From: Spirochaetia bacterium
GTDB lineage: Bacteria > Spirochaetota > Spirochaetia > DSM-2461
Direction: 5' to 3'
Length of the DNA: 64,000 nt
Assembly: GCA_963668315.1 (NCBI GenBank)
Contig: OY764216.1
Coordinates: 2,656,001-2,720,000 of the forward strand
Part shown: positions 1 to 64,000 of the stretch, piece by piece
Layout of the letters: every line of letters begins with the position of its first letter
Numbering within the stretch: the stretch's first letter is position 1
The notes under the pieces: generated by a model
What the model was told of the DNA's origin: nothing
Databases searched by the model: none
Seen by the model: only the letters and a program-made list of their open reading frames with translations
Made by a program: the position numbers and the translations under genes

Positions 1-66
1 GTCGGAGTGAATGGCCAGGTCGGCCAGAGCTTCCAGTCCGTATCGTCCTTTTGTGGATATTTTCAA
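1..66 (-). CDS. Rrf2-family (IscR/CymR-like) transcriptional regulator, 5' part only; runs off the window start
   Basis: Minus strand from TTG at 66 reads MKISTKGRYGLEALADLAIHSD, the typical Rrf2 N-terminus; GAGG RBS upstream. Not in the ORF track. Confidence 0.85.
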   Translation of the reverse strand, partial: MKISTKGRYGLEALADLAIHSD

Positions 67-118
67 GGGAAAACCTCTTTCCTGGGATGGGAGGGGCGTG
101 GGGCTCCTCGGGTAATAT

Positions 119-146
119 ATTCTACCGGAGGGACCGGTCTAGTCAA
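119..146 (-). promoter_or_regulatory. sigma70-type promoter of the Rrf2 gene with a palindrome in the spacer
   Basis: Minus strand TTGACT-16bp-TAGAAT; ACCGG-N5-CCGGT at 124-138. Confidence 0.55.
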
Positions 147-474
147 TCCCCTCTTTGTGTTCCCATTCTTTGACATGGTTCTTTATACCGTGACTTTTAT
201 CCTTGAAATTACATGAAAATGCTCTGCCCATCTATTCTATCTATAGGTTTTGCCATGAGATTCCTGGCCATGTCAAAAAATCGGAACATTAGCTTAGTCT
301 TTCGCTTCCTTTGTGAATGTCGTGGCCCGGGCTTGAGAATAGTAACAATCCGCTTCGTATGGAAAAGGGATGGGGAGGGTGCCCGGGAGGGCAGACCGGA
401 GGGCCGGAGCGAAGAGCGGAGCCCGGACCAAGCCCGGTCCCGGCGGCCCCCGCCGGGATTTCCCCGGATTATTC

Positions 475-505
475 TTGACTTTTTGGGTGAAAATCCGTAT
501 ATAAT
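475..505 (+). promoter_or_regulatory. sigma70-type promoter of the thrS leader
   Basis: TTGACT at 475-480; TATATAAT at 498-505, immediately before T-box stem I. Confidence 0.6.
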
Positions 506-509
506 TAGT

Positions 510-820
510 AAGGCATTGAAGGAGACGAGTAGGTTCACACTCCGTCACAGAGAGGTTTTCCGGATCGGTTCTTCCCAGGAGGAACCGGCAGGCTGGAAGA
601 AGACCGTCGGAAGCGTTCCGAATACCCCTCCCGAGCCGCGCGCCGAACGCCGGAAACGGTTATTAGACCGCGCCGTGACCCCGCGACAAGGGGGAGCTAA
701 GTGCGCCGGGGAGCGAGACACTGTCCCAGGCGAAAAAAGGTGGTACCGCGGAGAACCGTTGCGTTCTTCGTCCTTTGTTAGTTAAACGAGAGGGCGGAGA
801 AGGAGAGGGTTCTTTTTTTT
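510..820 (+). ncRNA. T-box riboswitch, Thr specifier (ACC), transcriptional attenuator type
   Basis: GA/K-turn base GGCATTGAAGGAG...CTCCCGAGCC; AGTA; AG box CAGAGAG 548-554; GGCTGGAA 591-598; specifier GAAT-ACC 624-626; T-box AAAAAAGGTGGTACCGCG 733-750 pairing with CGTCCTTT; terminator with U-run to 820; directly upstream of thrS. Confidence 0.93.
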
Positions 821-874
821 CGCCCACGGGATGTTTTGAACTGGATTCAAGCCGTCCCGCAGGAGGTACTTAGT

Positions 875-2638
875 ATGGCGGAATTGTCATCTAAAGAAAA
901 GAAAAAGCTGGAGAAACTGGCCACCATGCGCCACTCCATGGCTCACGTGATGGCGGCGGGAGTTCTGAAACTCTTCCCCGAGGCGAAGATCGCCATCGGC
1001 CCGTCCATCGAAAACGGTTTTTACTATGACTTCGATCTGCCCCGGTCTCTGACGGAGGAGGATCTTGAGGTGATTTCCGAGAACATGAAGGAAGTCATCG
1101 CCCAGGATCTGGCCATCGAGCGGGAAGAGGTATCCCGGGCCAGGGCTCTGGAACTGTTCGCCGATCAGCCTTACAAGGTGGAGCTTATCAACGAGCTGCC
1201 CGAGGACGAGGTCATTTCCATTTACAAGCTGGGAGACTTTACCGATCTCTGCCGCGGCCCCCACGTGGAGAGTACGTCCCGGCTGAATGCCCAGGGTTTC
1301 AAGCTTCTCTCCGTTGCCGGCGCCTACTGGCGGGGCGATGAGAAACGGCCCATGCTTCAGAGAATCTACGCCACCGCTTTCGGCGATCCCAAGCAGCTGA
1401 AGGCCCATCTGGAGCATCTGGAAGAGCTGAAACTGAGGGATCACCGCCGCATCGGCAAGGAGCAGGACCTTTTCAGTCTCCATGAGGACGCCGGCCCCGG
1501 TCTGGTTTACTGGCACCCCAAGGGCGGACGCATGCGCGTGGCCATTGAGAATTTCTGGCGGGATGAGCACTACAAGAACGGTTACGAGATCGTTTTTACT
1601 CCCCATGTGGGAAAAAGTTGGCTCTGGGAAACTTCGGGCCACCTGGATTTCTACAAGGAGAGCATGTACAACCCCATGGAGATGGATAAGTCGGACTACT
1701 ACTGCAAGCCGATGAACTGTCCCTTCCATATCATGATTTATAACGAAGGCAAGAAGTCCTACCGGGATCTGCCCTGCCGCTGGGCCGAGCTGGGTACGGT
1801 TTACCGCTATGAGAAGTCCGGTACCCTCCACGGCCTGAGCCGGGTGCGCGGCTTTACCCAGGACGACGCCCATATCATCTGTACCCCCGATCAGATGGAT
1901 AACGAGATTACCGAAGTTCTGCGTTTCAGCCTGTTCATGCTCAAGTCCTTCGGGTTCAATGAGATCTCCGCCTATCTGAGCACCCGGCCCGAAGGCAAGT
2001 GCGTCGGCGAGGAGAAGGACTGGGAATCGGCCCAGGAAGCTCTGCGTGTCGCCATTGAGAAGGAAGGGCTTGAGTACAAGATCGACGAGGGAGGCGGCGC
2101 TTTCTACGGTCCCAAGATCGACCTGAAGGTCAAGGATACCATGGGACGGGAGTGGCAGCTCTCCACCATCCAGTTCGACTTTAACCTGCCCGAGCGCTTC
2201 GACATGACCTTTGTGGATACGGACGGCAAGGAGAAGCGGCCTTTCATGGTTCACCGGGCTCTTCTGGGGTCGCTGGAGCGGTTCTTCAGTGTCATGGTGG
2301 AGAATTACGGCGGGGCCTACCCGGTCTGGCTCTGTCCCGTTCAGGTTCAGGTTATTCCGGTGGGTCACAACTTCGACGATTATGCCAATGACGTCTGGAA
2401 GCAGCTCAGGGCCGCCGGGTTCCGGGCCGAGAAGGATCTGGGCGACGACAGAATGAACGCCAAGATACGGGAAGCGCAGAATCAGAAGATTCCCTACATG
2501 GTCGTCCTGGGAGCCAGGGAGCAGGAGGAGGGCAAGGTGAGCCTCCGTACCCGCTCGGGCGAGCAGATCAACGGTCTTTCCCTGGATGAGGCGATTAAGC
2601 TGATTCAGGAGAAAATCGATACGAAGGCTATGCCGTAA
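875..2638 (+). CDS. thrS: threonyl-tRNA synthetase
   Basis: RHSMAH and DLCRGPHV editing domain, KPMNCP, YRYE, GAFYGPKID, HRALLGSLERF. Start moved to ATG 875 behind AGGAGG. Confidence 0.98.
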   Translation: MAELSSKEKKKLEKLATMRHSMAHVMAAGVLKLFPEAKIAIGPSIENGFYYDFDLPRSLTEEDLEVISENMKEVIAQDLAIEREEVSRARALELFADQPYKVELINELPEDEVISIYKLGDFTDLCRGPHVESTSRLNAQGFKLLSVAGAYWRGDEKRPMLQRIYATAFGDPKQLKAHLEHLEELKLRDHRRIGKEQDLFSLHEDAGPGLVYWHPKGGRMRVAIENFWRDEHYKNGYEIVFTPHVGKSWLWETSGHLDFYKESMYNPMEMDKSDYYCKPMNCPFHIMIYNEGKKSYRDLPCRWAELGTVYRYEKSGTLHGLSRVRGFTQDDAHIICTPDQMDNEITEVLRFSLFMLKSFGFNEISAYLSTRPEGKCVGEEKDWESAQEALRVAIEKEGLEYKIDEGGGAFYGPKIDLKVKDTMGREWQLSTIQFDFNLPERFDMTFVDTDGKEKRPFMVHRALLGSLERFFSVMVENYGGAYPVWLCPVQVQVIPVGHNFDDYANDVWKQLRAAGFRAEKDLGDDRMNAKIREAQNQKIPYMVVLGAREQEEGKVSLRTRSGEQINGLSLDEAIKLIQEKIDTKAMP

Positions 2639-2644
2639 GGCTCT

Positions 2645-3379
2645 ATGAATCAAGGTTCTCCCTACGGGTGGCTTTTTTTCGCCGCCCTGGGCCTGGGGCT
2701 TTTCCTGTCGTCTCTCGTCAGGAAAGAGAGGAGCCGGATCTGGCTTATGGCCGGTTTTTCTCTTTTTCTCCTCGCCCTGGGGGGAGCCTTTATTTTTACT
2801 GATTTTATCGTCAGCGGTTTTATTGCCGAAAGGCTTATTCCTTTCTACCTGCCCATGACGGCTTTTTTCTTTGTTCTTTCCCTGCGGCTGGCCGTTCTGC
2901 CTTCCGCGCTCATTCTGCTTTTTTCCCTTATTCCCCTCATCTGGGGAACATCCGGGGTATATTCCCTGGAAGAAGGGATCTATCCGGCGAAGGTTACCTG
3001 TTATCCCGATACGGCTGCGGGCCGCAGTTACCATATTGTTTACAGCGACGGACGGGAATCCTCCGTGACCGGCTGCGGCGATTACCTTGTCGTGGAGAGG
3101 ATCAGCTGGGACTGGCGGCTTTTCTTTCTGACGCCCCGGGAATTTCCCGTCGGTTTCAATTCCCATGACAGCGGGGATGGGGCGTCGGCCGATGGGGAGA
3201 GGATGGTCCGGCTGACGATGAAGATGCCGACCGTTACGGAGCGGCCGGGGATGAGGCGGGACCTCTTTCTTGTCGGGCCCATAGAGAATGACCTGTTCTA
3301 TTCCTGGTGGCTGATACGGAATTATCGGGGGGAACTGGTGCTGACGTCTCAGAATCCGGGATCTTTGTCCCAGCCTTAA
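2645..3379 (+). CDS. hypothetical membrane protein (about 4 N-terminal TM helices plus soluble domain)
   Basis: 6 bp after thrS; hydrophobic N-terminal half. Confidence 0.7.
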   Translation: MNQGSPYGWLFFAALGLGLFLSSLVRKERSRIWLMAGFSLFLLALGGAFIFTDFIVSGFIAERLIPFYLPMTAFFFVLSLRLAVLPSALILLFSLIPLIWGTSGVYSLEEGIYPAKVTCYPDTAAGRSYHIVYSDGRESSVTGCGDYLVVERISWDWRLFFLTPREFPVGFNSHDSGDGASADGERMVRLTMKMPTVTERPGMRRDLFLVGPIENDLFYSWWLIRNYRGELVLTSQNPGSLSQP

Positions 3380-4608
3380 TGTTCCTATTCTTTGACATCA
3401 ATTCGTTCTTAGACCGCTTTTCTATTCAACGGATTCAGAAGATTTCTTGTCCAGTGAGCTTTCTGAAAATCCGTAAGATACTCCATAAAATCCTCTTCTC
3501 TTTTTCTGCATCCATGGAACACCTCGTTAATTATCTCCCAGTTTTTTTCCGGTGTAAAACCGGCAGCGTGACTATGTGTAAGGTATTTTCTGTTCCTTTT
3601 ATTTATTCGAAAAGGTTTAAGGAAATTATGCCAGAAGCAGTAGCAGGAAAATCTGTCCATACTGTTATTCATATTTCTTCCAAACTGAACCGTCTCCCGT
3701 ATATATTCGGCTAAATCCTTTCTTATCTGTCTGTCTATATAGTTGCAGGGAAATAATTTGTTTTGATAATTCCGTTCTATTCGGGAGTTCGTCCTTCTGT
3801 GGCGTATTTTGTGTGAAAGAAATTCGTATTGTTCAAACTGATGGCGATAGATGGGGTGTTCATCCGTATCAAGAATAACTGAGGGCAAGGAAGATTTTTC
3901 TGATTTTTCCGAAAGAAAGCGCAGTATCTCCCTGAAACTCCGGGAGGCAGCTCCCTTCTCAAACAAGGCTGATTCATAGAGCTCTGATTTTCTTTTTTTC
4001 TGTTCTTCTGTGCAGGCTCCCTTACGTTTAAAGTGGTAGGCATTGAAGGTGTAGATAAATTGGGATCGTTGACCGGCCAGGATATTTACATTGGTCGGGA
4101 AATACTGGGAGAGAATGAAGTTTTCCAACCCGTCGGCGGCCACCGATTCACTGAGCTCCAAATCATGGATTTCCTTAGGACATACAGAAGTTATTCTCTT
4201 CGACAGACGTTGAATGCGGTTCGTGATGATACTGGGGGAGGAATGCATGGCCCGCGCCATATCTCTGATGCCTGAACCGCTGACAAGATGGTTCAGAAGG
4301 GTGGGGTAAGAAAGCTTCTTGTGAACATAATGGTCTATTGTGAAATAAGATAGAGAGAATGTGGATAAACAGTCCTTGCATTGATAACGTTGAACCATAC
4401 CATCCCTCTTTGTTTTTACAAAGCCCTTCTTACGTATCCAGGAATTGCTTTCAGATGTATGAGGATGATTAACGCACTTCGGATTAGGGCAGTATATCTG
4501 ATTGGACAATGTGAATCTCCTTCTTTCAAGTCACTAATAGAAGGGAGGATTTTTTTAGGGGAAAACCCAATATTTCAGAAAATTATGTCAAACCTTTGTG
4601 ACATTACC
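3375..4608 (-). mobile_element. IS1/IS1595-like insertion sequence with imperfect terminal inverted repeats
   Basis: AT-rich block. Left end TAATGT-N8-TTTGACAT (3377-3398); right end read inward GGTAATGT-N8-TTTGACAT (4608-4585). GGTAATG is the IS1-type terminus. No target duplication seen. Confidence 0.7.
3409..4509 (-). CDS. IS1-like transposase (Zn ribbon + HTH + DDE-like domain), single ORF
   Basis: CPNPKC...QRYQCKDC InsA-like zinc ribbon; HTH (GIRDMARAMHSSPSIITNRI); acidic motifs ADGLE and DTDEHPIY. Confidence 0.75.
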   Translation of the reverse strand: MSNQIYCPNPKCVNHPHTSESNSWIRKKGFVKTKRDGMVQRYQCKDCLSTFSLSYFTIDHYVHKKLSYPTLLNHLVSGSGIRDMARAMHSSPSIITNRIQRLSKRITSVCPKEIHDLELSESVAADGLENFILSQYFPTNVNILAGQRSQFIYTFNAYHFKRKGACTEEQKKRKSELYESALFEKGAASRSFREILRFLSEKSEKSSLPSVILDTDEHPIYRHQFEQYEFLSHKIRHRRTNSRIERNYQNKLFPCNYIDRQIRKDLAEYIRETVQFGRNMNNSMDRFSCYCFWHNFLKPFRINKRNRKYLTHSHAAGFTPEKNWEIINEVFHGCRKREEDFMEYLTDFQKAHWTRNLLNPLNRKAV

Positions 4609-4650
4609 CGATCAGTTGATTCACCCGCTAAAAACGGCTATTCTATAGGC

Positions 4651-5751
4651 ATGAGCATCACTGAACAGACAGCGTCCGGAACTATCGCTTTCACGGGAGG
4701 CGGAACGGGCGGACATGTCTATCCCGCCAAGCCGATTATCGACCGTATTCTCAGGGAAAGTCCGGAAAAATCCCTTTTTTGGATCGGTTCCTCCGGGGGA
4801 ATGGAAGAGGCTATCCTCAAGGACTGGGACATTCCCTATTACGGTATCCCCTCCGGTAAATTGCGGCGCTATTTCGATCTGAAGAATTTTACCGATCTTT
4901 TTAGGATTCTCCGCGGTTTCTTTATCGCCCGCCGTGTTTTAAGAAAGTACAGGCCGGATTTTCTCTTTTCCAAGGGAGGCTTCGTTTCTGTCCCCCCTGT
5001 TCTGGCAGCCAGAAGCCTGGGGATTCCGGTCTACACCCATGAATCGGATGTCACTCCCGGTCTGGCCACCCGCATCAACAGCCGCTTTGTCAATCGGATC
5101 TTCCTACCCTACGAGGAGTCCGTTCAGTATACCGCCGCTCCCTACAGGCATAAATGCGTTGTCAGCGGAAACCCCGTACGGGAAAACTTCTTCACAGGCG
5201 ATCCCGTAAGGGGGAGATCTTTTATAGGAGCTTCCGGAAACCTTCCCGTTCTTCTGGTTATGGGCGGCAGCCTGGGGGCGGAACAGCTCAATCGCCTTGT
5301 AGAAGACCGCCTGGATGAACTGACGAAGTTCTGCTTTGTCGTTCATCAGACGGGAAAGGGAAATTACACCCCCCTGGAGAGGGAAAACTATTTCCGTGCT
5401 CCCTATTTCAATGAGGAGCTTTTCGACATCATCGCCGCCGCCGACGGGGCGATTTCCCGGGCGGGAGCCGCGGCTATCTGGGAGCTGGCCGCTTCAAAAA
5501 CGCCCATGCTTCTTCTGCCCCTGGTCAAGGGGAGCCGGGGAGACCAGGTCTATAACGCCCGGATCTTCGAACAGGCCGGAGCGGCCGTGATCCTCAGAGA
5601 AGAGGAACTGGATAAGGAGAGCTTTATTGAGAAAGTGAAGGGGATCCTTACCGGAAAGAGTCCCGACTGGGAAGGCATCGGAGAAAAGCTGAAAATGGGC
5701 AAGGCGCAGGATATTATCCTCAGTACCATCGGGGAGGATCTCCGCCCATGA
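4651..5751 (+). CDS. murG: UDP-GlcNAc:lipid I N-acetylglucosaminyltransferase
   Basis: GGGTGGHVYP, SKGGFVSVP, HESD, GNPVR, GGSLGA, SRAGA. Start at ATG 4651. Confidence 0.97.
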   Translation: MSITEQTASGTIAFTGGGTGGHVYPAKPIIDRILRESPEKSLFWIGSSGGMEEAILKDWDIPYYGIPSGKLRRYFDLKNFTDLFRILRGFFIARRVLRKYRPDFLFSKGGFVSVPPVLAARSLGIPVYTHESDVTPGLATRINSRFVNRIFLPYEESVQYTAAPYRHKCVVSGNPVRENFFTGDPVRGRSFIGASGNLPVLLVMGGSLGAEQLNRLVEDRLDELTKFCFVVHQTGKGNYTPLERENYFRAPYFNEELFDIIAAADGAISRAGAAAIWELAASKTPMLLLPLVKGSRGDQVYNARIFEQAGAAVILREEELDKESFIEKVKGILTGKSPDWEGIGEKLKMGKAQDIILSTIGEDLRP

Positions 5752-6230
5752 TTTTCGCCCCCTGGGAAGGACTGTTTTTAGGCGTTATTCTCATTTCTCT
5801 GATCCTCGGAACACGAAAGGGCGGGCTCAGAACCATGACGTTTTTTGCCGCCCACCTTTTTCCCTTTGTCTTCGCTCTGGTATTTACTCCTTCGGTGGGA
5901 GAACTCATTGCGGAGAAGGCGGCGATCAGCCTGAGTTCCTGGTTTCCTCTCTTTGTACCCGTCTATCTCCTTCCCATGATCATTCTTACACAGCTCTTTC
6001 GCGTTCTATACAAAAAAAGCCTTTCCGGAATGGGAGAGAAGAAAGGCCTTGTTTTCAGAATGGGGGGATTTCTCATGGGACTCCTCACCGGTGTCTTTTT
6101 CTCCCTGGCCCTGACCTGGCTTCTGCTTCTCCAACCCTGGATCTCCCGTGATCTGATATATCGATGGGGGGGGACCGTTTTTAATCATGCGGCCCTTCTG
6201 CTGCAGGTTTTTATGAGGTTTTATGTTTGA
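5748..6230 (+). CDS. cvpA: CvpA-family (colicin V production) membrane protein
   Basis: Four hydrophobic segments, R-x-GG-x-x-G motif; position between murG and the delta'-like gene as in spirochaetes. Confidence 0.65.
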   Translation: MIFAPWEGLFLGVILISLILGTRKGGLRTMTFFAAHLFPFVFALVFTPSVGELIAEKAAISLSSWFPLFVPVYLLPMIILTQLFRVLYKKSLSGMGEKKGLVFRMGGFLMGLLTGVFFSLALTWLLLLQPWISRDLIYRWGGTVFNHAALLLQVFMRFYV

Positions 6231-7407
6231 AAATTTACTGGAACAGACACGTTTCAAGGAAACGATAATCAGGGATATCTCCCACTCCGCTCTTCCTCCG
6301 TCCCTTCTTTTTTCCGGTCCTGCCTACTCCGGGAAAATGACCGCCGCCCTGGAGGTTATGCGGGTACTGAACTGCCGGAAGAGCAATGCCCCCTGGGGAT
6401 GCGACTGCCATGCCTGTCAGGCCTCCCGGCTTCTCCTGCAGCCCCATCTGCTGCTTCTGGGAAAGCGTTCCTTTTACGAGGATATCGCCGCTTCGGCCGA
6501 TCTTTTCCGCCGGGATGACCGGGATTCCTCCCGCTATAAACTGATCCGCAGCACCAGGAAACTCTTGAGGCGTTTTGATTCTGTTCTCTGGGACGGGGAG
6601 GAGAAGAAAATAGCCAAGGGAAGCAAAGCGGTCCAGGATATAAACGATTTTCTCATAGCCATAGAGCCCGGCAGGAACGAGCTTTCCGAAAAGGAGAAAA
6701 AGGAGGGGCTCGACTTTCTGGAAAAGTCCGTGCCCGATCTGGAAAAACTGATTCCCGCCACCATTCCTATCAATCAGATACGCCGGGTTAGCAGCTGGAG
6801 CCACCGGGCGTCGGGGGGCGTGGATCATGTGAAGGTGGTGGTTATGGAGAGGGCAGAGAGTATGCAGGACAGTTCCCGCAATGCCCTTCTCAAACTTCTT
6901 GAGGAGCCGCCGGAAGACCTCTACCTGATCATGCTGACCGAGAGAAAGCGCATGATTATGCCCACCATTCTCTCCCGGGTCAGGAACTACTCCTTTGCCG
7001 GCCGCAGCGCCCGGGTCTCCCGTGATATTGTCTCGCGCCTGTACCGGACCGAGGCGGATATCCACTCCCTGGACGACTGGTTCGGCAGTTTCCGCCATTC
7101 CGGGGAATCCAGGCTGGCCGAGCTGGCCGAATCCTTTCTGCGCGATCTGTGCAGCCGGGAGAAAACCTTTCCCTCCCGCATCTTTGAGGGAATGGAGCCG
7201 GACGACCTGCAGACCTTTTACCAGGAACTGTTCCGGACCCTGCGCCTCTGGCAGAGACGATCCTTCAAGGGCGACGGGGGGCTCCCTCTGTCGGTTCTGG
7301 AGAAATGGAACGTTATTCTCAGGGAGAGCTACCACGGCGTGGAGATGCTTAATCAGAATCCTCTCATGCTTCTTGAGGCGTCCTATTACCGAATGAGGGA
7401 GATCTGA
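6223..7407 (+). CDS. holB: DNA polymerase III delta'-like clamp-loader subunit
   Basis: LLFSGPAYSGKMT, C..CDCHAC zinc motif, NALLKLLEEPP, PTILSR. Confidence 0.8.
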   Translation: MFENLLEQTRFKETIIRDISHSALPPSLLFSGPAYSGKMTAALEVMRVLNCRKSNAPWGCDCHACQASRLLLQPHLLLLGKRSFYEDIAASADLFRRDDRDSSRYKLIRSTRKLLRRFDSVLWDGEEKKIAKGSKAVQDINDFLIAIEPGRNELSEKEKKEGLDFLEKSVPDLEKLIPATIPINQIRRVSSWSHRASGGVDHVKVVVMERAESMQDSSRNALLKLLEEPPEDLYLIMLTERKRMIMPTILSRVRNYSFAGRSARVSRDIVSRLYRTEADIHSLDDWFGSFRHSGESRLAELAESFLRDLCSREKTFPSRIFEGMEPDDLQTFYQELFRTLRLWQRRSFKGDGGLPLSVLEKWNVILRESYHGVEMLNQNPLMLLEASYYRMREI

Positions 7408-8597
7408 TGAACAAATTTATCCGGCAGACGATCAAAAGAGTGGACAAACTTGACTGCGGTCAGGTTCAGAGACTTCTTTTCGACATGGTCGATGAGAATG
7501 AGCTACTGGCCATGGTTACCTCCTCCATTGACGCGGGTATGATCATTTCCGATAATCAGCACCGTATCATGCATGTGAACCGTCCCCTTCATCGCATGAT
7601 GCCCGTCAGAAGGGTGAATTATACGGAGTATTACAGCTGGGAGATTATCGAAGACGACGAGATAGCCGATTTCGTCCATGAGAGCCTTCTGAGAAAGGAG
7701 ACCGTCCGGGACAGGGAATACATACTGGATATTTCGGGAAGGACCATCATCCTGCGCCTCTCCATCCTGCCCCTGGTAAGCGAGGGACGCATCCGGGGGA
7801 ATCTCCTCTATGTGGAAGATGTCACCCGCCTGAAGAACCAGGAAGCCCAGCTCAGAAGGGCGGAAGGACTGGTTTCCCTCTCCACCATGACCGCAGGAAT
7901 CGCCCATGAAATTAAAAATCCCCTCGGTTCCATGGCCATCTATATTCAGCTGATGCAGAAGATGCTCAAAAAGGATGGCGATGTTCCCCGGGATGAACTC
8001 CTGAGCTACCTGGATATTGTCAACGAGGAGGTCGACCGGCTGAATTCCATCGTGGTGGATTACCTCTTCGCCGTCAAACCCATAGATGCCACCCTCCTCA
8101 AGAGGGATATCCATGGAGTACTGAATGAGGTTATGGATTTCATCGGCAAGGAGATGGAGTTCGACGGTATCAAGGTGGACTACCATATAGACGACAATCT
8201 CCCCTGGATACAGCTTGATGAAAATCTGATCAAGCAGGCCCTTCTTAATCTGATCAAAAACGCCCAGCATGCCATGGAAGGGGGCGGAACCCTTACGGTA
8301 AACTGTGTGAACAAGGACGACCAGATTCTTCTGACCATAGGGGATACGGGCTCGGGGATTTCCCGGGAGGCGATGGAAAAGATCTTCGAACCCTACTTTA
8401 CCACCAAGGACACGGGTACCGGTCTGGGCCTTACCGTGGTCTATAAAATCATAAAAGAGCACGGGGGCGATATCGATGTCCGTTCCCGCGAAGGGGAGGG
8501 TACGACTTTCTGGATCACCTTCCCCGTTCCCCAGGAGGGGGAGAAACTGCTGATTTTTGACGATAAATCATCCGAAGAGGTGACTGATGACGTTTAA
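7407..8597 (+). CDS. cytoplasmic PAS sensor histidine kinase (Hk2/NtrB-like)
   Basis: H-box AHEIKNPL, N-box NLIKNA, DTGSGI, FTTK, GTGLGL. Confidence 0.95.
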   Translation: MNKFIRQTIKRVDKLDCGQVQRLLFDMVDENELLAMVTSSIDAGMIISDNQHRIMHVNRPLHRMMPVRRVNYTEYYSWEIIEDDEIADFVHESLLRKETVRDREYILDISGRTIILRLSILPLVSEGRIRGNLLYVEDVTRLKNQEAQLRRAEGLVSLSTMTAGIAHEIKNPLGSMAIYIQLMQKMLKKDGDVPRDELLSYLDIVNEEVDRLNSIVVDYLFAVKPIDATLLKRDIHGVLNEVMDFIGKEMEFDGIKVDYHIDDNLPWIQLDENLIKQALLNLIKNAQHAMEGGGTLTVNCVNKDDQILLTIGDTGSGISREAMEKIFEPYFTTKDTGTGLGLTVVYKIIKEHGGDIDVRSREGEGTTFWITFPVPQEGEKLLIFDDKSSEEVTDDV

Positions 8598-9960
8598 GAT
8601 ACTTATTGTTGATGACGAGAAAAATATCCGCGTGGGACTGGGAAAGTCACTGGAGATGGAAGGCTACGAGATCTATCTGGCGGAAAACGGCAATGAAGCC
8701 ATGAAGGAGATGCTCAGGACCAGTATCGATCTGGTTGTGACTGACCTGAGAATGCCCGGCATGTCCGGGGAGGAACTTCTCAAGAAGCTGACGAATGCCT
8801 ATCCCACGGTTCCGGTGATTATCCTGACCGGACACGGTACGGTGGAGAATGCCGTGGACGCCATGCGCAACGGCGCCTTTGATTTTCTCACCAAGCCGGT
8901 GAATCTGGACAGACTGGGTCTGCTGGCCAAGCGGGCTCTCTCCAACCGTAAGCTGATTGTGGAGCACCAGGCCCTCCAGAAAGAGGTGGAGAGGCTGGAG
9001 AAAAAAAAGAACCAGGCCATTATCGGACGGTCCAGCGCGCTGAACCGGGTTCTGGAACTGGTGGAGCAGGTCGGGCAGACGAAGGTATCCGTTCTGATAA
9101 CCGGAGAAAGCGGTGTGGGTAAGGAGCTGGTGGCCGACGCCATTCATAACTCCTCTCCCCGTAAGGATAAACCCTTTATCAAAGTCCACTGCGCCGCCCT
9201 GACCGAATCCCTCCTGGAGAGCGAACTGTTCGGCCATGAAAAGGGAGCCTTTACCGGGGCGTCGGCCCAGAGAAAGGGCCGGTTTGAACTAGCCGACGGA
9301 GGGACCATTTTTCTCGATGAAATCGGCGAGATCAATCCTTCCGTGCAGATAAAAATCCTCCGGGTTCTCCAGGAGAAAACCTTCGAGCGGGTGGGAGGGG
9401 AAAAAACAATCTCCGTGGATACCCGTATCATCGCCGCTACCAACCGGGATCTGAAGGAAGAGGTGGAAAAGGGCAATTTCCGGGAAGATCTTTACTACCG
9501 GCTGAACGTGGTCAATATCCATGTGCCCCCCCTGAGGGAGCGCAAGGACGATATCCCCCTCCTGGCTTCGGCCTTTCTGGAACAGTTTTCCGCGGAGAAT
9601 GAAAAGGCCATCGAGGGAATTGAGAACAAGGCTTCCACCATGCTCTATAATTATAACTGGCCCGGCAACATCAGGGAACTGCGCAACTGTATGGAGAGCG
9701 CGGTGGTGCTCTGCAAGAAACATATCATCGGACCCGACGATCTTCCCCCCGGAGTCCGCACAAATGAAGAAGAGGGGGTTATCCGCATCGAACTCGGCAC
9801 ATCCATGGCTGAAGCGGAGAAAATCATAATCCGGCAGACCCTGAAAGGGGTGAACAATAACAAGAGCCGGGCTTCGGAAATCCTGGGCATAGGAAGAAAG
9901 ACTCTGCACAGGAAAATCCATGACTACGGTCTGGAGGAGGAGTTTCTGACCCGTGGATAG
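8587..9960 (+). CDS. sigma54-dependent response regulator (Rrp2/NtrC-like)
   Basis: Receiver domain (DLRMP), GESGVGKE, GAFTGA, FLDEIGE, WPGNIREL, Fis-type HTH. Confidence 0.96.
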   Translation: MTFKILIVDDEKNIRVGLGKSLEMEGYEIYLAENGNEAMKEMLRTSIDLVVTDLRMPGMSGEELLKKLTNAYPTVPVIILTGHGTVENAVDAMRNGAFDFLTKPVNLDRLGLLAKRALSNRKLIVEHQALQKEVERLEKKKNQAIIGRSSALNRVLELVEQVGQTKVSVLITGESGVGKELVADAIHNSSPRKDKPFIKVHCAALTESLLESELFGHEKGAFTGASAQRKGRFELADGGTIFLDEIGEINPSVQIKILRVLQEKTFERVGGEKTISVDTRIIAATNRDLKEEVEKGNFREDLYYRLNVVNIHVPPLRERKDDIPLLASAFLEQFSAENEKAIEGIENKASTMLYNYNWPGNIRELRNCMESAVVLCKKHIIGPDDLPPGVRTNEEEGVIRIELGTSMAEAEKIIIRQTLKGVNNNKSRASEILGIGRKTLHRKIHDYGLEEEFLTRG

Positions 9961-9972
9961 AAGGGGATCGCA

Positions 9973-12312
9973 GTGAAAGGATTTCTTCTGACCCATGAGT
10001 ACCGCGATCAGGGCGGACAGGTGCAGATTCACCTTCACGGGATTGGTGAAGACGGTCCTTTTCTGATTATCGTGGATAATCAGAAGCCACTGTTTTTCAT
10101 TAAGCGGCAGTCCGTTCTCCCCGATGGTCTGAAGGTTCTGAGAAAACCGGTGGAGCTGACGACATTTTTCCGGCAACCGGTGGACTGCCTCTATTTTTCC
10201 TCCAAAAGCGACTATTTCAGCGGGAGGGATCTCCTTAAAAACAACGGCGTTTCCCTGTACGAGTCCGATGTGAGTCTTCCCGAGCGTTTCCTTATGGAAC
10301 GGTTTATCCGGGGGGCGGCGGAAATCGAAGGGGAGGGACGCCTCCAGCCCGTACGGAACGGGAAGGGGGAGCTTCTTGTCTTCCGTAATCCCAAAATCCG
10401 ACCCCTTACCTACAAGCCCGATTTTCGTCTGCTCTCCCTCGATATCGAAACGGGCCAGCGGGGGGAACTCTACTCCATAGCCGTTCAGGGAACGGGCAGG
10501 GGCGTACCGCCCGAGATGGGGCGCGAAGGGGAGACCCGCTGTTTCATGGCCGATGACGTCCGGGATGAGAAGATCATACTGACCGATTTCCTGGACTGGT
10601 TCGCTTCCTTCGATCCGGATATTATCATTGGCTGGCATGTCATCGGCTTTGATCTGATGTTCCTGGAAAAAAAGTGCCGCGAGCACAATATTCCCTTTGC
10701 CCTGGGCCGTCAGGGAGAGACTCCCTTTCTCTCCGAGAAGCGTTCGGGCATCTATTCCGCTTCCCTTTCCGGCCGACTTGTTATCGACGGCCCTCCGACC
10801 TTGAGAGCGGCCTTTTACAAGTTTGAGAATTACAGCCTCGAAACGGTGGCTCACGAACTTTTAGGGAAGGGGAAGGATATCCGTCCCGACGAAGATAAAA
10901 TCGCCGAGATAGAGAGGCGTTTCCGGGAGGACAAGGAGGCTCTGGCCCGGTATAATCTCGAAGACTGCGTACTGGTCACGGATATTTTCTCCCGAACGGC
11001 GATTCTTGATCAGCTGGTGACCCGTTCGCTCATTTCCGGTATGGCCCTTGACCGGGTCTCCCTGTCCGTTGCCTCCTTTGACTTCTTCTATCTCCCCCGA
11101 CTCCACCGCAAAGGCATGGTCGCTCCCGATACGTCGGATATCGTTTCAGGAGACCAGGCCGCGGGGGGCTACGTTTTCTCTTCCGATGCAGGCCTCTATG
11201 AGTACGTGGCGGTGCTTGACTTCAAAAGCCTGTACCCCTCCATCATAAGAACGTTCCATATCGATCCCTGGTCGCGGCTGAACAGCGGGAAAGATCCCTT
11301 GAGCACTCCCACGGGACTGGTCTTCTCACGGACCGAAGAGATCCTTCCCGATTTTCTGGAAGAGCTGATGGAGATCCGTGCCCAGGCGAAAAGGGACGGG
11401 GACGATCATCTGTCACAGGCGGTAAAAATCCTCATGAACAGCTTCTACGGCGTGATGGGGACCACGGGCTGCCGGTTTTACCACGCCGACCTTCCCACGG
11501 CCATTACGGGCACGGGTCAGTGGATTCTCAAGGAGAGTTCGGCCTACCTCAGGGAACGGGGATACTCAGTCATCTACGGCGATACGGACTCCCTCTTCGT
11601 CTGCCTCTCCGAGCATCCTGAGTATTCCCATGAAGAAGAGGCGGCTCGTCTAACTGCTGATATCAACAAGTACTGGGCTGAACGGCTGAGAAAGGAGTTT
11701 GATCTGGAATCCTACCTGGAATTGGAATGGGAGAAGCTCTACCGCCACTTTCTCATTCCCCCCATCCGGGGCAGCCGCGAGGGAGCCACCAAGCGGTATG
11801 CGGGAAGAAAGACCGACGGCACCTTGGAACTAAAGGGGCTGGAGTTCGTCCGCAGCGACTGGACCGCCTTGGCGAAAAGATTTCAGTATGAGTTGTTCGA
11901 ACGATTCTTTGATCTCCAGGAAAGGGAAAAGGGTACGCCCATGGAAGAAGAACGGCATGAACTCAAAATGTGGGTCCGCCTTTTTGTGGAGGATATCAAG
12001 GCGGGTCGATTTGACGGAGAACTGGTCTATAAGCGGCGGTTAACGAAGAAGACGGAAGGATATACTAAGAGTACTCCTCCCCACGTGAAGGCTATACGGA
12101 TGCTTGACGACGCTGGTATCGTGCACGGGCGGGATGTGGAGTACGTGATGACCCCGGCCGGGCCTGTCCCGTTGCAGCTGAACCCGGAGGAGCTGGATTA
12201 CAACCACTATCTGGAAAAGCAGATCGTCCCCCTGGCGGATGGGGTTCTCTTTGCCCTGGGGCTGACCTTTGACGGGATAATCGACGGGGAGCAGCTGGAT
12301 TTGTTTGGGTGA
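9973..12312 (+). CDS. polB: DNA polymerase II (family B)
   Basis: Exonuclease motifs DIET, FD, YNLED; polymerase motifs DFKSLYPS, KILMNSFYG, YGDTDS; C-terminal clamp-binding QLDLF. Confidence 0.95.
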   Translation: MKGFLLTHEYRDQGGQVQIHLHGIGEDGPFLIIVDNQKPLFFIKRQSVLPDGLKVLRKPVELTTFFRQPVDCLYFSSKSDYFSGRDLLKNNGVSLYESDVSLPERFLMERFIRGAAEIEGEGRLQPVRNGKGELLVFRNPKIRPLTYKPDFRLLSLDIETGQRGELYSIAVQGTGRGVPPEMGREGETRCFMADDVRDEKIILTDFLDWFASFDPDIIIGWHVIGFDLMFLEKKCREHNIPFALGRQGETPFLSEKRSGIYSASLSGRLVIDGPPTLRAAFYKFENYSLETVAHELLGKGKDIRPDEDKIAEIERRFREDKEALARYNLEDCVLVTDIFSRTAILDQLVTRSLISGMALDRVSLSVASFDFFYLPRLHRKGMVAPDTSDIVSGDQAAGGYVFSSDAGLYEYVAVLDFKSLYPSIIRTFHIDPWSRLNSGKDPLSTPTGLVFSRTEEILPDFLEELMEIRAQAKRDGDDHLSQAVKILMNSFYGVMGTTGCRFYHADLPTAITGTGQWILKESSAYLRERGYSVIYGDTDSLFVCLSEHPEYSHEEEAARLTADINKYWAERLRKEFDLESYLELEWEKLYRHFLIPPIRGSREGATKRYAGRKTDGTLELKGLEFVRSDWTALAKRFQYELFERFFDLQEREKGTPMEEERHELKMWVRLFVEDIKAGRFDGELVYKRRLTKKTEGYTKSTPPHVKAIRMLDDAGIVHGRDVEYVMTPAGPVPLQLNPEELDYNHYLEKQIVPLADGVLFALGLTFDGIIDGEQLDLFG
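11422..12312 (+). repeat. copy 1 of an 891-bp diverged direct repeat (polB 3' end); copy 2 at 24346-25236
   Basis: Same length and colinear codon by codon; by hand count 31 differences in the first 180 nt. Confidence 0.95.
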
Positions 12313-12636
12313 ATGGCAAAAGTTGACGGTTGAAGGCGGTTGGATTAAATCTGAATAATATTAGATCGTTCCGGCCTTGGGGGTATAAGGCCGTCCTGCA
12401 TTCATCGGTTGAAAATGGCAGGGTGCGCCACTTAGCGGAATGCCTGAAAACAGGGAAGGTTGCCCATAAGCCTGGTATGTTATAATGTAAAGTTTAATTA
12501 TATTGAATAGAAGGCGGCTTATGTTTATGGATGGCTATATGGCTCAGACCTGCCGATTCCATAAATTTCTTTATTAAGAGTTAATGCTTCTTAGCTCCCT
12601 AAGCTGTCGTTATGGCATCTTGTCTCCTCCTTTCTG

Positions 12637-14061
12637 TCATCTGCCTGCCGCGTATTCCAGAATCCCGTCAGTAAGCATTTCGGCCTGTTCCTCCCGGAGG
12701 TTCGGATCCCTGATCGCCCAGCAGTTTCTCTTAAAGTAGAGGTTTCTCGTCTCGATCAGCGCGGCCGCATCGGCCGGGTTATCCCGAAGTACGCAGACGT
12801 TTTCCTCGTGGGAAAAGGCGTTCAGCCCCAGCTTGGAAGCAAGCGTCTCCGCCAGGGATTCCGATCTCTGCTGTTCCCCGTCGTCAGAGCCGTAGTAAAG
12901 AACAGCCGTCCCCTCGGGAAGATTGGGGGAATTGTCCGCATGGATGCTCAGGTAAAGGGATTTTTGTCTTGAAGACCTTCTCAGGTACTCCCCGGCCAGG
13001 GTTTTTCTCATTTCAAGACCCTTGTTTGTTCCAATGGGCCTGAAATCATCGCTCCCCGGAACATTTACCGTATTGTATACTTCGTTTTTCTGATGGGGAA
13101 AGGTCAGTCCCGGTGTCCCGTTTCTGACAATATGATTGGGGCTTATCACCGTCAGGTGTACCTCCGCGCCGTGAAGCTTCAATAAGCGGTACAGCCTCAG
13201 GGCCGTATCGTAGGCGTATTCATCCTCCACTACAAAAATTGGACGTCCCAGGCCGTCTTCTCCAGAGACAATGGCTCCGGAGTCATAACCCCCGTGACCG
13301 GGATCCAGAATAATTGCCCAGTCTTTCAGTTCGCTCCCCCTTTTCGGTAAAGCGGATATTTGCCGGTCATAGGATTCCAGCAGTTCCCTGGCCTGGGAGT
13401 AATCCTCCCTTATGGATTGAGTGGGCATTTCATAATAGTTAAGGCTCTCCTGACGATCGCCAGCGGGAACCTGGTAATAGTACTCATCCGAGGCCCGGTT
13501 ATCGGCTTGAACGGTCCTTTTCTCTATTTCTGCCGGTTCATCCGCTGTAGGCGGTTCCAGGCACAGACTCATTCCCACGCGGATATTTCCGGAGGCAAGA
13601 TTATTCCACTCCTTCAGTTCGCCGATTCCTATATCGTACAGGAGTGATATCCAGGACAGGGTGTCCCCCTTCTCAACGGTATAAGTTTCTCCCCGCCTGG
13701 GAATTCTGGGCAGATAAATCGTCTGACCGATGTTTATTTCCATCTTTTCCAGTCTGTTGATTCCCATGAGCTTCTCCACGGAAACATCGAAGGCATAGGC
13801 CAGGACCGACAAAGAATCTCCCGGCATGACCGTATATTCTCTCTGTTCCCTGCATTCGGGAATTATCAGTTTCTGCCCAGAAGCTATGGAATCCTCTTCT
13901 AGATGATTTATCACCATAATCCTGTCAAGGGATATATTGAAATTCGAAGATATGCCGGACAAAGTGTCATATTTTTTTACTTCGTAGCTGAGACTGTGGG
14001 CCTCTATCAAGGGAAAAATGACGAAGAGGATGATTCCGATAAGGGAGCTGAACCTGACCAT
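12637..14061 (-). CDS. secreted LysM x3 N-acetylmuramoyl-L-alanine amidase (Amidase_3)
   Basis: Signal peptide; three Y-x-V-x-x-(G/Y)D-(T/S)-L LysM repeats; ILDPGHGG, E, SIHAD, LIE zinc-amidase motifs. Confidence 0.9.
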   Translation of the reverse strand: MVRFSSLIGIILFVIFPLIEAHSLSYEVKKYDTLSGISSNFNISLDRIMVINHLEEDSIASGQKLIIPECREQREYTVMPGDSLSVLAYAFDVSVEKLMGINRLEKMEINIGQTIYLPRIPRRGETYTVEKGDTLSWISLLYDIGIGELKEWNNLASGNIRVGMSLCLEPPTADEPAEIEKRTVQADNRASDEYYYQVPAGDRQESLNYYEMPTQSIREDYSQARELLESYDRQISALPKRGSELKDWAIILDPGHGGYDSGAIVSGEDGLGRPIFVVEDEYAYDTALRLYRLLKLHGAEVHLTVISPNHIVRNGTPGLTFPHQKNEVYNTVNVPGSDDFRPIGTNKGLEMRKTLAGEYLRRSSRQKSLYLSIHADNSPNLPEGTAVLYYGSDDGEQQRSESLAETLASKLGLNAFSHEENVCVLRDNPADAAALIETRNLYFKRNCWAIRDPNLREEQAEMLTDGILEYAAGR

Positions 14062-14064
14062 GAA

Positions 14065-15225
14065 TTATTCCCTGGTTCTGATTGTCAGAACGCGATTTTC
14101 AAAGGCGGCGCGTGTTGGGAATTCGGTGTAATGCCTGGGCTGATCGGTACTGATCTCCGGGTCCCAGATGAGAAAATCCCCCGAATCATCCAGCTCCGGA
14201 TTCAGATACCTCACATGTTCTCCCAGGACCATTCCCCTTTCATTGATTTTGGGGCCCCAGCGGGTCGGATGTCCTATAACCCAGATGATCGCTCCCAGAA
14301 AGGATTCGTCATGGAGGCACAGGTCTTTCAGTTCCCCATCGCTCAGAATCTCCTCCCTGATCTCGTAAAGGTCATCCTTGCCGTTAAGGGAGAGCCAGTA
14401 CTCCAAGCTATCCTTGACTACCGGGGGATGGGCACCATAATTATCCCACAATATCTCCCCGTCCTTTCCCCTGCGTCCCTGGTCTATATTCGTGCAGACG
14501 AAGGTCGTCTCCGGATCAAAACCCTTCGGCATCCGGTCCAGGATTGTATCCTCATCCTCTTCAATGTCCGCCATAGCGAGGAAAAGGCGGATCAGGGCGG
14601 CTTCGCAGCTTAGGACATGCTGTTGATAATAGCTCTGGTGGTTATGTGTAAGCCAGTCTGCGGCATCTTTTTTTTCCGTTATCGGAGGATGGGGCAGCCA
14701 CTCCTCCCCCGGGGTGATCCCGTAAATGTGGAGGATCGATCCGGAAGGGACGTTCTCGTAAAACCATTGTGCATCCTCCACGGACAATCGTATGCAGCCA
14801 TGGGAGGACGGTCTGCCCAGAAGTGTTTCCTGTTCGTGAATGACCACCCGATCTTCTGTCATGGGAACGGAGTGGAAAAGATAAATACCCCCGATGAACC
14901 CTACCCAGTATTCCGCCCCTTCATGAAATGTCTTTGAGAAAAACCATTCACCCCGTTTCTTTCCGCTTTTATCAATTATAAACCGGCCGGTGGGCGTGGC
15001 ATTGTCAGCCGTTGGGATTCCCGAGGAGCAGACCATGGTTCTGATCATTTCTCCTTCTTTGTAGACGAAAACCCGCTGTTGTGACAAATCAACGGTGACC
15101 ACGTATTCCGTTTCCGCAAGGTTAAAAGGTGAAATGATTTTTACATCCCGATTTGACTGGCCTGTGAGAGCGGCGTATACAAAAAGAGTGAGTAGTAAGC
15201 CTGTTAGTCGTTTTATTGCTGTCAT
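14065..15225 (-). CDS. L,D-transpeptidase (YkuD) fused to a C39-like cysteine peptidase domain
   Basis: VDLSQQR, TPTGRF, FHS...SHGCIRL; C-terminal half QQHVLSCEAA / EHV / IWDP. Confidence 0.82.
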   Translation of the reverse strand: MTAIKRLTGLLLTLFVYAALTGQSNRDVKIISPFNLAETEYVVTVDLSQQRVFVYKEGEMIRTMVCSSGIPTADNATPTGRFIIDKSGKKRGEWFFSKTFHEGAEYWVGFIGGIYLFHSVPMTEDRVVIHEQETLLGRPSSHGCIRLSVEDAQWFYENVPSGSILHIYGITPGEEWLPHPPITEKKDAADWLTHNHQSYYQQHVLSCEAALIRLFLAMADIEEDEDTILDRMPKGFDPETTFVCTNIDQGRRGKDGEILWDNYGAHPPVVKDSLEYWLSLNGKDDLYEIREEILSDGELKDLCLHDESFLGAIIWVIGHPTRWGPKINERGMVLGEHVRYLNPELDDSGDFLIWDPEISTDQPRHYTEFPTRAAFENRVLTIRTRE

Positions 15226-15421
15226 TTCTACAAAAGTATTTCAAAGTAAAGGATATTAGTCAATACTAATAATGTCTGCAAAAAATAGATTAAAATAAAA
15301 AGTTTTTTAGAAAAATTTGAAAACAGGAGTGTAATATCTTAGGCTTTTGTGGGGACATTTCAAAAATGAGTACTAAAAAACATCTCAATATCGTTTATAT
15401 ACAGACAATTAAGGTAGGTAA

Positions 15422-20024
<4,603 letters not shown>

Positions 20025-20088
20025 TATGGCTTATTGAAAGGAGACCTGACCCGGGTTCGCGGGATTTACCGTCCCCGGGGGAAAAATT

Positions 20089-20505
20089 ATGAAAAGAGTT
20101 CTGCTTCTGGCTGCCGGAAATATCTCCCTCTCTCTGGGAATTGTAGGGGTTTTTCTCCCCGTTTTGCCTACTACCCCCTTTCTTCTTCTATCAGCGGCCT
20201 GCTACGTGAAGAGCTCGGAGAGACTCTACAACTGGCTGATTCATCATCCCGTTCTGGGACTCTACATACGCTCCTACATCCTTTACAGGGCGATAACGGT
20301 CAGGGCCAAGATCATCTCTATCGCAGCTCTCTGGATTGTTATCGCCTCGTCGGTTTTTTTCTTTGTCAGCCTGCTCTGGCTGCGTATCCTGCTGGCGGTT
20401 ATTGCCCTGGGGGTCACGGTTTACCTGGTTAGTATAAAGACGCTGACGAAGGATATGATGGCAGCGGACGGGGAAAGTGATCACACCGTCCCCGGAAATG
20501 TATAA
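20089..20505 (+). CDS. ybaN: YbaN/DUF454 membrane protein
   Basis: LGIVGVFLPVLPTTPFLLLSAACY..SS.RLY.WL signature. Confidence 0.9.
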   Translation: MKRVLLLAAGNISLSLGIVGVFLPVLPTTPFLLLSAACYVKSSERLYNWLIHHPVLGLYIRSYILYRAITVRAKIISIAALWIVIASSVFFFVSLLWLRILLAVIALGVTVYLVSIKTLTKDMMAADGESDHTVPGNV

Positions 20506-20533
20506 GGGAGTAGCTGTGATTATCTGGTGATGT

Positions 20534-21310
20534 ATGGAAACAAAAAAGTCGAACCAAGGCAAAAAAATCATATTTGTATACCCTCCGGAAGTGGTAAAGC
20601 AGCAACTGATGGTTGTTCTTTCGGAGAATGAATTCGAAGTCTACTCCCTGAGGGACCAGAAGAAGGTCAGGCAGATAGCCTCCGCCTACGGGGAGAGTAT
20701 CTTCTTTCTGAATCTTGACGACGGTCTGAAGGAAGATATGTGGGAGCAGTTCATTCAGAAAATCAAACTGGAGATTGCCGACCTCCAGTTAGGGCTCTTG
20801 TCCTTTAATGTATCGAGCCCGGAACAGATCCAGCATTACGTTCTTGATTATGGGGTGAACTGCGGATTTATTCAGCTTAAGCAGGGGGCTAAGGCGGCGG
20901 AGGAGATGCTGCTTAAGACTCTGCAGGTCAATGAAGCCAAGGGGCGGCGTAAGTATGTCCGGTACTCTTGCAGAGAATCGGATCAGGTTTCCCTGAACTT
21001 CAAAGTGGGAGATAGCTTCATAAAGGGGGCTATCGAGGACATCAGTTCCGTGGGGATGGCCTGCCGGATCCTGTCGCCCCAGGTTTCCCTGGTTAAAAAC
21101 CAGATGGTGCCGGATATCCAGCTGAAGCTGCGGGGGACTCTCATTCATACGGGCGGAGTTGTTCTGGGGCAGAGAAATATGCCTGATGGGACTCTCAAAT
21201 TCGTTATTCTCTTTACGGATGACAAGCTGCATAAGTCAAAAAATCAAATCCGATCCTTTATACATTTTTCCCTTCAGAAAAAATTTAATGAGGAATTCAA
21301 ATTGGATTGA
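20534..21310 (+). CDS. PilZ-domain (c-di-GMP receptor) protein
   Basis: RRKYVR (RxxxR) and DISSVG (DxSxxG) motifs. Confidence 0.85.
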   Translation: METKKSNQGKKIIFVYPPEVVKQQLMVVLSENEFEVYSLRDQKKVRQIASAYGESIFFLNLDDGLKEDMWEQFIQKIKLEIADLQLGLLSFNVSSPEQIQHYVLDYGVNCGFIQLKQGAKAAEEMLLKTLQVNEAKGRRKYVRYSCRESDQVSLNFKVGDSFIKGAIEDISSVGMACRILSPQVSLVKNQMVPDIQLKLRGTLIHTGGVVLGQRNMPDGTLKFVILFTDDKLHKSKNQIRSFIHFSLQKKFNEEFKLD

Positions 21311-21438
21311 CAGAGGGAAAACTGGATGTTTTATAGTCTGTCTTATTGATAGTAAATTATTATATAAAAAAATAAGACAAAATAATTTGCATATGCTCAT
21401 TTTCCCTTTATAATGTAAAAAAAGGGGATAAATAAATT

Positions 21439-22113
21439 ATGAGTAAATTTGTCTGTTCTATCTGCGGCTTCATATATGATGAGGCCGGCGGTTATCCCGA
21501 CGGTAATATTCCGCCGGGTACGCTCTGGCCTGATGTTCCATCTTCCTTTGTCTGCCCCTTGTGCGGCGCCTCCAAAGCGGAATTTCATGAAAGGGAGGAA
21601 GCTTCTTCCTCTCCGGCTGCTCCGGTTGATCCGGGAAGTCCCGTCGCTCTGCCGGAAGATCTCAGCTACACATCGACTGAACTGTCCGCTATATTCTCCA
21701 ATCTGGCAAAGGGCTGCGAAAAACAGTACGATCCGGAAACGGCGGAACTTTACAATCAGCTGTCATCCTATTACGGCGGAAAGTCGGAATACGGGGGAAA
21801 GGCAGATTTCGAAAGTATGAAGACTCTTCTTCAGAAGGATCTGGATACCAGCTTTTCTATTGCCAATGGGATAGCCGGCAAGAGTCATGACCGGGGATCT
21901 CTCCGTGCCCTGAAGTGGGCCGAACAGGTTTCCAAAATGATCAAGTCGCACCTGGGCCGGCTTGAATCGGGTACTCCTTCCTATATCGAAAATACCAATG
22001 TGTATGTCTGCGAGATCTGCGGGTTCCTTTTCGTAGGCGATGAAAAACCGGAAATCTGTCCGGTCTGCAAGGTTCCCAGTATGAAAATGACGCAGATAAG
22101 GAGGGGGGCCTAG
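21439..22113 (+). CDS. double rubredoxin-domain protein
   Basis: CSICG..YDEAGG..W..VP..FVCPLCG at the N-terminus; CEICG..CPVC at the C-terminus; helical linker between. Confidence 0.85.
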
Positions 22114-22114
22114 T

Positions 22115-23290
22115 ATGCATGCCGTAAGAAATATCCGATTATGTACGAAAGACTGTCTTTGTCTCTACGTCTGTCCCACCGGAGCCACCGATACGGAAAC
22201 CGGTCAGATTGATCCTGATACCTGCATCAGTGGCTGCCGCCTGTGCGTCGATGCCTGTCCTTCCCACGCCATTTCTCTGGTACCGGAGGAATTCCCCGAG
22301 CAGCAGAAGAAATCGGAAGATGTTAAAAAAGCTCTGGGTATTCTGTCCAAAAGCAAAACAGAGCAGGAAAATTTGGCCCGGGAAATAGGAAAGGCATCCG
22401 AAGATCCCCTGGTCAAACAGTTCTCGAAGGCTCTGGCCCTGTCCAACCGTGTCATGGCGGAGGACCTTTTGCGTGAAGCGGGATTCATGCTGCCCCAGAG
22501 CGGTGAAGCTCTGAATCTGATTAAAAAGCTGTCCGCTTCTGATAGCTCGGAATCTTTTCCGAGGGAAGCGGCAGAGAAGTTAATAGGGAAATTAAGCAAG
22601 AATAATGGGGAGAAGGAGAAGAAGGGAATGAAAAGATACAAATGTACAGTCTGCGGATACATCCATGAGGGAGAACTGACGGAGGACTTCAAATGTCCCA
22701 AGTGCGGCCAGCCCGCATCGGTCTTCGAACTGATTGGGGAGAATGAACCAGCTGTCAATAAATACAAGGGTACCAAAACAGAACAGAACCTGATGGAAGC
22801 CTTTGCCGGAGAGAGCCAGGCCCGTAACAAGTACACCTATTTTGCGGATATCGCTAAGAAAGAAGGGTATGATCAGTTGTCGGAAATCTTTCTGAAAACA
22901 GCTGGAAACGAGATGTATCATGCCCGGATCTGGTTTGAAGAACTGGGTAATCTGGGAAAGACGGCTGAGAACCTGCTTCATGCGGCGGAAGGCGAGAATT
23001 ACGAATGGACCGATATGTACGCCGGTTTTGCGAAAGACGCCGAGGAAGAGGGATTTCCCGAACTGGCAGCAAGATTCCGGCGGGTCGCCGCGGTAGAGAA
23101 GGCCCATGAAGAGCGCTACCGGGCTCTCCTTAAGAATGTGGAGATGCAGCAGGTTTTTGAGAAAGGGGAAGAAACCATGTGGGAATGCCGGATCTGCGGT
23201 CACCTTGTCATGGGGAAGAAAGCCCCTGAAGTCTGTCCCATCTGCAAGTATTCCCAGAGCTATTTCGAAGTGAGAAAAGAGAACTACTGA
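22115..23290 (+). CDS. rbr: 4Fe-4S ferredoxin-rubredoxin-rubrerythrin multidomain protein
   Basis: [12 protein letters not shown] / [42 protein letters not shown], ExxH pairs, CRICG..CPIC. Confidence 0.9.
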
Positions 23291-23302
23291 TTTCGCTGCT
23301 GT

Positions 23303-23335
23303 CAGAGGCTGACTTGTATATCCTTTCAGCCTCTG
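23303..23335. terminator. hairpin between convergent rubrerythrin and zupT genes
   Basis: CAGAGGCTGA...TCAGCCTCTG, 10-bp stem. Confidence 0.6.
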
Positions 23336-23341
23336 CGGTAT

Positions 23342-24160
23342 TCAGGCGAAAAGCAGCAGACTCACTGCCATCACAGCCATACCGGCGATAAGCCCCCCTA
23401 TGGCGACATGATGCTCGCCGTACTCTTCCGCCGTGGGGAGAAGTTCATCCAGGGATATATAGACCATGATCCCCGCCACTCCGGCGAAAATGAGCCCGAA
23501 GGTGGTCTCATTGAAAACGGAACGCAGGATAAAATACCCCAGGAGGGCTCCGACCGGTTCGGCCAGTCCCGAGAGAAAAGAAAGCCAGAACGCCTTTCTG
23601 CGGCTTTTCGTCGCGTAATGGATGGGCACGGAAACGGCGATTCCTTCGGGTATGTTGTGTATGGCAATGGCCACGGCAATGCTGATACCCATTGTGGGAT
23701 CGGTCAATCCTCCCATAAATGTGGCGAGCCCTTCGGGGAAATTATGAATGCCGATGGCCAGAGCGGAAAACAGTCCCATCCTCATCAGGCGCTGATCTGT
23801 CTTTTGGGAAACAGGCGTATTTTCATCTTCCAGATCTATGTTGCTGATTTCGTGGGGATTCTCGTATTCGGGTATCAATTTATCAATCAGGGCGATAATG
23901 GCAATGCCCGCAAAGAAAGCTACGGTTGTTAAAACATATCCTTTCTTTTCTCCCAGAACGTCCCCCAGGGAATCCTTTGCTTTGACAAATATCTCGATCA
24001 TGGAGACATAAATCATCACGCCAGCCGAAAATCCTAAAGCTCCGGCCAGAAATTTAGGGTTGAATTTCTTTGATAGAAAAGACATGAGACTTCCCACTCC
24101 CGTGGCAAGGCCAGCGAAGAGGGTAAGCCCAAGGGCAAACCAGAAACTACTTGATTCCAT
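23342..24160 (-). CDS. zupT: ZIP-family zinc/divalent metal transporter
   Basis: GFSAGVMIYVS, HNFPEG, HNIPEG, LSGLAEP. Confidence 0.95.
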   Translation of the reverse strand: MESSSFWFALGLTLFAGLATGVGSLMSFLSKKFNPKFLAGALGFSAGVMIYVSMIEIFVKAKDSLGDVLGEKKGYVLTTVAFFAGIAIIALIDKLIPEYENPHEISNIDLEDENTPVSQKTDQRLMRMGLFSALAIGIHNFPEGLATFMGGLTDPTMGISIAVAIAIHNIPEGIAVSVPIHYATKSRRKAFWLSFLSGLAEPVGALLGYFILRSVFNETTFGLIFAGVAGIMVYISLDELLPTAEEYGEHHVAIGGLIAGMAVMAVSLLLFA

Positions 24161-24345
24161 AAATATCTCCCTATATAGAATAATACAACAACTATAATAG
24201 GATAAAGAGATCTTTTCAATTCATTTTACTTAGGATGCTCATTGGGGTGGCGGGAGTAGATATAAACGGATACGGAGGATCTCAAGGGGCTATTCATCTG
24301 ATATGGGGATCATCTCAACATATAATTTATTGCAATGAATACTTT

Positions 24346-25236
24346 GTAAACATCCTCATGAACAGTTTCTACGGCGTCATGGGCACCACGGGGTGCCGCT
24401 TTTACCACGAAGACCTGCCCACGGCCATCACCGGGACGGGGCAGTGGATACTCAAGGAGAGCACAGCCTATCTGAAAGACCGAGGCTTTGCGGTGATCTA
24501 CGGCGATACGGACTCCCTATTTGTCTGCCTGTCCGAAAATCCGGCTGTTTCCCACGAGGAGGAAGCGGCCCGACTGACCGCCGATGTGAATAGCTGGTGG
24601 GCCGACCGGCTACAAAAGGAATTCACCCTGGAATCCCACCTGGAACTGGAGTGGGAGAAACTCTACCGCCATTTTCTCATTCCCCCCATTCGGGGCAGCA
24701 AGGAGGGGGCCACGAAACGCTATGCCGGGTTGAAAACAAACGGAGAGATAGAGTTGAAGGGGCTGGAGTTTGTTCGAAGTGACTGGACCGCACTGGCCAA
24801 GAGATTTCAGTTTGAACTGTTCGAACGGGTTTTTCGTCTTTTGGACAGAGAGAAGAAGGGAGCCGGGGAGGAGCCGCGTCACGAGCTTAAAGAGTGGATC
24901 CGCCGGTTTACCGATGATTTGAAAGAGGGCCGGTATGACGGGGAGCTGGTCTATAAAAAGCGGCTTACCAAGAGCGCCGAGGGGTATACTAAAAGTACCC
25001 CGCCCCATGTCAAAGCGGTCCGCCTGCTGGACGAAGCGGGCATCGCCCACGGCCGTGACGTGGAGTACTATATGACGCCCTCCGGCCCCGTGCCGGTCCA
25101 GCTCAGGCCTGAAGAGCTGGATTACAATCACTATCTGGATAAACAGATCCGCCCCCTGGCCGACGGTGTCCTGTTCGCTCTGGAACTGACCTTCGACGGG
25201 ATTATCCAGGGGGAGCAGCTGGATCTGTTCGGGTAG
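24346..25236 (+). pseudogene. polB: 5'-truncated second copy of DNA polymerase II (C-terminal ~296 codons, frame fully open)
   Basis: Homology to 11422-12312 starts abruptly at GTAAA(C)ATCCTCATGAAC. Retains NSFYG, YGDTDS, thumb and QLDLF; lacks the exonuclease domain and motif A; the motif-B Lys codon reads AAC. Confidence 0.88.
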
Positions 25237-26535
25237 CTATTTCAGGAAAATCTCCACTACGGGAACGGTCACAGGCGGTTTGATAACGGGCAGTTCCAGA
25301 ACTACCGAACCGGCTTTCTGTCTGACTCCGATATAACTGGCCGCTTCTTCACTCTCTTTTGCTTCGGTGAACTGTACTTCTGAGGCATCATTAAGAAGCT
25401 GGGCATATTCGATTTTTCCCACCATATCGTCCAGGTGGATATGACGGAAGGGCCAATTGAAGATATGCAGATAGAGCCTTTTCCCCTTCTGGGTATACCG
25501 GCAGTCGGCGGGGGGGGTGAACTCGCTCTGGGTACAGCCGTAGATGGCCCTGCCGTGGCGCTTGAGCCATTCCCCGTATACCTTCAGCGCTTCCAGGGCG
25601 CGGTAATCGAATTCCCCCCGGGCCGTGGGTCCTACGTTCATCAGCAGATTGCCTCCGCATGCCACGGAATTGACGAGCATCTGGATGAGCTGTTCGGGGC
25701 TTTTCCAGCTGGTTTCGTCCCGGTAATACCCCCATGAGCCTGAAAAGGTCTGGCAGGTTTCCCAGACTACCGGTTCCCCGTCCACTTTCACCCATTCCTG
25801 GGGCTGGTACTGTTCGGGAGTCTGCAGATCGCCGCCCATCTCCAGGCGGTCGTTCAGGATAATCTCGGGCTGAAGTTCCCTGATCATTTTAATCAGTTTC
25901 TCGCTCTGCCACTCCTCCTTGCCCTTTCCGGGGAATTTACCCAGGTCGGGGAAATTCTTCTTGTAGGAGAAATCGAACCAGAGGATGTCGATTTTGCCGA
26001 AGTTGGTCAGCAGCTCCCTGACCTGGCCGTGGAGGTATTCGGTATACTTCTCGATTTTCTTTGTTTTATTTTTCTCTTCCGCCTCCGGATCATTCCTCAG
26101 GGGATGAAGGGAGTCGATGGGAAAGTCCTCGTGATGCCAGTCCAGGAGGGAGTGGTAGAATCCTACTTTCAATCCCTCTTCCCGGAAGGCGTTGACCATG
26201 GGAGTGAGAAGATCCTTCCCTATGGGGGTATTGGGTGCTTTGTAATCGGTATAGGCCGAATCCCAGAGGCAGAAACCTTCATGGTGCTTGGTGGTGATCA
26301 CGAAATATTTCATGCCCGCCGCTTTGGCTGCCTTGGCCCAGGCTTTGGGATCGTAAAGGTCCGGTTCGAAGTGGTCAAAATACTTCTGGTAATCCTCAGT
26401 GGTGATCTCCTCTTTGTTCTTTATCCATTCGTGCCGGGCGGGAAGGGCATAAAGACCCCAGTGTATGAACATGCCGAAGCGGTCTTCAACAAACCATTTG
26501 GTATTTCCCTGCGTATCATTTTCCGGATGAAACAT
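25237..26535 (-). CDS. alpha-L-fucosidase (GH29)
   Basis: RFGMFIHWG, TTKHHEGFCLW, ILWFD, GGNLLMNVGP. Confidence 0.94.
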   Translation of the reverse strand: MFHPENDTQGNTKWFVEDRFGMFIHWGLYALPARHEWIKNKEEITTEDYQKYFDHFEPDLYDPKAWAKAAKAAGMKYFVITTKHHEGFCLWDSAYTDYKAPNTPIGKDLLTPMVNAFREEGLKVGFYHSLLDWHHEDFPIDSLHPLRNDPEAEEKNKTKKIEKYTEYLHGQVRELLTNFGKIDILWFDFSYKKNFPDLGKFPGKGKEEWQSEKLIKMIRELQPEIILNDRLEMGGDLQTPEQYQPQEWVKVDGEPVVWETCQTFSGSWGYYRDETSWKSPEQLIQMLVNSVACGGNLLMNVGPTARGEFDYRALEALKVYGEWLKRHGRAIYGCTQSEFTPPADCRYTQKGKRLYLHIFNWPFRHIHLDDMVGKIEYAQLLNDASEVQFTEAKESEEAASYIGVRQKAGSVVLELPVIKPPVTVPVVEIFLK

Positions 26536-26648
26536 GAATGCCTCCTGTATTATTCTTTGTTCCAGTATAAAGTCGGTGAGGGCATAAAAAAATGGAATGA
26601 AGAAAGATTCGTATTGTCTAAATCACAGAAAATAAATAAAATATACCG

Positions 26649-27485
26649 GTGAATTACCTCTCCTATCAGAATCTTATTCTGGATATATTCCTGGCAGGCC
26701 GGACAATTGTTACCGACCACTGGAAATCCTTCCGCTCCATTCACAGGGACGGTTATTCCCGCCTTTACCTCGTAAGGGACGGTCAGGGACAGATAAGGGT
26801 GGATGGACAGGAAATCATTCTGAAACCCGGAGATCTTGTGCTGATTCCCCGGGGACATCCGTTCCAGCTGGGAGAGGCGGAAGGAATGGACCATGTCTGG
26901 ATTCATTTTGACTGCAAAACAAAAGACGGGCTCCCCCTGTTCGATTTAATCACCCCTCCGCTCACACCCCGCCGTGCCGAAGATCGGGAAGCATTATACA
27001 TAACACAGATTTCTGAATTCTGGAACAGACCGGAGCATGGGGAATATCTCAATTGTCTTCCCCTGCTTAATCTTCTTCTCGTCCCCTATATAAGAGATTC
27101 CCGCTCCACCGTGCCCGTGGAGGACAGGCTCGGTGAAGGTCACTGGCTGTTTAATGTCCTTACCTATCTGAACGCCCATCTGGAGGAGGATATCCAAATT
27201 GCCGGTCTGGCCGGGGAACTGGGCTGCCATCCCACCTATCTTTCCAACGCGTTCAGTAAAAAATTCGGCTTGAGCCCCCGCAGTTATGTGGTCAAAAGGA
27301 GAATTGAGCAGTCCCAGCAGCTGCTCTGGCACAGCGATATCCCCGTGAAGGAGGTGGCGTCCCAGTGCGGCTTCGGCGATATTTACTATTTCTATCGCTG
27401 TTTCAAGAAACTCACCGGTCTGACGCCGGGAGAGTACAGAAAGGGAAGGGAACCCTATCAGTACGAGAAACTCATGTTCCGATGA
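26649..27485 (+). CDS. AraC-family regulator, divergent from the fucosidase
   Basis: Cupin N-terminus; VASQCGFGDIYYFYRCFKKLTGLTPGEYR. Confidence 0.93.
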   Translation: MNYLSYQNLILDIFLAGRTIVTDHWKSFRSIHRDGYSRLYLVRDGQGQIRVDGQEIILKPGDLVLIPRGHPFQLGEAEGMDHVWIHFDCKTKDGLPLFDLITPPLTPRRAEDREALYITQISEFWNRPEHGEYLNCLPLLNLLLVPYIRDSRSTVPVEDRLGEGHWLFNVLTYLNAHLEEDIQIAGLAGELGCHPTYLSNAFSKKFGLSPRSYVVKRRIEQSQQLLWHSDIPVKEVASQCGFGDIYYFYRCFKKLTGLTPGEYRKGREPYQYEKLMFR

Positions 27486-28269
27486 GGGCTTTGCTGACAC
27501 CCTTCAAAAAGCCTTCCATAATACGGAATGACTGCTTTTCCAAATCCTCCGGATAATCTCCGGGGGTATGCATGGTGCGCCAGCTTTCGGGAAGTTTGCC
27601 CTCTTCAAGGCTGAATCTCTCCTTCCAGCGTATCAGCGAGACCTGCAGCGTCAGGAAGTCATGGGCGAGAAATCCCAGGTCGTCGGAATATTTCTCCACT
27701 GCGGGAAGGGCTTTTCCCCGGCTGTAGGCGGGAATCAGGTCGATGACGGGACGGAAGAGTTCCTTCTCCCGGAGGGTGGCCGATCCGGTAAGCTTTTCTC
27801 TGCCCGTCGAGTAGACCATGGTATCGCCGATCCCGCACATATCCAGAATAATCATGACCGTCTTATCCAGACCGTTGTTTTTGAAGAGACGGCCCAGGAG
27901 GTAGGAACCCTGGTCGGCAGGTTTTTTTTTCCTGTCCAGTTCTTCCCCGTCGGTCAGAAGAATCTGGCAGTTATGGGTATAGCGGGCATCTTCCAGATAG
28001 CGGCAGAGCCGGAGGAGCTGAATAACGGAAGCGCCGTTATCGTTGGCACCGGGAGAGCCGGGAACCCGGTCGTAATGGGCCACAAGCGTTTTCAGGTAGC
28101 CCCGCTTATCGTAGGATTTTTCCCCTCCGGGACGGATGAGGAAATGGCGGAGTTCTCCCGTTCTGATAATGGAAGCCTCGATCTTTTCCCTGTTGAACCA
28201 ACTTTCCAGAAAAAGATAGCGGTCGCAGCCGGGGCGGCAGAATGGGAACAGATCTTCGTCTTCGACCAT
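27472..28269 (-). CDS. M28-family metallopeptidase-like protein
   Basis: VAHYD, GANDNGAS, TDGEE, LDMCG, SD, HTPGD. Confidence 0.88.
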   Translation of the reverse strand: MVEDEDLFPFCRPGCDRYLFLESWFNREKIEASIIRTGELRHFLIRPGGEKSYDKRGYLKTLVAHYDRVPGSPGANDNGASVIQLLRLCRYLEDARYTHNCQILLTDGEELDRKKKPADQGSYLLGRLFKNNGLDKTVMIILDMCGIGDTMVYSTGREKLTGSATLREKELFRPVIDLIPAYSRGKALPAVEKYSDDLGFLAHDFLTLQVSLIRWKERFSLEEGKLPESWRTMHTPGDYPEDLEKQSFRIMEGFLKGVSKALIGT

Positions 28270-28270
28270 A

Positions 28271-29386
28271 TCAGAAACGTTTCTTCAACTTTATCGCCCC
28301 CACAGGGCAAACCTCGTCGCAGCAGTAGCAGCGGATGCATTTCCCGTAATCGATGGTAACCCTTTTCTTTTTTCCTTCTCCCGTGAAGGAGAGGGCTTGG
28401 GCCGGGCAGATTTCAAGACATTTTCCGCATCTGATGCAATTCCTGTGACGGAAGAAGGGGCGGGGTACAATCAAATTCTTCAAAAGGGGTCTCAGAGACG
28501 GGGGTACCATGCCTACATACTGGGGTATCAGGGGGATCCTTTTAAAATCGCTGCAGACAAAGGAGTCCCTTTCCTCTCCCGTCAGTTCTATCTCATCGGG
28601 TGAATTGATCCAGAGGGGGCTTTTAAGCATGACGGCATGGATGGGCAGGGATGGCCCGTCGTAACCGATCAGTTCCGAAGCGGTTATATCCAGGGCCAGC
28701 AGATCGGCCGACCCCAGTATGACATTCATGGCCCGGGGAGTCCCGTTTCCCGGACCCCGTCCTTCCATGGCGATTATTCCGTCCATAATGGCGTAGTCGG
28801 CTTTCACCGTCAGGTTGAGGTCGGCAATGAGGCGGGCGAAGTCTTCCTTTTCGGGATAACGCATATGGAAGCCCGATTTACCCAGTCCCGGGATCAGTCC
28901 GAAAAGGTTCTTCATGGCTCCTGTAAAGTACATGAGCCCGTGGGTCTTCAATTTGGGAAGGGAGAAGATCAGGTCCGCCCGGGAAACTTCCCGGGTCAGC
29001 TGGAACTGTCGGTGGAGAACGGCGTCATCGCTTCCGGCCGTTTCGGTTTTGTCGAATAGAACCCATTCGGCGCCGGTTTCCTCGCACACCTGCCAGAGCC
29101 CCGCCTTCTTCGCGGCGGCCGCGGGTGATCCCACTCCGGGAGAATCCCCCACGAGGACCGAAGACGCACCGAGCTCCTTTACGAGATTGATCACTCCCCT
29201 CAGCAGTTCGGGGTGGGTGGTTACCGCCTTCTCGGGAGAACTGCCCGAGAGCAGGTTCGGTTTGAGAAGAACCGACTTCCCCTTAACATCGGGAAAATCG
29301 GTCAGGGAGGGGAGGCGGGACAGCTGTTCGGCTATCCGTTCCCTGTTGTACCCTTCGCAGCCGAGGAGAGCTACGGACTGACTCAT
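28271..29386 (-). CDS. DUF362-domain protein with C-terminal 2x[4Fe-4S]
   Basis: VLLKPNLL, TTHP, PKLKTH, KNLFG, EGRGP; CIRCGKCLEICP and CIRCYCCDEVCP. Confidence 0.9.
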   Translation of the reverse strand: MSQSVALLGCEGYNRERIAEQLSRLPSLTDFPDVKGKSVLLKPNLLSGSSPEKAVTTHPELLRGVINLVKELGASSVLVGDSPGVGSPAAAAKKAGLWQVCEETGAEWVLFDKTETAGSDDAVLHRQFQLTREVSRADLIFSLPKLKTHGLMYFTGAMKNLFGLIPGLGKSGFHMRYPEKEDFARLIADLNLTVKADYAIMDGIIAMEGRGPGNGTPRAMNVILGSADLLALDITASELIGYDGPSLPIHAVMLKSPLWINSPDEIELTGEERDSFVCSDFKRIPLIPQYVGMVPPSLRPLLKNLIVPRPFFRHRNCIRCGKCLEICPAQALSFTGEGKKKRVTIDYGKCIRCYCCDEVCPVGAIKLKKRF

Positions 29387-32300
29387 GTCAGGACCGCCTC
29401 TTTGGTCTCCTCAGTCCGTCCGGTTGTTTCTTCCGGGCCGCCCGCCTTTTTCTGCCTGGCGTAGAACGCTTCCTTGGCGCCCCGGGCCAGAAAATCCAGC
29501 CGGTTGACCGCGTTGACCTCGCTCGAGCCGGCATCCCAGTCCAGGTAAAGAATATTCAGGCCCTTGTGGGACTCCTTCATCTTCTTCTCCATTCCCTTGG
29601 CGATGATGTGGTTGGCGATACAGCCGAAGGGCTGAATGCAGACCACGTCGGTAATGCCGTCCTCCACAAAGGAGCCGATATCGCCTGCGATAAGCCAGGA
29701 TTCGCCGTACTGGTTCACCAGCTCTATCATCTTCTCGGCATGATCGGCCAGATGGCGTATCCGGTGGATGGGAGGCGTGGGCTGAACGGCCTTGGCCAGA
29801 ATGGCGTTGGCTTTGCTGATATGGTGATCGACAAACATCTCAGCCAGACGGAGCCCCTTCAGTTTAAGCTGATTGGACTCGTTGATGAAGTTCTTCCAGT
29901 TGTACTCTTCGGTGATGAACATGGTCAGGAAGAAGTTGATCAGCGGCGGAACTTCCGGCTCTATTCCCTGTTCCATGAGCCAGTCGGTCATGTGGCCGTT
30001 GCTGAAGGGGTTGAACTTGACGTAGATCTCTCCCACTATACCCACTTTGGGAAGGGGGGCGGGATCGACATCGATGGCGTTGAACTCTTCAACCGCTTCG
30101 TTCAGGAGAGCGTAAAGCCGTCCGGGCCGTTTGAAGTCGACCCGATCCTTGCCGAGGGAGATGTACTTTTCGGCGATCGCCCAGGTCGTCCCTTTGATCC
30201 TCTCCCGGCTGGCGTGGCTGTAGAAGAGCCTTGCCAGTACATCGGCATAGATAATGCCGAAGAGGCTGTCAAGACGGAAGGTGGAGGGTATGGCAAAGCC
30301 CGGCTGGGGATTGAGTTTCTCTCCTCCCGCATGGGTGGAGATCGTGACGACGGGAACATCGGCGAATCCCGCCCGGATAAGGGCTTTCTTGAGCATGGAG
30401 ACATAGCTGGAGGCCCGGCACTGGCCGCCCGTCTGGGTCAGGCCCACCGCAATGTTGCTTGTATCGTACTTGCCGCTCTGCAGGGCTTTGATCAGATCGC
30501 CGATGACAATGGTCGCGGGGTAGCAGATATCGTTGTTCGAGTACTTCAGCCCCGTATCGATGCTCTTTCTGTCCGGTCCGGGAAGTATTTCCAGATCGTA
30601 GCCCATATTCCGGAAGGTGCTGACCAGAAAATCCGTATAGAAGGGGGAGAACACGGGAGCCAGAATCTTCCGGCCCTTGTCTTCCAGACCGAAAACAGCC
30701 GTGTTGACTCTTTCCAGCTTCTGGGGCGTGTAGCTGTCCCCCCTCATCTTGATCGACTCGATAAGAGAGCGGATACGCAGTTTCACCGAGCCGGGGCTGG
30801 TGATTTCGTCTATTTTCACAAGGGTGGGATTCTTCCCGTATCTGTTGAGAAGCGGTTTGATTTCATCCACCGTCAAGGCGTCGGGACCGCAGCCGAAGGA
30901 GTTGAGCTGAATGACTTCCACGTTATCCTGTTCGGCCGCCCAGAGGGCCGCTTCGTAGAGACGGTTGGGGAATGTCCACTGAGTCAGAACCTTCACATCG
31001 TCCAGGGCCGCCAGCTCGGAGTGGGGAATGGAGTCTTCCGTCACCAGGTCGAGACCGAGGGAGGTAATCATTTCACCCATCTTATGGCTTATCAGGGCAT
31101 CCACATGGTAGGGCCGTCCCAGGACCATCATGACGGTCCTGTTCTCTTTCCGGGCGGCATCCATGATGCGCGCTCCCGTCTCACGGACTTCCCGGCGGTA
31201 GTCGTCCTGGGCATTCAGGGCGGAGCGGAAAGCGGACAGTATCGTCTTCTCGTCAACACCCAGACCTTTCAGGTAGGAGAGGCAGAATTTTCTGATCAGT
31301 TTCTCCGATCCGAAGGAGAGGGGGGGCCTGTCGAAAGGAACGCCCCGGGCCTCGGGGTTGATGGACGACTCGATGACCTGGGGATAACCGGTGACCACGG
31401 GACAGTTATACTGATTGTCCGCCCCGTCGAATTCGTCCCGGCTGTATCTCACCATGGGGTAGAAGATTCTGTCCACGCCCTTTTCCAGGAGATTGAAGAT
31501 GTGCCCGTTGGTCAGTTTGGCGGGAAAGCAGATGTTTTCGCTCATAACCGTTCCGTAACCCGTAGCCGCCAGAGCCATGCTGGAGGGGTCGGAGAGGACC
31601 ACTTCGAACCCGCTCTTCACGAACAGCTCGCACCAGAAGGGGAAATCATCCCACATATTCAGTACCCGGGGAATACCGATTTTAACGGGATTCTCCCTGT
31701 CCGCCGGTTTCAGGGGGCGGTCGAAGAGAAGCTCCCTTTTCAGCTGATGCATATTGGTGCCGTTCCGGCTACCCTTGAGTCGGTTGGAGAAGATTTTCTC
31801 ACATTTGTTTCCCGCATAGAAAAAGCGGGATTCGCCGTTTTCAGTAAAGGTCATCCGGGTCACCTGGCAGAAATTCTCGCAGCCCTGGCACTTGATGCGC
31901 TTTCTTTCGTAGGCCGAAGCTTTCTCCAGATCGTCCAGGCCGATGAAGGCGGTGGCCGTGGTATTCATTTTCCAGTTGTCCCGGGCGATCAGAGCGGCGC
32001 CCCATGCCCCCATCAGTTCCGAATGGGGCGGACGGACCACTTCCCGGCCCAGTACCTGTTCGGTCGCCCGGAGCACTGCCTGGTTACGGAATGTTCCTCC
32101 CTGTACGACAACATGGTCTCCCAGGAGGGAGTAATCGGTCAGTTTGAGAACCTTGTTGAAACAGTTTTTGATGACCGAGTAGGCCAGTCCCGCGGAGATT
32201 TCTCCCTGGGTGGCCCCTTCTCTCAGAGCCTGTTTCACCTTGGAGTTCATGAAGACGGTACACCGGGTTCCCAGATCGCAGGGAGCGGGAGCGTCGGTAC

Positions 32301-33741
32301 AGGCCGCCTGGGAGAACTCCTGAACGCTCATATCCAGTGAGTTGGCGAAAGTTTCGATGAAGGAGCCGCATCCGGAGGAACAGGCCTCGTTCAGCTCCAT
32401 ATTGTGGATGATGCCGTCCCTTATGAAGAGGGCCTTCATATCCTGTCCGCCGATATCCAGAATAAAGGATACCTTCGGTTCGAAGAAGCGGGCTCCCCTG
32501 AAGTGGGCGATGGTTTCCACATGTCCCTCGTCCATGGAAAAGGCAAACTGGATAAGGTCTTCGCCGTATCCCGTAACCGCCGTGCGGGCTATGTTCAATG
32601 CCAGGCCCTTGCCGGCCGCTTCCGCCTTGATCTCCTCAAGGCCGGCCTTCACCGCCTGAATGGGATTACCCCTGTTGTTGCGGTAATGCCGTGCGGCCAG
32701 ACGTCCCTCTTCGTCGAGAAGGACAATTTTCGTGGTCGTGGAACCCGAATCGATTCCCAGGAAAAGGGAGCCCTTCGAAGCTTCCTCCAGGGTCGTCTCG
32801 GCCATGGGATGGCTGTTTTTCTTCTCTTCCCACGGGGCGAATTCGCTCGGATCGGAAAAGAGGGGATCGAGCCGGTCAGACCCTTTTCCCATTCCCGCAG
32901 GACTGGCTTTCATTCTTTCCAGAAGGCTGGTGAAAGTAAAGGTCTCGTCATTATCGCTATCGGTTAGGAGGCTGGCTCCCATGGCGGGCAGCATGGCGGG
33001 ATACTCCGGTTCGAAGAGATCCGATTCCTTCAGATTCAGAACTTCCATAAAGGCCTTTCTGAGTTCGGAAGAGAAGGTGAGGGGCCCTCCGGCAAAAATG
33101 ACCTTGGGCATCAGGGCCGTGCCGCGTCCCAGGGTGTTGATGACCTGGTAGGCTACCGCTTTGTAAATGCTGGCGGCGATATCGCTGGACGGAATGTCCC
33201 GGGCTATGAGGTTCTGAATATCCGTTTTGGCGAATACCCCGCACCGGGAAGCGATGGGGTAGGTCGTTTGCGATCGGGAAGCTTCCCCATCCAGCTCCTC
33301 ATGGCTGAGGTTGAGAAGCACGGCCATCTGGTCTATGAAAGCCCCCGTTCCCCCCGCACAGTTTCCGTTCATCCGGATATCCGGCTTGATCGGATCGGTG
33401 AAGAAAATCACCTTGGAATCCTCGCCGCCCAGGTCAATAAGCATCCTCACATCGGGATAGCACTTCTTAATGACTTCCGCCGAGGCGACGACTTCCTGGG
33501 TAAAGGGCAGTCCGCATCTTTCGCTGACTCCCAGGCCGGCCGTACCCGTCAGTTTCACAACAAAATCCATATCGGGGAACTCCCGGGCTCCCTCTTCTAT
33601 GATTTCCCAGATTGTCTTATCAATTTCCGTATTATGGCGGCGGTATCTGTGGAAGAGGATCTTTCCCTCTCCGTCGGTCAGTGCCGCTTTCGCTGTGGTG
33701 GATCCGATATCGATCCCCAGTCTATATTTCATTTTTCCCAT
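29383..33741 (-). CDS. fused activase(x2)-DUF2229-dehydratase/reductase protein; probable PlsA/PlsR-type plasmalogen synthase
   Basis: Two ASKHA/BcrAD ATPase modules (GIDIGSTTAK, DLGGEDSK, CAGGTG; GIDSGSTTTK, DIGGQDMK, CSSGCG), then GIPRVL, NICFPAK, SFGCGPD, DICYPA, CRASSY, VGEIYVK, QPFGCIANH. Confidence 0.8.
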   Translation of the reverse strand: MGKMKYRLGIDIGSTTAKAALTDGEGKILFHRYRRHNTEIDKTIWEIIEEGAREFPDMDFVVKLTGTAGLGVSERCGLPFTQEVVASAEVIKKCYPDVRMLIDLGGEDSKVIFFTDPIKPDIRMNGNCAGGTGAFIDQMAVLLNLSHEELDGEASRSQTTYPIASRCGVFAKTDIQNLIARDIPSSDIAASIYKAVAYQVINTLGRGTALMPKVIFAGGPLTFSSELRKAFMEVLNLKESDLFEPEYPAMLPAMGASLLTDSDNDETFTFTSLLERMKASPAGMGKGSDRLDPLFSDPSEFAPWEEKKNSHPMAETTLEEASKGSLFLGIDSGSTTTKIVLLDEEGRLAARHYRNNRGNPIQAVKAGLEEIKAEAAGKGLALNIARTAVTGYGEDLIQFAFSMDEGHVETIAHFRGARFFEPKVSFILDIGGQDMKALFIRDGIIHNMELNEACSSGCGSFIETFANSLDMSVQEFSQAACTDAPAPCDLGTRCTVFMNSKVKQALREGATQGEISAGLAYSVIKNCFNKVLKLTDYSLLGDHVVVQGGTFRNQAVLRATEQVLGREVVRPPHSELMGAWGAALIARDNWKMNTTATAFIGLDDLEKASAYERKRIKCQGCENFCQVTRMTFTENGESRFFYAGNKCEKIFSNRLKGSRNGTNMHQLKRELLFDRPLKPADRENPVKIGIPRVLNMWDDFPFWCELFVKSGFEVVLSDPSSMALAATGYGTVMSENICFPAKLTNGHIFNLLEKGVDRIFYPMVRYSRDEFDGADNQYNCPVVTGYPQVIESSINPEARGVPFDRPPLSFGSEKLIRKFCLSYLKGLGVDEKTILSAFRSALNAQDDYRREVRETGARIMDAARKENRTVMMVLGRPYHVDALISHKMGEMITSLGLDLVTEDSIPHSELAALDDVKVLTQWTFPNRLYEAALWAAEQDNVEVIQLNSFGCGPDALTVDEIKPLLNRYGKNPTLVKIDEITSPGSVKLRIRSLIESIKMRGDSYTPQKLERVNTAVFGLEDKGRKILAPVFSPFYTDFLVSTFRNMGYDLEILPGPDRKSIDTGLKYSNNDICYPATIVIGDLIKALQSGKYDTSNIAVGLTQTGGQCRASSYVSMLKKALIRAGFADVPVVTISTHAGGEKLNPQPGFAIPSTFRLDSLFGIIYADVLARLFYSHASRERIKGTTWAIAEKYISLGKDRVDFKRPGRLYALLNEAVEEFNAIDVDPAPLPKVGIVGEIYVKFNPFSNGHMTDWLMEQGIEPEVPPLINFFLTMFITEEYNWKNFINESNQLKLKGLRLAEMFVDHHISKANAILAKAVQPTPPIHRIRHLADHAEKMIELVNQYGESWLIAGDIGSFVEDGITDVVCIQPFGCIANHIIAKGMEKKMKESHKGLNILYLDWDAGSSEVNAVNRLDFLARGAKEAFYARQKKAGGPEETTGRTEETKEAVLT

Positions 33742-33899
33742 TCCTCGTCAATAGGCTCCCGCAGGAGAAAAAGCCACAGGGCTTCTGTACAATAGGATTA
33801 TTATATAATAGATCCTGTATTCTTGAGAATACTACCCATATAGGAGGAAATTGTCTAGACTTAACCCCCCGGGTCCTTTAATGTCTTCACTTGTATTCT

Positions 33900-34814
33900 T
33901 TATTTGTCTTTTTTGTACAGGCACACGCGGTTCTTACCCGTTTCTTTAGCCTGATACATGGCCGTATCCGCCTGGACCAGAAGCTGATCTACCGACAGAG
34001 TTGATTCGGATATGGTGGACACCCCTATACTGATGGTGATGGACACATTTTTTTCGTCGTTGAAACGGGTCACCTGATTTTCCACAAGGCAGCGCAGCCG
34101 GTCGGCGAAGGAAATGGCCCCTTCTCCCTCTGAATTGGCCAGAATAATGCAGAATTCCTCCCCGCCGAACCGGGCCAGCACATCGCTGCCCCTTATGACC
34201 GTGGAACAGAGCCCGGCCAGATTAATCAGAATCCGGTCTCCGAAATGATGTCCGTAGGTGTCGTTTACTTTCTTGAAGTCGTCTATATCGAAAATGATCA
34301 GGCTGAAAGGGCTGCCGTGGCGCTTGTAGCGAAGCAGTTCTTCCGTGAGGCGCTCATCCAGATAGCGGCGGTTGTGTATTCCCGTCAGACTGTCCTGCTG
34401 GGTCAGTTCCTTGAGGTTCCTTTCCAGATAGACATTCTCCGTTACGTCCTGGACCGTCAGAACGATCCGGGTGATTTTCCCCTCTTCTCTAATGGGCGTC
34501 ATGGTACAGCTCTGCTGCATCTGATCGAAGTAGTCGGCATAGATTCCCGTCGCATGAAAGGGGAAGAGATAGTTATGGAGCTTCTGTGAAAAGAAAACGT
34601 AGTTTCCGAATTTCATCACCGCCTTGCAGCTTCTGAGAAAATGGGGGGTGCTCAGATTGGGAAAGCGGGTAAAGAGGCTTTCCCCCACCATATCCGTTCT
34701 GTCGTATCCGCTGTGTATCTCCATCCAGCGGTTCCAGTGATAGACCCGGTAGCATCCGTCGATAATGACGATTCCCATATTTAAAACATCCAGTACCTGA
34801 TCCTGATCCTTCAC
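33900..34814 (-). CDS. PAS-GGDEF diguanylate cyclase
   Basis: DSLTGIHNRR, DIDDFKKVNDTYGH, RGSD I-site, RFGGEEF. Confidence 0.95.
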   Translation of the reverse strand: MKDQDQVLDVLNMGIVIIDGCYRVYHWNRWMEIHSGYDRTDMVGESLFTRFPNLSTPHFLRSCKAVMKFGNYVFFSQKLHNYLFPFHATGIYADYFDQMQQSCTMTPIREEGKITRIVLTVQDVTENVYLERNLKELTQQDSLTGIHNRRYLDERLTEELLRYKRHGSPFSLIIFDIDDFKKVNDTYGHHFGDRILINLAGLCSTVIRGSDVLARFGGEEFCIILANSEGEGAISFADRLRCLVENQVTRFNDEKNVSITISIGVSTISESTLSVDQLLVQADTAMYQAKETGKNRVCLYKKDK

Positions 34815-35455
34815 TGCCGGTTCTCCTGGAAATGGCTCAGGGCCTTCTTCAGATATTCCGCCGCGTCGGCCCGGTTGATGAGAAAAAGATGACCCGCGAC
34901 TCTTCGGTCTTCAAAGGCGAAGTGGGTGCTTATGGATATGAAGGGAGTCTCCTCCGAACTGTGCGCCTGCCGGAATACTTTGCTGAACTGCCGTCCCTGG
35001 ATACACTGGGGAGGCAGGTAGGAGATGCGGCTGTTGATGAAATCAAAGAATCGGCCCACACAGGCCCCTATGAGAATGTTCCCGATCTCCAGAAGCACTT
35101 CCTTTTCGAGATTAATCAGTTCGTCCGACTGAAAGGAGGTCGTATCGGGATGGCGGAAGTAGGAAAGAAGCTCCTTTTCGATTCCCCAGGGGAAGATAAG
35201 CATAACCCTTCCATGGAAATCTCCGAAATACTCCTGATGGATAATATTGCATGTTCCGAAGTCCTTGATATCGTGGTTCAGCTGGGAAATCAGATCATTC
35301 CCGGAGAGAATTTCTATTTCCGGGATATTCAGTTTGACAAATATATCCATGACCTCCGCCAGGTCGGCCGTGGCCGATCCGAAGGACATGTTCATCGTCT
35401 CCCGAAGAGCATCAAGTTCCAGTTCGCTAAACAGGTTATTCTTCGAACTATCCAT
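34811..35455 (-). CDS. CheC-like phosphatase
   Basis: Two ExxN motifs (DALRETMN, LLEIGNILIGAC). Confidence 0.85.
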   Translation of the reverse strand: MDSSKNNLFSELELDALRETMNMSFGSATADLAEVMDIFVKLNIPEIEILSGNDLISQLNHDIKDFGTCNIIHQEYFGDFHGRVMLIFPWGIEKELLSYFRHPDTTSFQSDELINLEKEVLLEIGNILIGACVGRFFDFINSRISYLPPQCIQGRQFSKVFRQAHSSEETPFISISTHFAFEDRRVAGHLFLINRADAAEYLKKALSHFQENRQ

Positions 35456-35832
35456 CAGAGCCCTCTTTTCCGGATTCCTTCCAGCACCTTGAAGAGGTCT
35501 TCCTTCCGGGGAAGTTTATTTATGACATCCTCAGCTCCCAGGGAAAGGCACAGCTCCACCGCTTTTCTCTGTGTATCGGCGGTAAGAATGTAGATGGGCT
35601 TCTCCCCATTGATGGCCTTCATCGACTTAAGGGCTTCGTAACCGTCTATGACCGGCATGGTCAGATCCAGCAGGGTAAGATCGGGAATCTCCTTCTTATA
35701 AAGGGCAATACCCTCTTCGCCGTTTTCCGCTTCAAATAATTCGATCTGTTCATCGAATTCTCTGATGATGGACATGATTAACATGCGGGCTACTCTGGAA
35801 TCGTCAACGACTAAAACTTTCATCTCAATCAA
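35455..35832 (-). CDS. single-domain (CheY-like) response regulator
   Basis: VLVVDDS, LLDLTMP, LTAD, K-L-P. Confidence 0.93.
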   Translation of the reverse strand: MIEMKVLVVDDSRVARMLIMSIIREFDEQIELFEAENGEEGIALYKKEIPDLTLLDLTMPVIDGYEALKSMKAINGEKPIYILTADTQRKAVELCLSLGAEDVINKLPRKEDLFKVLEGIRKRGL

Positions 35833-35950
35833 TCCTTATTTTCACATTTCAGTATTTCTATTTCAATTAAAGTCTAGGACCTGGGGAGGCATAAGTCAAA
35901 CGAATCAAAAAAATGTTGAATCCCTTCTGCTAATAGGTTAGGATAAGTCC

Positions 35951-36661
35951 ATGCGTATACTGATTTCCACAGACATTCATTCCAATATCCTGGCCGCCGA
36001 AGAAGCGGACAGGAAAGCGGCGGAACTGGGGGCCGACCTTCATGTTAATCTGGGGGATTCCCTGGATATCGGGCCCTGGCCCGAAGAGACCCTTCAGTTT
36101 CTGCGCAGCAGGAATGTCGTCATGGTAAAGGGGAATCATGAGGAGTACCACTGTAGCGACGGATTCGGACCGGTTATCGACAAGAGGATGGGAGAGGACG
36201 AGAGAAGCCATTATGAGTGGACCACCAGTCAGCTCTCCGCCGATTCCATTGACTTCCTGGAAAATATGCCCTACGGCCACAGCTACAGGGAGGGGCCTCA
36301 CCACTTCCGCTTCCAGCATTTTCCCCTGAAAAACGGACGTGTCTGCGAACCCTGGATTGAAACGGACGAGCCGGGACTCTCCGAGGCGTTCGGAGCCGGG
36401 AAGGGGGAGATCTGGTTTTTCGGCCATATCCACCGTTATGTCGATGCCGGAGCCGATCCCCGGTTCATCTGCCCCGGAGCCACGGGGATTTCCCAGTATG
36501 CCGAAGACGGCCGGATCGTCATGACCCTTACCGTAGAGGGGGAGCGCTACCGCCTTGAACGGCACCGCCTGGAATGGGATTTGGACAGGGTGAAGAAAGA
36601 GGTAATACGGGTCAACCGGAGCAACCGGAACTGGCTCCTCGACCACATGTATAAAGGCTGA
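35951..36661 (+). CDS. metallophosphoesterase (calcineurin-like)
   Basis: DIHSN, LGD, GNHE, GHIH. Confidence 0.9.
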   Translation: MRILISTDIHSNILAAEEADRKAAELGADLHVNLGDSLDIGPWPEETLQFLRSRNVVMVKGNHEEYHCSDGFGPVIDKRMGEDERSHYEWTTSQLSADSIDFLENMPYGHSYREGPHHFRFQHFPLKNGRVCEPWIETDEPGLSEAFGAGKGEIWFFGHIHRYVDAGADPRFICPGATGISQYAEDGRIVMTLTVEGERYRLERHRLEWDLDRVKKEVIRVNRSNRNWLLDHMYKG

Positions 36662-36692
36662 TCCTCCCGCAGACACCCGGGCGGGATTCTGA

Positions 36693-38576
36693 TCAGAACA
36701 GGGAGGCAATCTCCTTCTTATACTCCTCGGCGATGACATGTCTCTTCATTTCCATCTTCGCCGACAGTTCCCTGCCCGTTTCAAAGGCTTTCCGAAGTAC
36801 GGCAAAACGGAAAATCCTCTCGAAGGGGCGAAAGCCGTTCTTATCGCATATCAGCCGGCTGATTTCGCCTTCCAGCAGTTCCAGAATCGTCGCCACATCG
36901 CAGAGATGGTTCCGGTTTTCATAGGCAATATTGTTAAGCCGGGCGTACTCCTCCAGTCTGTCGTAGTCGGGGACGATGAGGGCTCCCAGATATTTCTGAT
37001 CCTGTCCCACTATCACCGCCTGGTCGATATAGGGGGATTCGGTCAGCTTCATCTCCATGGGGACCGGTTCCACGTTCTCTCCGCCCAGCAGGACAATGGT
37101 ATCTTTCTTCCTGCCCACGATCTTCAGCTCGCCGTGAATCGTTTTGATCCCCAGGTCGCCCGTATCGAACCAGCCCTCTTTATCGAGTACTTCCCTTGTG
37201 AATTCGGGCTTCTGGAAATAGCCCGCCATGACCTGGGGCCCCCTGATCAGTACGGCGCCTTTTTTTCCGGGGGGGAGCTCGTTCCCCTGTTCATCGACAA
37301 CCCTGATTTCCGTCTCCTGCGGATAGGGCCGCCCGACGACGCCCATGACCGGATGATGCTGGGGCGTGAAGGCCGCCACCGGCGCCGTTTCCGTCAAACC
37401 GTATCCTTCGAGAAGCTGTATCCCTATGGCCTGGAAAAAGCGGTAGAGCCGGGGGGGCAGGGCGCCCCCGCCGGAAAGCCCCGCTTTGAGGCGGGAGCCG
37501 GTCTTCTCCCGTATTTTGCTGAAGAGGAGGAGATCTCCCAGTTTTCTCAAGGGGTAGAGAAGGAGCCAGAGGGGCGGGTAGACAATATAGAGGGGCAGGG
37601 TGAATTTCTTCCTGAAATCGGCCACGCAGCCCCGCAGACGGTTTTCCATGGCCTGGTGGACCATCGCCAGGGAGAGAAAGAAACGGAACAAGAGCCAGGC
37701 TGTTTTTCCCTTTGCCTTGATATTCCGCAGGATACTCGTCTCCATGGCCGACCAGATACGGGGAACCGAGGCTATCCACTGGGGATTGAGTTCCTGAAAA
37801 TCCATGAGCATGATCTTCCCCACCGGGCGGGAGTAGGCGATGGCATTGACCGCTCCTATGGCTATGTACTGGACGATCCTCTCGAAGGAGTGCCAGACGG
37901 GAAGCACGCTCAGCCAGATATCGTCCACCGCCAGATCGGCCTGGGTGTGGATATCCCTGATCTGGCAGAGAAAATTTTCGTGGGAGAGCATAACCCCCTT
38001 CGGTTCTCCCGTAGTGCCCGAGGTGTAGATCAGAGTCGCCAGATCCTTTCCCCTCTCCTCTCTTATGATGGGTGTCAGATAGTTCCGTTCCCCCTTGTCC
38101 GCCCCCTCTTTCAGAAGCTCTCCATAGCTCAGAAGCTTCCAGGATACCCGGGGCGGCTCTTCGGGCCAGTCGATAAGGATAATCTTATCCAGATAGGGAA
38201 GTTCCTTTTCGTAGGGGATGATTTTCTCCAGCTGAGCGGCATTTTCCATAACGGCCACACGGCATTCGGAAAAATCGAGTATGTAAAGAAGCTCCCCCGT
38301 CATGGTATCGCTTCCCCGCGGCACATCAGCCGCCCCCAGGGAGAGTATCGCCAGATCCGTGGTCAGCCACTCTTTTCTGTTATCCGAAATCAGTCCGACC
38401 CTGTCCCCTTCCTTAATCCCCAGATGGGAGAGGCTCCAGGCCAGGTCTTCGACTTTCTCGTAGAGTTCTCCATAGGTCCTGGGTTTGAAATGACCGGCAT
38501 CTCCTTCCCGGCTGTACTGGCAGATATGGTCGGGATCTTTAATCACTGTTTCTAAAAAAAGAGAGGGGATCGTCAT
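36693..38576 (-). CDS. long-chain fatty acid-CoA ligase (AMP-binding)
   Basis: YTSGTTGEPKG, EGYGLTET, GWFDTGDLG, GRKKD. Confidence 0.94.
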   Translation of the reverse strand: MTIPSLFLETVIKDPDHICQYSREGDAGHFKPRTYGELYEKVEDLAWSLSHLGIKEGDRVGLISDNRKEWLTTDLAILSLGAADVPRGSDTMTGELLYILDFSECRVAVMENAAQLEKIIPYEKELPYLDKIILIDWPEEPPRVSWKLLSYGELLKEGADKGERNYLTPIIREERGKDLATLIYTSGTTGEPKGVMLSHENFLCQIRDIHTQADLAVDDIWLSVLPVWHSFERIVQYIAIGAVNAIAYSRPVGKIMLMDFQELNPQWIASVPRIWSAMETSILRNIKAKGKTAWLLFRFFLSLAMVHQAMENRLRGCVADFRKKFTLPLYIVYPPLWLLLYPLRKLGDLLLFSKIREKTGSRLKAGLSGGGALPPRLYRFFQAIGIQLLEGYGLTETAPVAAFTPQHHPVMGVVGRPYPQETEIRVVDEQGNELPPGKKGAVLIRGPQVMAGYFQKPEFTREVLDKEGWFDTGDLGIKTIHGELKIVGRKKDTIVLLGGENVEPVPMEMKLTESPYIDQAVIVGQDQKYLGALIVPDYDRLEEYARLNNIAYENRNHLCDVATILELLEGEISRLICDKNGFRPFERIFRFAVLRKAFETGRELSAKMEMKRHVIAEEYKKEIASLF

Positions 38577-38731
38577 GGAACAGCTCCTCGTTTATAGGTT
38601 ATGGATAGTATTCCCTGAGCGGACACTAAGTAAATTTTAAGGGATTAACCGGGAAAAAGCCAATGGAATCGTTTGACAGGGGAAGGGGCCGGGTTGAAAA
38701 TTAAACTAGAAAGTGAATAGAGGAGGGCGTT

Positions 38732-39919
38732 ATGGCATCCTTTCGGGAGTATCTCACCGATCAGATCGATCAGGTTAAGGAGCAGGGTCTTTATAAAGAC
38801 GAGAGGGTTCTCGCCTCTCCCCAGCAGGCGGAGATAACCCTGGCGGGCGGGGCGCAGGTCATCAATTTCTGCGCCAATAACTACCTGGGGCTATCCAACC
38901 ATCCCGAATTGGTAAGGGCGGGGAAAGAGGCGCTGGACAGGTACGGGTTCGGCCTCTCCAGCGTGAGGTTCATCTGCGGCACCCAGGAGATCCACAAGGA
39001 GCTGGAAGCGGGGATCTCCTCCTTTCTGGGGACTGACGACACCATTCTTTACTCCTCCTGCTTCGATGCGAACGGCGGGCTTTTTGAAACCCTGCTGGGG
39101 CCGGAGGACGGCATTATCAGCGACTCCCTGAACCACGCCAGCATCATAGACGGCGTCCGGCTCTGCAAGGCTCGGAGGTTCCGCTATGCCAACAGGAATA
39201 TGGCCGATCTGGAGGAGAAGCTGAAGGAGGCCCGGGACTGCCGGTTCCGGCTCATCGCCACGGACGGCGTTTTTTCCATGGACGGGATCATCGCCGACCT
39301 GAAGAGCATCTGCGACCTGGCCGACAAATACGACGCCCTGGTGATGGTGGACGATTCCCATGCGGTCGGATTCATGGGGCCTGAGGGCCGGGGAACTCCC
39401 GAGTTCTGCGGTGTGGCGGACCGGGTGGATATCATCACGGGAACCCTGGGTAAAGCTCTCGGGGGCGCTTCAGGCGGGTATACCTCGGGGCGCAAGGAGA
39501 TAATCCAGTGGCTCAGGCAGAGGTCCCGGCCCTACCTTTTTTCCAATACCCTGGCTCCGGTCATCGCCGCCACCGGTCTCAAAACCCTGGAGCTGCTGGA
39601 AAGGGATCCGGCCCCGAGGAGGCGGCTCTTTGAGAATACCGCCTACTTCAGGGGTGCCCTGAGCGGGGAAGGCTTCAGAATCATCGAAGGCACCCATCCC
39701 ATCGTTCCCCTTATGCTGGGCGAGGCCGCTCTGGCGGGTAGAATGGCCGATTTGCTTCTGAAAAAGGGAATCTACGCCATCGGCTTTTCCTATCCGGTGG
39801 TGCCCCGGGGCGAGGCGCGCATCCGCTTTCAAGTCTCCGCCGTCCATACAAGGGATCATCTGGATAAAACCATTGAAGCCATCGGAGAATCCGCCCGTGA
39901 ACTGGGAGTCATGAAATGA
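38732..39919 (+). CDS. kbl: glycine C-acetyltransferase (2-amino-3-ketobutyrate CoA ligase)
   Basis: [48 protein letters not shown]. Confidence 0.97.
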
Positions 39920-40938
39920 AAGCCCTGGCCAAAACGAATAAAGAGAAGGGCATCTGGATGATCGACGCACCGGAGCCTGTCATGGGTCCGAACGATCTCC
40001 TCATCGGCATAAGGAAAACGGCCATATGCGGTACCGATATCCATATCTACGACTGGAATCTCTGGGCGCAGAAAACGATACCCGTCCCCATGGTGACCGG
40101 CCATGAGTTCAGCGGGGTCGTACTGGACATGGGCAGCGAGGTCACCGGCTTCTCTCCGGGCGACCGGGTGTCCGGTGAAGGGCATATCACCTGCGGCCAC
40201 TGCCGGAACTGCCGGGCGGGGAAGCGCCATCTCTGTCATAACACGGTCAGCGTGGGGGTTACCCGGACGGGCTGTTTCTCCGAAAGGTTCGTCCTCCCCG
40301 CCGGGAACGCCTTCAAGCTGGACGATTATATCTCCGATGACCAGGCGGCCGTCTTCGATCCCCTGGGAAACGCAGTGCATACCGCCCTGGCCTTTGACCT
40401 GGTGGGTGAGGATGTGCTGATCACCGGAGCGGGACCCATCGGCATCATGGCGGCCCTGGTGGCAAAGCATGTGGCCGCCCGCTATGTCATATTGACCGAT
40501 GTCAATCCCTTCCGGCTGGAACTGGCCCGCTCTCTGGGGCTCAGCCATGTGGTGGATGTGTCGAAGGAGAAGCTCGAGGACGTCATGTCCGAACTCCATA
40601 TGCTGGAGGGGTTCGATGTGGCCCTGGAAATGTCCGGCAGCCCTGCGGCCCAGAAGGATATTTTCCGGCTCATGAACAACGGGGGGCGGGTCGCCCTCCT
40701 GGGACTTCCCGACGGGGAGTGTCCAGTGGACTGGAACCAGATCATCTTCAAAGGTCTTGAACTGCGGGGCATCTACGGGCGGGAAATGTTCGAGACCTGG
40801 TATAAAATGGCCGCCATGATCCGTTCCGGGCTGAATATCGACGGGATTATCACCCACCATTTTTCCATAGACGATTATGAAGAGGCTTTCAGGCTGATGG
40901 CGGGAGGCCGGTCGGGAAAAGTCATTCTCGAGTGGTAG
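39916..40938 (+). CDS. tdh: L-threonine 3-dehydrogenase
   Basis: [39 protein letters not shown]; overlaps the kbl stop. Confidence 0.97.
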
Positions 40939-40977
40939 ACCGGAGCTTTCAAGGTTCCGGGAAGTCTCCGTTTTCTG

Positions 40978-41009
40978 TAGACGACATCATCATATTGTGT
41001 TACGATGAT
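40978..41009 (+). promoter_or_regulatory. sahR-ahcY promoter with overlapping palindrome (candidate SahR operator)
   Basis: TAGACG-17-TACGAT with TG extension; ATCATC-N12-GATGAT at 40986-41009. Confidence 0.55.
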
Positions 41010-41014
41010 ATGAT

Positions 41015-41959
41015 ATGAACGATTTCGCTCTTTCCGATATACTTAAAGCTTCATCCGATTCCACGCGCCTCCGCATAATGCTCATCCTCCATGAGGACGA
41101 GCTGGCTGTTAACGAGATCGTGGAGATTCTGGAGATGAATCAGTCCGCCGTCTCCAATCAGCTCTCCTTCCTGAAAAAAGCGGGTATTGTAAAAAACAGG
41201 AAGGAGGGCAAACGAATCTACTATTCACTGGTTGATGATATAATCAAAGGGCCCTCCTCCTCCCTTTTTTCCGAAATATTCAACCGGGGCAGAGAGGAGA
41301 ATTCTTTCCATCAGGATCTGAACGCCCTGAAGTCGGTTCTGAACAAAAGACGGGAGGAGTCGCTCTCCCGGTTCTCACGGAGAAAAAACCGGACCGGCCC
41401 CTGCCCCGGCGAGTCCTGGGAGGGATTTGCCCGGGGATTCATCGGTCTGGTCGAAGAGCGGCGCATCGCCGATCTGGGCTGCGGTTCGGGCCGTCTGGCC
41501 GCCCTTCTCGCGGCGGGGGGTAACCGGGTCACCGGTTTTGACAACGACAGGGAGCAGCTCGAACTGGCCCGGGGCCTTGCCGATGACTGCGAGGGACGCC
41601 TTGATTTCCGTTACTGGGATATCGAGAAGGAGAATCCCGATTCGGAGAAAGAGCTCTTTGATCTGGCCATACTCTCCCAGACGCTTCATCATCTGACCAA
41701 TCCCGCCAGGGCTCTCAAGGTTGTCAGCTCCATGGTCAGACCCTCCGGGCGGCTTCTGATATTCGATATCGCCCAGCACGGCGAGGAGGGATTCAAGGAG
41801 CTTTTCGGCGATTTCTGGCTGGGCTTCGACCCGGCGAGGCTGACCCGCTGGCTGGAAGAGGCGGGCTTTGAGAATATCCGTATTCACCGGCATCAGACCG
41901 ATGTGGATTATAAAGAGATTGAGTCGCTGATTGTCATGGCGTATAAACCGGACAGTTGA
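41015..41959 (+). CDS. sahR: ArsR-HTH + SAM-methyltransferase-fold regulator (SahR-like)
   Basis: SDSTRLRI...QSAVSNQL..LK HTH; DLGCGSG; SQTLHH; WLGF; directly upstream of ahcY. Confidence 0.85.
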   Translation: MNDFALSDILKASSDSTRLRIMLILHEDELAVNEIVEILEMNQSAVSNQLSFLKKAGIVKNRKEGKRIYYSLVDDIIKGPSSSLFSEIFNRGREENSFHQDLNALKSVLNKRREESLSRFSRRKNRTGPCPGESWEGFARGFIGLVEERRIADLGCGSGRLAALLAAGGNRVTGFDNDREQLELARGLADDCEGRLDFRYWDIEKENPDSEKELFDLAILSQTLHHLTNPARALKVVSSMVRPSGRLLIFDIAQHGEEGFKELFGDFWLGFDPARLTRWLEEAGFENIRIHRHQTDVDYKEIESLIVMAYKPDS

Positions 41960-41974
41960 TGAAAGGAGGAGAGT

Positions 41975-43384
41975 ATGGGGTATCAGGATCTGCCGTATAA
42001 GGTAAGGGACATTTCTCTGGCCGATTGGGGAAGAAAGGAGATCGGCATCGCCGAAAAGGAGATGCCCGGTCTGATGGCCACCCGGGAAAAGTACGGGAAG
42101 ACGAAACCCCTCGCGGGCGTCAGAGTGATGGGCAGCCTCCATATGACCATCCAGACAGCCGTACTCATAGAAACCCTCAAAGAACTGGGCGCCGATGTGC
42201 GGTGGTGCTCCTGCAATATCTTCTCCACACAGGACCACGCGGCGGCCGCCATCGCCGAGACGGGAACCCCCGTATTCGCCTGGAAAGGGGAGACCCTGGA
42301 GGAGTACTGGTGGTGTACCCGCCAGGCGATAACCTGGCCCGACGGTTCCGGTCCCCAGCTGATCGTGGATGACGGCGGGGATGCCACGCTTTTTCTGCAC
42401 ATGGGCTATTACGCCGAAAAGGATCCCTCCCTGCTGGACGTGAAGCCCGGCAGCGAAGAGGAGCGCATTATCCTGGCCGCTCTGAAGGAGACCCTCTCCG
42501 AGTCTCCCGGCTGGTTTGCCCGAGTCGTTCCCCAGTGTAAGGGGGCCAGCGAGGAGACCACCACCGGAGTCCACCGGCTCTATCAGAGGGAGAGGGAGGG
42601 CTCTCTGCTTTTTCCCGCGGTCAATGTGAATGATTCGGTCACGAAAAGCAAATTCGACAACCTCTACGGCTGCCGCCACTCCCTGGTCGACGGCATCAGC
42701 CGCGCCATGGATGTGATGCTCTCGGGCAAGACGGCCATGATATGCGGCTACGGCGACGTGGGCAAGGGGTCCGCCGACTCCCTGGCCGGCCAGAAGTGCC
42801 GCATCCTCACCTCAGAAGTGGACCCCATCTGCGCCCTCCAGGCCTGCATGGCGGGCTATACGGTCTGTACCGTGGATGACGCCCTTCCCCTGGCGGATAT
42901 CTACGTCACCACCACGGGCAACTGCGATATCATTACCGCCGAACATATGAGCCGTATGAAGGACCAGGCCATCGTGTGCAATATCGGACATTTCGATAAT
43001 GAGATCCAGGTGGCCCGCCTTGAAACCTGGCCGGGCATCGTCAAGACCAATATCAAGCCCCAGGTGGACATGTACACCTTCCCCGACGGCCACTCCATCT
43101 ACCTTCTGGCATCGGGACGGCTGGTAAACCTGGGATGCGCCACGGGTCATCCCAGCTTTGTGATGAGCAACTCCTTCACGAACCAGACCCTGGCGCAGAT
43201 AGATCTGTGGACTCAGCCAAAAGAGGTCGGGGTGTATCGCTTGAGCAAGGAGCTGGACGAGGAAGTGGCGAGGCTCCATCTGGAGAAACTGGGCGCCCGT
43301 CTGACGACTCTGACACAGAAGCAGGCCGACTATATCGGCGTGAAGCCGGAGGGGCCTTACAAGCCGGAACATTACCGCTACTGA
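41975..43384 (+). CDS. ahcY: adenosylhomocysteinase
   Basis: [53 protein letters not shown]. Confidence 0.98.
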
Positions 43385-43564
43385 TTCTCACCGGGACTGC
43401 TGCCGTGCGGTTCGGGAAATGACGTGGCGCGTCTTTTCCCGCTCCTTCCTTTCGCAGCCCCGGCCCTTCGGGCGGCGGTAACGGCCCGGGGGCTTCATTG
43501 CGGCAGGCTCACGGTACTTTTGTACCGCTTCGCCTTTGCGGCTTCGCCCGCGAACCGTTTCCAT

Positions 43565-43743
43565 TCGTGAGAATGTACGCTTTGGTTCGGGTAGTCGCGG
43601 GAGAATTGTTCTACATGCCTCGCGGTTCCTGCGGAACTGGCCGGGGGGGGGTCGGGTTGTTTCGGCTCGTGAGAATGTACGCTGTGGTTCGGGGCATCGC
43701 GGGAGGATTGTTTTGCGTGCCTCGCGGTTCCTGCGGAACTGGC
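43565..43743 (+). repeat. two-copy tandem repeat, period 102 bp
   Basis: TCGTGAGAATGTACGCT...GCCTCGCGGTTCCTGCGGAACTGGC at 43565-43641 and 43667-43743. Confidence 0.9.
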
Positions 43744-43780
43744 TTGGGGCGGCGGGGAGCGTTTAATTCTTTTTAGTGTA

Positions 43781-44275
43781 TCATTGCTCCAGGGGGGGCA
43801 TTTCTATCAATTCAGTATAATCTATAGTAATAATTTTTTCTTCGGCTTTATCTATGCCGTATATAGTAAGGTAGGTTAATTCATTTCCCGATTCGTCGGC
43901 GGTGAATTCCACCAGGTAATCCTCGAATTCACCTCCATCCAGACTCAACTCACTGTCCCCGAAGAAATGGAAAGGGCAGATTTTTTCTTTTATGATGGCG
44001 TCGATAATCGTTTTGTCCGAAGAGTCCAGCAGAAACAGATAGATGAAATTCCCATAGGAAAATCTCTCTATCAGAAAACCCGCTTTTCCGTATGTTCCTA
44101 TACCGATATGATTCGCTTCTTCCTGCGTATAGGAGAGTCTTTTTCCTTGAAATTCTGCTGTATTTCCAGAGAAGTTTCTTAATTCATTCAACGAAATTTG
44201 ATCTTGTCCCATGGCGGTACCGCACACTCCCGAGAATAACAAAATAGAGAGAAGAACTCTTTTTAGACGGTTCAT
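43781..44275 (-). CDS. hypothetical exported protein
   Basis: Signal-peptide-like N-terminus; AT-rich; acidic C-terminus. Confidence 0.7.
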   Translation of the reverse strand: MNRLKRVLLSILLFSGVCGTAMGQDQISLNELRNFSGNTAEFQGKRLSYTQEEANHIGIGTYGKAGFLIERFSYGNFIYLFLLDSSDKTIIDAIIKEKICPFHFFGDSELSLDGGEFEDYLVEFTADESGNELTYLTIYGIDKAEEKIITIDYTELIEMPPLEQ

Positions 44276-44442
44276 GATAAGAAGATAGCACAGGAGTTAT
44301 ATAAAATATACAACCGGGGGCGTTGATCACCTGTCCCGGAAGTTTTTTCTTTTTTTTTTTGATGTTTACCAAAATGTTACCTGATGCACATATCTTTTAC
44401 TCGATTTATTAACACCGCAAGGGCGGTAACAAGGAGTAAGCT

Positions 44443-45498
44443 ATGAGAGCAGCGATATTTAATGATAAAAAAAGTATATCCGTGGAAGACCGGGATATGC
44501 CAGTATGCGGGAGTGAGGATGTTGTCGTACGGAATATGAGGGCCTCTATCTGCGGTTCCGATGTAACCGCCTACCTCCACGGCGGAGATAAAATGGGGAT
44601 GAGAAATAAAACCGAATTCGGCCACGAAATGGCAGGGATCGTTCATGCTGTGGGAGCCGATGTCCGGGATATCCCGGTGGGCATGAGAGTTTTCGTGGAG
44701 CCCATTCTGGCCATGGGGATTCCCCAGGAAGCTATGATGGCCGGAGGGTTCTCCCAGTATACCAGGGTGCGCAAGGCCGAACTGAACCGCAATATTTATG
44801 AACTTCCCGATTCCTTGAGTTTTGACGAGGCGGCGCTCATAGAACCCTTTGCCGTGGCGACCCATGGAAAAAACAGGGCGAAGGCACAGCCCCATGAGAA
44901 AGTTCTGGTCATCGGGGCCGGTCCCATCGGACAGTTTGCCCTGGCCAGCCTCATTGCTCAGGGGAATAAAACCGTCGCCGTCCTGGACATCGTAGAAAGT
45001 CGGCTTAAAGCGGCAGAGAATCTCGGTTGCGCCGCATACAATTCATCCGACCCTCTGGAAACAGAAAACTTCCTTGGGGAATATTTCGGCATTCTGCCGG
45101 GGAAAAATACAAGAATCACTCCGACCGATAAGGGCTACGCCGTCGCCCGGAACGATATTTTCGATATTGATGTGGTCATCGACTGCGCCGGGATCCCTTC
45201 CTACCTGGATATGTTTATGCGCCATGCGAAGCCGATGTCCCGCTTCACCTGCATCGCCGTCTATAAACAGCCTGTGACCATGAGTTTTCACGAAATTATG
45301 AGTACCCAATGTGCGATAATGGGCTCAAAGGGTTACGAACAGAAAGATATTCTCGAAGTCATTGACAATCTGTTAGGCAAGACAACTCCCGTCACCAATA
45401 CGATCACCCATACATTCCCTCTGGAAGAGATCTCCCGGGCATTTGAAAAAGCCGCTGCCGGCGGAGATGCCCTGAAGGTTGTCATCAATATGGAATAA
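44443..45498 (+). CDS. MDR-family zinc-binding dehydrogenase
   Basis: SICGSD, GHE, EP, GAGPIG; the structural-Zn Cys cluster is absent. Confidence 0.9.
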   Translation: MRAAIFNDKKSISVEDRDMPVCGSEDVVVRNMRASICGSDVTAYLHGGDKMGMRNKTEFGHEMAGIVHAVGADVRDIPVGMRVFVEPILAMGIPQEAMMAGGFSQYTRVRKAELNRNIYELPDSLSFDEAALIEPFAVATHGKNRAKAQPHEKVLVIGAGPIGQFALASLIAQGNKTVAVLDIVESRLKAAENLGCAAYNSSDPLETENFLGEYFGILPGKNTRITPTDKGYAVARNDIFDIDVVIDCAGIPSYLDMFMRHAKPMSRFTCIAVYKQPVTMSFHEIMSTQCAIMGSKGYEQKDILEVIDNLLGKTTPVTNTITHTFPLEEISRAFEKAAAGGDALKVVINME

Positions 45499-45560
45499 TC
45501 ACTGATCCGCAGATAGATTGACTGTTTGGGATTCCCGGGTATACTTTCACTGGAAGGAAA

Positions 45561-46280
45561 ATGAAAACCAGAATACTTCGAAACCGTACATATAGGGACA
45601 TCGCATACAAAGAGGGGCAAGCCGGCCATGCCGTTCGCTGCCATGTGCATGATTGCTGGTCCTTCAGTTTTGTCCTCAGCGGCTCTACCGTCGTGACCGT
45701 CGGAACGGAAAAGTTCAGGTTGCATGGGAATCAGTTTCTGGCTATTCCCGCCCACGTCCCCCATTTGTGTGATCCCCGGGACAGGGATAACTTCCGATTC
45801 GCCGTGATCTATCTTCCCGAGCCGTTACTGGAGGAGCGGGATGGCCGTCTGTTTCGACATTGTTTTTCCGGCTCCTGCTCTGAGTCAGATCTGGCAGAAT
45901 TGGCCGACCGGCTGCGGGAGGCAGGCGATTACGCCGCTCTCGGTACCGCATTGGATCTGCTGGAAGTTACCTTGGGAAAATCGGAAATGAAACCTATCGC
46001 GGTGTCTCTGTCCGATATATCACTGAAGGCGGATAGTCTCTGCCTTTCCCGCGATAACTCCCTTTCACGTTACCAGAGGTATCACAGAAACTGCCGCCGC
46101 TACGGTATGGGAGATAAGAATATGGAAATGATCCTCCGGATCGAAGCCGCGAAGGAAGGGCTTGAGAAGGGGGACCCTCTCGTTCATATTGCCCAGGATT
46201 GCGGTTTTTACGACCAAAGCCATTTTACGAAAACCTTCAAACAGTACACCGGCCTTACTCCGTTGCAGTTTAGAAACTGA
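45561..46280 (+). CDS. AraC-family regulator
   Basis: HVH cupin; IAQDCGFYDQSHFTKTFKQYTGLTP; TTGACT-16-TATACT promoter upstream. Confidence 0.92.
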   Translation: MKTRILRNRTYRDIAYKEGQAGHAVRCHVHDCWSFSFVLSGSTVVTVGTEKFRLHGNQFLAIPAHVPHLCDPRDRDNFRFAVIYLPEPLLEERDGRLFRHCFSGSCSESDLAELADRLREAGDYAALGTALDLLEVTLGKSEMKPIAVSLSDISLKADSLCLSRDNSLSRYQRYHRNCRRYGMGDKNMEMILRIEAAKEGLEKGDPLVHIAQDCGFYDQSHFTKTFKQYTGLTPLQFRN

Positions 46281-46334
46281 CCCGCCCGCACATTTTTACA
46301 ATACGGAATCACTAAAAACGCCTATCCTGTCCCT

Positions 46335-46736
46335 ATGAAGACAGTAATTATAATAGACGAATCGCTTCCTAATGGATTGGCGGCCAATACGGCGGCTGTT
46401 CTGGGGATTTCTCTGGGTGAGGCTTTTCCCGATATAGTCAGAGAACCTGCCTTTGATTCCGCGGGCAATGAGTATGCAGGAATTACCAGTCAGGTCATTC
46501 CCGTACTGGCCGCATCGGAAGATAAATTAAGGGAGATTGTTCAGGCCGCCCAGTCGGATGAAATGCTTAAACTGATTCCCTTTACAAAGATTGCCCAGAA
46601 AAGCAGGGATTACGATTCATATAAAGAGGAGCTGGCAAGGGCGGTGCCGGAAGCCGTATCATTCAGCGGTATTGCACTGGCGGGCACCGACAGAAAAGTC
46701 TCACGGATGACCGGCTCCCTTCCCCTTTTGAGGTAA
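46335..46736 (+). CDS. DUF2000-family protein
   Basis: KTVIIIDESLPNGLAANTAAVLG...IPVL...TGSLPLLR pattern. Confidence 0.8.
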   Translation: MKTVIIIDESLPNGLAANTAAVLGISLGEAFPDIVREPAFDSAGNEYAGITSQVIPVLAASEDKLREIVQAAQSDEMLKLIPFTKIAQKSRDYDSYKEELARAVPEAVSFSGIALAGTDRKVSRMTGSLPLLR

Positions 46737-46741
46737 GTGTC

Positions 46742-47398
46742 ATGGGATCATCGGTTCTCCCTCTGGTCATGACGGTTGTGACGGCCCATTTTCTCGCCCT
46801 TCTGAGCCCCGGGCCGGATTTTATGCTCATTGTGAAAAGCGGAATCAGAAACGGGATCAGGAAGGCTATGGGAGTATCCCTAGGGATAAGCTGCGCCAAT
46901 GGCATCTACATTACCCTCTGCATAGCCGGACTGGGAACATTTCTGGCCCACTCCCTCCTGCTGCTTCGGGCGTTAAAGGCTTTCGGGGGTGTTTTCCTTC
47001 TCTACCTGGCCCTGAAGGCATTAAGAGCCGGGAAGGACGACTATCCCGATCTATCCGCCGAAGATATTCCTTCCCTCTCCCGAACCAGCTTTATGAAGGA
47101 GTTTTTCACGGGATTTATCTCGGGGATTTCCAATCCGAAGAATCTGGTATTTTATCTGAGTCTGTTTGCCATGGTTCTGACGGGGGGGACGGGTCTTCCT
47201 CTGAAAATCGGGCTGGGGATCTGGATGACCGGGATGGTTCTGGTATGGGACAGCTTCATTCTGCTGATCCTTTCCCGCCGACATGTCCGGAAAACCTTTT
47301 CCGGGGCGGTTTTTTATGTGGATAAGGCGGCGGGAACCGTCATCGGTCTTTTGGGGATCAAGCTGATTCTGACAGCGGTATATGACAGTTCTATCTAA
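46742..47398 (+). CDS. LysE/RhtB-family exporter
   Basis: SPGPDF, NPK, six hydrophobic segments. Confidence 0.92.
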   Translation: MGSSVLPLVMTVVTAHFLALLSPGPDFMLIVKSGIRNGIRKAMGVSLGISCANGIYITLCIAGLGTFLAHSLLLLRALKAFGGVFLLYLALKALRAGKDDYPDLSAEDIPSLSRTSFMKEFFTGFISGISNPKNLVFYLSLFAMVLTGGTGLPLKIGLGIWMTGMVLVWDSFILLILSRRHVRKTFSGAVFYVDKAAGTVIGLLGIKLILTAVYDSSI

Positions 47399-47475
47399 GG
47401 TGAAAAGACCGCTCCCTGTGAGGGGAGAATCTTATTTTCATTGACTGCCGTCAAAAGTAATTGTACAATCACTTT

Positions 47476-48003
47476 ATGGAAATTGTGATTGTTTCAGGCA
47501 GCCCTGATTCGGGCAAGACGGCCTATCTGCGGTCCCTTCTCAATGAAGAGGGAAGTGCGGGCTGCCTGGCTCCAAAAGCATTTTATGAAGATCATTTCCT
47601 CGGCTATGACATGGAGCTTTTCCCCCACGGCGGCCGATCGGTTCTTGTCAGGGAAAGGAGGACCGGCTCTTCCCTCGAAAAGGTCATTCACAAGGTTAAG
47701 GAGGAGAGCGGCGGAGATTATATCTTTTTCGGTCCCTTTCTGTTCTATAACGGGGTTTTCAGGAAATCCCGGCAGTTCCTTCAGCAGAAGCTGGAAGACG
47801 ATTCATTCCGGACGTGGGTTCTTGACGAGATAGGTCCTCTGGAAATGGCCGGAGAGGGATTGGCCCCCTTGCTCTCTTCCATGGTAAAAGAGCATGGCCG
47901 CGCCGACAGAGAGCTCTACTTATCTGTGAGACCTGACCTGGTTGAGCCTGTTCAGGAACGTTTCGGGTTTTCCGCCGATAGAACGGTAAAACTGAATTAT
48001 TAA
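47476..48003 (+). CDS. THEP1-like nucleoside triphosphatase
   Basis: GSPDSGKT Walker A, VLDEIGPLE Walker B. Start moved to ATG 47476. Confidence 0.75.
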   Translation: MEIVIVSGSPDSGKTAYLRSLLNEEGSAGCLAPKAFYEDHFLGYDMELFPHGGRSVLVRERRTGSSLEKVIHKVKEESGGDYIFFGPFLFYNGVFRKSRQFLQQKLEDDSFRTWVLDEIGPLEMAGEGLAPLLSSMVKEHGRADRELYLSVRPDLVEPVQERFGFSADRTVKLNY

Positions 48004-48093
48004 CAAACAGTTTATCCCTCAAGGGAAACTCGTTCTTTACTTTTCCCCCTTTAGTCCGTATATTAAAAACAATGTACTATAAAGAGGTAAAGG

Positions 48094-50346
48094 ATGCCCA
48101 AAGACAACAAGGATGATAAGGACGATATTAAAATTCCGAAAAATGATAAGGGAGGGCCGGAAGACTGGAGAAGCCGATTTCAGCCGCCCAATAACAATAA
48201 CAACAATAACAATAACGGGGGAGGGAAGAAGTTCCGTTTTTCCATCTGGTACTTTTTCCTTGTAGTCGCCGTTCTGGGGATCATCAACATGGTCATGATG
48301 GGATCTTCCGATAACACGACCATTGACTACAGCCGTTTCAAGGAGCTCATTTCCAGCGGCCGTATTCAGACCGTTAAGCTGACTTCCTCCTATTATACCG
48401 GATATACCTATAAGAAAAGTGAAGTGGATCAGCAGGACCCCCTGGCCCTTCTGGGAGAATTGCAGGCCGACCGGTCGGGCATGAACAGCACCGTATTCCG
48501 AACGGTTCCCATAAATGATCCCGGTTTTCTTGAACTTCTGGAAGCGAACGATGTGGAATACTATGCCGTTCATGAGAACAGCGGTTTCTGGCTGGAACTT
48601 CTGGTTTACTGGGTCTTTCCCATCGCGTTCTTTATTATCATCTGGCGCGTCCTCATGAAACGGATGGGCGGCGGTGCCAATTTCATGGGCATAGGCCAGA
48701 ATCAGCAGAACCGCATTGTCGCGGAAAAGGATCTGCAGACCCGTTTCCGCGATGTGGCTGGATGCGATGAGGCCAAGGATGAACTGGTCGAGGTGGTCGA
48801 CTTTCTGCAGAATGCCGAGAAGTATACCAGAATCGGCGGAAAGATTCCCCGGGGGGCTCTTCTCGTCGGACCTCCCGGAACGGGTAAAACTCTGCTTGCC
48901 AGAGCCGTAGCCGGTGAAGCGGGCGTTACCTTCTTCAGGATGAGCGGTGCCGATTTTGTCGAGATGTTTGTCGGCGTGGGTGCTGCCAGGGTAAGGGATC
49001 TCTTCAAGCAGGCCCGTGAAAAGGCGCCCTGTATTATTTTTATCGATGAGCTTGATGCCATTGGAAAGAGCCGTGCGAACAACATTTCCACCAACGATGA
49101 AAGAGAACAGACCCTGAACCAGCTTCTCGTGGAGATGGACGGGTTCGACTCTTCGACCGGTGTCATTATTCTGGCCGCCACCAACAGGCCGGAAGTACTG
49201 GACCCAGCTCTTTTGAGGCCGGGACGTTTCGACCGCCAGGTTCTGGTGGACAAACCGGATCTACTGGGCCGTGAAGCTATTCTGAAAATCCACAGTAAAG
49301 ACGTGAAGCTGGATAATTCCGTCGATCTGAAGGAGATCGCCAAGGCGACGCCCGGCTTTGTCGGAGCCGACCTGGCCAATATCGTTAACGAAGCGGCTCT
49401 TCTGGCCGTCAGGAACGGCCGTGACAGAGTGATTCCCGTTGACTTTGACGAGGCCATTGAAAAATCAATCGCCGGTCTGGAAAAGAAAAACCGTCTGATC
49501 AATCCCCGGGAGAGGGAGATCGTGGCCTACCATGAGACGGGACATGCCCTGGTGGCGGCTTTTACGCCCGATCAGGATCCGGTTCAGAAAATCTCCATCG
49601 TACCCCGCGGCCTGGGCGCTCTGGGATACACCCTTCAGACTCCCACGGAGGATCGTTTCCTCATGACCCAGGATGAGCTTATCGGGCGGATTGATATTCT
49701 TCTGGGCGGCCGGGCCGCCGAGGAGATCATATACGGAAAGGTTTCAACAGGCGCTTCCAACGACATAATGAAGGCGACCGATATTGCCCGAAGCATTATT
49801 TCCGATTACGGAATGAGTGAGAAGTTCCGGAATGTGGCTCTTACGAAACGCTCCGGTTCCTTTCTGGATCAGGGGCCCATGTCCCGGGAATATTCCGAGG
49901 AAACCCAGGTTTATGTGGATTCGGAAATCTCCCGCATCATGGATGAACGTTACTCTCTTGTGAAGGGACTCCTGACCAAGCATAAGGACCTTCTGGAGAA
50001 AATAACCGATCATCTCATGGATGCGGAACTGCTATCCAATGAGGAGTTCATGGAGATCCTTGAAGCCGATGAAGCCGGAGCGGAAGAGCTGAAAGCCCGC
50101 CGGGAAGCGGATATGACTCCTTCGGTCCGTGCCGAAGAGAAGGGGCGCAAAAGGAACGAAGAGATCAAGGCACGTATGGTTGCCCGCCAGAAGGAAGAGG
50201 AAGAGCGGGAACGGCTCGAACAGGAAAGGCGGGAGAAAGAAAAAAAGGAGCAGGAAGAACTGCGCCGGAAGATTGCCGCCGGAGAAGGGCAGGGTGACAA
50301 TTTCCGGACCATCGAGAATAAAACCGATAAATCCGATCAGGATTAA
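48094..50346 (+). CDS. ftsH: ATP-dependent zinc metalloprotease FtsH
   Basis: Two TMs, [27 protein letters not shown]. Confidence 0.97.
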
Positions 50347-50378
50347 TCAGGTTTGAGGGCTTGAGCCCGGTACATGGG

Positions 50379-50413
50379 AAAATCCCCGGACCCTATTGGG
50401 ACGGGGATTTTTT
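50379..50413 (+). terminator. intrinsic terminator after ftsH
   Basis: AAAATCCCCG...CGGGGATTTTTT. Confidence 0.85.
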
Positions 50414-50480
50414 ATTTGTCAAAAAAGAGCTTGTTTTCGTACGGTAACATCCTATACAATATAGGATAGGAGGGATTCTG

Positions 50481-51917
50481 ATGGAATTCGAATGGACTAT
50501 TTTTCTTGATATTGGAGTTATCTCCTTTGCGTTGCTCATGGGAACATTAATCCGTACCCGGGTACGGTTTTTTCAGAAATATCTGATACCGAATAACCTG
50601 ACTGCCGGTTTTATCCTGCTTCCCTATTATAACTGGATTGCTCCGAATCTGGGGATGGATACGGTCAATCTGGAGAACATTGTTTTCCATTTTCTCAATC
50701 TATCCTTTATCTCCATGATCCTCCGGGTTTCTCCCAAGAGAGCGAATAAAAAGAATCCCGATGTTATGGCTACCGCCGTCACTCTTACGACCCAGTACGC
50801 CCTGCAGTGCTTTCTGGGAACCGGATTGGTGCTCCTTATGATATTTACCATTATGCCCGACCTTTTTCCCGGTTTCGGTCTGTTTCCCACCCTCGGGTAC
50901 TCCCTCGGACCGGGGCAGGCTTTTGCCATAGGAAAGGGCTGGGAGCATTTGGGATTTCCGGGCCTGAGCGATGTGGGTCTGACCTTCGGAGCCCTCGGCT
51001 TTGTCTGGGCCTGCTTCGGCGGTATCTTCCTGGTCAATTACGGCCTGCGCAAAGGCTGGCTTGAGCAGAGCAAGTACGACAAGATCAATGACGACGCCGT
51101 GCGGGTCGGTGTTCAGCGGCGCAAGGGTGAACCCCAGACAAGCCGCGTTACGAATATTACGACTCCCGAGGCGATCGACCCCCTCTCTTTCAATCTGGCC
51201 CTGGTATTGGGAACCTATCTGCTTACCTTTCTGCTTCTGAAGGTTATCACCTGGCTTCTCAGTTTCGCCGGCACCATGGGTTCGGAACTGGCCGTCAATC
51301 TCTGGGGAATCATGTTCATCTTCTCCGCTCTGACGGCGATGCTGGTCAAGGCTTTTATGGGGATGATGAAGATAGAGTACGTCGTGGATAACGACCGCAT
51401 GACCAGAATCTCGGGGTTTTCCGTGGATTTCATGGTTGCCGCAGCGGTGGGAGCCATTTCGGTGACCATTATCAGTGAGTACTGGATGCCCATTCTCATA
51501 CTGGGAGTAGTATGCGGCGTTATGTCCACCATCACACATATATGGCTCAGTTCCCGTATTTTTTCGGACAACGCCTTCTACCGAAGCGTTCTCTGTTACG
51601 GCGCCATAACGGGGACGTTGCCTACCGGTCTGGCTCTTTTACGCATTATCGACCCCAAGTTTGAGACACCGGCCTCCAGGGACTACATGTACGCATCGGG
51701 AATTGTCTTCCTCCTGGTTATTCCCATTATCCTGACGGCCAATGCACCGGCTAAGGGTGCCCTGGCGGGCTCTCTCACAAACACCTGGCTGACATTCGGA
51801 ATGTACGGACTTTATCTGGTCCTCTGCTTTATCCTCTATCTTTTTCTATCCGGTAACCGGCGCTTCAAGGATCCCTCCAATATCTGGCTCAGAAGAATGG
51901 ATCCCGAACTCCTCTAG
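50481..51917 (+). CDS. sodium/glutamate symporter (GltS/ESS) family protein
   Basis: Polytopic membrane protein; FFQKYLIP, LGYSLGPGQA, YGAITGTLPTGLALLR..DP. Confidence 0.8.
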   Translation: MEFEWTIFLDIGVISFALLMGTLIRTRVRFFQKYLIPNNLTAGFILLPYYNWIAPNLGMDTVNLENIVFHFLNLSFISMILRVSPKRANKKNPDVMATAVTLTTQYALQCFLGTGLVLLMIFTIMPDLFPGFGLFPTLGYSLGPGQAFAIGKGWEHLGFPGLSDVGLTFGALGFVWACFGGIFLVNYGLRKGWLEQSKYDKINDDAVRVGVQRRKGEPQTSRVTNITTPEAIDPLSFNLALVLGTYLLTFLLLKVITWLLSFAGTMGSELAVNLWGIMFIFSALTAMLVKAFMGMMKIEYVVDNDRMTRISGFSVDFMVAAAVGAISVTIISEYWMPILILGVVCGVMSTITHIWLSSRIFSDNAFYRSVLCYGAITGTLPTGLALLRIIDPKFETPASRDYMYASGIVFLLVIPIILTANAPAKGALAGSLTNTWLTFGMYGLYLVLCFILYLFLSGNRRFKDPSNIWLRRMDPELL

Positions 51918-51925
51918 GAAGCTGA

Positions 51926-52963
51926 ATGGACTGGAAAGGTCTCTTTGACTGGTACGACAGGGACGGCATCGCCTATCCCTGGGGGGAGGACAGGTCTCCC
52001 TACCGAGTCTGGATCTCCGAGGTTATGCTTCAGCAGACTGTCGTCACCGCGGTTATTCCCTTCTTCCGCCGTTGGATGGAACGTTTTCCCTCCCTGGAAG
52101 AGCTTGCCCGAACAGAAGAGGGGGAGGTCCTCCGTTACTGGGAGGGACTGGGCTACTATTCCCGGGCAAGGAATATATTAAAGGCCGCAAAACAGCTGAA
52201 AGAAGAATCGGAGGGACGATTTCCCGATGATTATGATCTTCTCACCGCCCTTCCCGGCATCGGGGATTATACCGCCGGAGCCATCCTGAGTATCTCCTTC
52301 GGCCAGAACCGTCCCGTCATCGATGCCAATGTCAAACGCATCTGCCAGCGACAGGGTTCCCAGAGGGAGTGGTCCCGGGAGACGGAACGCTATTGGCGGT
52401 CAGAGCTGCAGACCATAATTGAAAAAACCGATGACCCGGGAAGATTCAACGGGGCTCTCATGCAGCTGGGGCAGCTTGTCTGCCGGATAGGCTCTCCTCT
52501 TTGTCTGCTCTGCCCACTGGCAGAAAGCTGCAGGGCTCTGAAGGAGGGAACCGTCGGACTGATTCCTCTGAAAAAAAAGCGAGTTGTCACGGAACTGGAC
52601 TCCCATGTCCTCATCTATGAGACTAGGGAGGGGGAAAGAACTCTCTGGTGGATTATCCAGAGACGGGAGGGCATCGGAAAGGGGCTCTGGACATTTCCCC
52701 GCATGGACGGCGGCATGCCGCTCCCCGCAGGGTGGCGAGAAAAGAAACAACTCAAAGTAAGGACTCACAATTATACGAAGTTCAGGGAAACCTTGAAGCC
52801 GGTTCTTCTGGTACCTGTGGAGGGAAAAGGGATGGAACAGCTTCCTTCATCCGCCCTGAGGGAAGGGGAAGGGTTCTGGGCTATGGCGGGGGAACTGGCG
52901 AACCTGGCCTCACCGGCGGTATACCGAAAAATCATCGACGAACTGGTTGCTCTGACCGGATAA
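51926..52963 (+). CDS. mutY: A/G-specific adenine glycosylase
   Basis: SEVMLQQT, WEGLGYYSRARN, LPGIGDYTA, IDANV, C-x6-C-x2-C-x5-C. Confidence 0.93.
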   Translation: MDWKGLFDWYDRDGIAYPWGEDRSPYRVWISEVMLQQTVVTAVIPFFRRWMERFPSLEELARTEEGEVLRYWEGLGYYSRARNILKAAKQLKEESEGRFPDDYDLLTALPGIGDYTAGAILSISFGQNRPVIDANVKRICQRQGSQREWSRETERYWRSELQTIIEKTDDPGRFNGALMQLGQLVCRIGSPLCLLCPLAESCRALKEGTVGLIPLKKKRVVTELDSHVLIYETREGERTLWWIIQRREGIGKGLWTFPRMDGGMPLPAGWREKKQLKVRTHNYTKFRETLKPVLLVPVEGKGMEQLPSSALREGEGFWAMAGELANLASPAVYRKIIDELVALTG

Positions 52964-52970
52964 TTCCCGT

Positions 52971-52998
52971 AAAAAAGCCCCGTTCTCTTGAACGGGGC
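52971..52998 (-). terminator. intrinsic terminator of pta (convergent with mutY)
   Basis: AAAAAA-GCCCCGTTC-TCTT-GAACGGGGC. Confidence 0.8.
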
Positions 52999-53005
52999 CT
53001 CATCA

Positions 53006-54001
53006 TTATCTGGCCTGGGTCAGGGTTACCGCACAGGTGTTAACGATATCATCCACGGAACAGCCTCTGGACAGATCGGAGATCGGCTTGGCGAATCCCT
53101 GCAGGAAGGGGCCGTAGGCGCCGGCTCCGGCAAAGCGCTGAACCAGTTTGTAACCGATGTTTCCGGACTGAAGATCGGGGAAGATAAGGGTATTGGCTTT
53201 TCCGGCAACGGTAGAACCGGGAGCTTTCTTCTCCCCAACGGAAGCAACTACCGCGGCATCAAGCTGCAGTTCTCCGTCCACGTTCAGCTCGGGAGCTCTC
53301 TCCTTGACGATTTTCAGAGCTTCTACCACCTTGTCCACGTTGGGATGGCTGGCGGAGCCTTTGGTGGAGAAACTGAGCATGGCCACCTGAGGCTCGGCAC
53401 CGCAGAAGGTCCGGCAGGATTCGGCGGACTGGATGGTGATTTCGGCCAGCTGGTCCACCGTGGGATCGGGAATGGTGGCGCAGTCGGAAAAGATCATAAG
53501 GCCGTCGGCTCCCCATTTCTTATCGGGGAGATCCATGACAAAGCAGGAGGAGGCGGACTTGACGCCGGGAGCGGTTTTAATGATGGTGAAACCGGAAACC
53601 AGTACTTTACCGGTGGAGTTCTCCGCACCGGCTACCATGGCGTCCGCGTCATCGAGACGTACCATCATGGCGCCCCAGTTAAGGGTGTTCATCATTTTGG
53701 CTCTGGCGTCTTCCAGGGAAACGCCCTTGTGCTTTCTCAGCTCATAGAATTCCTGGGCGTAGGTATCCATTTTATCGGAAGTGGAAGGATCAACCAGGCT
53801 AATGCCGGAAAGATCGGTTCCCGCAGTCTGGGCGGCCGCTTCGATATCGGCTATTTTTCCGAGAAGAGTGATCTCTTTGGCAATCTTCTCGTCCAGAAGA
53901 ATCCGGGCCGCCTGAATGGTCCTGGATTCGGTTCCCTCGGGAAGAACGAGGGTTTTGCCCATTTCGCGGGCTTTGGCTCTCATATTTTCTGTAAATGACA
54001 T
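53006..54001 (-). CDS. pta: phosphate acetyltransferase
   Basis: LPEG, MLSFSTKGS, DGELQLDAA, FPDLQSGNIGYK, DLSRGC. Confidence 0.96.
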   Translation of the reverse strand: MSFTENMRAKAREMGKTLVLPEGTESRTIQAARILLDEKIAKEITLLGKIADIEAAAQTAGTDLSGISLVDPSTSDKMDTYAQEFYELRKHKGVSLEDARAKMMNTLNWGAMMVRLDDADAMVAGAENSTGKVLVSGFTIIKTAPGVKSASSCFVMDLPDKKWGADGLMIFSDCATIPDPTVDQLAEITIQSAESCRTFCGAEPQVAMLSFSTKGSASHPNVDKVVEALKIVKERAPELNVDGELQLDAAVVASVGEKKAPGSTVAGKANTLIFPDLQSGNIGYKLVQRFAGAGAYGPFLQGFAKPISDLSRGCSVDDIVNTCAVTLTQAR

Positions 54002-54143
54002 GACATGACTCCTTGTGGATGATAGGAATTTACACTAATTTTTCTTAAGAATATTCTTTTTTACAATTTGTTTAAAGGGGAGAAGAGGGATTTTTACCCA
54101 TTTGGCCCTATCTATCGGGCAGGAGAACGGATAGAATGAAGGG

Positions 54144-54800
54144 GTGAAAAACAGAACGATCAAAGGTGTCATGTTCGACCTGGACGGAACCCTTCTCAAT
54201 ACCATAGGGGGCATTACCCGCGCCATGAACAGCCTGACGAAAGTCTACGGGCTTTCTGAAAAAAGCGAAAGGGAGTATGCCGCCCTGGTAGGTCAGGGAG
54301 CGAAAAAACTGGTGGAAGATATCTTCCCCCCCGAATATAACCGGGATCAAATTTTGACAGCCTACAAAAGTGCACTGAACGCGTGCAGCATTGGGGGGAC
54401 CTCTTTTTATCCCGGTATTCCCGAAATGCTGACGTGCCTGAATCAGCTGAATCTGCCCATGGCCGTCTATACCAATAAGCCCCAGGATACGGCCGAGGAG
54501 GTCTGCTCCCATTTTTTTACACAATGGAAACTCTCTCCTGTCAGAGGCCAGGTGGAGGGGCTCGCTCAAAAACCCGATGCGGGACAGGCCCTTGAAATCA
54601 TAAGGGAATGGGGCATCAAACCGGAGGAGTGCCTTTACCTGGGGGATACGGCTACCGATATTCAGACTGCCAGGAACGGCGGCTTTCTGGCAGTGGGATG
54701 CACCTGGGGATTCCGGGACAGGAATGAACTTGAGAAAGCCGGGGCGGATATTATCGTAGATAGCCCCGGAGAGGTGACGGCGCTTCTGACAGAGAGCTAG
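54144..54800 (+). CDS. HAD-family hydrolase (phosphoglycolate phosphatase-like)
   Basis: FDLDGTL, TNK, KPD, GD..TD. Confidence 0.92.
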   Translation: MKNRTIKGVMFDLDGTLLNTIGGITRAMNSLTKVYGLSEKSEREYAALVGQGAKKLVEDIFPPEYNRDQILTAYKSALNACSIGGTSFYPGIPEMLTCLNQLNLPMAVYTNKPQDTAEEVCSHFFTQWKLSPVRGQVEGLAQKPDAGQALEIIREWGIKPEECLYLGDTATDIQTARNGGFLAVGCTWGFRDRNELEKAGADIIVDSPGEVTALLTES

Positions 54801-55681
54801 AGCAGCTTGGGAAGACTTACCAGGAAGGGCAGAGCCATCCACAGGGAAAAGAGGATAAGGAATGAATAGCTGATACCTTCCAGAATATGGGAAATCAGGG
54901 TTACTGTCTTTTCCTTCCCCTGAAAACGCCTGAAAAGGGATTCTCTGCCTCCCCAGGCAAGGTATCCGATGAGGGAAATGGTAATGCCCATTCCCAGCGA
55001 AAGGCTCCCTACCGTAAGGATCCCGAGGGGAAACAGCTCAAGGCTCAGAGAGAAAATCAGGATCATTATCGCCGCTGGACAGGGGAAGATACTGGTAAGT
55101 GCGATTGTTCCGTAGAGGCTTCTGTTTTTTCCTTGTTGCTCCTCCTTGTGTCCGGCTAATTCCACGATCATAAGAACGGCCGCCAAAAGCGCGAGAAGAA
55201 GGTAGGTAAAGCCTTCCAGGTAAATGGCTGTCAGGTTTACTTTGTCAATCAATAGCCTGTTGGAGAGGGAACGGAAACATAGAATGATAAAGACGGCGCT
55301 CATCCCATGGAGAAGGGCCGAGAGAAATCCGGCGAGAAGGGGTTCGTGGAAACGGGCTTTCCGGGCGATGAAAAGGGAGAACATGACCGTTTTTCTGTGC
55401 CCCGGCCCCAGCGCGTGAAGGACGCCGTAGATAAAACCCGCCGCCGCAAGGGATAGTATGGCTCCGGCGCGCTTCTCATCCCGCCAGGCGGCAAAGAAAT
55501 CGGCTATGGCCTCTCTGAAACGCAGCTGGGCGTCTATCAGTCCGGCGGAAGCGCTGAATGCGGGAGGGCGGACCGATTCGGGCCGTTTTTCATCATGGGG
55601 CTTGATAAAGGGATTGGCGAAAAGAGCGGCCGCTTCCAAAACAAGTATCAGAAGAATAAAGCCGATTTTAGAATTGAACAT
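54797..55681 (-). CDS. HoxN/NicO/RcnA-family nickel-cobalt transporter
   Basis: YGVLHALGPGHRK, PCPAA. Confidence 0.85.
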   Translation of the reverse strand: MFNSKIGFILLILVLEAAALFANPFIKPHDEKRPESVRPPAFSASAGLIDAQLRFREAIADFFAAWRDEKRAGAILSLAAAGFIYGVLHALGPGHRKTVMFSLFIARKARFHEPLLAGFLSALLHGMSAVFIILCFRSLSNRLLIDKVNLTAIYLEGFTYLLLALLAAVLMIVELAGHKEEQQGKNRSLYGTIALTSIFPCPAAIMILIFSLSLELFPLGILTVGSLSLGMGITISLIGYLAWGGRESLFRRFQGKEKTVTLISHILEGISYSFLILFSLWMALPFLVSLPKLL

Positions 55682-56321
55682 GAATCTCCTCGGGTATGAA
55701 TGTCTGCAGACCCGGTTTCCAACTATCGTATGTGGTCAGATCGCTGGCGGGGGCGCTCGGATCGTAATAGACGGGATAATCTTCGTTTTTTTCCACAGAG
55801 ACTGTTACATCCGGTATTTCCGTACCTTCCGTGTGGAAAAAGTCCTCCGTAGTGGAATTCATAGGGTCTTCCTCGTTAAGCCGGCAGGCGCAGAAGAAGG
55901 ATGAGTCGTAAATGGCTATATAAAAATCCCGGGAAGTAAATGATTCGAGGGGAATGTAAAAGCGGAAAAAGAGGATTTCATTACCTTTGCACCAGGCGCT
56001 GAAGTCTTCCACATGATCGGGTAGAATCCGCTTGCTGCCTATTCGGATAAAAGTAAAATAGTTAAAATCGGCAAAATTGGAGAAAACGTTTTCATAGAGG
56101 TATTCCGATTCCCGCTCATCGAAAACCCCGTTTCTATCTTCGTCATAACCCCAGATTACTTCACCCGAAAAAAAACGGTCAAATTCAAATTGAACCCAGA
56201 TGCCCCCTACCTGACCGTTAGTGAAATCAAGTGTGCTCTGCGTATGAACGAGCATATGGGGATGGGCGGAGAGGGGAAGGGCAAATATAAAAGAAACAAT
56301 AATTATTTTTAACAGTTTCAT
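55668..56321 (-). CDS. DUF1007-family exported protein
   Basis: Signal peptide then AHPHM; FD.FFS; YDSSFF; overlaps the transporter gene. Confidence 0.82.
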   Translation of the reverse strand: MKLLKIIIVSFIFALPLSAHPHMLVHTQSTLDFTNGQVGGIWVQFEFDRFFSGEVIWGYDEDRNGVFDERESEYLYENVFSNFADFNYFTFIRIGSKRILPDHVEDFSAWCKGNEILFFRFYIPLESFTSRDFYIAIYDSSFFCACRLNEEDPMNSTTEDFFHTEGTEIPDVTVSVEKNEDYPVYYDPSAPASDLTTYDSWKPGLQTFIPEEIHVQF

Positions 56322-56413
56322 AAAGGGGTATTTTCGCCTTTTGAATTATAATAGTCAATATGGAAAGGTGGGTATCTAAGTGGAAGTATATAATATTCGC
56401 ATAAAATATTAAA

Positions 56414-56468
56414 ATTAGTTAAAACTACTATTGACTTGGAAGGTGTAATAATGTTATTGATTACTAAC
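56414..56468. promoter_or_regulatory. two DtxR/MntR-like boxes flanking the feoA -35
   Basis: ATTAGTTAAAACTACT 56414-56429 and GTTATTGATTACTAAC 56453-56468; TTGACT at 56431. Confidence 0.5.
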
Positions 56469-56494
56469 GATATTCCCACAGGAGAGGTGCAGTC

Positions 56495-56737
56495 ATGAAT
56501 CTGAGCAAAGGTGAAAAGAACGTTACCTATGTAGTCGATGAGATCAAAGCCAAAGAGGATGGTATGCGGGAATTTTTATTTACCCTCGGCTGCTATCCCG
56601 GAGAGAGCATAACAGTGCTGTCTCACATCTCTTCAAATTATGTCATCAATGTTAAAAATGCCAGATATAGTATTGATGATTCTCTCGCAAAAGCCATCCT
56701 GGTAAGAGAAGGGGATGACTTGAGAAAAATCGTCTAG
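56495..56737 (+). CDS. feoA: ferrous iron transport protein A
   Basis: FL.TLG..PG..I.V SH3-like pattern; upstream of feoB. Confidence 0.9.
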   Translation: MNLSKGEKNVTYVVDEIKAKEDGMREFLFTLGCYPGESITVLSHISSNYVINVKNARYSIDDSLAKAILVREGDDLRKIV

Positions 56738-56806
56738 TTCATAGGCTTTTTTTTAATCCCAAAGTTAGGTACGCATAATAATATTATATAGAGATAAGGA
56801 GATACA

Positions 56807-58816
56807 ATGAAAATTGCATTGACCGGAAATCCTAATAGTGGTAAAACGACTCTGTTTAACGCTATCACGGGGAAAATCGAGCATGTGGGCAACTGGCCCG
56901 GTGTAACCGTTGAGAAGAAGGAGGGTATCGTCAGGAATTCCCTCTCCAGGGGAAGCGGGGAAAAGATCACTGTTATAGATCTTCCCGGAGCCTATTCCAT
57001 GTCTCCCTATACGAGCGAAGAGTCCATCACGAAGGAATTCGTGGAAAATGAATCGCCCGATGTCATCGTTAATATAGTTGATGCCAATAGTCTGAGCCGC
57101 AGCCTGTTTTTTACTACCCAACTCATGGAATTGGGCATACCAGTAGTAGTGGCCCTTAACAAGAGCGATATGAATGAAAAAAACGAGATATCCATAGATT
57201 CAGGTCTGCTGGGAGAGTCTCTGCAGTGTCCGGTTGTCAAAACTATCGCCACGAAAAATAACGACAAGGGATTGTCCGAACTGATCAACTCCGCCGTCAA
57301 GGTTTATAAGAGCGGCAGAAGCCAGCAGGCGGTCTTTGCTGCGCCAAAGAAAAAGATCTCTTCCAAGGAGGATATGGAGAAAGAGGACAAAAAGCGATTT
57401 GCCTTTGTTGACGCCATTGTTTCCCAGGTTGAACGGCGCAAACTGGACTCGGCGGCACAGACGGCTCAGGACAGGGCGGACAGAATCATCGCCCATAAAT
57501 GGCTGGGACTTCCCATTTTCGCCGTGATCATATGGTTTGTATTTTCCGTTTCCCAGTCCTGGGTGGGCCCTTGGCTGGCCGATATCCTCGTAGGCTGGAT
57601 TGACGGTTTCTACGGCCTCGTAGAGGGATTACTGGGAGATCGGGTAAACAGCGTGCTCAGTTCCCTTCTCCTGGACGGTATCATAGGAGGAGTCGGCGCC
57701 GTCGTCGGTTTCCTTCCCCTTATCATGGTTCTTTTCTTTATGCTGGCCCTTCTGGAAGACTCCGGCTATATGGCCCGCGTCGCCGTCATCATGGACCGCT
57801 TCTTCAAAAAAATCGGCCTGTCGGGAAAATCGATTATCCCCATGATAGTCAGCACGGGATGCGCCATTCCGGGCATCATGGCCACAAGGACCATACGCAA
57901 CGAGAGACAGAGAAGGACAACGGCTATGCTGACTCCTTTCATGCCTTGCGGTGCCAAACTGCCGATAATCGCCCTGTTCGCCGGTGTCTTCTTCAATGAC
58001 AACGCCTGGGTGGGAACGGCTATGTACTTCCTGGCAATCGGCATGATTATTCTCAGCGGACTTGTCATAAGGAAAATCACAGGGGATACCTCGCAATCCT
58101 ACTTTATCATGGAACTTCCCGAGTATCGCTTCCCCAGTTTGAAAAGGGCCGCCGTTTCCATGTTCAGCAGGGCCAAGGCGTTTATCATCAAGGCGGGTAC
58201 AATCATTCTGGTTTGCAATGCCGTCGTTCAGATACTTCAGACATTTAGCTGGCAGTTCAGCGTCGTTCCGGAAAGCATGCCCGAATCTAGTATCCTCGCC
58301 TCTTTGGCTTCACCTCTGGCCGTGCTGTTCATCCCTCTGGGATTCGGCGTATGGCAGTTCGCGGCCGCCGCCATAACCGGATTCATAGCCAAAGAAAATG
58401 TCGTCGGAACCCTGGCTGTAACTTTCTCCATTACCAATTTCATCGATGTAGAAGAGCTGGCCCTGGTTTCGGGAAGCGCCGAGGTAATGGGTATTTTCGG
58501 AATCGGAGCCGTAGCCGCTCTCTCATATCTGGTATTCAATCTGTTCACTCCTCCCTGCTTCGCCGCTATAGGATCTATGAATTCCGAGATGGAGTCTCCC
58601 AAGTGGCTATGGGGAGCTATCGGGTTTCAGCTGGGCATGGGATATACGATTTCTTTTCTGGTATATCAGTTCGGCACACTCTTTACCACCGGTGCTTTCG
58701 GAGCAGGTTTTCTGCCAGGCTTAATCGCCGTAGCTGCCATGGTTGGGGTGGTTTTCTTCCTCTCTAGCAGAACGAAAGGGGAATCGGCGGTCTTGGCCGT
58801 ACCCCAGGGGGCTTAA
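56807..58816 (+). CDS. feoB: ferrous iron transport protein B
   Basis: GNPNSGKTT, VGNWPGVTVEKK, DLPG, NKSD, PFMPCGAKLP, MELP.Y, PCFA. Confidence 0.97.
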   Translation: MKIALTGNPNSGKTTLFNAITGKIEHVGNWPGVTVEKKEGIVRNSLSRGSGEKITVIDLPGAYSMSPYTSEESITKEFVENESPDVIVNIVDANSLSRSLFFTTQLMELGIPVVVALNKSDMNEKNEISIDSGLLGESLQCPVVKTIATKNNDKGLSELINSAVKVYKSGRSQQAVFAAPKKKISSKEDMEKEDKKRFAFVDAIVSQVERRKLDSAAQTAQDRADRIIAHKWLGLPIFAVIIWFVFSVSQSWVGPWLADILVGWIDGFYGLVEGLLGDRVNSVLSSLLLDGIIGGVGAVVGFLPLIMVLFFMLALLEDSGYMARVAVIMDRFFKKIGLSGKSIIPMIVSTGCAIPGIMATRTIRNERQRRTTAMLTPFMPCGAKLPIIALFAGVFFNDNAWVGTAMYFLAIGMIILSGLVIRKITGDTSQSYFIMELPEYRFPSLKRAAVSMFSRAKAFIIKAGTIILVCNAVVQILQTFSWQFSVVPESMPESSILASLASPLAVLFIPLGFGVWQFAAAAITGFIAKENVVGTLAVTFSITNFIDVEELALVSGSAEVMGIFGIGAVAALSYLVFNLFTPPCFAAIGSMNSEMESPKWLWGAIGFQLGMGYTISFLVYQFGTLFTTGAFGAGFLPGLIAVAAMVGVVFFLSSRTKGESAVLAVPQGA

Positions 58817-58818
58817 GT

Positions 58819-58968
58819 ATGAATATTGCCGATATTGTGGTATCCCTTCTTCTTCTGGCCACCCTGTCGCTGGCCGTAGGGAAAATCATCCGGGATAAAA
58901 GAGCGGGTAAAGCCTGTTCCGGCTGCTCCGGCTGTCCCGTGAAAGGCAGCTGCGAATCCGCAAAGTAA
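58819..58968 (+). CDS. FeoB-associated Cys-rich small membrane protein (49 aa)
   Basis: MNIADIVVSLLLLATLSLAVGKIIRDKRAGKACSGCSGCPVKGSCESAK; 2 bp after feoB; absent from the ORF track. Confidence 0.88.
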   Translation: MNIADIVVSLLLLATLSLAVGKIIRDKRAGKACSGCSGCPVKGSCESAK

Positions 58969-58976
58969 GAAATAAC

Positions 58977-59012
58977 GGGCATGGGCTGTTTATCCGCAGG
59001 TCATGCCCTTTT
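58977..59012 (+). terminator. terminator after the feo operon
   Basis: GGGCATG...CATGCCC-TTTT. Confidence 0.65.
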
Positions 59013-59015
59013 CCG

Positions 59016-60791
59016 TCATATTACCTTTCTGTACTGTGCTTCATGCAGGTTATGATAGAGTCCCTTTTTCTTAATCAGCTCGTCATGGCTGCCCTGTTCG
59101 GCGACCCGTCCGTCCTGTATGACGAAGATGCGGTCCGCGTGACGGATGGTGCTGAGCCGGTGGGCAATGACGAAGCTTGTCCGGTTTTTCAGCACCGCAT
59201 CCACCGCTTTCTGCAGCAGCTTTTCCGTATGGGTATCTATGCTCGATGTCGCTTCATCCAGGATCAGAATCCGGGGATCGTAGAGAAGGGTACGGGCAAA
59301 GGCAAGCAGTTGTTTCTGTCCTACCGAAAGCCGGCTGCCCCCTTCCTTGACTTCCGTATCATAGCCGTTCTCCATCTGGCTGATGAAGTCATGGGCGTGA
59401 ACCGCTTTGGCCGCACGGATAATTTCCCCGTCCGTGGCGTCCAGTTTTCCGTAGCGGATATTGTCCTTTACCGTCCCGGAGAAGATGAAGGAGTCCTGCA
59501 TCATGATTCCCACCTGGCTTCTCAGGCTGCTCTGGGTCACATCGCGGATATCGAAACCGTCCAGGGTCAGGGAGCCTTCCTGAATGTCGTAGAAGCGATT
59601 AATCAGATTGATAATGGTGCTCTTGCCCGCACCGGTTTCACCCACCAGGGCAATCGTCTCGCCCGCCTCAACCTGGAAATGCATATCCTTCAGAACGGGA
59701 TTATCCTCTTCATACCGGAAGTGTACATGATTAAAGGCCACATCGCCCTTCAAGGGAGGAAGCTCAGCGGCGTTTTCCCTGTCCACAATCTCAGGTTCCG
59801 TATCGAGAAGATCATAGACCCGTTCGGCCCCCGAGAGGGCAACCAGAATCTCATTGAAGAAATTACTCAGATTGATGATGGGATCGGTCACCATCCAGAG
59901 GTACTGGGTAAAGGCGATCAACGTGCCCAGGGTGATCATATCCCACTGAAGATAGCGGTAACCCAGGAGATAGACAGCACTGACCCCGATGTTGTTCAGA
60001 ATCAGCACCACCGGGAAAAGGGAGACGGACAGTTTGACGGCTTTCATCCAGGAGTCGTAATTTTCCTGCAGCTGCTCTTCCATGATCCGGCTGTTTTTCT
60101 CCTCCCGGACGAAGGACTGGGTCACCTGGATCCCGGTGATGCTTTCGTTGATCCAGGCATTCAGATTGGAGCCCTTCTTCTGGACCGACTGCCAGGCATG
60201 GCGTATCGGTTTTTTAACGGCCATCACGAAAAGCACGAGAAGGGGAGTCATGCACAGGGCGACAAGGGCCAAGCGTGAATCGACCACAAACATCACCACG
60301 AAGAGAATGACCAGCTTCAGAAGGTCGGTAATCATATTGACGATGCCGTGTTTGACCATCTGCTGTATCCTGTCGACGTTGCTCATGACCCGGGTGATAA
60401 TCTTGCCCACAGGCCTCTCGTCAAAAAAACGGAAGGAGAGGGTGTTGATATGGATGAAAGCCTGTCTCCTCAGGCGCTGTATGAAATCGTTCCCCATGCG
60501 CACCATAAGAAGGAGCCGGTAGCGCAGGCAGAGGCTGTTGGCCAGCATGAGAACCAGATAGACAATGGATATGCGGATGAGTCCGGAGACATCGCCGTTC
60601 TTCATATACACATCGATGGCGATTTTCGTCAGCCAGGGACCGATGAGTCCCGCCCCCGCCGCCACGAACATCAGAAGGAGGGAGAGGATGATCGTCAGCC
60701 TGTACCGTCCCAGGGAACCGAGAAGTCTTTTAAGGGTATGGGTATTTATCGTATCCAGCTCTTCGTCTTCGAAGTATCGGTTCTTAGCCAT
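59016..60791 (-). CDS. ABC exporter, TMD-NBD half (heterodimer partner)
   Basis: GETGAGKS, LSVGQKQ, LDEATS, AHR. Confidence 0.95.
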   Translation of the reverse strand: MAKNRYFEDEELDTINTHTLKRLLGSLGRYRLTIILSLLLMFVAAGAGLIGPWLTKIAIDVYMKNGDVSGLIRISIVYLVLMLANSLCLRYRLLLMVRMGNDFIQRLRRQAFIHINTLSFRFFDERPVGKIITRVMSNVDRIQQMVKHGIVNMITDLLKLVILFVVMFVVDSRLALVALCMTPLLVLFVMAVKKPIRHAWQSVQKKGSNLNAWINESITGIQVTQSFVREEKNSRIMEEQLQENYDSWMKAVKLSVSLFPVVLILNNIGVSAVYLLGYRYLQWDMITLGTLIAFTQYLWMVTDPIINLSNFFNEILVALSGAERVYDLLDTEPEIVDRENAAELPPLKGDVAFNHVHFRYEEDNPVLKDMHFQVEAGETIALVGETGAGKSTIINLINRFYDIQEGSLTLDGFDIRDVTQSSLRSQVGIMMQDSFIFSGTVKDNIRYGKLDATDGEIIRAAKAVHAHDFISQMENGYDTEVKEGGSRLSVGQKQLLAFARTLLYDPRILILDEATSSIDTHTEKLLQKAVDAVLKNRTSFVIAHRLSTIRHADRIFVIQDGRVAEQGSHDELIKKKGLYHNLHEAQYRKVI

Positions 60792-62553
60792 TGATCACCT
60801 CCTTAAGCCCCCGTGTGCCGTACTGGGTCACATAGGTGTCGTAGTAAATGCCCTTGAGAGCCAGGAGTTCGCTATGGGTCCCCCGTTCGGCAATGCGCCC
60901 TCCGTCCAGGACGATTATCTCATCGGCATTGATGACCGAGCTGATGCGGTGGGCTATGATGAAAGTGGTCGTATCCTTCTCCTCGTGGCGGAGCGATTCC
61001 TGAATCAGCTCTTCCGTCTCCATGTCGACGGCCGATGTGGAATCATCGAGGATCAGTACGGGGGCTTCCTTGATCAGGGCCCTGGCAATGGAGGCTCTCT
61101 GCTTCTGGCCGCCCGAAAGCCCCATGCCCCTTTCCCCCACGATCGTGTCGTAACTGTCGGTCATGCCCGCTATGAATCCGTGGGCATGGCTTCGCCGAGC
61201 GGAACGGCGTATATCCTGCATACTCGCGTCTTCCCGGCCGTAGCTGATGTTGTTGGAGATCGTTTCGGAAAAGAGAAAGGGTTCCTGCATCACCATGGCC
61301 ACATGGCTGCGCAGAGTGGTCAGTTCCATTTCCCTGACATTGATGCCGTCAACGAGGACCTCCCCTTCGGTAGGATCGTAAAAGCGGCTTATCAGGTTCA
61401 CCAGTGAACTTTTCCCCGAACCGGTGGCCCCCATGAGAGCGATGACGCTTCCCGGGGGAGCCTTCAGACTGATATCGTCAAGGATCTTCTGGCCGTTCCG
61501 CTCCCATGTGACATGGCGGAACTCCACCTGTCCGAGAATCTTTTCGGGTTTGCGCGGATTCCTTATATTGCGTATGTCCGAACCTGTCTCCAGAATAGAG
61601 AAGACCCGGTCCGCCGAGGCGGAGGCCATGGAAAAGGCGTTGATCACTTCCCCCGTCATTCTCATGGGCATGATGAGCATCCAGAGGTATCCGGAAAACT
61701 GCACCCACAGCCCCAGGGTTATGGTCCCGTTTATGACCATGATTCCCCCGAAGAGTATCAATACCACCGTGCTGATGCTGCTCAGGAATTCCAGGATGGG
61801 CATCATGATGGCCCAGGCTTTCAGGGTATGGTTCCGGCAGCCGGTGAGTTTTTCATTCTCCCTGTCGAATTTTTCCCGTTCGAATTCCTGCCGGTTGAAG
61901 GTCTTGACGACCCTTATTCCCGATATATTCTCCTGGACCGTGGCATTCAGGGAGGAGTACTGCTTACGGGCGCTTTTAAAGCGGGGCCGGATATTCTTTG
62001 CCCCCCAGTAGGCGGTAATGCCGACAAACGGGACGGGCAGAGCGGCCATGAGGGCGAGGGTCAGATTCAGGCGGAAAAGTACAAAGGTTGTCAGAACAAT
62101 ATAAAAAATGCCGAAGCTGAGTTTGATGATTCCCTGGGCGAGAAGATCCCGTATCGCATCGATATCGGCGGTCATGCAGGCCATCAGCTCTCCGGTGCGG
62201 TTCTGGTGGAAGAAATCAAAACTGAGTTTCTGCAGATGGTCGTACAGGGTTTGCTTGAGATCCTTGACGACCTTCTGACCGAAGCTTTCCAGAAGGATAT
62301 TCCGCAGGAAAATGCTGATCGACCGGCAGACGACCGAAGCGAGCATAATCAGAATAAGAATCCTCAGAGAACGCCATCCCTCGTCAAAGTAGGCGGGGTC
62401 CAGTCTGTTCTCATTAAAGACAGTATCCACAATTCTCCGGGAAACGGCCGGAGGGACCAGGGCGCAGGCGACACCGGAAAGGGCCAGAATCACCCCGCCT
62501 GCCATGCGGGGATAGTGGGGCCTGGCAAAGACAAACAGCCTCTTCAAAGACAT
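60784..62553 (-). CDS. ABC exporter, TMD-NBD half (degenerate Walker B)
   Basis: GATGSGKS, LSGGQKQR, LDDSTS. Confidence 0.95.
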   Translation of the reverse strand: MSLKRLFVFARPHYPRMAGGVILALSGVACALVPPAVSRRIVDTVFNENRLDPAYFDEGWRSLRILILIMLASVVCRSISIFLRNILLESFGQKVVKDLKQTLYDHLQKLSFDFFHQNRTGELMACMTADIDAIRDLLAQGIIKLSFGIFYIVLTTFVLFRLNLTLALMAALPVPFVGITAYWGAKNIRPRFKSARKQYSSLNATVQENISGIRVVKTFNRQEFEREKFDRENEKLTGCRNHTLKAWAIMMPILEFLSSISTVVLILFGGIMVINGTITLGLWVQFSGYLWMLIMPMRMTGEVINAFSMASASADRVFSILETGSDIRNIRNPRKPEKILGQVEFRHVTWERNGQKILDDISLKAPPGSVIALMGATGSGKSSLVNLISRFYDPTEGEVLVDGINVREMELTTLRSHVAMVMQEPFLFSETISNNISYGREDASMQDIRRSARRSHAHGFIAGMTDSYDTIVGERGMGLSGGQKQRASIARALIKEAPVLILDDSTSAVDMETEELIQESLRHEEKDTTTFIIAHRISSVINADEIIVLDGGRIAERGTHSELLALKGIYYDTYVTQYGTRGLKEVING

Positions 62554-62619
62554 AAATAAACCTCTCTTCTCCAGTATATCGGAGAGGAGGAAAACTTTAT
62601 AACCACCGAAGGGGCGATT

Positions 62620-63453
62620 TCAGGTAAAAAAGTTAATACGCGAACGGACCGGCTGGGGAGAACGGACCATGATCATAGCCCCTTCCGACTCGAGGGCAAT
62701 TCTTTCCGAATAGGAGGGCTTCCCCCGCCGGAAAAGCCAGGGAACGATGAGTCCGATGGTAATCAGATCGAAATCCCGTGATTGGAGAATAGTCGTCTTC
62801 ACGGGTTTTTCGCTGTCCGAGGCGATCCCGTCCAGCTTGATATTGGGCGAGGTAATAACCTGGGTCAGCAGGAAATTGATGTGGTTGAGCTTGATGGGGG
62901 AGCGCTTGAAGTAGAGTATGGTAATTCTGCCGCCCTTTACGGGATCAAGCATCGATTCCGCTGCTTTCAACGCAAGTATATCGCTCTCCCGGACTCCTGT
63001 CAGAGGAACAAGAATCTGACGGGGTGCTTCCCGGGAAAGATGCTCCAGCCCCTTTCCGATTATGACGGAACAGGGCGATTTACGCAGAACCGGATCAAGA
63101 ACGCGTCCTTTCCGGCTGTTTCTTCTATGCTCGCCGTGCCAGCCGACGATAAGGCTCTGGGCTTTGCTTTCCCGGGCGGCTTCAACGATGCTCTTAGCGG
63201 GATTTTTCCCAATGAGTATTTTCCGGCTTACGGTGAAATTTTCCCTAAGCAGATCTTCGCTTTTCTGCAGATGGAGGGAGGCTTCTTCCTTTTCATCCTG
63301 CGAACCGATGAGCCGCATGAGAAGAAGTTTCTTTCCCTTTTCCCTGTTCATTCTGTTTGCCAGGTCTATGAGGTAGATGCTATTGTCCGGGTTGGCAAGG
63401 GGAAGCAGTACTTCCGTTTCCCTAATCTCGTTATTATTCACAAAAAACAGCAT
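62620..63453 (-). CDS. tandem universal stress protein (USP) domain protein
   Basis: LLPLANP, IVGWHG, G.V.D.VL..SPC.V; second USP-like half. True start may be GTG 63441. Confidence 0.8.
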   Translation of the reverse strand: MLFFVNNNEIRETEVLLPLANPDNSIYLIDLANRMNREKGKKLLLMRLIGSQDEKEEASLHLQKSEDLLRENFTVSRKILIGKNPAKSIVEAARESKAQSLIVGWHGEHRRNSRKGRVLDPVLRKSPCSVIIGKGLEHLSREAPRQILVPLTGVRESDILALKAAESMLDPVKGGRITILYFKRSPIKLNHINFLLTQVITSPNIKLDGIASDSEKPVKTTILQSRDFDLITIGLIVPWLFRRGKPSYSERIALESEGAMIMVRSPQPVRSRINFFT

Positions 63454-63523
63454 AATCCCCCTATAGGAACGATGTCAAGGAGCGAATCACAAGGCATGAA
63501 CCATATAGGGGATGGTCATTTTG

Positions 63524-63760
63524 TTATAGATCATACTTTTTGAGCAGCTCTTCAGCCATATGCCTGTCCGGCGCGCCGTCAGAAAAGAACTGAACATGGG
63601 TTGAATCGGAACCTTCGTGGGTTTTCTTAATATTTCCTATTGTATTATCGTATAGGAAATCCAGTGTGAAGACGTTCTTGAGACTGAAGTTGATGAAATT
63701 TTCCGTCTCCGAATCGAATTCATAACCGTTATTTTTTAAATAGTCGCTTTTCTCCTTCAT
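63524..63760 (-). CDS. hypothetical protein (78 aa)
   Basis: AGGAG RBS upstream; fills the gap between same-strand genes. Confidence 0.65.
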   Translation of the reverse strand: MKEKSDYLKNNGYEFDSETENFINFSLKNVFTLDFLYDNTIGNIKKTHEGSDSTHVQFFSDGAPDRHMAEELLKKYDL

Positions 63761-63819
63761 AGGACGCTCCTATCGTGATAATAATTAATTCTAATACCAC
63801 GAATAGGAGAGTGCAAGGT

Positions 63820-64000
63820 TTACTTGATCAATTCAGAAATTTCTTCCTTGTAGCGGTCATAGATCACCCGGCGGAGGAGTTCCATCTTCGAGGAAAGTTC
63901 CCGGCCGACTTCGAAGCTCTCATGGAGTACGGTGAATTTATAGATTCTTTCAAAGGGGGCAAAATGGTTTTTCTCTGAGACCAGCTGGGAGATTTCGCTG
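63820..64000 (-). CDS. 3' end of a second long-chain fatty acid-CoA ligase
   Basis: SEISQLVSEKNHFAPFERIYKFTVLHESFEVGRELSSKMELLRRVIYDRYKEEISELIK* aligns with the C-terminus of 36693-38576. Confidence 0.85.
   Translation of the reverse strand, partial: SEISQLVSEKNHFAPFERIYKFTVLHESFEVGRELSSKMELLRRVIYDRYKEEISELIK

Follow-up and report, generated by a model that had tools for sequence, protein, structure and literature searches.

Mosaic DNA polymerase II gene of an uncultured spirochaete with a foreign 3' third, a 12-kb cargo and a displaced resident-type tail: a probable crossover without an integrase

The analysed stretch of DNA (hereafter the window) comprises 64,000 nucleotides from the 5.62-Mb genome of an uncultured spirochaete. 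It contains, on the plus strand, an intact polB gene (9973..12312), which codes for a DNA polymerase II of 779 aa. The protein scores 844.5 bits against the family model NF004421 (cut-off 570) and retains both the exonuclease and the polymerase motifs, with DIET at residue 157, DFKSLYPS at 416, KILMNSFYG at 485, YGDTDS at 535 and QLDLF at 774. The last 891 bp of the gene (11422..12312, copy 1) recur in the same orientation at 24346 (or 24352)..25236 (copy 2), and nine ORFs lie between the copies. The first three, identified with Pfam, are a LysM/Amidase_3 protein (12637..14061, minus strand), an L,D-transpeptidase of the YkuD type (14065..15225, minus) and a methyl-accepting chemotaxis protein (15422..17632, plus). 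They are followed by the catalase-peroxidase KatG (17817..20024, plus; NF011635 and TIGR00198 above cut-off), with a predicted start in a frame that is open from 17547, by a DUF454 protein (20089..20505, plus; Pfam), and by a putative PilZ-like protein (20534..21310, plus) with a weak match to PF07238 (E-value 0.00088, below cut-off). The remaining three are a rubredoxin-domain protein (21439-22113, plus) and a rubrerythrin (22115-23290, plus), both recognized by Pfam and NCBIfam, and the ZupT metal transporter (23342..24160, minus; NF003243 above cut-off). A spacer (24161..24351) with promoter-like sites on both strands and a GTAAA match beside the join leads to copy 2, whose TAG stop (25234-25236) directly adjoins the stop of an alpha-L-fucosidase ORF (25237-26535, minus; Pfam), as the initial annotation had pointed out. 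The fucosidase and an AraC regulator (26649-27485, plus; Pfam) are accessory genes outside the repeat, while an M28 peptidase and a DUF362 gene (27472..29386, minus) constitute, according to synteny, the conserved right flank of the variable interval. No tRNA was found within the window.

The two copies (891 bp apiece) are colinear and align without gaps, with identity at 668 of 891 nucleotides (75.0%) and 242 of 297 residues. The 19 synonymous and 7 non-synonymous differences reported earlier for the first 60 codons (the other 34 being identical) were reproduced exactly, and the nucleotide identity of about 83% given with them holds for the start of the repeat, but not for its whole length. 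Over all 297 codons, 124 are identical, 118 differ synonymously and 55 non-synonymously. Neither copy has an internal stop, and the NG86 estimates (dN 0.13, dS 1.72, dN/dS ~0.08) agree with the view that both copies diverged under purifying selection; selection in the past, when both were parts of full genes, accounts for this low ratio. The longest perfect run shared by the copies is 23 bp, and tblastn found matches to polB at these two sites only in the genome. Codon use fails to separate the copies (-0.020 +/- 0.025 for copy 1 and 0.000 +/- 0.023 for copy 2), and they were also inseparable by nucleotide comparison with two congeners, in which every pair showed about 60-90% identity per segment compared.

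The comparison of polB with its nearest relative, the protein P0001, revealed a sharp break: 12 mismatches in the first 522 residues are followed by 54 in the remaining 257 (P=2e-17). Three control pairs show an even distribution of mismatches (62/522 and 33/257, 89/522 and 48/257, 100/522 and 54/257). Identity to P0001 amounts to 97.5% for the 5' part of polB, 82% for the attached tail and 89% for the detached copy 2. The resident 5' part (aa 1-478, 9973..11406, plus strand; 471 of 483 residues identical to P0001) agrees with P0001 at all variable columns from 442 to 478. Residue 478 is the last P0001-specific one and 523 the first mismatch, delimiting a crossover zone at aa 478-523 (11404..11541, plus) that corresponds to the motif B block. 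This block is the 120-nt segment of highest identity to the polB gene of the related locus L030 (87%, against a median of 72.5%) and includes the longest perfect run between these two genes (26 nt at 11416). The start of copy 2 (aa 484-486) falls within the same 45-codon interval, about 6% of the gene, and therefore one event accounts for both without coincidence.

The separate phylogenies proposed in the initial annotation point in the same direction. In the 5' tree the window polB groups with P0001 and then with P0002. In the 3' tree, which omits three distant proteins, copy 2 clusters with P0001 and P0002 (support 99/98, and 99 in a repeat tree), with copy 1 outside, and a clade of copy 1 and P0001 is rejected by the AU test (p-AU 0.009, from 2000 replicates, which is below the number advised for the program). 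At 25 sites copy 2 agrees with both P0001 and P0002, and copy 1 does so at 5. The mosaic break, the trees and the AU test thus identify copy 1 as a foreign 3' third that completes polB, and copy 2 as the displaced resident-type 3' third. Since copy 2 is 89% identical to P0001 while the 5' part is 97.5% identical, at least one further tail exchange must have occurred, here or in the P0001 lineage; copy 2 is equally distant from P0001 (89%) and P0002 (88%).

Eight of the nine cargo genes have codon use unlike that of the flanking core, katG being core-like, and the fucosidase and the M28 peptidase are host-like, with the AraC gene ambiguous in this respect. Two cargo genes duplicate genes elsewhere in the genome, namely those for YkuD (73% identical) and DUF454 (72%; the second copy, at genome position 501 kb, belongs to a block that shares synteny with the gene of genome G001), i.e. 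at a congener-level distance. The rubredoxin-rubrerythrin pair shows 70% nucleotide identity to genome G003 and zupT 76% to G001, in both cases at another locus. From these sequence comparisons the donor looks like a congener, which fits the related lineage suggested originally; the chemotaxis and PilZ genes, which had been taken as a clue to the donor, are of little help here, as the nearest records of the host's own genes are also from spirochaetes.

The best explanation, to which we assign a probability of about 0.7, is a single integrase-free and probably RecA-driven crossover seeded at motif B, which brought in the polB tail of a congener together with the genes that follow it. Donor DNA with the 3' end of polB and the nine accessory genes, stemming from a different species of the genus, would have entered the cell (comEC is present in the genome, but likewise in 10 of 14 control genomes, and is hence a weak point). 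Pairing would have held at motif B only, the best-matching stretch of the gene, so that polB regained an open frame from the incoming tail, and its resident tail was shunted downstream instead of being deleted. The far end could well have been joined illegitimately in this cell, in a manner resembling homology-facilitated illegitimate recombination (HFIR), a route to which we give somewhat less than an even chance; more tentatively, the join may have been made beforehand, on a circle whose subsequent entry took a single crossover, as in the model for Rhs. Tails of 75% identity would subsequently recombine poorly, and the cargo would be locked in.

The right join shows a match of GTAAA followed by one mismatch (24346-24351 is GTAAAC as compared with GTAAAA, which changes the Lys of motif B to Asn in copy 2). 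Copy 2 may therefore start at 24352 rather than at 24346, although a single substitution that arose later in copy 2 would also produce the mismatch. Resident-type residues extend to aa 478, about 24 nt before the join, and thus leave scant room for a donor-type anchor; this shortness, with respect to an HFIR anchor, is counted against the best reading. None of the 25 longest inverted repeats listed marks a junction.

The loci of relatives gave a less simple picture than the one anticipated, in which polB without the cargo would be convergent with the fucosidase. In the two congeners that have polB, the interval from this gene to the M28 peptidase is occupied by other genes. That no cargo-free allele was seen is likewise counted against the best reading, as are the 89% identity of copy 2 to P0001, the failure of codon use to tell the two tails apart and the core-like codon use of katG. 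Fucosidase and AraC are absent at the corresponding place in L030 and L032, where synteny resumes at the M28 and DUF362 genes (72-74% nucleotide identity), and a search with the fucosidase of the window gave no match in 3 of 3 congeners (genomes 80-96% complete). In a sequencing run from another study (X1), contigs match pieces of the cargo at 94.5-99.6% and the segment 24722-25224 at 90%. A related strain may thus combine the cargo genes with a tail that resembles copy 2 but differs from it, the pieces being unlinked by any contig and possibly derived from more than one organism; such a combination would not result from simple shared descent and also speaks against the best reading. The low depth of X1 over copy 1 (0.21) was discarded as evidence, as it represents a hole in sparse contigs, and a metagenome scan with copy 2 yielded no close DNA among the 80 loci retained out of 407 (at most 56% identical).

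The X1 pieces, the failure to find the fucosidase in the congeners and the mere 89% and 88% identity of copy 2 to P0001 and P0002 would agree with two events instead of one. In such a case the cargo would already have been resident, copy 1 would have arrived by a two-sided tail replacement, and a sister species would have contributed copy 2 with fucosidase and AraC, on DNA that was anchored on the M28 side and broken inside polB at its left end. We regard this as unlikely, because the broken end would have to hit the 45 codons of the copy-1 crossover by chance, the codon use of the fucosidase and M28 genes is host-like while that of the cargo is not, and nothing closely related to the amidase occurs among the proteins of the nearest organisms (the best other protein in the collection, which includes P0001-P0008, is 46% identical).

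Integrases often target conserved motifs. The break in polB lies in its most conserved motif, the crossover and the start of the fragment coincide within resolution, and the genome contains 14 tyrosine-recombinase matches, which is what recommends a site-specific island that targets motif B, supplies a new tail and either no longer has its integrase or borrows one in trans. However, none of the 14 matches falls in the window (the closest is about 120 kb away from polB), and the cargo contains neither an integrase nor a remnant of one. Pfam and NCBIfam searches identified no recombinase or transposase in the nine ORFs between the copies, no serine recombinase was matched by Pfam among the cargo ORFs, and the tyrosine-recombinase domains used as queries (12 of the 14) gave no match in the cargo, which upholds the earlier remark on the missing integrase. 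Moreover, the cargo consists of genus-type metabolic and envelope genes without transfer functions, a scan of viral contigs gave 19 loci of 25-33% identity and no close polB tail, and displaced tails at other polB loci begin elsewhere, though trimming could explain the latter. Taken together, an island of this kind has a distinctly low probability.

A function of copy 2 itself, as a subunit of a split polymerase or as a thumb/clamp-binding decoy expressed from an upstream promoter-like site, was considered on the grounds that its open frame spans 350 codons and contains an in-frame ATG at 24235, that a promoter-like site (24298-24326, plus strand, 10/12) is directed into it, and that YGDTDS and QLDLF are retained. 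It is very improbable, however, as the exonuclease domain and motif A are missing, the Lys of motif B (conserved in 106 of 106 scorable homologues, with 14 of 120 not scorable) is replaced by Asn, no ribosome-binding site is visible ahead of the in-frame ATGs, such an ORF is missing from the two congeners that have polB, and the selection on two full genes mentioned above accounts for the low dN/dS. Copy 2 is likely a young relic rather than a working gene. It has accumulated 4 private changes, compared with 4-6 in seven working proteins, and because this is no excess the displacement appears to be young, as the initial annotation had supposed. Another promoter-like site of the spacer (24219-24191, minus strand) also scores 10/12; four such sites were found as compared with 1.3 in shuffled sequences.

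The source of the genome is a mixed sample, judging by the many foreign contigs, which raises the question of an assembly chimera of two co-occurring strains or species. This can hardly be credited, as single short-read contigs (8800-18499 and 19453-28700, runs X2 and X3 of one sample) span the junctions at 12312 and 24345 with 0 differences and even depth (57-59 in X2, 176-180 in X3), and a third run, from another sample, matches exactly in the eight listed pieces between 16524 and 28642. The X2/X3 sample is possibly the source of the window itself; its contigs therefore counter a mis-join but add no independent biological support. Among the 15 contig joints listed (of which there are 124 more), none links the two copies. 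Finally, polB could have been duplicated locally in tandem long ago, with the copies then diverging and the second one losing its 5' part. This would fit the direct orientation and proximity of the copies, but is scarcely tenable given the dS near saturation and the disparity in identity to P0001 between the 5' part (97.5%) and the attached (82%) and detached (89%) tails.

Several known systems resemble this locus in part. The e14 element and phage 21 carry an integrase, insert at icd, regenerate their target and leave a displaced icdC. The polB locus has in common with them a replacement tail that completes the target and a displaced tail at the far end of the insert, but it differs in the lack of an integrase and of phage or conjugation genes, in the much longer displaced piece (891 bp) and in start points that vary between loci. 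A closer parallel is found in C-terminal displacement at rhs loci, for which a circle with a single crossover was proposed (Jackson et al. 2009, PMC2935791), and in the sequential displacement in T6SS clusters of V. cholerae, for which HFIR was proposed (Kirchberger et al. 2017, PMC5361080). The common features are an intact gene that gains an incoming 3' end, an old end moved downstream behind intervening genes, variable fragment lengths, exchange within a clade and no known integrase. In contrast to the systems described there, the target here is a single-copy DNA polymerase and no polymorphic toxin, the incoming tail, homologous to the old one and interchangeable with it (81% aa identity), adds no new domain, there is no immunity gene, one orphan is present instead of a string, and the cargo comprises 12 kb of unrelated accessory genes. 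The polB locus works like the rhs-type displacement family, but is not a member of it.

With HFIR it shares the absence of a dedicated recombinase, an abrupt second junction with a possible match of few bases and, apparently, one-sided homology to a resident gene with foreign DNA beyond. Here, on the other hand, the donor is homologous past the crossover, the resident segment is retained as a direct repeat, and little or no donor-type anchor is visible ahead of the join. In one study (PMC6382021), MEPS is given as 25-35 bp and integration of just 3-4 bp is reported for B. subtilis at 17-23% divergence; the 25% nucleotide divergence of the tails exceeds the range in which more than a few bases were integrated, which weighs against the best reading. 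The H47 island (PMC5426353) also has accessory genes between direct repeats and no recombinase of its own, but the repeats of such structures are short or near-identical and allow excision, as opposed to 75% identity and a longest run of 23 bp here.

We conclude that this is likely an event of a kind already described, here involving an unusually long piece: the architecture is known from rhs and T6SS loci, and the surprise is confined to size, divergence and target. On the preferred reading of one crossover, the locus would show clearly how 12 kb can be gained in nature despite 25% sequence divergence and without an enzyme of a mobile element. The crossover apparently maps to the catalytic motif that is most conserved in this DNA polymerase, and the chimeric enzyme seems, by its sequence, intact. 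Island finders that require an integrase or near-identical repeats would overlook such a locus, trees of whole polB would be misled by the mosaic, and the length of the displaced tail allows the event to be dated and oriented, which is impossible with short scars. A search of open-licence literature found no report on polB as an integration site, on restored diverged targets, on partial duplication of a housekeeping gene with illegitimate recombination, or on an integrase-free version of this architecture. It is tempting to speculate, and we consider it doubtful, that motif B is a recurring conserved landing pad. Circles without an integrase, each comprising a polB tail and the genes behind it, would then cross between species of this genus at 20-25% divergence, each entry swapping the palm/thumb/clamp-binding tail and adding stress and envelope genes. 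The next circle would begin from a displaced tail, and such tails would also form, like rhs orphans, a silent store of alternative tails.

Displaced polB tails were also identified in loci L123 (195 bp), L032 (60 bp) and L192 (37 bp), each with another start point, so that displaced fragments vary across genomes from 891 to 37 bp, possibly owing to later trimming. The differing starts in the four loci argue against one fixed att site, though such trimming could explain them too. After removal of duplicates and of loci with less than 2 kb downstream from the 160 polB loci examined, displaced tails were counted in 3 of 108 related polB loci and in 6 of 978 other genes, some of the six being pieces of paralogues; a polB-specific excess is not established by this comparison (Fisher P=0.05). 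A 29-bp repeat behind polB in L030 was rejected as a displaced tail, as it lies after the stop and is part of a longer repeated element. In the genome analysed here, a scan of 4039 ORFs identified 9 downstream 3'-end fragments, the polB case included; three other candidates, two of them among the 9, turned out to be a 47-bp perfect repeat, a 181-bp repeat and the end of a paralogue.

Copy 1 (11422-12312), the 3' third of polB (9973-12312, +), and copy 2 (24346-25236), the detached tail, are 891 bp each and align without gaps, with 668/891 identical positions (75.0% at the nucleotide level). The initial annotation counted 19 synonymous and 7 non-synonymous differences in the first 60 codons, a tally reproduced exactly on recount, while its identity of 83% holds for these codons only and not for the whole length. 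Copy 1 completes an intact 779-aa DNA polymerase II; copy 2 has no upstream homology, no exonuclease domain and no motif A, and its stop adjoins that of the fucosidase gene (25237-26535, -), as had been noted and as the ORF coordinates bear out. No further polB was found anywhere in the genome. The frame of copy 2 is open for 54 codons upstream of the homology, and a promoter-like site (24298-24326, +, 10/12) at the cargo edge points into it.

The protein search identified two closer PolB relatives, P0001 (92%) and P0002 (85%). P0001 is 97.5% identical over residues 1-483, 81.8% identical to copy 1 and 89.2% to copy 2; the corresponding values for P0002 are 87.6%, 81.1% and 88.2%. Compared with P0001, the full PolB has 12 mismatches up to residue 522 and 54 over the remaining 257 residues (P=1.6e-17); in three control pairs the mismatches are spread evenly over the same split. 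Among the sites that distinguish the two copies, both relatives match copy 2 at 25 and copy 1 at 5. The 3' tree groups copy 2 with P0001 and P0002 (support 99), and the AU test rejects copy 1 forced with P0001 (p-AU 0.009) but not copy 2 with P0001 (0.25). The working polB is therefore a chimera and copy 2 belongs to the resident clade, in agreement with the initial annotation, which took copy 1 as foreign and copy 2 as native-type; its overall observation is real and largely as first thought. Within this clade copy 2 branches separately from both P0001 and P0002 and is no near twin of P0001, hence the tail was probably exchanged at least one more time in one of these lineages.

The last P0001-specific residue is 478 and the first mismatch 523, and the residues between them are identical even in an 80% relative, which places the crossover within 11404-11541. 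The start of copy 2, at codon 484-486, falls inside these bounds. We take this block to be motif B. It contains the best 120-nt window (87%, median 72.5%) and the longest perfect run (26 nt) against the gene at the congener locus L030, and also ranks near the top when windows are compared with the congener locus L032. An excerpt of PMC6382021 gives 25-35 identical bases as the recombinase requirement; such a recombinase would begin at the motif-B block. At the right junction GTAAAC faces GTAAAA, altering a Lys present in 106/106 scorable homologues: either a five-base match was used in the join, or this is the earliest decay.

Two routes, taken jointly, provide our preferred explanation (probability about 0.7). 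In one, similar to homology-facilitated illegitimate recombination, linear donor DNA would pair at motif B, the donor tail would be ligated in frame, and the far end of the donor would be connected to the resident strand at that position too. In the other, the tail and the intervening genes would enter as a circle by a single crossover, as proposed for rhs in an excerpt of PMC2935791. Compared with the former process as excerpted in PMC2884548 and PMC6382021, the locus has the GTAAA match, which suits a join made at polB, but donor-type sequence before the join is scarce, which suits the circle; the circle's origin needs such a join too. The mosaic, the bounds of the break, the resident-type displaced tail and the lack of an integrase are direct observations; a single event, the action of RecA, the mode of entry and a congener donor are inferred. 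The locus works like the C-terminal displacement of rhs and T6SS genes in the excerpts of PMC2935791 and PMC5361080, but differs from those described there in having neither toxin nor array. Searches of the open-licence literature revealed no report of polB being targeted in this way, nor of a comparable architecture in housekeeping genes.

The nine cargo genes encode a LysM amidase, an L,D-transpeptidase, an MCP, KatG, a DUF454 protein, a weak PilZ match, a rubredoxin protein, rubrerythrin and ZupT. In codon use eight of them tend to depart from the flanking core, the exception being katG; the two polB tails are indistinguishable in this respect. For ZupT, the rubredoxin pair and DUF454, congeners have counterparts at other loci with 69-76% nucleotide identity, as is seen for core genes. 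The genome also carries paralogues (72-73%) of the L,D-transpeptidase and of DUF454 outside the cargo, the DUF454 paralogue in a block syntenic with the congener genome G001. Judged by these similarities, a congener donor would fit. No amidase relative above 46% was found among 8000 candidates scored, and the organisms behind the PolB relatives P0001-P0008 seem to lack it, provided that the collection holds their genes. In a run from another study (X1), contigs fall within 12661-25224: six pieces of the cargo are matched at 94.5-99.6%, the identity climbing from the polB side (94.5%) towards PilZ (99.6%), and 24722-25224 is matched at 90%; no contig links these pieces. The cargo pieces and the copy-2-like tail speak against a simple story; two independent events instead of one are unlikely, if the best placed of the alternatives.

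Profile searches of the cargo ORFs and comparison with 12 of the genome's 14 tyrosine-recombinase domains revealed no integrase, as initially noted for the interval between the copies, and the nearest of these 14 matches lies ~120 kb away. The locus thus differs from integrase islands, and an island that lost its integrase is quite improbable.

Displaced polB tails occur at 3/108 related loci, with differing starts: 60 bp, frameshifted, at L032 (2661-2727), which follows a nucleotidyltransferase gene and overlaps the stop codon of a convergently oriented gene for an RlmL-like methyltransferase; 195 bp, open and 78% identical, at L123 (4134-4330), located 3.2 kb further downstream after nifS, nifU and an LMW phosphatase gene (14 synonymous and 5 non-synonymous differences in the last 42 codons; lineage 55% identical to this PolB); and 37 bp at L192. 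Displaced tails of other genes at the same loci number 6/978 (P=0.05), so polB is favoured mildly at most. The scan of viral contigs revealed no close polB tail. At another polB locus, L050, two short pieces of the 5' part (1310-1354, 1409-1468) are found 8.6 kb upstream of the complete gene, possibly a mirror scar, and P0122, a 248-aa protein on an 11.5-kb contig, close to the L032 PolB and starting just before YGDTDS, is perhaps another displaced tail.

The records closest to the host belong to Spirochaetaceae and Spirochaetales genomes (PolB 81% identical), and polB is present in 2/3 congeners (third genome 80% complete). Synteny of L030 with the window extends to the polB stop, and in both L030 and L032 returns at the M28 peptidase (27.5 kb). 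The interval, a variable slot, holds an RND efflux pair in L030 and, in L032, the small nucleotidyltransferase, the 60-bp displaced polB tip and the methyltransferase; the fucosidase and AraC (26649-27485, +) genes are likewise accessory. Directly past the L030 polB stop lies a repeated element of ~45 bp with inverted arms (12339-12390, 12501-12550), and the RND pair has a counterpart at ~1.335 Mb in the window's own genome.

At alignment columns that do not otherwise vary, copy 2 has 4 changes of its own, including one at the junction; the figure for seven working proteins is 4-6. Since 4.1% of substitutions would introduce a stop, the open frame of copy 2 limits neutral divergence since displacement to <~8% (95%), a limit that indels would presumably narrow; that copy 2 is a functional fragment is very improbable. 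Single contigs from two runs of one sample, possibly the window's source, cover 8800-18499 and 19453-28700 with 0 differences and cross 12312 and 24345, so both junctions hold in short-read assemblies, and mis-assembly is hardly credible. The same applies to local duplication, the copies differing by 118 synonymous and 55 non-synonymous codon changes (dN 0.13, dS 1.72).

Elsewhere in the window, an IS1-family transposase-like ORF (3409-4509, -; NF033558, E 7e-8) falls below the cut-off, and 4381-4650 is repeated in at least 3 other genome places (80-95% aa). ORFs 887-3166 (-, 759 aa) and 50481-51917 (+, 478 aa) have no Pfam match, the former no NCBIfam match either. A 94-bp tandem repeat (85% identity) occupies 43557-43650 and 43659-43752. 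In the same genome (G000:C1), a perfect 47-bp direct repeat (857616-857662, 860797-860843), located at the end of a 191-aa ORF, surrounds an 833-aa ORF, possibly a small insert.
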